Assembly: GCA_965235115.1 (NCBI GenBank)
Contig: OZ249448.1
Span: forward strand, 14,694,001-14,758,000
Length of the DNA stretch: 64,000 bases
Direction of reading: 5' to 3'
Origin: Laetmonice hystrix
Lineage: Eukaryota
Shown: positions 1 to 64,000 of the stretch, one piece after another
Numbering within the stretch: the stretch's first letter is position 1
How the letters are laid out: every line of letters starts with the position of its first letter
The notes under the pieces: generated by a model
Databases searched by the model: none
What the model was told of the DNA's origin: nothing
Seen by the model: only the letters and a program-made list of their open reading frames with translations
Made by a program: the position numbers and the translations under genes

Positions 1-165
1 TGAACTTGTTATGCCTACACATGACATCTTTAGTTATTGCCCTACAGCTCTCTGGGCCAATCTTTCTAAATACGTCGAGGCCTAATTGACATCGCAACAT
101 AAATAGTTAAGCCTAGGCCCCTAAATGTTAAAAGATATTTATGATGTAGAGTAGACTATACTCAC

Positions 166-725
166 ATTCACAGTACGGCTGCGATAATCTGGCCTGCTAT
201 CTTTGTTATAGTCCATTTTGTAATCTTTGAAGGAGTCCTTGACAACGGTGGATGACGTGGTAGTTGTCGTTAGAGACGATGACGTCCCGGATGACAGCTC
301 CGAACTTTCCTTTTCCTTCTCCTTTTCCTTCTCCCGTTCTCTCCTGTGTTTCAGTTCCAGGTAATCCGTTGTAGAAGAAGTTGTTTCTGACGTTGTCTTT
401 TCTTTCGCCTCCCTCCTGGAGCGGTAGTCGGAATATGAGTCGGCTGCCGACTCGGCGCGTCGTAGCCGGAGTTCGGCAAGACGCTGTGACGTATAATCGG
501 AGAGCCCGGATGACGTTCGGTCGCTTAATGACGTAGAACGGTCAAGGGCTGACGTCCTGTCGCTAAGGGCGGACGTCCGTTCCAGAGCTGAGGGCCTTTC
601 ACCGCTGAGGGCTGCAGTCCGCTCGGCAAGGGCCGCACGGCGGGCAACAGCAGCGGCGCTGGCAGTACGAGGGGTCGGTGTTGGGCTCGGTGTCGACTCA
701 TCCTTGTCGCCTTCCTTGTCAACGT
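166..725 (-). CDS. Internal coding exon (560 nt) of an unidentified gene; Ser/Thr/Arg/Glu-rich low-complexity protein; gene continues off the left edge
   Basis: Open frame 139..738, bounded by acceptor TACAG| (AG at 727-726) and donor AAT|GTGAGT (165-164). Starts phase 1, ends phase 0. No diagnostic domain recognised. Confidence 0.75.
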
Positions 726-2567
726 CTGTATTTATCAAGTAAACATGTCATCAGTATACCAATCTATGCTACGAGAAAGGGTTAGATCTAATGGCACGCG
801 GGGCGGTACCAGCGTTAGCAAAAACAGGGGGAGGTCAGGGATTGCTTAGTAAACTTCATTAAGATCTCAAAATATTCTAAAGATGCGAATTATATACTCA
901 ATGTTTTAGGGCCTCGTTCTGTTCTGGACCAAGAGGGTTGTGTGTTTTTGTTAGTGTTAATTCAGATGGAGGCGGGGGGGGGAGGGGTGAGAATATACCC
1001 TCGAGTGTGAATGATAGATTTGTGCACAGAGAACGTCGACATCTTTACCATCAATCTTGACTATGTTTCAAGTAATGCCCGCGCGGCCCCACACATTTAA
1101 GGCCAAAGGGGTCGATTGCTTGCGATGCGGACTGCCAGTTGAAAGTACCCTATATAATACAATGCTACAGCCTGAAATGGGACAACAGATCACCTAGACA
1201 TTCCCGCCATAACTAGGCCTACATCCCCTGCAATCTCACAGCACTCCCCCTCCCTTTGCAGATTACGATCTTTTAAACTTTATTTGGGGTTTTATTTACC
1301 TAGAGTCTATGACTTGTAAACCTTAGAAGTTCAGAATGCAACTGCTATAAGGAAAGCGCAACGGATGGCGTGCAACAGCTTTTTAAAGGCACGTGCCTGT
1401 CGTTATATCCATAATAACAGTCAGCAAGATATGGAAGATAGGCCTACACGCGGTTTGTTTGGTTCGTTGATTAGATTTTCTACACCTATAAGAGACACTC
1501 CGTGATCTCACGACAGACCCCGTGATCTCAGGACAACCCCGTGATCTCTCGAGAAACTACGTGACCCGGCGATACCCAACCACGAGAGTTGGTATAGGTG
1601 CACGTCGATGAATGATGCAGAATGAATGGTCGATTACGGAGTGCTTTCAGCCTGAATAATCCCCCTCGATTACGGCATGTGTGCCTTATAAACAATGGCG
1701 TAGATTTGTAGGGGATGGGACAGTGAAACATGACGTCATAAAGTATCGGGTAATCATCCCCCAGAATCTACAACAGCCTAACATAACAAGGGTTTAGTGT
1801 GGCGAATCTCCGTAAAGTGAATGGTATAGGCCTACTACTATAGTATACTAGGCCTGATCAGAACTGGGGATTCATGATCAAGTATAAGTTCGGCACCCCG
1901 ACCGGAATTGACCTTTCTGGCTCAGGAACAGTTGTGTCGGTCGAGGGGCCATCTCCAATCAACCAACTGCCTTCCCACATGCCGACTGACCCTAGACATT
2001 ACAACCAGGGTAGCCTAACCTATACCCACCACTGCCAGTAGCCAATTACTGCACTCAGGGCCAATCCAACCCCCACTTACACCTCGTTCCAATTCACCAA
2101 TGGGGTTTGGTGCAAAAGGTCATGTACAAAATCTTCCTGGTCAGGGGGTACATCCTGACGGCTGGGGGAGAGTTAAACATCCAGATGATCATTCTCCACG
2201 TTTGTATCTGTGTACATGTACGGGTTGGGTATGGATTGTTGGTCTGTTAGGGAAAATATTCTTATTGCAATAGGCCAACTATATAGGTCTTTAAGAAAAT
2301 GTATATTTAGAACTTTACGGAGATGAGAAATTAAATTTCGTACATAATTACCATAATTATGTGGCATCTAATGAGTGGTAATTTAAATAATTTGGACCGT
2401 TGTCGAACTTCTACCCTCAGTGGAGGTTTGATGCTTCTTGAAGAGTTTAAAGGGGGCCACAACCCTATGGACCTGTCGGTCCCGCCAGCGATGTTATTGG
2501 AATGTAGGTCCTATCTGACATGTGCTATAGTCGGCCGCAAATGAAACGCAATATTTATACCATGCAC

Positions 2568-3388
2568 ATCACCACCCAATGCCCAAGCCACCATTCTCAC
2601 CACCCAATGCCCAAGCCACCATCACCACCACAATGCCCAAGCCACCATCACCACCACAATGCCCAAGCCACCAGTCTCACCACCACAATGCCCAAGCCAC
2701 CATTCTCACCACCCAATGCCCAAGCCACCATTCTCACCACCCAATGCCCAAGCCACCATTCTCACCACCCAATGCCCAAGCCACCAGTCTCACCACCCAA
2801 TGCCCAAGCCACCAGTCTCACCACCACAATGCCCAAGCCACCATTCTCACCACACAATGCCCAAGCTACCATTCTCACCACCCAATGCCCAAGCCACCAT
2901 CACCACCACAATGCCCAAGCCACCATTCTCACCACACAATGCCCAAGCTACCATTCTCACCACCCAATGCCCAAGCCACCATTCTCACCACCCAATGCCC
3001 AAGCCACCATTCTCACCACACAATGCCCAAGCCACCAGTCTCACCACCCAATGCCCAAGCCACCATCACCACCACAATGCCCAAGCCACCATTCTCACCA
3101 CCCAATGCCCAAGCCACCAGTCTCACCACCCAATGCCCAAGCCACCAGTCTCACCACCCAATGCCCAAGCCACCATCACCACCCAATGCCCAAGCCACCA
3201 GTCTCACCACCCAATGCCCAAGCCACCATTCTCACCACCCAATGCCCAAGCCACCATCACCACCTAATGCCCAAGCCACCATCACCACCCAATGCCCAAG
3301 CCACCATCACCACCCAATGCCCAAGCCACCATCACCACCCAATGCCCAAGCCACCAGTCTCACCACCTAAAGCCCAAGCTACCATTCT
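2568..3388. repeat. Minisatellite, mixed 28/25-bp units (CCAATGCCCAAGCCACCATTCTCACCAC), about 30 copies
   Basis: Direct tandem reading; it generates the His/Pro-rich ORFs in all three + frames. Confidence 0.95.
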
Positions 3389-3398
3389 GTATATATGG

Positions 3399-3665
3399 AG
3401 GTGTTCTGGGTGGACCCCGGCGCGATTTTCTTTTCCAAACAGGTTTGCTATGACGCTTGGAGTCAAATTGTTCAAAAAGGGTTAGAGTTAGGGATAGCAT
3501 TGGTTATTAACTCTTAGGGATTTACGGTTAGTTAGGGATAAGGATAGTGATATTCCAACACAGTTTAGAGCAGCTAGGCTAACTGTCACGTGCGTCCTAT
3601 TCGGCATTTGATTGGACGAAATGGCAAACCTGTTTGGGGAAAAAATTTCGCACCCTGAGCAGCGT
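3399..3665. mobile_element. Small foldback/MITE-like element with internal GGTTAG/GGGATAG telomere-like motifs
   Basis: Imperfect inverted repeats 3421-3448 (GCGATTTTCTTTTCCAAACAGGTTTGC) and 3624-3651. Confidence 0.6.
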
Positions 3666-3867
3666 GACGACCTCTGACACGAGGACGCTGCCCTGACGAG
3701 CCCAGACTGCTGATGATATGAGTGGAAGCAGACGTTACAGTGATGGAAGCGCGACCTGGTGGTGCTGGCAAGAACTAGGCCAAGTAGCGGCTGAATAGAC
3801 ACTCCCAGCGGTGGTGCTTCCGCATGCAAAACGATTACATTCAGATCTTTAAAGATTGGCTCCATTA

Positions 3868-4308
3868 GGCTGAGTTCACATAGGAGTATACGGCACGGGT
3901 ATACGGTGCACGTTTTGCAGGGCACGCGAATAGCTTTAATCATACAATAGGATCTTATAATACCGGGTCACATCAGACGGCACTATTCGAAAAGGCGTAT
4001 AGTATAGTATAGTGGGAATCGTGCGTGTTCGATTTTAGTGCAGCGTATACCTTGGGGTGCCTGTGTTTATTCTTGATATTTTTTAACGAAATTTTCAGAT
4101 CTAAGGGCCGATATATAGGGGTATTGACTCTGAAAATTTCAAAGAAATCAGTTCAAGGGGAGGGGCAGGGGGCACCTTTCAATTCATGTCGGGAATTAAG
4201 ACACTGGCGGGCGTGACTCGCCGTGCCCGTATAGCGTATAGCGAATACCGAATAGCGAATACCGTATACCGTATACCGTATACCGTATACTCCTATGTGA
4301 ACTCAGCC
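3868..4308. mobile_element. MITE, probably PIF/Harbinger-type
   Basis: Perfect 26-bp TIR GGCTGAGTTCACATAGGAGTATACGG (28 bp with flanking TA). Flanks are TTA / TAA; subterminal (CCGTATA)n. Confidence 0.8.
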
Positions 4309-6743
4309 TAAGGCACACCGCTGTATACGTACTCGTAATGTAGGCCCTACGATGGTCCGCACTGTGCAGACCTTAGAAGCGCCACATGCATTTATAAGGG
4401 GGGGGGGAGTTCATTTGGCCAATCGCACCGGAGGGCCGAGAGGCCTGAAGTGGGACCAATTGCCCGACAGTGAGCCTAAAGCACGGTGATTAAATAAATA
4501 GTAAAATTTCAGAATGTTACCGACAAATTCAGCATTTAATTAGGTATTTTATCAATTATAGAGATGTTCAAGAATGGCAATGATATTTGTACTGAAACTT
4601 ATTACCGAAAGCAAGCTACATTTTCACCACATATGGCACAGCATAACGAAGCCTGCTGTCTCCCTTTCTTTTGTTGCATAATGCACCGGCGCGCGTTGAC
4701 GGTACGGAAATAATTTGACTTCATTCGTCTCAAAAGGAAATCAATACTGAAACAATATAACCTCGGCTTTTCTGCGGAGATCATGCAGTTGTACGATTCT
4801 ATTTTGACCCACAGCAGCTAGACTTGTCATGCAGTGATCCACATGTCCTTTCAATAACGAACTATCTATAGCTCATAATGTGGGCCGACATCTTCGTGGA
4901 AATGTTCGTTCCGGGGGATGTAGCCATACGGTACCGTACAATCCATACAGTAAGGTATAACGATCAGGACATCCACGGGACTATAGGATAATATATGTAC
5001 GACGATCCTCTAAGACCGTGATAGCTTTACAAATATTATGATCTACCTGTTTGAGGTATAGGCCTACGTACGGCCACACTGGCCTGGTTGTGGGCCCGGC
5101 ATGGGATCAGGAAACACAAAGAGGTTGTGACGAGAGCTGGGGACTCTCACAATAGTTGTATCACGTACACCTAAACCGACCGCCCCAACTCATCTCTACA
5201 CAACATTTGTACCCAGGTCACCGCTCTCGGTATATACATCTCTAGTACACCTATACGTCGTGGGAACGGGAAAGTGTTATAATACTCACACATGAGCAAA
5301 CAACGTGGGTCAGTACATCTCAGCAGAAAACCCTTATAGGAGATGCTACAGTATATTATAGCACATCACAGGAGATGAGTCACTGCTATTCGTCTATTAT
5401 GTATTATTTTTATTACGACTCTGTAGGGATTGTATTGATCGTCTAGCACGGTGGCCTCACATCAGCATCAGCTGTTTCTATGTCACGGTGACCTAGTTTA
5501 ATAATGAAGCATCGCTTTGTTCCTGTGTTGGAAAGCTAGCTGGGAAGGGGGAGGGGTGGCGGACACGCGTGGCACGGCCCACTCACAACAAGAGTCACCA
5601 TCTGCACCCTAGTACCACAAAGGGTTACCATGGTAATGCCGATGAAAATGCAAATTTTCGTGTACTGCAGCTGGTAACGCTTCAAGGTGATGGTCTGGTA
5701 CAGTCATAAATATTTGACAAATTCAGCTGTTAGACATTAGGCCTACGTGTCTAGTTGGTAATTTGGCATTCAAAATGCTGAAAACGCTGACAAAATGCAT
5801 AGATTCGATACATTTATGATACGGTAAACTGGGACTATATATAAACCTTTAACACAGTCACGTTTACGAGGTCACTCCTGCATGCTCGTGTTGAATTTAT
5901 CGTTCTGCTTTGATCGCCACAAAGATTTACTGTGGCCTACGACCGCTACATGCGAGGTGACCGGGGAGGGGGGGGGGGGCTGGGGCAGGGGCGTGACTCG
6001 AGGCCCCGTCACCCACTGAAGTTTATAATGTACACACCCTCTTTTGTATCCAAAACATAGAGATAAACTCACTCCAAACACTGTATACAGTTGTGTATAA
6101 CACATATAGGCCCCTATTAATCAGTTTACGTCCATGCATAGGTTATTAACACCATGTGTTTGATCATGGTACACAGTTCACGTGAGTAATATTGACACGC
6201 GAACAAATGGCATGAATCACTCGCACCAAGCCAAGACACTACGGCATGTTGCGACAGAATATTGCCGTCAGCTTATTTCAATAATCAACATATTCATTAC
6301 GACCAGAGCAGACCGCTTGACACCTTGGTCGTGGTGGCCTACGTGTCGAACACTAGTCTTGTAAGGTCCTCTGAATACCAAACACCTCAAGACTCAAGGT
6401 AACTGATGGTCATGGACCGGAGGAATCTTCAATGTGGTTGTGATGGCAACAATAAAAGTAGGGACATTTAAACATGGCGGCCCCCATGCGTTCAAAGCAT
6501 TGTGTGCATGCTACCGGTAGCATGTAGCCTACGCCGTATTTTTCAGACAAAATCAATACTAAGAAAGCCCATGTTCATACGTTGGAGTTAAAATTGACAC
6601 GGACTAGTTATGGATGATGGCCAAGTGAGTAGTTATGGTTACCGAACCGTGAGATGGGAGAATGATATGTAAACTGGGAGGGGGCGGCGTTTGGAGGACA
6701 TCAAGGACTATCCAAGTGAACACGCAGGATTGAGGGCACTCAC

Positions 6744-6802
6744 CGGTTTTGCTCAGCCTGGCTGCAAGCCTCTGGCTCGCTGTAGACGCTGGAGCCGTCA
6801 TC
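6744..6802 (-). CDS. Probable upstream exon of the same unidentified gene (MTAPASTASQRLAARLSKT)
   Basis: Acceptor CATCATCCTCTAG| and donor CCG|GTGAGT. ATG at 6801 and a phase-1 end join in frame to exon 166-725; SQRLAARL echoes SQRLAELRL in that exon. Confidence 0.55.
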
Positions 6803-8588
6803 CTAGAGGATGATGGTGGCGCCTATAGCTCCACTATAGACCCCCGTCTGGTCGGTTAGCGTTCTCACTGATGGCCACAGAGGCCGTCAGGCACTGCAGG
6901 TTGCCACCATACAACAACAGTCACGGCAAAAATCCTGCAGCGCAATGCAAACGAAGATATCGAGGGCAAGTGTGTGGAGATGTCGGTCTATACCCTGCGC
7001 TCACCACCACGCTGGCTGCGTGCTCGCTGCGACTACTGCAGATCCAGCTCCTATTCTGGGTCGGGTTCCGCCGGTCGGCCGAGAGGGGTCACTGCCGGCA
7101 GGCGTGGCGTTGTGGGAGGTCACTCAGACGCTCACACTGGAGTCGGCGTCTGTCAAGTCGATGGGGGTGGCAGGGGAGGGGAGAAACAGCTGGTGGAGTC
7201 CTCTTGCACTGTTCTAAAGACGCCGAATGGTCATCAGGAAGTTGCCTGGCCTAAAATTTCCCACTCCTCATGAATGCATTTTCCTGCTGGCCACCTGAGT
7301 TCATTGGCGGCGGGCAGCGTTGGCTCTCACTGCTGTTGTCAGTGAGCGGACAACATTCAGCAGGCGTCGACTGGTTGGTTGGTCCAGAGGCGGCCAGTAA
7401 TGGTCCACAACACCGGTCGGTGATGGAGGGATGAAGACGGGCTTTGTTTCTGGTCAGCAATGGTTTGATGTGTGTGTGTATAGTGTGTGTGTGGGGGGGG
7501 GGGGGGGGGGGGCTTGATGTGGCCCGGTTCAGCACCTATCTAACCTGCTCATTGACCCGAGTTGCGGAATGTATACAGGCCTTGATCTATATAGGGTGTA
7601 TACTGATCATGATCCCAGCGGTGCCCGTATGTTTACTGAGTGAGACCGACTGAGGGCAAGTTGTCCGCAGTCTAATACAGTCTGTATAAAACCTGATAAC
7701 TCGGTGAAGAAGATTTTACTGGCAGGGGCTTTGGTTGGCAGCCGGGTGAGGGACCGGCGGCTATGGGCCAATACCCCCGGAGCACATCCGTCATCAGGGC
7801 TCTCCAGCCGTCGGACTTGGTTAGCCAGCGGCCTTGGCGGGCCGTAACATTAACAGCATAGAGTATAGACAGTCCGCCGGTCGGCTACCTCTGCCAAGTG
7901 ACCAAACTCTCTGTCCGTGCAGGGTGGACTCTCAAGGCCAGGGTGGAGTGGGGGATGGCCTCTCAAGGCCAGGGTGGGGTGGGGGCGGGGCGGGGCATGT
8001 TTATCCGTCACAACTTATGCCGGTACTTCTTTGCGAGTCGCTGCAAGGCACAGAGGGCCAACATGAAGGATGAGCAGGCGCACATATCGTCACTGGTGTT
8101 GGATGGCTGTTATTATGGGTGACTGATGGAAGGCTATTTCGTCCTGTCTTTCTCAAGAGTCAATATCTGCCTAGAATCAGACCTGTTGGAGCATAAAGCA
8201 GATAGGGACGGCTCCTACGCCAAAGGGGTGGGTATAGGCTGGAGTGTAGGGGGTGGGGGTGCATGGGGAAGGGTGACCCCGGGATAGATTGTAAGGGTAT
8301 AGATTACTCCTGCCCCCCCATGTGCACGATCTATATATTATATAGTATATTCTCCAAGCATGAATTTTTGCCGTCATGATATTAGAGGAAGATATTGGTC
8401 AGTATATAGCTTATAATAGAGTAACCATAATGTTCCAGACAAACACCTATATGGGTAGACGTCAATCTGTAGAACTAGTGTCCTGTCATAGTAACCCATC
8501 TTTCTGAACAACCTTCCATTAAAGCACCAATATAGGCGATTGAAAAAACACACACACAAAACAGGAGTAATTAAGAATATCTGTACAT

Positions 8589-8594
8589 TTTATT
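8589..8594 (-). terminator. Polyadenylation signal, likely 3' end of the RasGAP mRNA
   Basis: AATAAA on the minus strand followed about 25-45 nt downstream by a U/GU-rich tract (8545-8565). Confidence 0.5.
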
Positions 8595-11500
8595 CAAAAT
8601 AGACGCTTTTATCGAATCATGAAACATTCACTAGGATATATTTTTCAACAATAAACGTGAGCTCCAGCTGACAGTACAATGTCACTGATATATACGGTCT
8701 GTCTCTCGTACGTCAACCTCCGCACGTGACGTGCCACCAGCTCATGACTGCTTGGTCTAGACGCTACAGTAACCATGATATTAAAATATACATTCTTAAA
8801 TGCACTGGCGGCATTTTTGCAATGACAATAAGTAGGCTACTAAACGTGGCAGTTAAATTTCAGTACCTTTTAACTTGCACGATACCCGTTGAACCAACCG
8901 TCAACACACCGCAATGAACGCCTATACCAGTTGTGTTCATTTGCCTACGTCAACGCCAAAGGACGTACATGGGCGATAATGGGTACAAAACACAATATAA
9001 ATATCAAGTCAAAATTGTAAAATGTAAACCATGCATATCATCAATATATAGATATATGTATTTATATTTACTATCACGAGGGGGTTCCCGACAAAATGTG
9101 TATCTATGCGCCACCACTAGGCCTACTAGATATATCAACAAAAATAAGATCGACAGGGGTTGAAAGATTACATAGGCCTAATTAATATCATTTAAACCTA
9201 GACGCTCAATGAAGGAATTATGGGTTGCCTACTGGCCTGGGATGACAAGCAAAATCATTGCAACACCTATTCAAATCATAATTAGCTTAGCTTCACTGGC
9301 AAAACGGGGAGATCTGAAAGTAAATTAAAGAATATACACATTTACCAATAAAATAGAATAACAAATAGATGTTATTTATACGGGATTAGGCAAGGTAGCT
9401 TCAGTGTAGACTGCAACCCTTCCCTGCTCCCGATCAGGAACTACACTGTCGGCTACTACACAAATGTAACCAAATACAATGTCCAATACGATCTACGCTC
9501 CAACGGCTTAGGGTCACCTCCATCGATGACCTCAACAGTTTACCATTCAAAACAACTCACATAATTCACAGTGTGCGTATATAGGGCTAGACGGCCGAAA
9601 ATTGTATCTGTCACGGCCGCTTGGTCCTCGGAAATTTATATAGGCCTACCTATGTGATACTAGCATTATTTTGTCCACTCTCCACGACATGCACTGAGTG
9701 ACATGATTATAGGGGCTCCGTGAAAATGTTTATGTTGGGAATTGCAGGCGTGTGTCTCGACCATGAAGGTGTCAGACGTGTTACGTAACATTACTGGTGC
9801 ATGTTGGTGGGAGCACGTGCTGCGTACTTAGTACCAGACTTAACCACCAGGTGGCAGGTAAAGTGTTTACCTTCATGACTCGTAAACGTACATTTGTATA
9901 CGATAATCGTCAATTGGGTAATCAGCCAGGTATCGTTTTCAATGCGTAAAACACTCATGAAAGGTTCGCATCACCCTCGGCATGCCTTCAAAGTTAGAAC
10001 CAAGTCGTTACGGCCACAGATCAAAGGTTTAAATCCACTGTTACGACGTTTTCTGGTTATTGGTGAATGTCTGTGTTAATTTGGAGAAATTTCAACATTT
10101 CAACATCATGGCAAACATGCGTTACTCTGGACAACAGTCACCTTCACTGAATGTTCCTCAACCATCCACAAGTTTTAAGTAACATCTTTTGACTGAATAT
10201 TTTCACCTCTGGGATGGTGTAGACCGTAACCGCAGCAGGTCTATATGAGAATCTTAACTTAATTATACAACCCTTTGCTGGATTTTATCCAAAAACTTTG
10301 GAGAATATTTACGACCCGGCGCCATCTTTTTTCAAAAAGCAGTGTTCGCCGTGAAGATTCCCTCTTCTGGTAAAATGTATCTACAGAAATGCGCTGCGGA
10401 ATGTTAGAAAGAACTTTCAAAATGGTCGCCCTAAGCCGGACTATTATGTTTTGGACATCTCAAGGCATTTTGATCTATGCTCGGGTGTTCAGATATGTAT
10501 AAAGCCATAAACTTTGTGCTTCTGATCTAATGAAAATGTATAAGTTCGCTGAAGGCAAATCGGTAGCCTACTAGACTTGCTTAATGTTAGTAGGACCTCA
10601 CCCATACAAAATAACATAACGTTTACAAAACACATATTCTGTATGAGCGAGCAACAATGACGATATGGTAACAGCTCTGAGGACTGTTTGCTGACGGTCA
10701 ACGATACCAATAAATTAGCATATTTCTGCAAATATTCCATATAAAACAACATTATTAACTATGCAAACACACGTTCCTGACAATATGTATACAATGATTA
10801 TATCGACAACCTCATGTCACGGGATTCATCGGAAAAATAAATCACGTCAGTTGGGAATATGACGGCAAGTAGTAAAATACACAATATCAACATTAGAAAG
10901 GTTCAGAACATTCAACAGGGCCTGCATGGGTCACCTCTCGTGGTTTCTGTTACTGCTGTTAGGTGGCACACCATGCCGGGCAAACTTCTTTCAACTTCCA
11001 CAACGCCGAAATCCTTCTCCTCTGCTTCAATGTCGCAAGTACAAAACACGGGTGGTGTATGGGATCTTTTTAAGGTATACAAGAAATATGTGCTGTTGTC
11101 AGTTTTAGCCCTAAACACTGACAATGATAAATAACTATAGATTAATAACCAGATTTCAACAGTACGATCGAAATTCAACACGCGTTGCAAGGAATTTTAA
11201 TGACGTCATCTGGCAGCAACGCACCTCCATGACATTTCAGAAAGAAACAGCTGTTCGTAATGAAATACCTTACGAAATCTTCGTTATTCTTGACAATTTG
11301 ACTTTTATATTTGTTTGGTTACTGCACTCAGCCAGCAGTCTTGGAGACCTGGGTAGTTATCGGCGTTCTGCCCACGACTCTCGTACCACGTCTCCGAGAG
11401 GGTTGACAAGGTTATAGCGTGTGACATTATACAAACGACACCTATAAATACCACATCGTATCGCCTACTTTTTTAACCACTTCTTTTGGTGACCACCGTC

Positions 11501-13151
11501 TTTCTATCCCCAACTGCAAAATGTATGTTATATAAATCATTTAACCCAATAATTAAGCCTGAAGTGAACGCTTGTGATTTCTATCACACGTTTTGATTTT
11601 TTATCTTTTTTTAAATTAAGGGCTAACCGTCTTAGACAAAAATAAGTAGCAGATGGTTTAATTATCGAATGAATCTTTGTCCATGAAATTGTCCGAAACT
11701 ATTTGGCAAAAGTTTTCATCAAACTGCACCTTCCCCTGGTTTTTGTACGAGAGGTCAATCCTCGACATCCTCGACAGAAGCCTTGCGGATCGAGCTAGCC
11801 TCCCCCCCCCCTTCCACCCCGACAGGCACGCCTTCAACCATACTTCAAGGCCTGGTATAGTTGCTCCAGGTACACCGTCATCCTGTACTAAATGACCTCT
11901 GGAACCTGGCATCATGAGCAGCATATTGCAGAAACATAGCATATCACATTTTCTGACACTACAAGAAAGGGACATCCTTGTATGATTGTATTCCCCAATA
12001 TATAAAAGTTACGGATGATGACATACAATGTTGATATGTTCCTACATTTACATAATAAAGAGAAGACGAGGTACTAAACAATCTTCGCCAGTTATGCAAA
12101 AATATTTTAGTAAATTCTTAAAATATAATCTTTGAATGGAATATTCCATAAACAGATATTATATACAGAAACATTTTATCGTCAGAGATTCGTATAACAC
12201 CATCTCGCACCATGCCATCCTGCCATGAAGTCTTCTCTATTAGGATAAGAACGATTCCATTCTTTGAAAATGGAAAATCACTTCAACTCTGAAAAGAAAG
12301 GCAGTAAGTACCATGAGCAACCGCTTTCCCCTCTGTTCGTCTGGCCCGCTGGGGCGGGTTGCATGCCCTCTGGTGTCAAAGGGAAGAACTAGCCGTGTAA
12401 GACGAGCCCGGCACAACTGTCCAAAATGAAGAGTCCATGTCCTCGCAAAGCCTCAACCGACCTAATAATAGGGACGCACCTCCCAACAATCCAAGGATAA
12501 ATAGTCACGAACGATGACAAAATAACTGGATGAACATCCGGAAATGTTTTACACCTCGAAACCCTGACCCTTATAGAAAAGGTACATCCTAGCCGATTTC
12601 ACTTTTTCCAGGGCCAAGCTTGCGAACATTAGACAAAAATCGGCTCACTTTTATAGTACGTCGAACAGCCACCAGAGGGCAGTATATGGTTTTGTGTTAT
12701 CCTCACCTGTCATTGGTTGACAGAATTAATTAATTCCCAGGGCAGATTGCGGGAGATGTAGACAGGTTGTCGCATGGCGACGCCAAGTTTGTGATCTAAA
12801 AATATGCTTACTCCGAGTATAATTAAAATTCACCCGAAAAAGTCAGTTCGAGTTTGAACCTCCGTCGGCCTACCGTGGCAAATGCCACCCTCTTGAAGGA
12901 GATACCGACAGAATGGGAAAAATGAGGGCGGGCAAAGAAGGCCTCTATGCCAGATAACAGCAGAAGGCAAAATGAGACCACACAATTTCAAGGACGACTT
13001 AAGCCAAGCATCTGAGGCATCTTGGGTCTAATGCCGCTGTTTCCATGGCGACAGCAACGTCTCCACGCCTCTAAACAATGAGTGACTGCCCCCCGGTGAG
13101 TATAAAGCAGGTTTCACTGTTTCCGGTCCCAAAGAACGCACAATTCTCTGG

Positions 13152-13500
13152 TTAATCAACCTTTCCCCGACATATACTCCCACGTGCCCGCTCCTTCTCC
13201 ATTTTTTCATAAGCCTCGTGAGCCTTCTCCAGGTCCCTGATGACATCAAGGAGTTGCGCGACGGAGGCCATCTGTGCGTCCTGGAAGGAGGTGCTCCTGT
13301 GTAAGGCGTGGTGCGAGTCTGTGGCTATCATGAGGAACATGGGTGAAGGGGGCGGTGGTTCCAGGGTTGTAATTGTGGACTGGGTCTGGCGAAGATGGGC
13401 CTCCTGGGCGGATCGCTCCTGCCGGTGCTGCTCCTTCAGCGTCTGCACCGTCTCCTTGACAACCTCCTCCACAGCTTCCTGGCTCTCAAGGTACTTTTGT
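13152..13500 (-). CDS. RASAL1: RasGAP exon 20, presumed terminal (QKYLE...[16 protein letters not shown]...GKVD*)
   Basis: TTTTTTTCAG| acceptor; C-terminal DLEKAH motif. Stop at 13152 is assumed; a further short exon cannot be excluded. Confidence 0.8.
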
Positions 13501-16500
13501 CTGAAAAAAATGATAATATTTTCCAAATGTGATTCTTTAAGGTACTGATAACATTGCCCACAATAATGGTTCCTATTTAACACATTATAAGGGTAGAAGA
13601 TGTTGATAATATTCTGGTGTTGTTTTACCGGCAGAGAAAAACAAAAACGGATTGGCTTTTCTCCTATCGGACAGTGTAGAGCAACACTAAATATAAAACC
13701 TTACCGGTGACATCGGGCTAACAGACGTCTTTTCACTGCGTGTGCAGTAAAAGAAGATTGATTTGGTGCGCACTCTAACTTGGCGCCATTTTCTGATAGG
13801 AGCACGTCACCTGACCGTGCCATGATTCCCCGCAAATATGCGCAACGTCACTTTATTGTGTACACCAGCATATTGAAAACACGCGCACGTGCGCTTCTTC
13901 CCATCCCTGCTTGCCACGGTCAGAACATGCCGCGGACAAAAAAAATCTACTCGACCAAGTATGCCAAGTCTAATGGGGCTTGTTCCGAAAGGTTGACGGA
14001 AAATGACGATTTACATACGTCCTTTGTTTATCGATCAATTTCAACGAAAGACTACATCACTAAAACAGCAACAGAAGTTGTTTTTGTTACTTTCTACCAA
14101 AATGCCTCTTTAACTTGATGATAACGTGTATTCTGGCCCTGAGTATGGTCTATAGATACCGACAGGTGTGAACCAATGTGTCCACCCTCCACCTGAGACC
14201 GAGGTCTGTGTTACCTCAGGATGTCCCTGCCCTGGTAGAGTTGGGAGTAAATGGTCTGAGCCTCGGCGTCAGGATCCAACGGGTCTCTCCAGTCCCCAAT
14301 TGTTACGCGCGAGTGCGTCTGACTACATCCCAGAGCTGCAGAATATACACATGATCCTATATTCGATTTTACATTCACACATATTTGTTAATGTCAACAT
14401 ATTATACCTTCCAGTAAGATTAGTCAAAATGTCATACTGTCAACAGGTTTAAAAGCAAATCCTTTCTCTTTCATGTGAAACAAAGTTCCAAAACCTTTGC
14501 TTGGAAGTGGAAATGGTAATTACCAAAAACAAGTCGGCCTTCCGTTACAACTTCACGGTAAATTAACAACAGACAAAAGTAAAATAATTTCAGACCGTTA
14601 ACTGGGGTAAACGTTTCCTTACCATCCTTGCCGGGTCTGGAGCAGCAGGTCCACCTGTCCTTGCTGTAGTTAGCCGGGTGGTACGATTCTAACAGTTCCT
14701 CGTTTAACATGATTGTCTTCCTGATCGATGAGATCCAAGAATACATGTCATTGATGTCCTAAAAATATCAACAAACCGTCCCATATCGTCAGGTTAGTGG
14801 TATATGTACAAACATTATCAGTTATCAGGGGTGAGGATTCTAACATATCGTCAGGTTAGTGGTATATGTACAAACATATCGCCAGGTTAGTGGTATATGT
14901 ACAAACATATCGTCAGGTTAGTGGTATACAAACATAGGATTATAACATGTCGCCAGATGATCGGTATATATACAAACACAATCAGTTATCAGAGGATTCT
15001 AACATATCGTCAGGTTAGTGGTATAATTATGTACAAACATAGGATTCTAACATATCGTCAAATTAGTGGTTTATGTACAAACATATCGCCAGGTTAGTGG
15101 TACATGTACAAACATAGGATTCCAACATATCGCCAAGTTAGTGGTATATGTACAAACATATCGTCAGGTTACTGGTATATGTACAAACATAGGATTCTAA
15201 CATATCGCCAGGTTAGTGGTATATGTACAAACATATCGCCAGGTTAGTGGTACATGTACAAACATAGGATTCCAACATATCGCCAGGTTAGTGGTATATG
15301 TACAAACATATCGTCAGGTTACTGGTATATGTACAAACATAGGATTCTAACATATCGTCAGGTTAGTGGTATATGTACAAACATATCGCCAGGTTAGTGG
15401 TATATGTACAAACATATCGCCAGGTTAGTGGTATATGTACAAACATAGGATTCCAACATATCGTCAGGTTAGTGGTATAGATATACCTTCTCCAGATGTA
15501 TGTCAGAAAGTACATTAGCTGGTTTTTTCTCCATAAAGAAGAAGTGTACAGTATTGATGAGCGAGCCTCCTTACCTTAGCTTGGAAGTAGAGTACCTCAG
15601 GATGACCTTGTGAGTTATATATGATGACCTGGCCCATGTTGGGTCGTGAGAACGCGTGCTTCTCCACACGCTCAACCGCCCGGATGCTGGCGATCGGTAT
15701 ATTATTTCTGACCTATGAACGGTATTCAGTTTATATATTGATAATTTAAGGTTGTAGTTTGAATATTCAGTTTTGTAATGAAACCATACAATCATTTTGT
15801 CAAGGTCACAACGTGTTTACAACATGTTTTATCCTTTTATGTAGAGCTAAAGGGATTTGTGGAGCTAATTTACGGGAGTTAATAATTGCAGGAGTTCTCA
15901 TTGATATTAAGATACCTGATCATTGGGTTTCTTGGCATAGGCTAAGGTGTCGTATTTGAGCCAGAAGTATCTCTTCTGAAATGTGAATGACGTCATCATT
16001 TTGACGTAGTCCCATCGGCGTTTCCAAAGGTAGCCCTGTTTGATGGTGACCGAGGGATGGAACACGCTTCTCCTTCGTGAGTTCTCAACAGGAGCTGGGG
16101 ACAGAAAAATATCTTCCGTCTGAGGCAACATTTTTTATCAGTTAGTTTTCGTAAAAAATATGAGGTGGTTGTTGCCTTTAGCGGTTTTAATTAGTTGACT
16201 ACAACCCCCCCCCCCCCCCCCCACCCACCCACACACACTAGTTTCATATAACCTCAGTTTAGATCCACTTTTGATTTCTTTCCAATACCTCACCGAACCC
16301 AAGTTACGCACCCACATCACCCAGAGAAATCTTACCTGTGTTTTCGTCAATGTTGACAAGTTCGTCGATAAAGTTCTTGATATCGGTGACGCTCTCCTTG
16401 ATGAAAGGGGTCAAAGGTTCCATCCACTGTTCCTTACCCACCTGGAGGCCCAGATTCCCCATGTTCTGCACTGTCTGAAAAAACCAACCAATCACTGTCA

Positions 16501-19500
16501 ACCTAACATACTCCACTATCCAATCATCGCCATGCTAACATGTCCACCTCCAAATCTTCCAATCATCGCCATGCTAACATGTCCACCTCCAAATCTTCCA
16601 ATCATCGCCATGCTAACATGTCCACCTCTAAATCTTCCAATCATCGCCATGCTAACATGTCCACCTCCAAATCTTCCAATCATCGCCATGCTAACATGTC
16701 CACCTCCAAATCTTCCAATCATCGCCATGCTAACATGTCCACCTCCAAATCTTCCAATCATCGCCATGCTAACATGTCCACCTCCAAATCTTCCAATCAT
16801 CGCCATGCTAACATGTCCACCTCCAAATCTTCCAATCATCGCCATGCTAACATGTCCACCTCCAAATCTTCCAATCATCGCCATGCTAACATGTCCACCT
16901 CCAAATCTTCCAATCATCGCCATGCTTACATGTCCACCTCCAAATCTTCCAATCACAGCTATCCTAATTACCCATTCAACCATTTAATCATCATTCTCCA
17001 ACTGTTAGCCTACATCATTCAGTCATCTTCACATCAAAACTCTGTCGAGATCTATATTTTAGGAATACCAGTGTCAAATCGAAGGTATTGTGAGGAAGAG
17101 GTAGGGGAACAGACCTTTGCGAGCAGTGTGAGGGTTCGACTGGTCCGGGCGTCCGGATGGAGGTCACGCATGTTGAAGAGTTTGGGTGACAAGGTGGCCG
17201 GGGCCAGGAACCGCAGGAAGAGAAACCCACTAATACCGACGTACTTGTGGTCCTGGGGGCGTGCCATAAAAATAACGTCAATCAAATGGGTCGAGTCAGT
17301 TCATACAGGTCAGCGCCAGGGATAGGAATACGGACACGTCATAGCCACAATTAAGGCACATGTTGAATCTTATTATTTTGATATTTTATATTTTGAATCT
17401 TTATATTTTGATATAGGCAATACTGGATATGGTGGAAGTTGGGAACAAACAGTGCATGTGTCACAACTGTAATTACGTCAGGACAGAAATAATCTTATTA
17501 TTCAAGACTGTCTCTCCACTTAGTAGGCCTAAGTCACACACTAATAAAATAGCAGGACATTAATATGGCAGAATTATCATCTTTAAGAAAATACAGATTT
17601 TATGGATTCTCTTCCCCCATACCTCCCCCATAGATTGAAGGGGGTGCATAAATTATGGTTGGGGTCGTGCCCTTGCAATCAGTGAGCGACCTCAGCCTGA
17701 CGAGTGACCTAAGATTGGCGGGTAGTTCTGACCTCATACTCAGGCCCTGGCCAGCGCTCCTCGATCCGCTGCCGCAACTGTTTGAAGATGATGCGCATGA
17801 TGGGTGGGATGCGGGAGACAGAGCTGAGGATGCGCTGCCGGATGGTGGTCAGGTATGACAGCAACGTCTCCACGCTCTGCTCGATCAGGTCCTTGTCCTT
17901 GGGAATCGTCTTCAAACTTGGCCGCCGCGAACTGCGCACATACACACCAATAGTTGCAATCAGGCACGCGTGGGTGATTATAGCGACGATAATAGGAACT
18001 AGTATAGCAGATTCCTGACCAGCCTGAGGGAGGGGGGATAGGACTGACATACTGACTGAGATATGATTGGCATTAAAATTGACTTGACTTTGTTGGTGAA
18101 CCGGGCCCAGAACTCAAACTGATGCTGAATTTGTAACTGTTTAGTCTTCACTAAAACACCAATTATTGGACATACAATCAACGAGAGATATTCACCATAT
18201 TAAGTTCCCTACCCAAGTTCCCTACCCCAGGAAACCAGCCAGTGGTCTGTGCACACAACTGTCTTCATCATTACGACTTGGCCTGTGGCCCCCAAAGTCG
18301 GAGAGTGTGGCCACCAGCCTCAATTTCGGGAGCATTTCCAAACAAGTTATGGCTCACCTGCGGATGAGCTCGAGTCTGTTGGGGTCCATCTCTACCACCT
18401 TGTGGTCGTCGTAGATCTGGTCAATCACAGGCCCTAGGGTCTCATGTAGGTAGGGCATCCCCACGATCTGAAAGTGAAGGACAAGGCCGGTTCACTGACT
18501 GACTCACTGACTGACTGCAGGAGTCAGGAGGGTCGGAGAGAAGGAGGGAGTGGTTGAGGGAGACGCTTTATACCGTATCAGTAACATTTACCGTCCCCGT
18601 CAATTTCTAAGGCGAGAATATCTTCTTTTTAACGTGTTAGCGACTTAACCTACTCTTCCCTGCGTCCCAGTGGAAAAATTCTGAAAATGGTGATGATGGG
18701 ATCATGACAACATTTGGTGACAACATTATAAATGGCGACAAAGGTAACTGACGGTTATGGTTTATATAGAGCCCTGAATGACACTATCAAACATGTTACG
18801 GATAGAGAGGACCCACTCCACCCGTCAGTGCAAGCAGAGGCGCCCTGTCAGAAGATTATGACAAACATTTAATAAATAAATGATTTTATTGCAGTTTACT
18901 TGCACGCAAACGGCGATTTTACCTTCATAAATTGGTCCATTGATTTGGTTGCCAGAGAGTTTCCCCTGAACAATGTGTTTGGGTTGCCTGTAATTGGGAA
19001 AAAAGTTGAATGTTAACGGTGGTGGAACAGGAATTATTCATGATAGTCATTTACATCAGAAAATTCCCTCTGAAGGCATCATTAAAAATTTTAGTTCCAC
19101 TAAAGCATCCCATCGTCACATCAATAATAGTTCAGCCTGCAGCAGGCAGCAGTGGTGGCACAGCACTAAATAACCTGCAACCTATCCACATATACAACGT
19201 TAAAATCATTATCATCAATTAATAATAATCGTTTAAAACTGAAATAAAAACATGAATGGACGTCGGCGGTTCAAAGAGCCATTCTGTGCTAGTAGTTATG
19301 TGTGGGAGGAGTGATTCTGACAGAGGTAATCACATTTCACAGAAATAACTGAAGTGGAGCACGTCAGGCTCAAGCTGTCCTAAGACCTGCACCAATGTCC
19401 ACTTCACAAACAATTTCTATCATGTACAGATGTTCAGGTTGAGGCTCAGGGTCTGGCCAGGGGCAGAGTTAAACCTTGGCCTCATCTCCTGGCCATCCTC

Positions 19501-19828
19501 ACACCAACACACAATAGTCCAACTAAGTCAGGTCCTCGGAGATGATGGAACGATGTCGAAATCTCCCAATACACGTCTGTATACGGAAGGGGGAACTTAG
19601 AGCATTGGTGGTGGACTGGGGACTTGATGGGAATCGGGACTGGGGTCATATCGACGAGGTCAACTTGATTGGTGGAGAACACGGGAATACCGGGGGAAAT
19701 CAAGACCTTTGCTGCAAGTACCTGCAAGACACCCGAAGCTTTTACTCCTGTTCCACTCTTGAATTTTCGAATGGTCTGGATTCACACCTAAGAAAACGCC
19801 TTGACAAAGCCCGACATTGCTGCAATCT

Positions 19829-19865
<37 letters not shown>

Positions 19866-22800
19866 GGGGGGGGGGGGGTGCAGCAGTGCCGACTTGACTC
19901 ACCCACCCACATACCTGTGTTGGCGATCTCCTCGGTACAGACTACGTCCAGGTAGGGCTGGATCTTGGCCTGACCTAGATAGAGTTTTACCAAGGTGTTA
20001 GCCACCTCCATCAGGTCCAACGTCATCACTTCCTGTAACATCTTCAGTGGTGTCGGCCCCGTCATCTTGTGCTGCAAGCATACCAACCGGCAATCTCAAC
20101 ACACCTTCTAGTAATCTCTCCCAATCACAATGCCATGGCACCGTCCTTCAAAAGGGTAGCGCTCGAAACATTGAATTTTCTTATACTTTCCAGAATGTTC
20201 TAGAAACAAATTACATCTACGGATTTCTAGATACTTTTTACGTGATATCCATCATATTTTAAGACCGTCTGTGCTAACTTTCTCTGTTCACAGATGAAAC
20301 AGCCAGGCGCCGAGGTTTGTGACCAGTAAGGTCATCTCAAGGTCCTATAATCTCCGAGTAGATAGAGCGCGAGTCGGCCGGTCGGTGGGTCGGTGGGTGG
20401 GCTCACCTTGTCTGGGCAGACGGAGTCCATGAGTAGGGCAATGAGCGGCTGGTAGTACTGGGTTGGCAGGATTCGCTCCTCCATCAGACGGGCCCGGACC
20501 CGGATAGTCCCGTTTCCTTCGTCTGCGTCCCGACTGTCAAACAGAGAAAGGGCAAACCATGATGGTGATGGACGACGCCGCCTCTCTGTCGCCAGCCACA
20601 TCGCTGCATGTCCCACGGCAAAATCTCCATCCAATTCTGGGGGCAAGAACTAAATATTCATTGCGATTCCTTGCCCCAAACCTCACCCTGACACCTCGAT
20701 CCTAAGACTTCCCTCCCCAAAACAACGTAATCCTCTCCCTAGCCCTGTCTCTGACTTACCCCTGGGGGACCGTCGGGGTATAACCAGTCGTATATACCGA
20801 AAGCTGCCAGAGAACATAACCCACCCCCCACCCCCCGTCACCAAAAAAAACGCTTCATCTAATCCCTGGGGAAGTCATAAATCATTCATGACTGGAATAC
20901 AAGAGTAAGCTTCCGCAGTCAGGTTCCGTCTTTTACATGGAGTAATCTGTTTGCGACTCACTATATAGCTCATTCATAGAGTGGACATGTATTTACATAC
21001 GACTACAGCGACCTTCATCTTTCATCGATAGCGACCATTGCGTGCAACTCTTCCAACCCACCGCAATGAATTGATTCCAGGCATTCCAATACGAGGGACG
21101 ATTTGTGGTGAGAACTGATGTATAAATTAGCTAAGTACACACCCTCCGGTAGAATATGGCAGATACTGTAGCCGAAGATTCCAGAGACAAGATAAGATGG
21201 ACTCATGTCGACGATTTTTTTTTCCGGAATTCATGTATATTGCATTTATGTTTCAATGAAAATGAATCTTTTCCTACCATGTAACCTTGTCGTCTCGAGG
21301 CTGTAGGAAGAACCATTGGTCATACGACTGGTTGGGCTCCAACTCACTCAGCAGGATCTCGATCTATACAAATCAAACACACACACGGAAGAATTTTTCA
21401 GGGTCTCAAGCTAGTCAAATCAAACATAGACAGGGACCTTACTATCTTGTATTGCTCCCAAACGGGTGAATACTTTGCCATGTATCCCGTTGTGCTGTGG
21501 GGCAAAGTCTCTAGTGCAAGATACTGGACCGATCAAGAAAATATTTGTTAGGTAGCCACTACATGAAAGGTTCAATCCGAGCAAATACGGCATTCTTAAG
21601 AATTTATTTCTAGTATAATGACGGCAGCCATAAAGTTCCACCAGTAGCCTATAGCATGACTACATTAGACCGTACGGTGTACCTTGCCCATGAAATCGTC
21701 TGAAGCCATACGATCCCAGTCCCACACGTTGAGGGTGAGTTTGGCCGCTGCCGCCACCTCTGCCGACATTCGAGGGATATCGAACTCAAACACCTCCTGC
21801 CAGGTCGGATACAGGGATCCCCGTATAGTCTGCTCAAACACACAGTACAACGCCATCTTACACCAAGGGTCACCAATCGTGTCACCGTCAGTACTCATTA
21901 TACGGATCTGCTGGTCAGTACAACGCCATCTTACACCAAGGGTCACCAATCGTGTCACCTTCAGTACTCATTATACGAATCTGCTGGTCAGTACAACGCC
22001 ATCTTACACCAAGGGTCACCAATCGTACGATTTTGTGTCACCGTCAGTACTTTCAATCTCCACGGAAAATATACGACCGCCATATCATAGGTCAGAAACA
22101 ATAGATTAACAGACGACAAGCAAATAATTTGAATTCATAATCTACATTGTACTTTGAAACACACTTAAAATGTCAAAGGCGCTTTCATCTCCTGGTTACA
22201 AACAAGGCTTGCCCTATGGGCAGGCCTAACATGGGGCAGGCCTAACATAGGGCAGGCCTAACATGGGGCAGGCCTAACATGGGGCAGGCCTAACATAGGG
22301 CAGGCCTAACATAGGGCAGGCCTAACATAGGGCAGGCCTAACATGGGGCAGGCCTAACATGGGGCAGGCCTAACATGGGGCAGGCCTAACATGGGGCAGG
22401 CCTAACATGGGGCAGGCCTAACATGGGGCAGGCCTAACATGGGGCAGGCCTAACATGGGGCAGGCCTAACATGGGGCAGGCCTAACATGGGGCAGGCCTA
22501 ACATGGGGCAGGCCTAACATGGGGCAGGCCTAACATGGGGCAGGCCTAACATAGGGCAGGCCTAACATGGGGCAGGCCTAACAGATATTCAAACTGCAAA
22601 TAGCTGATTAGTAAAGGAAGTACAGAAAAAAGGAAGGAAAGAAAAAGGAAGGGAGTTGATGGGAGGTTGTGTTTGATACTTACTGAGGTCTGCTTGTGTT
22701 GGCCTAGGAACGTCACCTTGACATACGGGTCAGATGATCCCCCGATATCTTTGACGGCAAGGTCTCTGATAACACAGTCCGCCAGCATATTTTATATGAG

Positions 22801-25800
22801 ACGGGATAAATGACGAACGTAACAGAGGAAGGAGCATCGTTTACTGGTTTAAATACGACAGGAAAATACAAGCATCTTTTAAACCAAATACAGGACACAA
22901 AATGATCCGCTTTATCAATAGCAATTTTACAAGAAAATTTATCGCTATAGATTGAATCGATCTAGATTTAGATTGTGACCCATGGCCATGCGGTACCCCG
23001 GATGCTGACCTTGCCTCAACGACCTTCACCCTGAGCACGTTGCGTCCGTTCTCGTGGAAGTTCCCGAGCTGGACGTGAATCTCGCCCTCTGTCTCTTGCT
23101 TCTCGTCGACATGGCGGATCTTAAACCAGCGTTCCAGACCTAATGACGTAAATGACGTGACTGTGATTTCCGTTTCCGGCATGCAATCATGCACCGTTAC
23201 AGACTCTACTGTATCCATTCTCCTATTCAGTCACGAAGTGTGTATAATTACAGATGATGGCTTTGTTTAATTATAACATGCGTCTTTGTACCACCAACCC
23301 ATCCACCCTGCCACCCACTCACTGACCTTGACCTCCCGTCCATCTATATCTTCCCATGATCGGATCCTATCTCACCTACCGACAAGACTCTCAAGAGACA
23401 ACGCTCGGGGCCGACAGGTAGGCTGACCTGACCGAGGTCGAAGCCTTAATGGCCTGTCCGTGCAATGACCCCCAACCTTACTTATGCCCATCACATACGG
23501 CCAAAGTCAACGGACACTCCTAATAACGCCTTCCCCATCCCCGAGCTCCTAACCCCGTTTGATCCGCGTCATTTCAGTTCGTTAATAAGATGTACCCTCA
23601 AACAAAGCCGCCTATGCCTCCTTACACTGCAGAGTTCACAGACGTTTGACAAGAAGCCTTTTGACATTTAGCGCCAGCTTCCATTGCTCTAAATTGGGCC
23701 GCAATATTGTAGCACCTGCTCTGTTTGCCGTCAGCATTAACATCAAGGTGAAGGTCGCAAAACAGCGATCAAAGTGTGCGGCCTAAAGGTGTCACAGTGT
23801 AAACAACGTAACAAAATTAACATGGACATTCCTTGGGATTATGCCAGCCTCTGCCCTTCTTCACACAGAGGTTACAGGGTTAACTGGCAGCAAAGATGAA
23901 ATGTCATAGGTTCTTTAACCTACATTCAGTATCGAGAGAAATTCTTACTTTTTATACTATCTGCAATACCTATGAAACGAAGAGATTGGGTTACTTTAAA
24001 GCCTATTATTACAGCCAGCTGCTCTTGCGCGAGGATGCTTTGGCCAATAGGCCAATTCAAAAAAAAGTGATTCCTCAATTCTATAATATGCGGTTGTCTC
24101 GTGGCTGCATTGTTACTGCACTGGTTTTCTTCCCCATTTAACACAGTAAACATCTCACCGTTTTGTCGTTAGATGGAGGTTATCATGTGAAAGGCATAGA
24201 GTAGCCGGGAACTCAGACAGATTCAGATTCACAGCAAAAGCAGCTGCAATATTGCACCATGCAGGTTAAATTTGTAAACCTACGCCTCACATAGAGGGAG
24301 GTTACCGATTTATACAGACTTTCTATGCATAGATCGTGGCAGACAAGACCTCAAGTGACGACTCTTACATAAGCATACTTTTTTTCATAAGCTTCTCACC
24401 TAGTGATGACTATAAATTTTTAATGTAGGCTACAGCACCAGATAGAACCTTGACTTGACTTGACTTCATTGATTGACGATTGCGTATGACTGTAGCGTGG
24501 CCATACCATACGTAACGCGTTCACAATAATAACCATATTAGGCCACTACATAACGCTCCCATGTATATTTTATTTTAATGTTTATACAGCTCAGGTTTTC
24601 ATGTTCCAACCTTTAATTCTACCTGCAGCGTTTCCATTGCACATAGGGAAACACGTACTCTACCATATCACGTTTCCATGGCAATACTGGTATGTGCCGT
24701 TGCCATGGTCGCCTACATAATGACTTACCCTTGGGTTCTCCCTGCACCATGTCTCTGGTCAGCATCACCTTGCCAATGATGTCATCACCACTAGAAAATA
24801 GAAGGAAGGCTCAGTCAGGAGGAGCCCCATACCTCGGTAGAAAGACCATACAGCCTACCCCTAGCTGCCTACGAGACCTTCCCTTATCTATGGGGGAAAC
24901 CTAACCTGGGGTTCCAAGCCCATTGGCTTCAGGTCGCCAGCTGGGCTTGGGATTGCTTCCATTCAAAAGCGTCGGGTCCTTGTACCTCCCTGTACCTCTC
25001 CAACACATAGTTTCCAATCGTACATAAAGTCTTAAGGTGTCCCTACTGTTCTCTAAGCACTGGCTTTATTGAATGAGTATTCACCGCCTTTTTTGGTCTG
25101 AAGCGGGAGTTTGAATCTGTGAACATAATGGCGGCCATCGCTGGCCATGCAGCTGTCTCGCCCAAAACGAGGCTGGGGGCAGGGTCAGTCAGGGAGCAGT
25201 TCTTATTTTCATACTGCATCAATCCATCAATCTCCCTCCCTCCCTCTCCCTCCCTCCCTCCGCCCAAAACGAGGCTGGGGCAAGATGGCGACTCGCTTCA
25301 TGTGAATGTGCCCGCTACCTGACTTGGATTTTAAATATACGGTTTGACAGCAGGATTTTTTGGAGTAAATTGTAAATAAAACACGACGGACTGACGGGGA
25401 CTGAACCCCCCCCCCCCCCTTTCATAAGGGATCGCCGTCCGTCCCAGAACTGACAAGTAACTGGGACGATGTTCTGTCTAGGGGAAACCCTAAGGTAATG
25501 ATTTAGTCCCCTGGTCCATCTCTGTAATGACAGTCATACAGGGAACTGATAGCAGAGAACGAGCGAAAGACAGATGGGGAGGGACGAGACCAAGGACAGC
25601 TAAACAGGGAGGAAGTTAATCACTGGCTAAGAGGGACATAGCTAATGACAGGTTAACAGGGACGGGGCAAATGACAGGTTAAGAGGGGCAGAGTAAATGA
25701 CATGTCTTTGCCCAGCAGCCCTTTGACAGAACCATTTGCAGCATCAGCATAGGTCGGCTTAATCAGGAAATGACGTCATTTCCGGTATCAGGAGACAGTC

Positions 25801-28800
25801 ACAAGGTTGAATCCAGTAACAGGAAATAAACTCAGCCTTTTTGACGTCATATCCGGAGGGCAGGATTATAAACACGGGGGTGAGGGGGATTCCCTTTGTG
25901 TCATCCTCGCCGAGGTTTTAGGGGTCTTACCTGACAATATCTTGGTCATATATGTAGATATCTAGGTGAACGAAGCCATTGGGCAGGTGAAGTGTGTATT
26001 CTTCGCCCCAGAAAGGGTTTAAACTGCGCCACACCGTGGCCGACCTGAAAAACAGCAGAGATAGCGCAGCCATGAGAAGTGGTGAGGGAGGTTGCGGGCG
26101 AACTGTTTCGGCTGTCACGATCCTGTTAGAACACTTACCAGCCGGTATGTTAGAAAATGTACCATTCGGCTTGCTGGGACACTTATACCATATCCACCCG
26201 CATCCAAGTCAGGAACACACAACAACCAACTCACAGCCAAGACTCTTCAACTCCGTAATCTACGTCTTTTTCATGTCTAACATATTTCAGTTTTAAAAGG
26301 ACGTAAATGATTTTAGCCTGATAATGACCCGTCAACTTATGGAAAACCGAATCGTCCCCACTTAGCTGTAAGACAGTATATACTCAGTCGCAAGGACACA
26401 GTGAAACCACGATGGGGCATAATAAAATATCATCCTTTCTAGATCAAATTGTCCTGCATTTAAGCCTCGCCCTCTGGCAGTCAATCTAATGACAATGTTA
26501 CAATCTTGACTCGTATAATGTAAACTTCATCAGAGGTTTGAATCTTACCATCGAAATTAATCAAGAACAAGCTTGTGAAGCTTATAGCCCCCACCACGAA
26601 CTATGAATTCTTGAAAAAACGATGCACGACTTCAATTGATCTTTGAAGGGCAAAGGAAATATTGTCAAATGAAACTTCGTAAACTTAGTAAAGTTCTATG
26701 CAGTTATGTACAGCTTGATAGTGTTATCCGGCGTAAAGATGCATGTGTCTGCAATAACTATGCAGTTATGTACAGTTTGATAGTGTTATCTGGCGTGAAC
26801 CAACTGAGTAGGGACAAATTATCTGTGGGTCCAGGAACTATGCGTACTTTTGGCACGCTTGTTGCCCCTCATGCTTTCTGTCAGCAAGAACGAAATCCAG
26901 AAAATGTCAGAGTTATTGCTTCGAATTTCTTTAAATCCAAGATGGCCACCAAGCAGCCATTTTTAATGATATATTTGAACTGTGTCCTCCTTAGACTGTC
27001 CCTGGTTATTATGTAATGTTTCATGCAAGATTAGATGTTGTTATTTTCAACTGGTTTGGAGGTACAGGCCATTAAAATATGCATGACCTTGATTGACCTT
27101 TCAAGGTCGCTCAAGGTCATGGAAAATGACGCCAAATGAAACTTCATATATGACTTCCTATCTATCAATAATAATAGCTATTGCCTTATCTTGCACCGTT
27201 TTCGAGATATGAGCCAAAACAGTGTTATGGAGGGGGAGTAAAATATGAATATGGCCGCCATGTCGCCATATTTGCTCTGATCTGGCAATACATTGGCATA
27301 TATATTGCCCCTCATATACACCTTCTTTCCACCAAATTTGAAAGAAATCGGGATTGTTTTGTCTGAGTCATTGCTCCAAATGTGTTTATATCCAAGATGG
27401 CCACCACGCGGCCATTTTGACTGATGTCAAAAATATCTTTGACCTGCCTCATCCGTGGACTGTCCCGGATCATTATGTAATGTTTCATGCAAGATTATGT
27501 CGTTATCTTTAACTGTTTTGAAGGTCCAGGCTATTGAAAATATGCATGACCTTGATTGACCTTTCAAGGTCGCTCAAGGTCATCGAAAATGGCGCCAAAT
27601 GAAACTTCATATATGACTTCCTATCTATCAATAATAGTAACTATTGCGTCATCTTGCACCGTTTTCGAGATATAAGCCAAAACAGTGTCATTGTGGGGGT
27701 CATGAAACAAATATGGCCGCCATGTCGCCATTTTGGATCTGAATTGAAATTTTATTGTGATGCGTTTTGGCCCTCATTATGCCTCATCCCTGCACCATGT
27801 TTGAAAGAAATCGTGATTGTTTTGGCTGAGTTATTGCTCAAAATGTGTTTACATCCAAGATGGCCGCCAAGCGGCTATTTTGAATGATATCAAAAATCTG
27901 TTTGACGTGCATCATCCTCAGTTCATCCCTGATCCTTGTGTGAAGTTTCAAAGAAATCGACCCATACACTTCTGAGAAATCGCTGTCTACGGACATACGG
28001 ACGGCCGGACGGACGGACGGACGGACCGGACGGACGCCCGGACGGACGCCCGGACGGACGTACGGACGGACGGAGGTCGAATTATAAGCCCCCCGTTGTG
28101 GGGGCTAAAAAACTTCTCCTACTATTCCTAGCCTGTTCAACACATGCACATGGATCGTTCGTTAATAGCGCTGATCAGCTGAGGCTAAAATTACTAAAAA
28201 ATAGTACAAAGTAGGACAGACAGTACAGGTGAATAAATAGTACGTGCAAAAAAAAAAACTCGAAATAAAGGTGAACATTTTATCAAGCTTCACACGGTTC
28301 AAATCTGAACCAAGTATCAAAAAGTAAAAGTGGCTGATTGAGTGCAGTATGAATCTGGTAAGGTGTATAATGTTCATAATGCTGCAAAATCTCTTGAACT
28401 TGCGATGTTGCTAACAACGGTAGGACAGTGTTTGTCCGACCGATGATGTCTTCACTAACAACGGTAGGACAGTGTTTGTCCGACCGATGACGTCTTCACT
28501 AACAACGGTAGAACAGTGTTTGTCCGACCGATGATGTCTTCACTAACAACGGTAGGACAGTGTTTGTCCGACCGATGATGTCTTCACTAACAACGGTAGG
28601 ACAGTGTTTGTCCTACCGATGATGTCTTCACTAACAACGGTAGGCAGTGTTTGTCCTACCGATGACGTCTTCACTAACAACGGTAGGACAGTGTTTGTCC
28701 GACCGATGATGTCTTCACTAACAACGGTAGGACAGTGTTTGTCCGACCGATGACGTCTTCACTAACAACGGTAGGACAGTGTTTGTCCTACCGATAATGT

Positions 28801-31800
28801 CTTCACTAACAAACGCTATAAATCTCTTGAACTTGCGATGTTGCTAACAACGGTAGGACAGTGTTTGTCCTACCGATGACGTCTTCACTAACAACGGTAG
28901 GACAGTGTTTGTCCTACCGATGATGTCTTCACTAACAACGGTAGGACAGTGTTTGTTCTACCGATGATGTCTTCACTAACAACGGTAGGACAGTGTTTGT
29001 CCTACCGTTGACGTCTTCACTAACAACGGTAGGACAGTGTTTGTCCTACCGATGAGGTCTTCACTAACAACGGTAGGACAGTGTTTGTCCTACCGATGAC
29101 GTCTTCACTAACAACGGTAGGACAGTGTTTGTCCTACCGATGACGTCTTCACTAACAACGGTAGGACAGTGTTTGTCCTACCGATGACGTCTTCACTAAC
29201 AACGGTAGGACAGTGTTTGTCCTACCGATGACGTCTTCACTAACAACGGTAGGACAGTGTTTGTCCGACCGATGATGTCTTCACTAACAAACGCTATAAA
29301 TCCCTTGAACTTGCGATGTTGCTAACAACGGTAGGACAGTGTTTGTCCTACCGATGACGTCTTCACTAACAAATGCTATTACTCAACGCAGAAAACACAA
29401 GTTGTGTCCCACTTCCGGTTAAGAAGGATCTTTGCTTCATGAGTTGGAGGTTGACAAACAAGACTCGATTCCACGTATACATGTTAGAAATTTTCAATTA
29501 CTCCCTTACCGGACGTCATTAAGCTAACTCCTCCCGATATACCACTCAGCTTTGGAATAATTACACAAATAATGTGTGTGTTCATTAAAACTCTTTATTA
29601 CAAGGACGGACAAATGTTACCAGTGACCACCAAACCTGGCCAGACCGCACATTATGACGCTATCTCCTTACCACTGACTGATCACGTGATCAAGCCATCA
29701 TCCCCCGCCCCCAGAGGGCGCCAACTTCCCTGGAGCTTACGTCTTCTTACAGGATCTCTGAATACCTCGGGCATTCACGTTCTAGCTACTATCAATCAAC
29801 TCTGGCCAGAAACCGCATTGTCAACTCCGGCCAGCGTGTTTAAACGCATGATTAATATCTCCTTTTATTCCTTTTTAACAAAGTGGCTCGCTATCCTGAT
29901 AAGGGTTCAAGTAATCAAGGGCAAACTGTCCCAGGTGTTTTCCCTCCCGATTTAAAAAGTAATAATAATAAAATAACACATAATTCACGTTATAAAATTA
30001 TTTGAAAGATCAATATTGTAACACTCACAAATAACTTTTAAAACATTAAAGCCGGTAGTTGGTTCTGTAGAGGAAGACAAAATATGATTCTAACAGAGAT
30101 CAGACTGCAACCTAATAGCAAAATTAAAACGAGGAGGAAAATGCAAAGGAAATTACTCGACATGTCTCACCAGCAAATACAGAGCTATACTATAGGGATT
30201 CAGAGATTCCATAGCCGATACCAATGATCGAGCGACAAGTTGGGAGTGTTGGAATAGGCCGGGCATTCCCTCCGGTACTCGGTACAGCTGTAAACATGAA
30301 AGGTGGCGGTAACATGGTACACGCGTACAGTTAGATAAACTGCTTTAACATGTGACGTATGTATACATCACGCACTGAGCACTGGAGGCTGAAGGGGTGT
30401 ATTGGTGGGGTATTGGAGGGGGTGCCGGATGGTACGGGGGTTGTGGGCGATAGGGGGGGCTGCCGGACAGGCCGTCTGAACCTGCCCACCCACCCCTGCG
30501 TACACCAGCGCCACCTGCTGGTGTGAGATCCAAACGGATCATCTGGCGAGGAATCGAGGACGTCCAAGTGGACCAACGGACACGGCTGAGTGCTCTTAAA
30601 TACAGACTGCCAACGGCATTGTCGTGTTACACGGAAACATCACGGTTCGGTGCGATTCGATCCTTTCAGAGGACTCATATACTTCTACCACTATGTCAGA
30701 TATCAACAGGACCTGCGATTTATCTCTGCAGTCTACATCCCCTGATTCTGTTTTTATATACATTTCCATTCGAAGGGTCTTTATAGGCAGGTAGCCAGCG
30801 CTTGCAAAGACAAGAGCAAGGGGTCCTTTTTTCTATCTAAAGAGGAACTCTCAATCTAGACATTTTCTAGAGAGAGACTTTTAGTAAGCCCAGTTCTACG
30901 TGACAATTTATGACTTCGAAACGGGGCCTTGGCATGGACGAATGTACGAGCACAGATGGGCCAGGTCTAGCGGTTTGGTTTTTAAAAGGCCATGCAAGCG
31001 TCAGTGGTCGTCAGCATGGCGTCCCTTGGCCGTGGCCGTGGCCGTGTTCTGAACGCCGACCTCCATGTCAAGTACCATCAACGACCAATCCCTCCACCTC
31101 AGCCACACACCTCTCACCCCCCTCACCCAACCCAACCCCACCCCACCCCACCACCCCTCCTAGCTCACACTATCACCCACAGACCGGTGTAACAATTTCA
31201 GATTACCCCCCCCCCCCCAGTTTCAAGTTACAAAAATAAACTCCGGATAAAAAAAATTTCGCGCGTTAATTCAAATAGACCTAACCCTAAACGTACCTTA
31301 ACCCTAACCGAGGGGCTTTTTGAAACCGACTTCAGATTACCGGGGGGTAATTTGAAGCTAGCTTCAGGTTACCCCCCGGTAACCTGAACAGGGGGGTAAT
31401 TTGAAATTGGGACACCGGGGATCCTGCATTTAGTTGTATTCACTAAGGTGGCGTTGTTCTCACTTCACCTGTTACCCGGAAACGGTCAATGAAACCTGAC
31501 ATGACCTCATTACATGTCCCAGAAAAAGGCTTCATGTCAAGCGGATCAAAGGTTTTATCCCCCATGGTAATTTCCCCCGAAACTGTTGCGAGGGTTGGGG
31601 CTGGGGCCAAGGTTAGCGATGGGGATGTTTCTTTTTGTTAAAAGATCTATGGTCCGAGGTTAGTGGTTAGAAAAAGGGATGTTATAATGAGAATATACTG
31701 ATATACTGAGAAACGGGGCAACCAAACAAAACGCGTACCCCCTCCTTGCCTCCGTGAACCAGGTGGAATCCAGCACTAAGGGCCCGTCCAATCTCCCACC

Positions 31801-34800
31801 GGACTTTATAAAGGTTAATTACCGCCGGAATTTCTCCCAAAGACCTTTACGCCACGTTTTCAGATTTTCATACACCGTAGGACTTCGGAAACGCAGAAAG
31901 ACCCAAAAATAGTTTCTGCTGACTTAATTTTGCTCGACGACATAAGAATCCCCCGGACGCGCTGATTACATCTGGATCATGTGAATTCAATTTGACATCC
32001 AGGGGTTGAACAAATCCGGTGAACATCCATTCCAACATGTCGACTCAGGCATGTTTGCAAACACATCCTCATTTAAATAAATGATCTCCAGACTTCGTCA
32101 GATTGTGGTCACGATTAATCCAAACTGCACACCACCAGAGATACGGGTATTACAACGTGGGATTTAGGATTAATAATGAAAAGACACCTAAGATGATTAC
32201 AATGCTCACAATGGCCCACATAGGGATTAAAGGATCGCGTATGAAATATTCTTGCTTGGCAGAGACTTTATAAAGAATCTTACAGTGGCAGGCTTTCGAT
32301 TTTGGGTACACGTGAAGTACTTGTTCCTATAGTCTAATCTTGATTCATTTCTCACCTAAATAGCATTTCCTAATTATACCAATGGAGGTCTATAGTATAG
32401 AATCTACGTATTATGTCTTCTACTGCCGGCTGAGACACGCATGCACAGTAATCAGTTGTTGGTTGTGCACTACACCGCTGACTGATACCACTATATAGCT
32501 GCTCCAATTGTTGCCATCTCGGAACAAATACCAAACGATTTCTGCTGCCCCATTTTTATTATGCATATATGTCATGACATTCAGCCATCTGATATTATCC
32601 TAGACATCCTTGATGGTGTACGCACGTTACAGACTACATCGACATCACAGAACGTCGTGCCCACATCTACGTTTGTACGGATATCATACGGATCGCGCAA
32701 ACATTTTCTTACCATGGTAAGGTAATCGGTGGTTTCCTCCGGGTACTCCGGTTTCCTCCACCAAGAAAAACTGACTTTCATCATCATCTTCACCGCCGTG
32801 ATATGACCCTGTCTGTTGCAAGGCGTAAAACCCCAAATACCCACCCACCCACCTACGACCATCACGACGGCATGTCCATTCATTCTGTCAAATCTGCTTC
32901 CGTTTTTCATTTTTTTTGAACAAAACTGTAAAAATAACCTGTTATCATTGGCAGGTCTAATGCGTACAACTGATATCCCCAGATCGAACTGCAGCAAACT
33001 TTGAACGGCCGCTGCGCAAATAGTCTTTCGTGCCATTTCAACCATTGCGTACGGATGTAGACCGAGAGCCACAGGTTACATTGTAACATGTAAATTTCTT
33101 TTCAATGAAACCGAAAAACCGCCAGGAAGCAATCCATGGCACTGGAGGAAGATTGATGAGCAATATCAACATGATAATGTCGACGAATCCATGCAATATT
33201 GACGACCGATAGACGCTGAATATGGCGATGTAAAATCAATCCAACTGATCCAATGATCAAGTATGAATGGGGCTGGTCCAGTGGATCAGGTTTGATGTAT
33301 GGTAACGCGTGCCTGTACAGGTATGCCTGTCTCCGAACCCATCCCCAACCCATCACTTCTAAACTACAGCCTAATAAAGATAGGCTTCAGTCTTATGGGT
33401 GTTTACTTCATCGAAATCATTGTTTAAATCGTTTAAATGATGTCGGAGTAATTTGCTCTCGAACAGCTACCTTTTTTTTACTTAAGCGAGACGTAACGGC
33501 AAAGAAGGTAAAACAGAATTAAACAAATAGACAGAAATACTTACTGTTTCTTTACTCTTTTGTATATTATTTGTACTAGAGCTACATACACTGGACCCTA
33601 TTTCCCCAACAGACAAAATTTTAAAAATCTTATGAATCTTTGTGTTTGCACTCAAGGTCCACTGCTAGCTTAGATCAGGGTTAAAGTGTTGGCAGTTGGC
33701 CAAAAGCACCGCGGGAGATGAGGCATCAGAAGGGTGCTAGTTATAGTTCCGCCTCATCCGTATGCTATCAGTCAGCGACAAGATAATGATGCTGGCCTGG
33801 AGGTAACGGGTAACCAGCCAGGCTGTGTCTGTGTGTCACATGATGGTGTGACCTGGCGGTAACAAGTGATGGGCCAGTCTGTGTCTGTGTGTCACATGAT
33901 GGTGTGACCTGGCGGTAATAAGTGATGGGCCAGGCTGTGTCTGTGTGTCACATGATGGTGTGACCTGGCGGTAACAAGTGATGGGCCAGGCTGTGTCTGT
34001 GTGTCACATGATGGTGTGACCTGGCGGTAACAAGTGATGGGCCAGGCTGTGTCTGTGTGTCACATGATGATGGTGTGACCTGGCGGTAACAAGTGATGGG
34101 CCAGGCTGTGTCTGTGTGTCACATGATGGTGTGACCTGGCGGTAACAAGTGATGGGCCAGGCTGTGTCTGTGTGTCACATGATGGTGTGACCTGGCGGTA
34201 ATAAGTGATGGGCCAGTCTGTGTCTGTGTGTCACATGATGGTGTGACCTGGCGGTAATAAGTGATGGGCCAGGCTGTGTCTGTGTGTCACATGATGGTGT
34301 GACCTGGCGGTAACAAGTGATGGGCCAGGCTGTGTCTGTGTGTCACATGATGGTGTGACCTGGCGGTAACAAGTGATGGGCCAGGCTGTGTCTGTGTGTC
34401 ACATGATGATGGTGTGACCTGGCGGTAACAAGTGATGGACCAGGCTGTGTCTGTGTGTCACATGATGGTGTGACCTGGCGGTAACAAGTGGTGGGCCAGG
34501 CTGTGTCTGTGTGTCACATGATGGTGTGACCTAGCGGTAACAAGTGATGGGCCAGGCTGTGTCTGTGTGTCACATGATGATGGTGTGACCTGGCGCTAAC
34601 AAGTGATGGGCCAGGCTGTGTCTGTGTGTCACATGATGATGGTGTGACCTGGCGGTAACAAGTGATGGACCAGGCTGTGTCTGTGTGTCACATGATGGTG
34701 TGACCTGGCGGTAACAAGTGATGGGCCAGTCTGTGTCTGTGTGTCACATGATGGTGTGACCTGGCGGTAACAAGTGATGGGCCAGGCTGTGTCTGTGTGT

Positions 34801-37800
34801 CACATGATGATGGTGTGACCTAGCTGTAATAAGTGATGGGCCAGGCTGTGTCTGTGTGTCACATGATGATGGTGGTGCGACCTGGCGGTAACAAGTGATG
34901 GGCCAGGCTGTGTCTGTGTGTCACATGATGGTGTGACCTAGCGGTAACAAGTGATGGGCCAGGCTGTGTCTGTGTGTCACATGATGGTGTGACCTGGCGG
35001 TAACAAGTGATCGATGGGCCAGGCTGTGTCTGTGTGTCACATGATGATGGTGTGACCTAGCTGTAATAAGTGATGGGCCAGGCTGTGTCTGTGTGTCACA
35101 TGATGATGGTGTGACCTAGCGGTAACAAGTGATGGGCCAGGCTGTGTCTGTGTGTCACATGATGGTGTGACCTAGCGGTAACAAGTGATGGGCCAGGCTG
35201 TGTCTGTGTGTCACATGATGATGGTGTGACCTAGCGGTAACAAGTGATGGGCCAGTCTGTGTCTGTGTGTCACATGATGGTGCGACCTGGCGGTAACAAG
35301 TGATGGGCCAGTCTGTGTCTGTGTGTCACATGATGGTGTGACCTGGCGGTAACAAGTGATGGGCCAGTCTGTGTCTGTGTGTCACATGATGGTGTGACCT
35401 GGCGGTAACAAGTGATGGGTAAGGCTGTGTATGTGTGTCACATGATGGTGTGACCTGGCGGTAACAAGTGATGGTCCAGGCTGTGTCTGTGTGTCACATG
35501 ATGGTGTGACCTGGCGGTAACAAGTGATGGACCAGGCTGTGTCTGTGTGTCACATGATAGTGTGACCTGGCGGTAACAAGCGATGGGCCAGGCTGTGTCT
35601 GTGTGTCACATGATGATGGTGTGACCTGGCGGTAACAAGTGATGGACCAGGCTGTGTCTGTGTGTCACATTATGATGTGACCTGGCGGTAACAAGTGATG
35701 GGCCAGGCTGTGTCTGTGTGTCACATGATGATGGTTCGGCTCGCCCCACGCCTCCTCTTCAAATATCCAGTACTATAGATTGATTGACTGAAGCAGTGGC
35801 GTATCTAGGGGGGTTTTGGGTGACACAGTCCCCCCCCCCTTCCCCCACACTTGCCCTGCCAATAACATGATAACATGGAAATCTGATTTGGAACCCCCCC
35901 CCCCGACCAATCTTTTGGACCCCCCCCCCCCCGACCAATCCTGGATACGCCGCTGTGACGACTTCAGTTTTCTTGCTTTCAGGATCGTTTGTCATGATTG
36001 AGCAGTTATTCAAGGCAGAACCGATTAATTTTCAATTCCCATCAAGAAGTCTCCCTTCCTGTCAGCGAGATGGCAGGGAAGTGCGTGACATTTGAAATCC
36101 TTCCACAATGCCGGGTGTGAATTAACCGGTAAATATGACTGGGCGACAGGTAAATCTTGCCATGACTGTCGTCTCTTACGAATGCCACCTCGCAAAATGT
36201 TACAATGAAGACACAATGATTGAGGAGAGCACGAGGCGTAGCAGAGGGCCTACTTACACGACATGTTAACGTAGAGAGACATAGGCCTATTGTCTGCAGG
36301 AGGAAACAGAGTACATTATACTGAAAGATTAATTGATGCATGAAGCACAGAATCGGATTCCAATATTAAATCCTTTCAACACGAAGCAGTATGCCACATG
36401 ACAACCTATTGCCTACATTTGGCTCACGAACAGCGCTCAGAACTCTAAAACCTCACCCGCCCACATATATCTATCCTTCGTGTGCCCTTTACAAACGTGC
36501 ACAAGTATACACTAAATATTGCAGACAAGGATCGTCATTAATAAAGAAGGGATATCGACCCTTTGATCTACACCGTAATATGTTCCTTATTTATGTCTGC
36601 CTTCACATATTTATATCCAGTACACAGAGAGGCCTCATGTTACATGGCCCTACATCTTACCTCCGCTGATCCTCTATTTATAGTTCCTTTATAACATAAA
36701 TATGATAGATCTCGTTCTGACCGTTTGATGCGCGTCAAAGTTGGCCTCTCTAACATTATGTTAACGAGTCGGTGCTGAGTTTGATGTTGAGCCTCTTTCA
36801 GACAGGTACACTGAGACTTACCAGCGAGCACGGGTAAAACTGTACCGTATGCACGCCTGTACTCTACATCTCAACAATTCGTATCTCGATTTGCAAGTTG
36901 TCGACATATTCTTCCTCAAATGATAGAGGCCTGATGATGCAGTCAGTAGCCAGAATAATATCGGTCTCTGGACGCTGCACCAATCTGGCCAACTATCCGA
37001 ACTGACCAATGGCAGCGTTCGCCGGCGTCAGTCAGAATGCTGCGCTCTGATTGGCCGGGATATGTATACTCTCGACGGATCCGTCGTGGTAGGCGGACGT
37101 GTCGACGTCACCGACACGACTAATGCAGAGTGGAAGAAACAGTCTACCAAGGTCTGTATATCGAGCTACATATTTATGATTGGTATAATCTATCCACCCT
37201 CCCTCCCCCCGACAGCCCCCTCGCTCACCTTCCACTTCCTCCTACCCCGCCCCCCTTATCTACGATCGATACTTCCAACATCCTGGTTGCATTATCTGCT
37301 AAGGTACTGTACGTTGTTACATCCTTGAGTGACAACCAGCATATAATTATGTCCTAGATCCTGGTGCTTTCCATCACAAAACGGTGAAGTCTTGGCCAAT
37401 ATTACGAGACCAGCCTTTAAACCGGAAACAATCAGTGAATATTCCATGCATGGTACTAACCAATGTAGAAGGGTGTTTCAGCTGTCTGTCCATCAGAAAA
37501 ACTCGGGTACTGTACTACTACAAAAAGTGTCAACCTGTCTCCGATGCTTGGAAAGTTGTCATGGCAACGAGTGGTGAAACCAGGCTTTATCTCACACTCT
37601 TGTGGACCTAATTGCTCATGATATGTGCTGAAACAGCAAGGAGCACTCGGTGTGAGATTCACAATCAGGGTCTTGTTAAGGAATGAATGACAGTGCTAGC
37701 AGCACTCAATTCACACCTGCAAGGGGCAGAGGCAAACCAATTAGGTCTGATATCACACCCGGAGTAGACAGACCAACCACTCCAGTCTGACAACACACGT

Positions 37801-40800
37801 GGTGAAGGGAGACAAACCACTCCAGTCTGACAACACACGTGGGGAAGGGAGACCAACCACTCCAGTCTGACAACACACGTGGGGAAGGGAGACCAACCAC
37901 TCCAGTCTGACAACACACGTGGGGAAGAGAGATCACCACTCCAGTCTGACAACACGCGTGGGGGAAGAGACCAACCACTCCAGTCTGACAACACACGTGG
38001 GGAAGGGAGACCAACCACTCCAGTCTGACAACACACGTGGGGAAGAGAGACCAACCACTCCAGTCTGACAACACACCCGGGGAGAGAGACCAACCACTCC
38101 AGTCTGACAACACACGTGGGGAAGAGAGATCACCACTCCAGTGTGACAACACACATGGGGAAGAGAGATCACCACTCCAGTCTGACAACACACGTGGGGG
38201 AGAGAGACCAACCACTCCAGTCTGACAACACACCCGGGGGAGAGAGACCAACCACTCCAGTCTGACATCACACCCGGGGGAGAGAGACCAACCACTCCAC
38301 TCTGACATCACACCCGGGGGAGAGAGACCAACCACTCCACTCTGACAACACATCTGGTCACACGGGTAAAGGGACAACGTGCGGTTTGCATAACTGGCTG
38401 CTTGACCTTCGATTCAAGAGGAGCAGAAACTAATGACGGTTTCCTGATGATAACGAACTTTTCTGGGAAACCAAATGCAGACTGGAATCGAGAAAATTCA
38501 GGAACTGCGGCAGGGGGATCCAGGAATTTTTTGAATGGGGGGGGAGGGGTCAGAAGGTGCCCGGAATATAGAAGACCAGAGACGCGATTTCCCGGCTTCT
38601 CAGCATCAAACTAATGAGCTTTCGGTGCCGACCTTTTGATCACAATTAACTTGAAATCAAATCAAAATTACCACCTGTCGTTAAAATGGCCGAGAGCAGG
38701 GGGGGACGACCGCCAACCCCCCCCCCCCCCCCTCTGGATCTGCGCGCCTGTGCGGGCAATATATTTCTGTGGTACATTTCCTAATAAGGCTCCACAGTTA
38801 AGTGCACCTTTAGCCTGGGCCCTGGCCATCCTTGAATCTGGTCGTTTCCCCCTGAAAATTACAATGAAGTCCGATCATTCCGAACTCGCATTCGTCACGT
38901 CTTTCACCGTGTCATACCTGTCCCAACAATGGTTCATTCTGGCTGGAATATAATCCGGCGTCCATTTGACCCAAATAAACCAACTGTACAATTCTAAATT
39001 ACAAAGTAAAAAGGCCAGTAGGGGTCAATATACGCTCCTGTACGTTTTCCCGCAAATAACTAGCTCGGTCAAACCTCATGTCAATTTTTGTACGTGTTTT
39101 TTTAGCAATGCTGGACCGAGTGCCTTGCGGCACAAACCCACACTCTAGATTGGATGCTAGCACAGCACGCCACCCAAATATAGCTTCACCAGCACGTCCT
39201 TCCGGTGCGGATCGAGTGAGGGCGCTATTATCGGCAGCTGCTTTTAACAATATCTTTTCTCTCTAAATCCCTGCTAAGCATAACTCCACCGGACGAAAAT
39301 GGATGTTTACTTTCTTCTAGTAACACCATAATCATTTGAAGTGGACCGTAGGCCTATACATTCCCCTCTAATATATATGCTACTTGTGTTTTGGCCTTCC
39401 TGGAAACTGAGCCCGATTTCTTCTCGACCACATTCTGTACAAGGCTCTCCTCTCGTTTTCGGACAGGCTTATGGATATATTTTTGCCCTCCCTTTAACAT
39501 GTGACCCAGTTAGATGCTTGTTATCAGTGTATGACACGGCCGCCTGCCGAGGTTACCATGGTGATTTGGACTTATCAGTAAGCACGCTGGGAAAATTGTG
39601 CCTGGAGGAGGCACCATATTTTTTTATCTGAGATATATACGGAGAATAAAAAAAAAGAAATAGATAAGTATAAGTAAATAAATAAGTAAGTAAATACATA
39701 AATGAGTAAATAAATAGATTACAAATATAGATAAAGAAACAGACAAACTAAATAAATAAACTACCTGTCGAAGAGTATTGCTAACATACCTGGCTACCTG
39801 CTCGTTGTCCACCTTGATGACACAGTAGGGGTCGCTGAAACCTGAGCTGAAAAAGACAAAAATATCAACATGCAGCCGAGTTATCATTCAAGGCGACCTA
39901 GCTGATGAATGCTACATGTATTGACTAATTAATTTTCTGAGGAACATTTCGAGTTCAATCTTGGATTTACCAACGAGATTTACCTACGTTGGATTTACCT
40001 AGTCATGCAAGTATAACCCTCGGTCAGGGATGGCGCCGACTGACAAGGGTTAAATACCGTTTAGCCGTTTAGCCATTAATGATCCATAAGTGACAACTGG
40101 GCTCTGCTCCTTTTAAAAATATATAAATATAAGGATAAGTTGCCCAGAAAACGTAGTGCCCACTTGTCACTTTACTGGATAATCGTGGTGTAAATCTTTA
40201 TCTTGGCTAACCCTGGTATGGTGTCGGAGCCCAGTTCAGACCCAGCGTATCCTGGCTACCGAGGATTTACCCGGATCTCGACCGAATATCCTTCAGTTCT
40301 GGTCGGATTTCTTTACCGTACATGACTGTGTAATGCCATTTCTCTTAATACGCTGGACAGAAATCTTCTCCGAGAAATGACAGCGTAGATTCCAAGTGGC
40401 GAGGAAAATTTGGCCAGCGAAATATTCAGTGTAGAAGAGGAATCGTCCAGCATGAGAGATTTTTCACTTTTCGGCCACCTTATATTATACATTCTCAGCA
40501 TTTCCATCAGCCCCGGCATGCAGGCCTAACACTCAGGGGAAGTGTCAATCCCTGTCATGTAGTGAAGCACCGTAAAAACCACCCGGTGCGGGTAGTCACA
40601 TTACATGTCCAGTCGGGCGACAGTTGGCCAATCCAGTGTTTGCAATACTAGAATGCCAGGAGGTAATACGATCCAAACTGTGTAATTACAGGTGCACGGC
40701 TCACAGTCTCATGTGGATAGAATTGTCTGTCTGTAGGGGTTTCTACGGAGGCCTATTAGGTGTATGAGTCAAGGGTCCGTTGGGGGCGACCGCTATAAGC

Positions 40801-43800
40801 CTATAAGAGAGCGGGGTTTTGTCCGTGGCAGAGGAGAGATATTCCTTCTATATTTTTGTAGACCTAAATCTGGAATCAACCAGTCAAACTAGGCCTAATG
40901 CTCCATTCGCCTTGACTGATTGGAGGATGTTACTTAGTTACCTCCATTTTCCCCCGATATAGCCTAACACAAGCCTGTAAAAATGTCATGTAGGCCTATA
41001 GGCCTATACCCTGGGAACGACGACAATCATATAGCTCAGGGTAGTTCGAATATAATGAGAGGAATCCATCATTTTCACCGCTCTCCTCACGATGGCAGGT
41101 GTGCAGATTGGGTACGCTTACAAAAGTGTGGACCATGGCCTTAACTCGCGATAATGGCATCTATAGCCTAGGCCTACAACACTTGAAAACGTAGCTCCTT
41201 GCCGACCGCACACATGACTATGTCGTCTTTGTCAAAGAAAATCCCCAGCTGCCTGTACTTCAGGGTGAGATCTATAGTCGCCTTCGTCCGTAGACACGTG
41301 GTTTAGCATAATACGTCTCCGGCCGGCCGACACAAGCCGTTCGAGAACTATAGGTAGGCTACAATGATGTCAGACTATGAGGATTAATATAATTTGCGTC
41401 CGCATTGTTAGGAACAGCGGTGTCAAAATATGAGAAGTAAGTATGTCTCTAAGGCGGTGTTTTTTCTAGAGAGGGCTGTCTCTCAGGGTTCCATTTAGGC
41501 CTATTGTAATACAAAAACCTATTAACTGGCATTATCGTGGAAATATTGCTTAGTGACAGTATTCCCTCTCATACAACGCAGTGGTCAGAGCGCGGGATCT
41601 TTGATCCAAAGGTTCTAGGTCAGAAGGTCAGCCAGTTATGCGAACCGCAAGTTGTCCCTTCACCTGTGTGCTGTAAGACTGGAGTGGTTGGTCTTCATTC
41701 CCAGGTGTGTTGTAAGACTGGAGTGGTTGGTCTTCATCCCCAGGCCCTGGTTTTTAGTTTGCAAACCGAGTCTTAAGATTCAAATCTTAAGATTGAACTA
41801 TTGTTTCAGAGCTTCTGATTGGTCCTTCAAATGAAGTCAGCCAATGAGGAACCATAACACAATTCAGTCTAACATTTCCAGTCTTAAGTAAAATGACGAA
41901 CTAAAAACCGGGGACTGGTGTGTTGTAAGACTGGAGTGGCTGGTCTTCCTCCCCGGGGGTGATATCAGACTGGAGTGGTGGTCTACATCCCCAGGTGTGA
42001 TGTCAGACTGGAGTGGTGGTCTCCTTCCCCCAGGTCGGTGTGATGTCAGACTGGAGTGGTGGTCTCCACCCCCCAGGTGTGATATCAGACTGGAGTGGTG
42101 GTCTCCATCCCCCAGGTGTGATATCAGACTGGGGTGGTGGTCTCCATCCCCCAGGTCGGTGTGAGGTCAGACTGGAGTGTTGGTCTCCATCCCCCAGGTG
42201 TGATATCAGACTGGAGTGGTGGTCTTCATCCCCCAGGTGTGAATCAGACTGGAGTGGCGGTCTCCATCCCCCAGGTGTGAATCAGACTGGAGTGGTGGTC
42301 TCCATCCCCCAGGTCAGTGTGAATCAGACTGGGGTGGTGGTCTCCATCCCCCAGGTGTGATGTCAGACTGGAGTGGTGGTCTCCATCCCCCAGGTGTGAA
42401 TCAGACTGGAGTGGTGGTCTCCATCCCCCAGGTGTGAATCAGACTGGAGTGGTGGTCTCCATCCCCCAGGTCAGTGTGAATCAGACTGGGGTGGTGGTCT
42501 CCATCCCCCAGGTGTGATGTCAGACTGGAGTGGCGGTCTCCATCCCCCAGGTGTGATATCAGACTGGAGTGGTGGTCTCCATCCCCCAGGTGTGAATCAG
42601 ACTGGAGTGGCGGTCTCCATCCCCCAGGTGTGATATCAGACTGGAGTGGCGGTCTCCATCCCCCAGGTCAGTGTGAATCAGACTGGGGTGGTGGTCTCCA
42701 TCCCCCAGGTGTAAATCAGACTGGAGTGGTGGTCTCCATCCCCCAGGTGTGATGTCAGACTGGAGTGGTGGTCTCCATCCCCCAGGTCAGTGTGAATCAG
42801 ACTGGAGTGGTGGTCTCCATCCCCCAGGTGTGATGTCAGACTGGAGTGGTGGTCTCCATCCCCCAGGTCAGTGTGAATCAGACTGGAGTGGTGGTCTCCA
42901 TCCCCCAGGTCAGTGTGAATCAGACTGGAGTGGTGGTCTCCATCCCCCAGGTCAGTGTGAATCAGACTGGGGTGGTGGTCTCCATCCCCCAGCTGTGAAT
43001 CAGACTGGAGTGGCGGTCTCCATCCCCCAGGTGTGATGTCAGACTGGAGTGGTGGTCTCCTTCCCCCGGGAGTGATGTCAGACTGCAGTGGGAGGGCCCG
43101 GGGTGGCGCAGTCCCCCTATGAAATATGGACCCCTTCGAGTTTTTTTCATTTAATGGACAATGATCAACCAAACACGGGAAAGCATTATTGGGGTTGAGA
43201 TGACAATAAGCGAGGCGTTGATTGCGACACGTGCCTCATGTTTGTTCAGCAGCTACCGCCATTGTCATGTCATTTACATACAAGTCATTGTATATAAAAT
43301 AGAGGTAAAACGGAGGGGGGGTCCATACTCTATGGGTGGATTCCATATTTCACTATAAACCGGGGTCCATATATTATGGGGGTCCATTTTGCATCTCACA
43401 TCGGCCGCGTCACGATACGTCTATGTGAAGGGACACGTTAAAGATCTATTGGCATCTATCGAAAAGAGTAGGGGGTCGCCCCAGTGCGCGGGTTTCTTCC
43501 TATCATTATCACCCAATGCATTTCACCGACTGAGTTAGTTACCTTGTTCTCGCCCTGATATAGCTGAAATACTGCTGACTGGGCGTTAAACATCAACTAC
43601 TCATTCACTGTGACACTCATTCACTTTATGGTGGCCGAGTGGGCATGTGTATTGATACCTTATGCTATAATATGCGAATGGCTGCAGTCATCTTGGGGCC
43701 GGGGTTCAATTCCAGTAGAGGACTATACAACTTTTCTCTTCACATTCTGAAAGTAACTGGGTTTAATTACGCCTGACGCCCGTGCATCTAAAATCAATTA

Positions 43801-45515
43801 CTCACTCACTCCTAATAACTGCAGAATCTCTGTCTGGTAATCTATACTATAAATATGACACTGTTTATATCGCCCACTTGACCCCATGCTGGCGGAGAGG
43901 AAGTATGACTTTATTCCTAACCTAGACAACCTAATTGTCATGGTAACTATAAGGCCTGGCGTTACCTACTTATTACTCATGCAGGTATACCAATCTCCAT
44001 GCATGAATTCCTATTGAGGTCTCCCGGTTTTGTTACAAGCCAAAGGCCGGCCGATCAATGAGTCCCTCTCCAGAGACCTTATTTGTATAGCTTTAAAGGG
44101 GCAATGACTTTACGTTTTTCCTATATGATAGCGTAAAAAGGGCCGAAATAACTATTACTATAGCTGTTGGAAGTTATGTCATTTCTCGGCCAAGACAACG
44201 GTTTTCTCCCATTTTTTTTATGTTTTGCATTTATCTATGGAATGCATGCCTCAAAAGATTCAAAAGCCGTTCGAAAGTGTGATTCTTCCAATTGTGACCC
44301 TTTAATAATCCTTTTTATAATGATATACGTTGATATAACTATTTGGCCTGATAAGGGCTGAAGCGTGAGGGGGGACCTTTGCTTCTTCTAATTATTCATT
44401 CTAACCTTTTTCTAAGATTTGCCTGGAATGTTAAAACAAAACGTATGGGCCATCATGTGTCAGCGTATGGACAAGCCTCGGGTTCGTTGAAGGATATTCT
44501 CGATGGTCACTTAATTTGTACACAATAATATTATCACTGATTACACATACATAACTGATAGACCTGTCATGCATGACATGCCACATAGGCTTAACAAAAC
44601 ACTGCGTCTGTGTCCTGATCAGTTCATACCGTGCATGTTATATGCCATGGAGTTCAGTTAGCCTTTGGATATAAAATGTTGTTGACGTGGAGAAGGTACT
44701 ACATATCTAGGCCCCATGAGCAGTTTGTGATTGATCGGGATGGCCTGTCCTTGACTCAGTGACTGCACATTGGGTTCTCCTTTCAGCCTATTTTAGGTGG
44801 TCTATATTGTGTAACCTATAGCTACAAACTACATTAGGATGTATACTCCGAGAGGCAGGCCTGCACAGAGTTGGCCTAGACTGTTCCAGAACATGGGATT
44901 AAATTTACTGTATTTTAAGCTCTATGTACTGGCCTACGGCAAATAAGACATTGGATTAAACCTTACTGTATGTTACCACGTATAGGCCTACGGTAAATAA
45001 GACATTGGATTAAATCTTACTGTATGTTACCTATAGCTCTACGTATAGGCCTATGGTAAATAAGACATTAGATTAAATCTTACTGTATGTTACCTATAGC
45101 TCTACGTATAGGCCTACGGTAAATAAGACATTAGATTAAATCTTACTGTATGTTACCTATAGCTCTACGTATAGGCCTATGGTAAATAAGACATTAGATT
45201 AAATCTTACTGTATGTTACCTATCGCTCTACGTATAGGCCTATGGTAAATAAGACATATGATTAAATCTTACTGTATGTTACCTAAGCTCCTAAGCCTAA
45301 GCCTAAGCGTATAGGCCTACGGTAAATAAGACATTGGATTAAATCTTACTGTATGTAGGCTATAGCTCTACGTATAGGCCTATGGTAAATAAGACGTCTA
45401 CTCTATTAAGCTACGATACTGATAAGACGCGTCCACCCTCGATTACTCACATATCTTTGGCGGGAAGGTTCTTGGCCTCGCCAATCCTCAGGAACAGAGA
45501 CGTGTTCCGTGCCAT
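13152..45515 (-). CDS. RASAL1: GAP1-family Ca2+-regulated RasGAP, RASAL1/RASA4(CAPRI)-like; 20 coding exons, 2601 nt, 866 aa (whole gene span)
   Basis: Hand-spliced exons all have GT-AG ends with consistent phases. C2A (SDPY, YDQDIVSGDD), C2B ([14 protein letters not shown]), RasGAP ([30 protein letters not shown]), PH and BTK motif (YHP..RWTCC..GCSQTH). Symbol is the closest vertebrate paralogue; likely co-orthologous to RASAL1 and RASA4. Confidence 0.93.
14215..14335 (-). CDS. RASAL1: RasGAP exon 19 ([29 protein letters not shown]...)
   Basis: 121 nt; the [14 protein letters not shown] motif is typical of RASAL1/RASA4. Confidence 0.93.
14623..14758 (-). CDS. RASAL1: RasGAP exon 18 ([14 protein letters not shown]...[14 protein letters not shown])
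   Basis: 136 nt; PH end plus BTK motif. Confidence 0.92.
14782..15483. repeat. Minisatellite of 44/31-bp units (CATATCGTCAGGTTAGTGGTATATGTACAAA[CATAGGATTCTAA]) in RasGAP intron 17
   Basis: Direct tandem reading. Confidence 0.92.
15575..15712 (-). CDS. RASAL1: RasGAP exon 17 ([21 protein letters not shown]...LYFQAK)
   Basis: 138 nt; AAG|GTAAGG donor; this frame is absent from the ORF track. Confidence 0.92.
15916..16094 (-). CDS. RASAL1: RasGAP exon 16, PH domain start (KQGYLWKRR...FQKRYFWL)
   Basis: 179 nt. Confidence 0.93.
16336..16474 (-). CDS. RASAL1: RasGAP exon 15 (TVQNMGNL...KEQWMEPL...[10 protein letters not shown])
   Basis: 139 nt; CAG|GTAAGA donor. Confidence 0.93.
16519..16955. 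repeat. 39-bp minisatellite, about 11 near-identical copies, in RasGAP intron 14
   Basis: Unit ATCATCGCCATGCTAACATGTCCACCTCCAAATCTTCCA; explains the 13-aa-repeat ORFs. Confidence 0.95.
17115..17252 (-). CDS. RASAL1: RasGAP exon 14 ([26 protein letters not shown]...TLLAK)
   Basis: 138 nt; FLR signature. Confidence 0.95.
17733..17931 (-). CDS. RASAL1: RasGAP exon 13 (SRRPSLKT...[26 protein letters not shown])
   Basis: 199 nt; phases consistent. Confidence 0.92.
18358..18467 (-). CDS. RASAL1: RasGAP exon 12 ([15 protein letters not shown]...[11 protein letters not shown])
   Basis: 110 nt; CAG|GTGAGC donor. Confidence 0.93.
18923..18987 (-). CDS. RASAL1: RasGAP exon 11 with arginine finger ([21 protein letters not shown])
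   Basis: 65 nt; not in the ORF track, found by motif search; AAG|GTAAAA donor. Confidence 0.95.
19640..19735 (-). mobile_element. Degenerate SINE core fragment
   Basis: Minus strand TTTCCCCCGGTATTCCCGTGTTCTCCACCAATCAAGTTGACCTCGTCGATATGACC resembles the SINE copy at 32731. Confidence 0.5.
19915..20071 (-). CDS. RASAL1: RasGAP exon 10 ([12 protein letters not shown]...VKLYLGQ...EEIANT)
   Basis: 157 nt; CAG|GTATGT donor. Confidence 0.9.
20407..20533 (-). CDS. RASAL1: RasGAP exon 9 ([30 protein letters not shown]...)
   Basis: 127 nt; AAG|GTGAGC donor. Confidence 0.92.
21278..21363 (-). CDS. RASAL1: RasGAP exon 8 ([28 protein letters not shown])
   Basis: 86 nt; the donor TG|GTAGGA is the one that preserves phase into exon 9. 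Confidence 0.85.
21683..21829 (-). CDS. RASAL1: RasGAP exon 7 ([14 protein letters not shown]...[14 protein letters not shown])
   Basis: 147 nt, phase 0-0. Confidence 0.92.
21843..22052. repeat. 73-bp tandem repeat, about 2.8 copies, abutting the exon 7 acceptor
   Basis: CAGTACAACGCC recurs at 21843, 21916 and 21989. Confidence 0.9.
22215..22582. repeat. 16-bp minisatellite (ATGGGGCAGGCCTAAC), about 23 copies
   Basis: Direct tandem reading. Confidence 0.95.
22684..22765 (-). CDS. RASAL1: RasGAP exon 6 ([27 protein letters not shown])
   Basis: 82 nt; GTAAGT donor. Confidence 0.92.
23010..23139 (-). CDS. RASAL1: RasGAP exon 5 ([21 protein letters not shown]...VVEAR)
   Basis: 130 nt; end of C2A and start of C2B. 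Confidence 0.9.
24729..24790 (-). CDS. RASAL1: RasGAP exon 4 ([20 protein letters not shown])
   Basis: 62 nt; AGG|GTAAGT donor. Confidence 0.9.
25766..25856. promoter_or_regulatory. Two composite ETS-CRE elements in RasGAP intron 3
   Basis: Perfect 18-bp palindrome GGAAATGACGTCATTTCC (25766-25783) and TGACGTCATATCCGG (25842-25856). Confidence 0.45.
25931..26044 (-). CDS. RASAL1: RasGAP exon 3 ([16 protein letters not shown]...YDQDIV)
   Basis: 114 nt; CAG|GTAAGA donor. Confidence 0.93.
26566..28112 (+). mobile_element. Non-autonomous Helentron/HINE (DINE-1/Pearl-like) element with about 460-bp internal tandem units
   Basis: 5' AACAAG...TATAGCCCCC. CCAAGATGGCC recurs at about 26937, 27392 and 27856. 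(GACG)n microsatellite at about 27995-28075; 3' hairpin AGCCCCC-loop-GGGGGCT followed by an A-run. Confidence 0.75.
28385..29372. repeat. 44-bp hairpin-containing minisatellite, about 21 copies, with higher-order blocks
   Basis: Unit CTAACAACGGTAGGACAGTGTTTGTCC(T/G)ACCGATGA(T/C)GTCTTCA; linker AAATCTCTTGAACTTGCGATGTTG at about 28385, 28820 and 29298. Confidence 0.95.
31184..31418. mobile_element. MITE with CCGGTGT...ACACCGG ends and internal CCTAACCCTAA
   Basis: 28-bp TIR with 3 mismatches (CCGGTGTAACAATTTCAGATTACCCCCC / GGGGGGTAATTTGAAATTGGGACACCGG). Confidence 0.8.
32725..32853 (+). mobile_element. 3' part of a SINE (V/Meta-domain-like core)
   Basis: GGTTTCCTCCGGGTACTCCGGTTTCCTCCACCA core, GGCGTAAAAC, and (CCCA)n tail. 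Confidence 0.65.
33820..35732. repeat. 56-bp (59-bp variant) minisatellite, about 34 copies, in RasGAP intron 2
   Basis: Unit CAGGCTGTGTCTGTGTGTCACATGATGGTGTGACCTGGCGGTAACAAGTGATGGGC. Confidence 0.95.
35794..35955. mobile_element. CAG-ended MITE
   Basis: 15-bp TIR CAGTGGCGTATCTAG / CTGGATACGCCGCTG; flanks TGAAG / TGACG. Confidence 0.75.
36822..36907 (-). CDS. Candidate alternative first coding exon of the RasGAP ([29 protein letters not shown])
   Basis: CTG|GTAAGT donor; phase 2, in frame with exon 3; CCAAT boxes at about 37004 and 37049. Confidence 0.4.
37749..38350 (+). repeat. About 40-bp minisatellite (GACCAACCACTCCAGTCTGACAACACACGTGGGGAAGGGA), about 15 copies, orientation A
   Basis: Direct tandem reading; same family as 41915-43086 but inverted. 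Confidence 0.93.
38511..38750. mobile_element. CAG-ended MITE
   Basis: Degenerate TIR CAGGGGGATCCAG / CTGGATCTGCGCGCCTG; exact 5-bp flanking duplication TGCGG. Confidence 0.65.
39790..39846 (-). CDS. RASAL1: RasGAP exon 2 ([19 protein letters not shown])
   Basis: TTTTTCAG| acceptor, CAG|GTATGT donor; 57 nt, phase 2-2. Confidence 0.93.
41915..43086 (-). repeat. About 37-43-bp minisatellite (CAGACTGGAGTGGTGGTCTCCATCCCCCAGGTGTGATGT), about 30 copies, orientation B; outlying copies at 41660-41745
   Basis: Direct tandem reading; the reverse complement matches the 37749-38350 unit. Confidence 0.93.
43420..43612 (+). mobile_element. SINE body with Deu/Nin-like domain
   Basis: GGACACGTTAAAGATC...CGAAAAGAGTAGGGG, then GATATAGCTGAAATACTGCTG...GGCGTTAAAC and a (TCAT/TCAC) tail. 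Confidence 0.6.
43630..43811 (+). mobile_element. tRNA-derived SINE
   Basis: A box GTGGCCGAGTGG (43631-43642), B box GGTTCAATTCC (43703-43713), (ACTC)n tail; no cloverleaf. Confidence 0.6.
44900..45392. repeat. 63-bp minisatellite, about 7.5 copies, beginning about 60 nt into RasGAP intron 1
   Basis: GACATT recurs at 45001, 45064, 45127 and onward. Confidence 0.92.
45451..45515 (-). CDS. RASAL1: RasGAP coding exon 1 ([21 protein letters not shown])
   Basis: ATG context TCAACATGG; donor AT|GTGAGT; 65 nt; first C2A strand. Confidence 0.92.
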
Positions 45516-46824
45516 GTTGACTGAGGCCGCAGCACTCGGTGCCCTGCCGCCCGCCGCCGCCTCTCCTGGCCGGCTATCGGGGCCGCATGCCACCTATCCG
45601 GAGCAGGACACACTGCCGCGGATCACGAGTCTCGTAGTCTATCTTCATCTATGTGAAGTCCGTACACCGTTGTTGATTAAACACGAGGTAGACGGATGGT
45701 AGATGTCACCAAATGCTGTGCCGACTCTGGCAGCCGTAAGCCAAGTCCACTGCTCGAGCAGCACGCCAATCTGCATGCAGACCTCAGGATCACGGCTCGC
45801 ACAGTTCGATCCTAGCTCCTCCTCCAGGAACTTCTCTCTTGATGATCTATAGACGTAATCCTCATAGAGGAGGTTTAATCTCCGCCAGATAAAGACTGTC
45901 TGCTTTTTTCATCTCCAGGCAGATTGAGAAGGTTGACTTATTAAATCAAATGGATGTTCCGGCTGGATAGCAACGCCAGTGCGAATGCTGCCGAGTGCGT
46001 GCATCGTTGTCACTGACCAGCGAGTTGGACGCGGCGCTTCTTCGCGCCACCGCCGCCGAGCGTCGGATGCACGCCGGGCGCTCTCGGCGACAACCACCGG
46101 TCTACAGCAGGAGGTGTGCGTACGTACCCGCTGCCCGGAGATGATCATAGCAACTCCGGCGTCAGAGTGGTCCGGACACAGGGGCCACGGCCACCGGCGC
46201 CCCGTGTAGGGGCTGGCGGCCGCATCCATGACAGGTGTGCCCCTTCATGCCTCAGTTTCATCAGCAGTCCCCCTCGACTCTTGACAATCGGCAGACGACC
46301 GCTAGAGGTGTTTACCTGTAGCGTCGCCACATCGAGCCACAAGCCCGAGCATGTCCCATTGATCAATTTCTCGGCTCTGCATGCCGCTTGCATGACCCAC
46401 TTCGACGAGCAGAAGTTGTACAAGGCAGCACTGTTGTTGCAGGCCTTACGATCCTCCAGTGCTGATCTGGCCAAGTGCTAATGTAAGCCCTAACTATGGG
46501 TATAGAGTCTAGGCTACAGGAGTGTTATTCGGCCTAACTTTTTTTTTGGGGGGGGGGGGGGTGGAGGGCCTACATGATATGGTTCAAGGGGAGGGCCATT
46601 TTCGTCGCTCGGATATTATAACAGATCACCAGGCATGACAAGGCAATCAAGATGACTGATGAATAAAAATAATATCAATAGACCTTGATTTAACCCTCTA
46701 TTAACCACACACCCTTTTATTAGAGTGAAAATTATTTCCACTTGTTAAAATGTTGCTTTGGGTGCAATTAATCACTACAGCGACTTGGTTTCGAATTTGA
46801 CCTACTTGACCTTGCTACAGAAAA

Positions 46825-48082
46825 TGTAGCACGTGAGCTACACTGGTAAATAGCCAGTCGAACTGGGGCTCAGTCAGTCGGGGAGCAGTCAGTCTGGGGA
46901 GCAGCCAGTCAAGGGGGTGGGGGCAGTCGGGGTGCCTATCTGTGGGGGTGGGGTCAGTCTGGGGTGGGGGCTCGGAGGAGGTAAGTATGGGGGTCTGTCA
47001 GTCGGGGGCTTAGTCAGGGCGGGGGTGGGAGAAGGTCAGAAAATGTAGCACGTGAGCTACACTGGTAAATATACAGGAAATCAGACTGGGGCTCAGTCAG
47101 TCGGGGAGCAGTCAGTCGGGGGAGCAGTCAGTTGATAGGGGGTAGTTGGGGTGCATATCTGTAGGGGAGGGGCGGGGTTCAGTAGGGGGTGGGGGCTCAG
47201 AGGGGGTAAGTAGGGGGGTCAGTCAGACGGGGTCAGTCAGTTGGGGTCAGTCAGTCGGAGGTCAGTCAGTCAGTCGGGGGTGGGGGAATTCAGTTAGGCC
47301 GGGGGGGGGGGGGGGGCAGTCACAGGGGCTCAATCGGTGTGTGTGTGTGTGGGGGGGGGGGGTCAGTAGGGGTTGGGGCTGAATTAGTGGGGGTGACTCG
47401 GGGGGGGGGGGGTTAGTAGGGAGGGGTCAGTCGGGGGTCAGAGGTCAACCGGGGGAGCCCTGACTATGAGCCCCGACTTACCCCCGCCCCGACTCATCCC
47501 CTGACTGACCCCGCCCCCCGGATGACCCCCCCCCCCCAACACACACACCCCGACTGAGCCCCAGACTGACGAACCCTCCAGGTGTGTAAAAGGGTGTGGG
47601 GGTGTGGAGTTAGTCAGGGGTGGGGGTCAATGGGGTGAATCTTGGGATAGTCAGCCGGGGATCGGTCAGTCGGGTGTCGGTCAGTCAAGGGGGGGGGGGG
47701 TCTGTCAGGGGGTTGTGTTGGGGGCAGTCTGTCAGGGGAGGGGGTTATGTCAGGGGGGGCAGTCAGTCGGAGGGCAGTCAGTCTAGGGCTCAGTCGGGAT
47801 GGGTGTGTGTGTGTGGGGGGGCTCAGCCACGTTCGGGGGTCATTGGCCGTGACTCGTGGGGGGGGGGGGGGGATTTAAAAGGGGGGTCACTAGGGGGACG
47901 GTCAATCGGGGGAACCCTGACCGAGTCCCCGACTCGCCCCACACTCCCAACTTAACCCCTGACACCCCCCCACTAACCCCACACCCCCGAGTGACCCCTA
48001 CACACACACACCCAAATGACCCCCACACTGACTGACCCTAACTGATCCATGGGATATTTACCAGTGTAGCATGTGTGCTACA
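46825..48082. mobile_element. Foldback-like element with alternating G-rich and C-rich arms
   Basis: TGTAGCACGTGAGCTACACTGGTAAATA at 46825 and 47044, inverted copy at 48055-48082, fourth copy at 48421; GGGGTCAGTC versus GACTGACCCC blocks. Confidence 0.55.
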
Positions 48083-48747
48083 GAGAATTTGGCATGCTCC
48101 GCTTCAAAATTGATGGACCATTTTTTAAAAAGTATTGTATGCATACATAAACTAGAGATGGTCTAGGTATCAAATGACAACAAATTTCAGAAGTATTTAT
48201 AGTGTAGGGTACTGAGATTATCAAAGAACCCCCACCTTCAATCTACTCTGGTTTCCACCGGTAGAGGCGGCCATCTTGTCTACCGGCTCATAGGCAATCA
48301 ATTAAGGGTGCTGCCAATTAGTGTTTATTAAACGACCTAGTAGTAGTAGCTCATATACTACGTTGGTTAATAAAGGTAAACACGAAATAAATTGGCCACC
48401 AAATTAGCCCTATTAATCCATGTAGCACGTGAGCTACACTGGTTAATAGAGGGCTAAAATGAAGAAGCAGAAAGAAGAAGGCCAAAAACTTTTGCCAAAT
48501 GCTCTTTTGATCCTTCTTCGATTTTTCACGTTGGTTTACGGATAGGTCCTTTTAAAAAAGTGCTTGCATTCCCGGTACATGTTTGTAGCCTACACATGTA
48601 TGGCCTACGTCGGTCGGTGGGTAGGCCTAAACGGAAAGGTGGGCATTACGTGTCACGATGTGCAGAGTTTGTCTTTTGGAGCCGGGCGGTCAGCCTGAAC
48701 GAGCATGCACCAAATAGGGCCTAGTGTTATAGTCTATCATAGTTCAA

Positions 48748-49365
48748 AGTTATCAATAATCAGTCGTGGCGCCATCTATTGTTAATCAGCCCGTACCACT
48801 GGTAGTGTTCAAAGTTAGATCTATCACTAATTAGTCGTGGCGCCATCTATAATTGTTAACCAGCCCGTACCACTGGTAGTGTTCAAAGTTATCACTAATC
48901 AGTCGTGGCGCCATCTATTGTTAACCAGCCCGTACCACTGGTAGTGTTCAAAGTTAGATCTATCACTAATTAGTCGTGGCGCCATCTATTGTTAACCAGC
49001 CCGTACCACTGGTAGTGTTCAAAGTTAGATCTATCACTAATTAGTCGTGGCACCATCTATAATTGTTAACCAGCCCGTACCACTGGTAGTGTTCAAAGTT
49101 ATCAATAATCAGTCGTGGCGCCATCTATTGTTAATCAGCCCGTACCACTGGTAGTGTTCAAAGTTAGATCTATCACTAATAAGTCGTGGCACCATCTATA
49201 ATTGTTAACCAGCCCGTACCACAGTGGTATAGACAGTGTTCAAAGTTATCACTAATCAGTCGTGGCGCCATCTATTGTTAATCAGCCCGTACCACTGGTA
49301 GTGTTCAAAGTTATCACTAATTAGTCATGGCGCCATCTAGTGTTAACCAGCCTGTACCACTGGTG
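48748..49365. repeat. 65-70-bp minisatellite containing GTGGCGCCATCTA, about 9 copies; resumes at 49818-50068, remnant at 51112-51130
   Basis: Unit CAGTCGTGGCGCCATCTATTGTTAACCAGCCCGTACCACTGGTAGTGTTCAAAGTTATCACTAAT. Confidence 0.93.
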
Positions 49366-49371
49366 GAACTG

Positions 49372-49810
49372 GCTATAGGCTATGTAAAATCCGTGGATAT
49401 TAGGCCACAATATACACGGAAAATACGTGTATATTAGGACCCAATATCAACGAATCCAATTCGTGGACATCAAAGCCTTTACCCCAGTGATTCTCAACCC
49501 TTGAGGAGCTGTTACCCCCGTCTGACAGTGTAGGGCTTAGGGTTAGGGTTAAGATTATGGTTAGGGTTAGTGTAAAGTCTTAGTATTCACGAATTGGATG
49601 CGCAGTAGTGTAGGAAGGAAAAAAATATTGGGGGGGGGGGGGCAGAAGGGACGTCATAATGACTTAGGCCTATGCTTTTGCATTGAGCCATGCGGTCATT
49701 TTATAAATATTGGGGGGGGGGGCAGCAGCCCCCTCTGCCCCCAGCTTCCTACGCCCCTGAATTGCGTGGATATAAGGCTCTTATATCCACGTTTTACGTG
49801 TATTATAGCG
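49372..49810. mobile_element. MITE with (TTAGGG)-like core and a nested CAG-ended element (49603-49759)
   Basis: Imperfect IRs GTAAAATCCGTGGATAT / ATATCCACGTTTTAC; TTAGGGTTAGGGTTAAG...GGTTAGGGTTAG at about 49537-49571. Confidence 0.55.
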
Positions 49811-50071
49811 CTTGCCCCCACTGGTAGTGTGCAAAGTTATCACTAGTCAGTCGTGGCGCCATCTATTGTTAACCAGCCCGTACCACTGGTAGTGTTCAAA
49901 GTTAGATCAAAGAACCTCGATACACATGTGTATCGAGGTTCTTTGGTTAGATCAGTCGTGGCGCCATCAGTCGTGGCGCCATCTATTGTTAACCAGCCCG
50001 TACCACTGGTAGTGTTCAAAGTTATCACTAATCAGTCCTGGCGCCATCTATTGTTAACTACCGACACTGTA

Positions 50072-51079
50072 GGGGAGACCGCCGGGGAGAAATGGGACAG
50101 TATAGGATCAGCTCTAAACATGTGTGTTCACTATTTTCTAGATTACACGTATCAAGAATAATCAAATGTTTCTGTTTTCTGAAGGAAGAATAATGATAGC
50201 CCCTTGCTATGTACTATTCATTAATACCACAATTTGATTCAGTTTTTCGCATTGCCGTATTTTTCTTTTTACATGACATGGGGAGAAATGAGACACCCTC
50301 AGGGAGAAATGGGACACCACCTTGGGAGAAATGGGACAAGGCAGATAAAGTTGCTATGAGGCTATTATCTGCTACTATAATTATGTTAATTTTACTTTGC
50401 TTTGATCAATATTAATATACTTTGTTCTGATACAAGATCAACACTGCATATTTTCCAGTCTTTTGAAGAGATGGAAGCAGTTTGAAAGTGCCAGGGAGAA
50501 ATGGGACACTGCTGTGGAAGAACAGGGAGAAATGGGACACCTGCAGGGCCGTAGCCTGGCCAAAATACGCAGGGGCGGGGCAGTAGGCATGCTGCATGAT
50601 AGCGCCTCATTGCTCCAGTCGAGCTGGTCCGGGGTGTGGGTAAAAAAAAAAAAAAAATCTGGAAATCCCAAGGGGGCAGCTGCCCCCTGCCCTCCGCAGG
50701 CTATGGCCCTGACCTGTGTCCCATTTCTCCCCAGGGTCACTTCGAGAAAAAAATGGCGGTCATTGCATTTGTAATCAAGAGACATAATTAAAACATGCAC
50801 CCTTACCCCCTTAAATGTAATCTTGTTGCACTGTAATCATACTACCTTTATCAAGTAAGAAGTTAGGGCACAGTAGAAATAAATTTCAAGTGTAAAAAAA
50901 AGTTTTAGAGGCAAAAATGTGTCAATTCATGCTAGTACTTGCCCACTCTATGTTATGATGCCCCCAAGACCACATGGACAGGACTGGATGTAGGGCAGAA
51001 GACACGTGCTATTTTGAACCTGATTTGATAATAAACTTTGACAAGATGAGAGGGTGTCCCATTTCTCCCTGGTCTCCCC
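50072..51079. mobile_element. Tc1/mariner (pogo-like) non-autonomous element with TA target duplication
   Basis: TA|GGGGAGACC...GGGAGAAATGGGACA and TGTCCCATTTCTCCCTGGTCTCCCC|TA; internal GGGAGAAATGGGACA repeats. Confidence 0.8.
50544..50711. mobile_element. Nested CAG-ended MITE
   Basis: 15-bp TIR CAGGGCCGTAGCCTG / CAGGCTATGGCCCTG; exact 5-bp duplication ACCTG. Confidence 0.8.
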
Positions 51080-51634
51080 TAGTATTAGTAATACCCGTGT
51101 TATCATAGAATCAGTCGTGTCGCCATCGACAGTGCGTATCCAAAAAAAGGTAGTCCAGATCCAAGGGGTTAATATGCCCAGGTCAGTAAGTCTGACAAGT
51201 TGCAAGTACACATTCATCGAAATCACTTTTTTCCAAGTTTGAGAAGTCAGTAATGAAGAAATTCACATCTTATGTTTATCAACTGAAAATGATTAAAATA
51301 AATAAGATGCAGGACATGCGCCGCATGTAAGACAAAAAATCTCTGGTCCCAATCAGTACGTTATGCGAAGTCTACTGTATAGTTAGACGGGACCGGGACT
51401 TCCTTTCAGTAAGTTATAGGCGATTGTCTGGTATGCAAGTTCTATGGCTACTAAAATCCCGGAATTGTTCCCCAGTACGTTATTTATGCGTAAAACAGTA
51501 ACGGGCTCGAGGGGAGGGGGTGGATTCCAAATCTATAGTAAGTAAGTTTCCCCTCGTTTTTCTAAGAACCATTGACCATGGGAACTTGGGGGTCAGTCAG
51601 AAAACAAAAATTCCTTCTATGGTTCAACGAACAT

Positions 51635-51640
51635 TTTATT
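51635..51640 (-). terminator. DYNLL polyadenylation signal
   Basis: AATAAA on the minus strand about 455 nt past the stop. Confidence 0.55.
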
Positions 51641-52094
51641 CGTTTATATATTCTGTAGACAAAATATCAGCCAAATTTATAAATAAATACATGTACCATG
51701 ATTTTGCTTTTCCTTCAGTTCTCATGTACATTCTCACAACGTATGTGTATACGTTTGTTTATTTTGGCAATCTTTAAAACGTCACTCCGTCAATCTTACT
51801 GTCCATCAATTAATGATAAAACAGCCACAGATCTGTCTCTTAATAGCAGGAATTTACAGAGCACATGACATTGGCAGGACAAGCACAAGAAATGCTTCAA
51901 CTGTTTGCTATGTTGATGAGACGATACTGATGCGCAAGTGAGAAAGGATGTTGGGTCCTGACTGGCCTGCAGTGTATCTGGCCCCTCTGTGACCCTATCC
52001 CCTTCTGCAGGGTTTGCAACACTGTTCAAGCTGTCAGAAGACTGACAATGCGACACCAAGAAAAACCGGTAAACGAATTCATGTCTTTTACATC

Positions 52095-52394
<300 letters not shown>

Positions 52395-52883
52395 TTAAAA
52401 CTAAAAATACCGAGTCAATGACATTGGGTCCATGTCAAAGAACATGGCTGAGTCTTGGATAATGCAAGATTCCAGAACAAACATTTCGGTGTAGATATAA
52501 CCCTAATAATCGACATTTTCAAACGCAACTCATATCCTCTGGACTCACTCTGCCTCGTGCCCCCAACCATTCACTCAGTGACTGCCCACTGCCGCTATGA
52601 TTATGAAACGGGGGAATAAGAGCTGGGTATGCAAAGGTGGGGGGGCTAGGTCTATCTATTAGTGTTAACCACTCTTATAAAAAAAACCCACATAATATGG
52701 AGGTATTTCAGCGTCTACATTTTACGTAGATTAAGATTTGGGCGATCAATGACATTGACACCGCATCGACATTCGACACGTGCTACTGCATGAACCCCGG
52801 CAACAATTTACCGTTAACACACGTTACCGGTAAGCATGATAAGGGGTTCCGCATTACGAGAGAAGTACAATTATTTAACTTAC

Positions 52884-54265
52884 CTGTTTTTAACCAGATG
52901 TGATGCAGAAAAATAAGGTGCAAAATTCTAGGCTCCTGTAACCTTCAATCACTGTTGCACGACTCAATATTTTCTTCGTCTCGCCGGTTTATTATACATA
53001 GGTTGCTGAGTTACAGTTGTCCCTAAGCATGCTTTCCTCATTGGTCGAGATAGACGGCACTACGTTAGAGGCACATATCGTCCCAGAATGCACCGGGTTT
53101 TCCTGCGGAATGAGGTGTGTTCAATAATGCCATCGTCCTGTGAGAGTCTGGGCCAAGGCGACAACCAGACAACGTTATAGCGGCACCCCCCCCCCCCCTA
53201 CCGTTCCCTTTAAATACCTACGCTGGCCTATTAGGCAGTGGTTATTCTGCCCCCAGACGGCAGAATAAATAAATTGGTTTGACTTATTAGGCCTAGGGTT
53301 AGTGTTAGTTTATTCTCTAAATTGTTCAGGGTGTTACTTTAGGCACACAGTAATTATAAGCCGCCGTCAGTTATCATCTAGCTAATGTGAACGTATACCC
53401 GTTGGAGTTCGGATCGAATCTATAGGCCTATACTATATTTGCTTCCTTCACAGATGAATAAAAAACATTGATTTAGGTCTATGCTTAGCTATTTTCACAA
53501 GCTTTGTCCAGACGCGTGCACAGGGTGTAGATAAATTCTGACATTTTGGGGGAATGCTAGAAAAAATGGTTTTAAAACAGCGGGAGGGAATCGTTTTCAG
53601 GAGGGAACCTAATTAACATAACATGGAAATTTGATCATTTGCAACGTTTGCCGGGGAACTCCGCCCCCCCCCCCCCCCCACACACACACCAATCCTGGAA
53701 TATCGCCTGGCCCCCAGGCAAGTTACACTGAAGACGTATCATCAGAGATTGTAGCCTACTAGGATCCTCGTAGTAGTACAATCTTTCATTGAGCAGGGTT
53801 CCCAGCATTTTGTGGAAATCAAAATCCCTGAGTTTTCCGGCCCTGACTGGCCTGAGATTTCCCTGAGATGATTTCCAAAATTCCATGAGAAATATTTTGT
53901 GTTTTATAGATAGCATTCTGGGGCACTGTCAAATTCCCTGAGTTTTCCCTGATTTTGTATGTTTTCCCCCGATTCCCTGAGTTTTTTCTGTCTGAAAAAA
54001 TGGAACCTCATTTTCAAGGGTTTCCCTGATTTCCAGAGTGGCTGAGAACCCTGATTGAGGGTTTTCATTCTATTCAATTTATTGAACAATGCCGTAAATC
54101 CAACAGCGCCCCCTTGTGTGTAACTCTCGAACAATAGCTTCGGACGTTTCCGTGGGTTTAACCGGAAATTGCCGACCATCTGCCACCTGACACGACAACC
54201 AGACACGGAGAAGCACACACGGGCATAATTTTCTCCAGATAGTACCATATTATTTACGTTACAGT
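52884..54265. promoter_or_regulatory. Shared divergent promoter region of DYNLL and SRSF1
   Basis: Head-to-head genes; CCAAT at about 53040, ZNF143/Staf-like TCCCAGAATGCACC at 53081-53094, CTCF-like motif at 54104-54118, CCGGAAA at about 54162. Confidence 0.55.
53794..54053. mobile_element. CAGGGTT-ended MITE within the DYNLL/SRSF1 promoter
   Basis: 13-bp TIR CAGGGTTCCCAGC / GCTGAGAACCCTG; 6-bp duplication ATTGAG; internal TTCCCTGA repeats. Confidence 0.75.
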
Positions 54266-56850
54266 ATGTCTGAAATGGCAGGTTTTCGCAACAATGAAGG
54301 GCGCATATACGTGGGAAACTTGCCACCCGATATCCGCACGAAGGATATCGAGGACCTGTTCTATAAATTTGGTAAAATAACATTCATCGACCTGAAGAAC
54401 AGAAGAGGGCCACCATTTGCATTTGTCGAATTTGAGGACCCACGGTGGGTACAGTTTCAATAATTATTTATGAGTTAAAACGTTGAAACACACTTTAAAA
54501 TCTATACGGAGAGTTGAACTATTAGTTGTATGAACACTATAAGTGTATAACAAGCATGGCAGCAGGAGAGTTTCACAAATGAAGCCATTGTTTTCTAAAG
54601 CGCATTGTCGCTGTGTGAAATTCTGCGAAATGAGGTCAAGTTGAAGCACACGACGTTTGCCGAACAGGCATGCAGCGGGAGAAAGTGCGCATGCGTGGGC
54701 CTGTGGTGGCGTGGGCTGGAGGCAGTGGTGGCGTCGGGTGGAGGCCCACCACCTCGACCTTTGTCTTTGATTTGGCGTTTTACATCCGTCTTCCTCTTAC
54801 TTTTAAACTAAACTTTGTCTTCTAAAGTAGTCTTTAGAACTCTAAGAGTAAGAAGTCAGTCCCTCCAGTCCAGGGTTTTCAGTTCACTCACAAAAATAAT
54901 TGGTCCAAGTGTCACAGTTGTGAGTTATAAGGGGGTCATTTGTTGGGTCAGTTGTCGGTAAAATTTTGCCTTATATAGTTATACTAAAAAAAAGGTCAAA
55001 GATATGAGCCAAAGGGTTCCTAAATTAAAAACCAAATTACTTGACAAATGATCAAAAAGTGAAAAAAATACATTTTTAAATGGCGATAAAACCCATGTTT
55101 TCAACCATGCTACAGCCTTTCCCATAATCCGAGAAACTCTGACTCTTTGTTTCACTCAGAGTCACAGCGCGAACAGTGCAAACTCCCATAGAAGCAAATC
55201 TACATGCCCCTCATGCAAAGAAAACCCAGTGTCATATTCCCAAACCCTGAGTTTACCTTCACTTCACCTCTAGCCTAAGAAGCATTATAAAAACGTGTCG
55301 CGGTTGAAATAACATGTTACTTTTACCAAAATAGTTGATGATATTTTTTTAGCGGCAAAGCCCCAACTACCAAACCGCCACTATTGCTTTCATGCAAAAA
55401 ATGACTGCTAGGCAGACCTAGGAGAGAAAACCAATCGCAGTCTACTGTGACAGGTGCTCATTAACCCTCACTTCCGATCATTTCTACATACATGGATGGT
55501 ACTGGTAGATCAGCGACAGTAGCATTAGAGCACAATCTAATTAAAAGCGCATGCGAAATAACTGAAATCTAATTTTAATGAGATTGCATAAGAGCATTCA
55601 ATTGCCAAAGTGCCAGTCCGCTTACATTGCGCTGGTGCATATTTTGAGTTGACTACACCTGCCTGTACCATTTCACTATATCTATAAAGATGTTTCAAGG
55701 GCTAGGGGACCCATCGAAACACCATAACATCCTGACAAGGTGGTGGCAACACACGAGCGTCTGACGAATTTTGATCAATTTGGCTTCATTTATCTGTCAT
55801 TAAACGATAAAATAAACATCATTTTCGGGATTTAAAAGGTGGTTGTCCGCCTGTACGCTCAGATATTTGTTTTTGGTTGTCTGCACGGCTGACATAGGCG
55901 GCCCGGACACGATTTTGACAGGCCATGAAGGGGGCAGAGAAAATTTGCCAGGTAATCTTAGCTACAGAGACATTTTAAGGTTTTTTGTGATTTGTGATTT
56001 GTGTTTCTAAAGGAAAAAAAGACTGCATGAGGATGGCTTGTTATTGTTTTCAGTGATGCAGAAGATGCCGTGCATGCCCGCGATGGTTACAACTATGACG
56101 GTTACCATTTGAGGGTTGAGTTCCCACGGGGTACAGGACCAGGTGGCAGACGTGGTAGGGGGCGTGGAGGACCTCCATCTCGTCGATCTGAATACAGAGT
56201 ACTCGTTTCAGGTGAGAATTATACATATCTCCTGTTCTCTCTGACATCTTTAAGCTTGAAGCTTAAAGCAGTGACTTTTAAAGGCAGCTTCTAAAAGAAA
56301 TGGAAGAGTTGCAAGTGCAGTAAGTTGAGTAACAGGGTGTCTGACTGAATTGAAAGAATTTGGTTAGAATTGTGAGTGGACATTATGTTGATGCAGGTCT
56401 CCCAGCCACAGGCAGTTGGCAGGACTTGAAGGACCACATGCGGGAGGCAGGAGATGTATGCTATGCTGATGTCTACAAAGATGGAACTGGAGTAGTTGAG
56501 TTCCTGCGCTACGAGGACATGAAGTACGCCGCACGGAAGTTGGACGACTCCAAATTCAGATCCCATGAGGTAACGCAAGTGTTTCATTGAAAAAAACTAT
56601 GAAATATTTTGAGTCTGAATTTCTTAATGTGAAAATTCCTGCAGGTTTTATAGCGAAAGTTTGGTTTATTTTGAGGTAGTGCATAAGTTCCATTGTGCTT
56701 CAGGGTGAAGTCGCCTACATCCGCGTCAAGGAGGACTACCGTGGACGTGGTTCGCGATCTCGCAGTCACAGCTTCTCACCGCCACGGCGAACACGAGGCT
56801 CGCCAAGTTACTCGCCGATGCGACGGTCGAGATCACGCTCGCCCTACTGA
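54266..56850 (+). CDS. SRSF1: Serine/arginine-rich splicing factor SRSF1/9 (SF2/ASF), 4 exons: 54266-54444, 56054-56211, 56397-56569, 56704-56850; 218 aa
   Basis: RRM1 ([35 protein letters not shown]), Gly linker, RRM2 with SWQDLKD, short RS tail; GT-AG introns of phase 2, 1, 0. Confidence 0.96.
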
Positions 56851-58240
56851 ACACCTAGTCGCTTATTGCACATAAAATGGACATGTATGGTGTAACATGC
56901 TCATGTTGCATGGACAGTATCCAGTATTCTGTTGCTGGAGTTTTTTAACAGCTACTCTAGTGGTGCAGAGAGAGAGAGGAGAGCCCAAAAAAAGAAAAGA
57001 ATACCAGTAGATCAATCATTGGCATGCTGAGCATTTGCAGCCTAGGCAAACATGCATTTCAACTGTATGTTGAAAGAAGAGCAGACTTTACTTTTTTTTT
57101 TAATTTGCCTGGCACACTTATTTGGTAGAAGACCATCCTGAAAACATGAAATCATTTTTAATCTGATCTTAGAAGAATCTAGGCAGTAAGTTATGAAGTG
57201 TGCATTTTTCTTACAAGCTTTTAATGGCGTAAACAGTTACAGGTGACTGCAGTAAGTGGAGTAAGTTGGCAAGTTGTAATGATGTGGTGTATAATTGTAG
57301 CAGTTTAATTCAGGTCTGTGGGAGATGTCTGTTCTTCGTACTTGCTGTCAAGTCTTTGTAGTGTTGTGTCCAGTCTTTTCTAACATGTTTTATTGCATTA
57401 TTATTTCCTGTAGATACTGAGGTTGGAAAGATCATTGGAATAAGTGAACTGTGCGAACACTGGTACTCCAAAGCATTGGACATAGGAATAAAGATTGGCA
57501 TAAAGGAGGGCACAGTGCATGGCTCTTATGTGGCGACACACTGACCATGTCTGCTGGCTTGATCAGGCCTCCCGTCATGGAATCACACCTTAACCATGGT
57601 ACGATTCAAGTTCTTGCAACACCAACATTTCTAAAGGCACATACATGTGCTGACAGTGGATGTATCAAACTGTGTTGGCAATTGCAGAATTAGCCGTACG
57701 TGAAAAGTTCTTGGCATTGACTTTCTTTTCCACAAACCAAATTACAAAACGACAACCTCTGGTTACAGACGTTTTATATTTTTTTAAATGCGACAACTTG
57801 AGAAAAGGCTGTTGGGTTACACAAAGTTTTCACGTGTCATAACCTGTAATAATCAAGTGTCCATTGGGAGGCTTTCAGGATGGTGACATATATCCTTGGC
57901 ACAGTTTTACCTCTGAATGGGAATGGTAGTTCAGATTTTTCCCTAAACGTTCTTTACTTCACTGCTGTTAAGAATTAAATGAATTTTACATCCTATTTCA
58001 GAGACATTTTCATTTAAATATTGTGGTTGAATTTGCCGAATCCAAATTCACTATTTTTCAGAAATAAAAGAGGTCTTGATACAATGGTCATTAAATTGAA
58101 ATTAAATTAAATTGAAACTTTTCTCTAACTAATGGAAATAAGGGTCTGTACCTGACAGCTGTTCTGGCCTTTCCCACCATGATGCATAAAGCCATTTTAA
58201 TAATGTATCTAATGCTGTTTTGTTTTCCACTTCTCTGAAG

Positions 58241-59242
58241 GTATTTGGGCTCAGATCAATCATTTGGAGGAATGCATAGGATGGGAGACAGAATACTCCG
58301 TGTAGGAAAACGGAAAAACCTCTTGGTGTACCTTAGGAGCCGCACGTATTGCTTAGGAGGGCATATTGTCCATAGGAGCCCTAGGAAATCCTGAGGGAAT
58401 GGAAGTGGGATAATCCTGGAAAGTGGCCCGCCGGAGTGGTCTGGTCTGTAGGGGACCCACAGGGATAAGGATTCCATAGAAAAAAAAAGCAGTTCCGTCG
58501 CGTTAGGGATATTGGATCATTGGAGTGCTGACTAGGATTTGTGTCAGTCGTTGCATGACAAGGAGGATTGTGTTCAAACGTGAATCTGTAGGAGCCTCAA
58601 ACAGGAGCCACATGTGGTCCTTTACAAACTGGAGTCTTGGGAGGAGCAAAGGTTGCACATCATCTACCTCAGTCTTTGGAAATTTTCCCACAAGAGGCCA
58701 CACAAATCTGAAACATGGGATAAATAGCTCAATTTCATCCCCTTTGGGAATGGTACAGAACGAAAATACAATTTCAAATCTTGATCCAAAAGAATTTTTT
58801 TTCCTTTTGACTTTTGAGAATTTGTAGCTTTATCTTGAAACTTCACCTTGTGCTTTCTATGTATGAATGATTGAAGGGGACACCTGGTATGAAGGCGTGG
58901 AAGCCTGATGCAGGTGTCTGTCTGCAGGAACGAGGTAGCATGTTGGGTGACGGGGTGTTTTGGGTGGAGGACATTTGTGTTAGTCCTGGATGGAAGTAAA
59001 CTAAGGAATCTGTAGGATCATTTGGATACATGTACTTTGGAACTTCTGGCCATTTTGGATCACAGGGATCAAACTGGAAAGGAAACAGCCTTCAGGTAGG
59101 AGGAACAAACCTGTCAGGATCATGTAGTTGGAAATCTAATTCATGTGACAAGACACCCCAGTCAAAGCAACAATTCAGGCATCCTTAAGGAACCAGGCTT
59201 CAGGACTTGCACTTCAGTGAGGATTGAGGATGACTTGAATGG
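58241..59242 (+). promoter_or_regulatory. GGA-rich putative alternatively spliced 3'UTR segment of SRSF1
   Basis: About 55 GGA in about 1 kb (manual count); preceded by CTAAT, a polypyrimidine tract and AG at 58240. Confidence 0.55.
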
Positions 59243-59732
59243 GTAAACCTCTTATTTTCCTTTCAATTCCTCTGTCTCCCATGTCTGTTTTAATAGGTTT
59301 ACTGTTGTCATTAAATGGCAACAACATAGAACATGTATTTTATCTGTTCACCAATGATGTGTGCATGCCAACACAGATCAAATTACTACCAAATTAATTT
59401 TTATTGGTTTGACTTTGACCCCTAATGCACGTCAATGGGTGGTTCCTGGGACCAGAAACCGTACAATTATTTTTTTTTCTTGCATTATCGTGCATACCCT
59501 TTGTTTCTTTGTACGTTCCTCCTCTGAATCCACATTTAAAAAAAAATTTCTTTACTCTGCTCGTGTGTCATTAATGCACGAAGGCAGCCGCCAGAGTGAT
59601 GCTGGGCAGTCGATGTGGGAAGTTTGTTTCAGGTCCACAGATGGGGACCCCCGATGCACTGCCATCCGGTGATGCGCAACAGCTGCTGTGAAGATCTCCT
59701 TTATTGTATGTCCTTTGGTGTTAAATAACTTC

Positions 59733-59738
59733 AATAAA
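59733..59738 (+). terminator. SRSF1 polyadenylation signal
   Basis: AATAAA followed by GTTTGTTGTTTGTGG at 59761. Confidence 0.65.
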
Positions 59739-59824
59739 GATTCTTAAATGTAAACAAAAAGTTTGTTGTTTGTGGAACCAGTGTGGGATTACTCGCAAAA
59801 AGGAAATACATACTCGAAGAGAAA

Positions 59825-59852
59825 TTTATTCAGATTTATTATGAATTTTATT
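59825..59852 (-). terminator. Triple polyadenylation signal of the FkbM gene
   Basis: Three minus-strand AATAAA at 59825, 59835 and 59847. Confidence 0.55.
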
Positions 59853-60404
59853 TGAAGGATCCCATCTACTGGCCTGTCTGGTACATTTAAAATGTGCCGC
59901 TAATCAAAAATGACTAGATAGCTGCCCCCCCCCCCCAAACCCACGGCAAGGCCGGGCAGTAATTTTATACTTGCATATTACGGATTGTTTTATAAGTTTC
60001 TCAATTTATTGGCATGTTCACATTTCTGGAAATTGCCTGCCAACCATGCACTCGCCAATTGGTGTAAATTACATTGTTGTAAATTGAGTAATCAATATGG
60101 TATTTTTTGTTGGACACCTACATGCTTATAATACATGCTAGGTACATGTAGCATGGATTCGTTTAGGCCTAAGTGGAACATCTACATGTACTTCGTTGTA
60201 ACTTTTTCGAGCTGCCATTTAAAACAGGACCGCTTCTTGTAGGCAAGACTTTGACCCCCACCCCTCAGTACAAAAACAATATCCCTAGTTCTCAGTAATT
60301 GATAGTAATACTGCAACCACAGCTTCCATAAACTCGGATTAGGTTACAAAACGTTTACATTACACAACATTACATCCTAAATGATTATCATCCTACATTA
60401 TAAT

Positions 60405-60635
60405 CAGTGGTAGATTCAGGCCCCCCCCCCCCCCGTATCTAAAACTCTTGCCTATGTTTCATGCATAAAAATAATGGAATTTCATTGAAATATTTGGGAG
60501 AAATTTTCTATACATTCAGAAAACGCGTCTCTGAGGTTCCTAAAAAGGAATTCGGGGAGGGCCTCAGACCCCCGAAAATGGGCCACAGATTATCCACGTT
60601 CCCCGCCCCTTCCTGAAATCCTGGATCTGCCATTG
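60405..60635. mobile_element. CAG-ended MITE inserted immediately after the FkbM stop codon
   Basis: TIR CAGTGGTAGATTCAG / CTGGATCTGCCATTG; exact 5-bp duplication ATAAT. Confidence 0.75.
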
Positions 60636-60641
60636 ATAATA

Positions 60642-61772
60642 TTACGCAAATTCCACTGTAGCCAACTTCCAGAGAATATCCTGAGGCCAAGAAAGCCATG
60701 CATTGGTTGTAATGTTGAGAGGTTCCAAGTTCGTCGACCAAGCTTCATAGTCATACTTGAGCATGTAGTCGACCAGGTCCTGCACGCTCTGAAGCTGCCA
60801 CTCGTCACGAGCTTTGCGGAGGTAAACCCACTCCATCAGAATGTAGGGTACGTGGAGTTTCTCCATGAATAAACCTGATCGCGTCATCGCCTTCGCTTCA
60901 TAACCCTCTATATCAATTTTAAGCATCGCTTCAGGAAAACTTGTGACCTCGACAAGATCATTCATTGTGATTGTGAGTGCAGAGGCCTGTGATGGAGTAC
61001 AAGAGTTTTCATTTAATACATGTTGAAGGTCCGATTCTATTACCCTTATGGCACCCCTGTTGTCTTTGTTAAGTTGCAAGGCCACCGTTTTGGCAGAGTC
61101 AGACACGGCATTGTGAACGAGGGTAAAATTGTCGTATAAATTGTTCAAGGCAACGGCTTTTTGTATCATCTGTACATGTTTGATGTAAGGTTCGACGGCC
61201 ACAACTGGCCGGCCCATGCTAGCCGCCAGAAGGCTGTACTGACCAATGTTTGCTCCAATGTCAATCACCCCTAACCGTGGATTTCTCTCCAAAATCTGCT
61301 GGAATATCTTGACATTCTGTACTTCCCACACCGTACCTTCCTTTATTGCCCCAGATATGAAGCGGTCCACCTTGACATCATGTATACAGATAATGGGAGA
61401 TGGCAATGTGGGCAGAGGCAAGCAATCAAAATGTTCCTTGTTGTACCGATGTAGTGGATACACATTACATTTAGAGGCTGACCGTTGTCGACTAAAAAAT
61501 CGCCTCATTCCCAGCATACACGCCACATGCTCCAGTGCCTCCATTTCATCAACAGGATGCAGAGAAAGGAATAAAAATATGAGTGTGATCATTGTAAATG
61601 TAAGGGTGATGATGCGAGCATTGCGGCGTGTTTTAATAAGGATAGCTCGAATCCCTCTCCTGAGAACCACTCTCAATAATCTGTGTAGTGTTTGATGATC
61701 CATGTTAATTAGTCTGATGATAACAGATTGGCTAAGGCCACGTCCACACTTGCAGTATACATGGGTCAACAT
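60642..61772 (-). CDS. FkbM-family (Methyltransf_21) SAM-dependent methyltransferase with N-terminal signal anchor; intronless CDS, 376 aa (353 aa if started at ATG 61703)
   Basis: Motifs VIDIGANIGQYSL, VAVEP, VHNAVSD, LKIDIEGYE, ILMEW; hydrophobic IITLTFTMITLIFLFLSL after a basic stretch; 5'UTR acceptor at 61863-65. Confidence 0.9.
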   Translation of the reverse strand: MLTHVYCKCGRGLSQSVIIRLINMDHQTLHRLLRVVLRRGIRAILIKTRRNARIITLTFTMITLIFLFLSLHPVDEMEALEHVACMLGMRRFFSRQRSASKCNVYPLHRYNKEHFDCLPLPTLPSPIICIHDVKVDRFISGAIKEGTVWEVQNVKIFQQILERNPRLGVIDIGANIGQYSLLAASMGRPVVAVEPYIKHVQMIQKAVALNNLYDNFTLVHNAVSDSAKTVALQLNKDNRGAIRVIESDLQHVLNENSCTPSQASALTITMNDLVEVTSFPEAMLKIDIEGYEAKAMTRSGLFMEKLHVPYILMEWVYLRKARDEWQLQSVQDLVDYMLKYDYEAWSTNLEPLNITTNAWLSWPQDILWKLATVEFA

Positions 61773-63676
61773 GTGTGATCAATTCTTGACCTTATGGTAT
61801 GAGGCAGCATGGTAGTTTTTAGGCACTGGTAGGCCCACTGCTGAGTGAATTCCATTAGATTTCTGAAAGTACGAAATTACGCAAGCATTATTTCTTATTC
61901 AGCAAAATTAATGATAATTTTAATAATAGGCTAGGAGCTACCTCAATTGGCTATGAACCAAGTAAATAATTAAATTAATTCCTTTCAAATTAGGTGAAAA
62001 AGGGGGCCCAAGTCTGAGGGAAACTTTAATTGGCAGAAGGATGGCTTAAATTAATTAGCCTACCCAAAACTGGGGATTAAAGGATTAAATGTAGATCTAC
62101 GCCTGTTAGTGTTAGAAATGAATATCGTACCTACGGGTAAGTCTACCCTACGGGTAACAAAAACAACAAATATATCGGCTCAGCCTCAGGACCCAGCCAG
62201 CCCCCTTCTAATCTAAGTTCTACCGCTGCCCTACACTGCTACAGTCATGTGGCCTACACTGGCTACAGATAGGTAGGCGATACACAGTCATGATACATAG
62301 CTGCATGAGATGAGACTAAGGAGGTACCAGACCTGACGGCCTTGACGCTCGAGGTTGAAACTGGCAGTGCCATGATTCACGGGCCGCTCTACTCGGCACG
62401 GCCGAGTCCGGGAGCAGGGCTGACTTCGGCTAGTGGCGTCTCGCCTCTCGGCGGCGGCGGAGATGTCTTGGTACGGCGGCTTCCGACGGGGCCACAGGGG
62501 CCACACAGAGGTCGAGGGTTGGACCTAATGCACATGTACCTTGGTTAGAGTCAAGCTACTGGAAAGAGGGCTGAAATTGTGCACCTGTTCCTAGCCGTGA
62601 TTGTCAACATGCCGCCCGGAACAACTAGGCCTAGATCTAGGCATCTGTCAGGGGCCCCGCATCAATTGTAGTTCTCAGGTCGACGTCAGAGGTCGCCACT
62701 TCCTGTCGACTGATGGCACTGCCATCTGCCGTATTTGGCAACGTACCCCGATAGGGGCTGTTACTGATACATGGTACGTTTGCTGGTACCGCCGGAGACC
62801 GTTTGGGAATCGTTATAAACAAAGCAGGCTTACGTGAACGTTACAAGGGTGTGCCATTTCCTCAAATTGCCAGTGATAGAACTATTTTGTATATGCCTGA
62901 AATATCAGCAAAGAGGTTTATAGTTATGTGTAGTCTATAATACCCTTGAGCAGTATCTCAACAATCCTCTAGTCCCTCTGCCATTGTGAACATCTAGAGG
63001 AATGTAGGCTGTCTATGACGAGATGCCTAAAGAAATTTTCTTTCAGGATCCAGATCCAAACAAAAAATAAAGAGATGGTCATCTTTAGATATAATTCCTA
63101 AGTGTGTTTATCTACAAATTCATTCATACACAACAAACATCATACAGCAATATCTTATTCCATTGAAATCTCTTACAGAAGCACTGAAACTTCACTAGAC
63201 ATTTTACATGAAGTGTAGTTTGAAATGATGAAACTGCATTATGTACAATGTCTGTTGATTCTCGTCGAATTACATTAAAAGAATGGCAAGGAAACATCCT
63301 GATGTTTCTCATAGAATGATTGTCTGAGGCAGTCCTATTTGGTTTGAAGGCTGTCTACAATGTACATGTTGTATTATGTTCTCCAGTGGTCAGCCATAGT
63401 GGATTCCAAATACACTGTCCTCGGGTATCTGGTGCCAGTGGGGGCATAAACGATAAAATTAACAAGATGCATGCCAGAAACCTTAAATTTGTATAGAGAT
63501 TGCCTCAATCCTTTCATCCAGTCTTGTATGTTGCCTCCATTCTTTCAGAAGTACCAGTAACTGTTTGGTCCAACAATTCAGCCATTACGATAAAGCACTG
63601 CTATTATTTAACCACTGCCTCACCACAGGGCTGGCCTCCATATCACTTATCATTTCACCACTACATCAATTAATCA

Positions 63677-63884
63677 TCACTTGGCTGCCCCTTGCATCTG
63701 TCCTTGTAACTTCTTCATTGTTTCTTCATCCTGTGTAGACATTGCTGTTAACTTTTTGCCAATGCGATCATGAACATCAAGGTATTTTGCCACGCATCGG
63801 TCAATACAAACAGCCTCACCCTTGGCCAGTTCTGCATCTTTGTACTTTGGAGGAACACATTTGGCTTGGCAAGCATTTGACATT
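63677..63884 (-). CDS. TIMM10: Mitochondrial import inner membrane translocase small Tim chaperone Tim10, last coding exon
   Basis: Twin CX3C (CQAKC, CIDRC), [28 protein letters not shown]; acceptor TTTTTTTCAATTCCAG|. The upstream exon lies beyond the window. Confidence 0.95.
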
Positions 63885-64000
63885 CTGGAATTGAAAAAAA
63901 TCACAAAAATTGATTACATTTTGGCACTCTCCTTTTTCAATCAGATATTGCAAATACAGAGCAGTAATGATTATTAACCAATATTATCTGAAGTCAAAAT

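Follow-up and report, generated by a model that had tools for sequence, protein, structure and literature searches.

The window analysed here, a 64,000-nucleotide stretch of the Laetmonice hystrix genome, carries on its forward strand a gene for an SR protein of the SRSF1/9 type, followed by a long 3'UTR with a GGA-rich array (Table 1). The spliced translation is 218 aa long and has a canonical RRM (RIYVGNLP) at its N-terminus, then a pseudo-RRM bearing the SWQDLKD helix, and an RS tail at its C-terminus. Exon 3, which encodes RRM2, matches SRSF1 in the PDB with an E value of 4.7e-30. The PDB matches named SRSF1 reach 103–105 bits, and the next entry, named only as a hypothetical protein, reaches 101 bits. 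The genome contains one SRSF1/SRSF9-type gene and one SRSF4/5/6-type gene, the latter a pseudo-RRM SR gene that also carries SWQDLKD. The original prediction had labelled the gene SRSF1. Its assignment to the family stands, but the choice of SRSF1 as opposed to SRSF9 does not, since the genome holds a single gene of this type and the PDB scores are nearly equal. We therefore refer to the gene as SRSF1/9.

Table 1. Features of the SRSF1/9 gene and its 3'UTR, in window coordinates; a slash within a motif marks the splice boundary.
Feature	Position	Strand	Evidence
CDS exons	54266-54444, 56054-56211, 56397-56569, 56704-56850	+	Spliced translation
Last coding exon segment, RS domain; stop TGA 56848-56850	56704..56850	+	Spliced translation; exon 3 linked to 56702/56704 in RNA contig
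Donor-like cluster (three GTAAGT, one CAG/GTGACT)	57186..57266	+	Sequence; unbroken in RNA contig 56702-57601
Second acceptor-like element (TTCTAAC, pyrimidine tract, AG 57412-57413)	57376..57413	+	Conserved in L020; no RNA joint
GGA-enriched UTR segment up to the used donor, 6 GGA in 185 nt (32 per kb)	57414..57598	+	Counts
Alternatively spliced/retained 3'UTR intron, 642 nt, GT..AG, GGA-poor (7.8 per kb)	57599..58240	+	RNA run X4
Acceptor island: branch-like TCTAAT, TGTTTTGTTTTCC tract, AG 58239-58240, first bases of the downstream exon	58202..58258	+	At least 75% identity with L020; five-genome alignment; used in RNA
GGA array block 1, 32 GGA	58241..58752	+	Counts
GGA-free T-rich gap, opening with donor-like ATG/GTACAG	58753..58869	+	Unspliced in RNA contigs; site not conserved in L020
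GGA array block 2, 23 GGA	58870..59242	+	Counts
Conserved array-end element GAGGATTGAGGATGACTTG, donor-like TGG/GTAAAC (GT 59243), 54-nt intron-like stretch, pyrimidine tract, AG 59295-59296	59210..59296	+	Retained in RNA contig
Distal 3'UTR, GGA-poor, poly(A) signal AATAAA 59733-59738	59297..59760	+	Sequence; RNA contig reaches 59720

Splicing was assessed on assembled contigs from the single RNA run for this genome (X4) and from three DNA runs of the same sample (X1–X3). Run X4 represents cDNA, as exons 3 and 4 are directly linked in its contig. Within X4, one contig carries the junction 57598/58241, wholly within the 3'UTR, and a second contig (57572-58269) retains the intervening intron; the DNA runs contain only the continuous form across this region. 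The acceptor that had been predicted at 58240 is thus the exact end of an alternatively spliced UTR intron. The donor in use, CATG/GTACGA at 57599, is suboptimal, with a C at +4. It is located 748 nt downstream of the stop codon, which ends at 56850, so that the junction lies far beyond 50–55 nt after the stop, bearing out the expectation of a UTR junction more than 50 nt past it. The transcript also extends past 58241, as had been anticipated, with an RNA contig reaching 59720. The k-mer depths of the spliced and retained contigs (93.5 and 126, respectively) are of the same order, although depth is not quantitative here; taken at face value, they mean that the spliced form is not as scarce as a strong target of NMD might be.

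The exon downstream of this intron is dominated by GGA triplets. About 55 had been claimed for 58241-59242, and our count is 55, against only 13 TCC, showing that the enrichment is strand-specific. The density of 55 per kb begins 25 nt after the 58240 acceptor and contrasts with GGA-poor flanks, namely the intron and the tail at 59244-59765 (5.7 per kb). The two-block organisation described in the original prediction was likewise recovered, with zero GGA in the gap between the blocks. Among all 1002-nt windows of the 64 kb, 58241-59242 ranks highest (mean 13.7 GGA, sd 6.3). In 2000 simulations under a first-order Markov model built from the region itself, 30.5 ± 5 GGA were obtained, and never more than 46. 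The genome background, taken from 150 kb of 13 other chromosomes with both strands counted, had a mean of 12.8 and a maximum of 42 GGA per 1002-nt window. Of the highest background windows that were inspected, those with 42 and 39 TCC are tandem repeats, and the window with 42 GGA is not obviously one.

The top 5-mers of both blocks taken together are TAGGA, AGGAG, TTGGA, AGGAT and TGGAA, and CATAGGAT, near the start of the exon at 58241, is common to the distant loci L018, L025 and L023. No tandem structure was found in the array here or in that of the close relative L020, and the array is single-copy in the 627-Mb genome, which led us to reject a tandem or dispersed repeat or a transposon. 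An Rfam search returned no match at E values up to 1. Across five genomes, GGA is the most enriched triplet of the arrays (4.1–7.1 times), and three of the five show a depletion of AGA (0.3–0.6 times). We therefore do not attribute the array to general purine richness. A general purine-rich enhancer of the GAR/Tra2 type was discarded for the same reason, GAA being enriched only 1.4–2.3 times compared with 4–7 times for GGA. Regarding the cytosine preference of SRSF1 RRM1 (−4/+6), only a weak excess occurs at −4 to −6 in this array and in L020.

All sequence features listed in the original prediction are present: GTAAGT at 57186, 57252 and 57261, CAG/GTGACT with its GT at 57243, GAATGG/GTA sites with their GT at 58753 and 59243, and a pyrimidine tract with AG at 59295-59296. 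The splicing roles assigned to them, however, found no counterpart in the X4 contigs. RNA contig 56702-57601 runs continuously through the donors at 57186-57261, and the joint begins at 57599, so we rejected the joining of these donors to the 58240 acceptor. The proposed spliceable cassette is likewise not supported by RNA contig 58240-59720, which is uninterrupted through 58753 and 59243-59296. As no X4 contig is spliced at 58753 or 59243, the array forms a continuous downstream exon in this RNA; a cassette is no more than a possibility, the 59243 site being conserved.

Two elements around these sites are shared with L020. The island 57376-57509 is 77% identical to positions 11710-11843 of L020, and its acceptor-like element could, judging from sequence, pair with the donors at 57186-57261. 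The GGA-enriched segment that follows, for which the L020 counterpart (11746-11917) contains 58 GGA per kb, is a possible mini-exon. At the far end, the island 59210-59246 is conserved in L020 including the donor-like site at 59243, and L034 likewise has a donor-then-acceptor layout after its array.

The original prediction had called for a comparison of orthologous UTRs, and this revealed that the acceptor-then-array layout recurs in many species whose UTR sequences are unalignable. In the present genome, L020, L018, L025 and copy 2 of L023, the stop codon is followed by a G/GTAYG donor, a GGA-poor intron of 430–1600 nt (4–10 GGA per kb), an acceptor of the CTAAY/pyrimidine/AG type and an array with 51–77 GGA per kb over 0.4–2.4 kb. 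Tandem duplications with units of 19 nt and 57 nt make up parts of the arrays of L018 and L025, and outside tandem repeats the density is about 50–55 per kb in four loci. Islands with at least 75% identity between the present locus and L020 are confined to 57376-57509, 58202-58258 and 59210-59246, and the region is not ultraconserved. Of the 55 GGAs, 17 co-align with GGAs in L020, compared with 2.7 expected by shifting, in a test that has alignment bias. Strand-specific GGA clusters also follow the stop in at least 14 other SRSF1/9 loci, drawn from metagenomes and metatranscriptomes, and mostly begin 5–30 nt past an acceptor still present in the cDNA contigs. Among metagenome loci with 1.5 kb or more of downstream sequence, some two thirds show no clear array in the sequence available, and the same is true of L023 copy 1. 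Both splice forms were encountered in a second, unrelated organism, in which L051 retains the intron (...ATGGG/GTGAAG) and L057/L049 are spliced onto the array, the sequences being identical up to the junction 72 nt past the stop. Layout and motif density are conserved, whereas the sequence is not.

The RRM2 of SRSF1, a pseudo-RRM with the SWQDLKD helix, binds GGA (PMC7813835). In human SRSF1, a 3'UTR intron is kept in the productive mRNA and spliced in the NMD+ form (PMC2953442), and overexpression of SRSF1 leads to more splicing of its own 3'UTR (PMC9262138). The two premises of the original prediction, GGA binding through SWQDLKD and an NMD loop through the human 3'UTR intron, are therefore both in the literature (PMC7813835, PMC2953442, PMC9262138). 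A passage of PMC4529898 cites Lareau 2007 for AS-NMD autoregulation through the human SRSF1 3'UTR intron. For SC35, the protein's own enhancers in the last exon drive removal of a terminal retained intron (PMC2831310).

Taken together, we consider it probable (roughly 0.6) that the regulated retained 3'UTR intron and the GGA array downstream of it constitute a negative-feedback switch of SRSF1/9. By analogy with the human protein, GGA would be the binding motif of the encoded protein (PMC7813835). SRSF1/9, and possibly also the other pseudo-RRM SR protein, would load onto the array in proportion to its concentration. The array-bound protein would then work as an exonic splicing enhancer, promoting use of acceptor 58240 together with the weak G/GTACGA donor. 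With its exon junction 748 nt past the stop, the spliced form would be unproductive, owing to NMD, to poor export or translation, or to both, and the retained form would be the productive mRNA. The net outcome would be negative feedback on the level of SRSF1/9. That the encoded protein promotes the unproductive splice is what we infer from the GGA array together with the literature on the pseudo-RRM and on human SRSF1; the identity of the binder, the response to dose and what becomes of the spliced mRNA are likewise inferred. The binder need not be SRSF1/9, since the second pseudo-RRM SR gene also encodes SWQDLKD.

An alternative that we regard as rather unlikely is that the same intron is controlled but the array is read by other factors, either the SRSF4/5/6-type protein, as cross-regulation, or UAGG-binding proteins of the hnRNP A/B type, which would repress the acceptor in favour of retention. 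The locus would then be a regulated input and not a self-sensor. The SWQDLKD helix of the second SR gene is identical, TAGGA is the top 5-mer here and in L020, and TAGG occurs 12 times in the array against 3.6 expected, all of which would fit such factors. Precedents exist as well, as the antagonists hnRNP H and TDP-43 also bind the SC35 terminal-exon enhancer (PMC2831310) and the human SRSF1 3'UTR intron is under Sam68 control (PMC2953442). However, the GGA core is the sole element found in all species, and L018, L025 and the L057 lineage lack the UAGG context, their arrays having GGATT or TGGAT instead. Moreover, the array is specific to SRSF1/9 genes across many lineages, which makes self-recognition the simplest explanation.

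It is also conceivable, albeit improbable, that the main role of the array is cytoplasmic or concerns the mature mRNA. SRSF1/9 or some other 3'UTR-binding protein would then control translation, stability, export or localisation, and the adjoining intron would be incidental. In most cDNA contigs the array resides in intron-holding mRNA, and hence in what is presumably the form that is translated. Sun et al. 2010 reportedly counted translation among the layers of human SRSF1 autoregulation, with RRM2 and the 3'UTR being required. That post-transcriptional layers beyond splicing exist for human SRSF1 is also stated in a review (PMC4529898). Yet in most loci the array starts about 5–30 nt from the acceptor, GGA is consistently depleted in the upstream intron and the suboptimal donor is conserved, a positional coupling that a purely cytoplasmic element would not need. 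Splicing and cytoplasmic roles are not mutually exclusive. We give hardly any credence to the idea that the array is neutral, whether as a quirk of composition or as the remnant of a repeat or transposon, and merely lies in a long 3'UTR beside an ordinary unregulated intron. The tandem units in L018 and L025 do show that slippage contributes to array growth, but once the tandem parts are set aside the densities are much alike (about 50 per kb), and the array is single-copy, strand-specific and non-tandem both here and in L020. Its recurrence after SRSF1/9 in many species with unalignable UTRs means that a neutral origin is already contradicted by the comparative data.

The proposed SRSF1/9 feedback switch is most readily compared with the published description of human SRSF1. 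The two belong to orthologous families and share a stop in the last coding exon, a 3'UTR intron that is either retained or spliced, a junction far beyond 55 nt after the stop and conserved islands on the splice junctions. Whereas humans have a pair of genes, SRSF1 and SRSF9, the invertebrate genome studied here has a single SRSF1/9 gene, and whereas the human sequence is ultraconserved, here it is layout and motif density that are conserved. A further difference is that the cis-element is an explicit GGA array of 0.2–2.4 kb. SRSF2 (SC35) is similar in having a retained 3'UTR intron with the motif of the encoded SR protein (enhancers in SC35) in the exon just past the acceptor, and in that antagonists may compete on the same sequence. 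However, SRSF2 is a different SR protein with a different motif, and it uses few sites in a conserved stem-loop as opposed to a long array with a 3-nt core. The ancient poison exon of the SRSF5 type (PMC4379411) is another case of old unproductive splicing in an SR gene with a splice architecture conserved across phyla. In poison-exon SR genes the switch is a stop-containing cassette exon within the coding region, whereas here it lies wholly in the 3'UTR and leaves the CDS untouched.

The class of mechanism, 3'UTR autoregulation of the SRSF1/SRSF2 type, is already known. In mammalian SR-protein homeostasis, however, the cis-elements lie within ultraconserved sequence, and this extreme constraint is unexplained. 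The present locus offers a directly readable form of this kind of switch: the donor is weak and conserved, the retained intron is poor in GGA, and a long array of the 3-nt pseudo-RRM motif follows. Across many invertebrate-type genomes the density of the array is kept and its sequence is not, which provides a simple, mutable model for how SR proteins count themselves, how the set-point is tuned (GGA number, tandem expansion) and how old the SRSF1 3'UTR loop is. As a tentative extension, for which the odds are somewhat against us, the array may be an ancient sensor of SRSF1/9 concentration, older than the separation of SRSF1 and SRSF9 in vertebrates. What selection would maintain is the number and density of motifs next to a retained 3'UTR intron (about 50–90 GGA per kb) and not the sequence, which would leave the array free to turn over and to be adjusted through tandem duplication, as in L018 and L025. 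In vertebrates, the same switch would subsequently have become fixed as ultraconserved sequence.

Two further features of the intron 57599-58240 can be recorded. STAR/Sam68-like UAAA/UUAA motifs occur 18 times in its 642 nt, a raised number, and are not raised in the introns of relatives. It also contains an AATAAA at 58063 and an ATTAA tandem at 58090-58113.

The four-exon SR protein gene in the window encodes a canonical RRM, a pseudo-RRM bearing the SWQDLKD helix, and a short RS tail with an SRSRSPY end. Among solved structures, exon 3 finds those of SRSF1 RRM2 at E about 5e-30. Within the 627-Mb genome, the helix occurs only in this SRSF1/9-type gene and one SRSF4/5/6-type gene; we therefore describe a single SRSF1/9-type gene, and the label SRSF1 as opposed to SRSF9 is not borne out.

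We compared contigs from three DNA runs (X1–X3) and one RNA run (X4) of the window's own sample with positions 56570-59800. None of the runs is registered as RNA; X4 nonetheless represents cDNA, as the end of exon 3 is fused to 56702/56704 in one contig. Its contigs contain a 3′UTR intron in both retained and spliced form, whereas X1–X3 carry only the continuous form; the junction in contig c thus reflects splicing and not a deletion. The acceptor had been predicted correctly. The donor found in RNA, CATG/GTACGA, lies 748 nt past the stop rather than in the predicted cluster at 57186-57261, which contig a crosses unbroken. Likewise, the proposed cassette is not shown by the RNA, where the array forms one downstream exon. 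Minor use of other splice sites is possible, since contigs drop rare forms. The k-mer depths of the spliced and retained contigs (93.5 and 126) are of the same order, such depth not being quantitative. In X3 the contigs break at a T-run near 57092-57102 (57073-57102) and a loose end runs off into unrelated sequence; a difference in haplotype or assembly within the sample is the probable cause.

Features of the SRSF1/9-type locus and its genomic relatives (slash, splice donor boundary)
Feature	Position	Strand	Details
SR protein gene, exons	54266-54444, 56054-56211, 56397-56569, 56704-56850	+	218 aa, spliced translation
X4 contig a	56702-57601		unbroken across predicted donor cluster
X4 contig b	57572-58269		intron retained
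X4 contig c	57597 joined to 58240		skips 642, GT..AG (cut +1); intron 57599-58240
X4 contig d	58240-59720		unbroken through the two GGA blocks and the donor-like sites at 58753 and 59243
Intron segment	57599-58240		GGA 7.8 per kb; donor CATG/GTACGA
Array segment	58241-59243		GGA 54.8 per kb
Following segment	after 59243		GGA 5.7 per kb
Islands surviving against L020	57376-57509; 58202-58258; 59210-59246		proximal UTR; acceptor; array end
Peak TCC density of window	42022-43023	+	50 per 1002 nt
L020			close relative, exon 4 identity 92%; donor AAGG/GTATGC
L018			more distant, pairs with L025; donor AATG/GTACGA
L018, 19-nt unit	8098-8183		4.5 times
L025			more distant, pairs with L018; donor AATG/GTACGC
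L025, 19-nt unit	16629-17080		about 24 times
L025, inserted ORFs	10519-14807		intron 3; LINE-type retroelement ORF (endonuclease and reverse transcriptase, 921 aa) and GDSL-lipase-like ORF
L023, gene copies	2320-4236; 7257-11230	-; +	distant, two copies; donor ATTG/GTACGT (copy 2)

All motifs listed in the original prediction are present where it placed them, and the observation of a GGA excess is confirmed. Positions 58241-59242 hold 55 GGA and 13 TCC, the largest GGA count of any 1002-nt window in the 64 kb, where windows average 13.7 (sd 6.3). A first-order Markov model built on the region gave 30.5 ± 5 GGA, with a maximum of 46 in 2000 simulations, and a 150 kb sample from 13 other chromosomes had a mean of 12.8 and a maximum of 42. 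The two highest windows inspected in that sample are tandem repeats; the 42-GGA window is not obviously tandem. Within the array, spacing is irregular and contexts varied, and a search for tandem repeat structure found none. The stretch occurs once in the genome, matches no Rfam family and has sharp edges by GGA density.

Searching the exon-3 peptide against 1.84 billion proteins led to genomic ORF fragments of other organisms, whose contigs gave four informative loci. One layout is common to our locus, L020, L018, L025 and copy 2 of L023. The stop is followed by ordinary UTR (about 330-600 nt; longer in our locus), a G/GTAYG donor, a GGA-poor intron (430-1600 nt, 4-10 GGA per kb), a TCTAAY...TGTTTTGTTTTC...AG acceptor, and an array with 51-77 GGA per kb across 0.4-2.4 kb. 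GGA is the most enriched triplet at each of the five loci (4.1-7.1 times) and AGA is depleted in three, so the enrichment is not one of purines in general.

No alignment of the distant UTRs with the window was obtainable. Comparison with L020 leaves just three islands. Across the array the two sequences share about 42% identity, yet 17 of 55 GGAs co-align versus 2.7 expected by shifting, an outcome that the aligner favours. Tandem duplications of GGA-bearing units make up about one third of the L018 array and three fifths of that of L025, including one 19-nt unit, CTGGCTGGATTCATTCGTA, of identical sequence in both; these arrays have grown through recent tandem duplication, and outside the tandem parts they still contain about 50 GGA per kb. 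The two L023 copies lie head-to-head with near-identical last exons. Donor, intron and array follow only the minus-strand copy within the sequence available, and no array was found within 9 kb of copy 1. Two inserted ORFs stretch intron 3 of L025 to about 5 kb: that of the LINE-type retroelement and, on the other strand, one of 472 aa that resembles a GDSL lipase.

The way the parts are placed points to the array as a candidate exonic enhancer controlling removal of the retained intron: the donor is weak and conserved, the intron is depleted of GGA, and the array opens no more than tens of bases past the acceptor. The pseudo-RRM of SRSF1 recognises GGA through its SWQDLKD helix, with affinity rising as GGAs are added (PMC7813835). 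In human cells, the SRSF1 3′UTR intron is kept in productive mRNA and removed in the NMD-sensitive form (PMC2953442), excess SRSF1 increases splicing of its own 3′UTR (PMC9262138), and SC35 promotes removal of its terminal retained intron by way of last-exon enhancers of its own (PMC2831310). The window fits this logic, sharing a retained 3′UTR intron with putative own-motif sites downstream; it differs in that the putative binding sites are written out as an array. By analogy, SRSF1/9 would bind the GGAs and promote intron removal, the spliced form would go to NMD, and we propose that the response would be dose-dependent. Binding by a second pseudo-RRM protein or by UAGG binders in place of SRSF1/9 seems less likely to us. 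The predicted autoregulatory switch is partly supported: acceptor, array and kind of switch were right, donors wrong.

An acceptor-like element (AG at 57412-57413) with the GGA-rich 185 nt after it is the best-conserved proximal UTR against L020 (77%; 57376-57598). It may mark a second UTR intron using the GTAAGT cluster, a splice present in no X4 contig. Minor isoforms may have the array as an internal exon, spliced at the conserved donor-like site at 59243. Within the retained intron lie the poly(A) signal AATAAA at 58063 and a UAAA/UUAA-rich ATTAA tandem (4.6 copies, 58090-58113); retention may be controlled by a STAR protein of the Sam68-like kind. As AATAAA also lies about 100 nt upstream of the L018 and L025 acceptors, intronic polyadenylation may compete with splicing.

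We further surveyed 80 exon-3 loci on JGI metagenome and metatranscriptome contigs, many of them spliced cDNA with GE.YIRVKED directly after exon 3. At least 14 of the 80 carry a strand-specific cluster 3′ of the stop, at 41-96 GGA per kb over 0.2-1.2 kb. Of the loci that extend 1.5 kb or more downstream, about two thirds have no clear array in the available sequence; the array is common, not universal. In six loci (L044, L034, L031, L072, L040, L033) the cluster begins directly 3′ of a branch/pyrimidine/AG acceptor. All except L033 are cDNA contigs in which the acceptor is still there, and hence represent the intron-retaining form. In one organism the two forms can be matched: L051 does not differ from L057/L049 as far as ...AAAATGGG, after which L051 continues into GTGAAG, a retained 5′ splice site, whereas L057/L049 run straight into a GGA array, with the junction 72 nt past the stop. 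In L034, a donor-like AAGG/GTAACG ends the array and a strong acceptor follows about 190 nt on, as in the window's 59243/59296 layout. The metatranscriptome cDNA L043 has a perfect GTAAGT over the stop codon (TCG TAA GTC, about 480-500), with a GGA array behind an acceptor about 740 nt downstream; use of this GTAAGT as donor would take the stop out.
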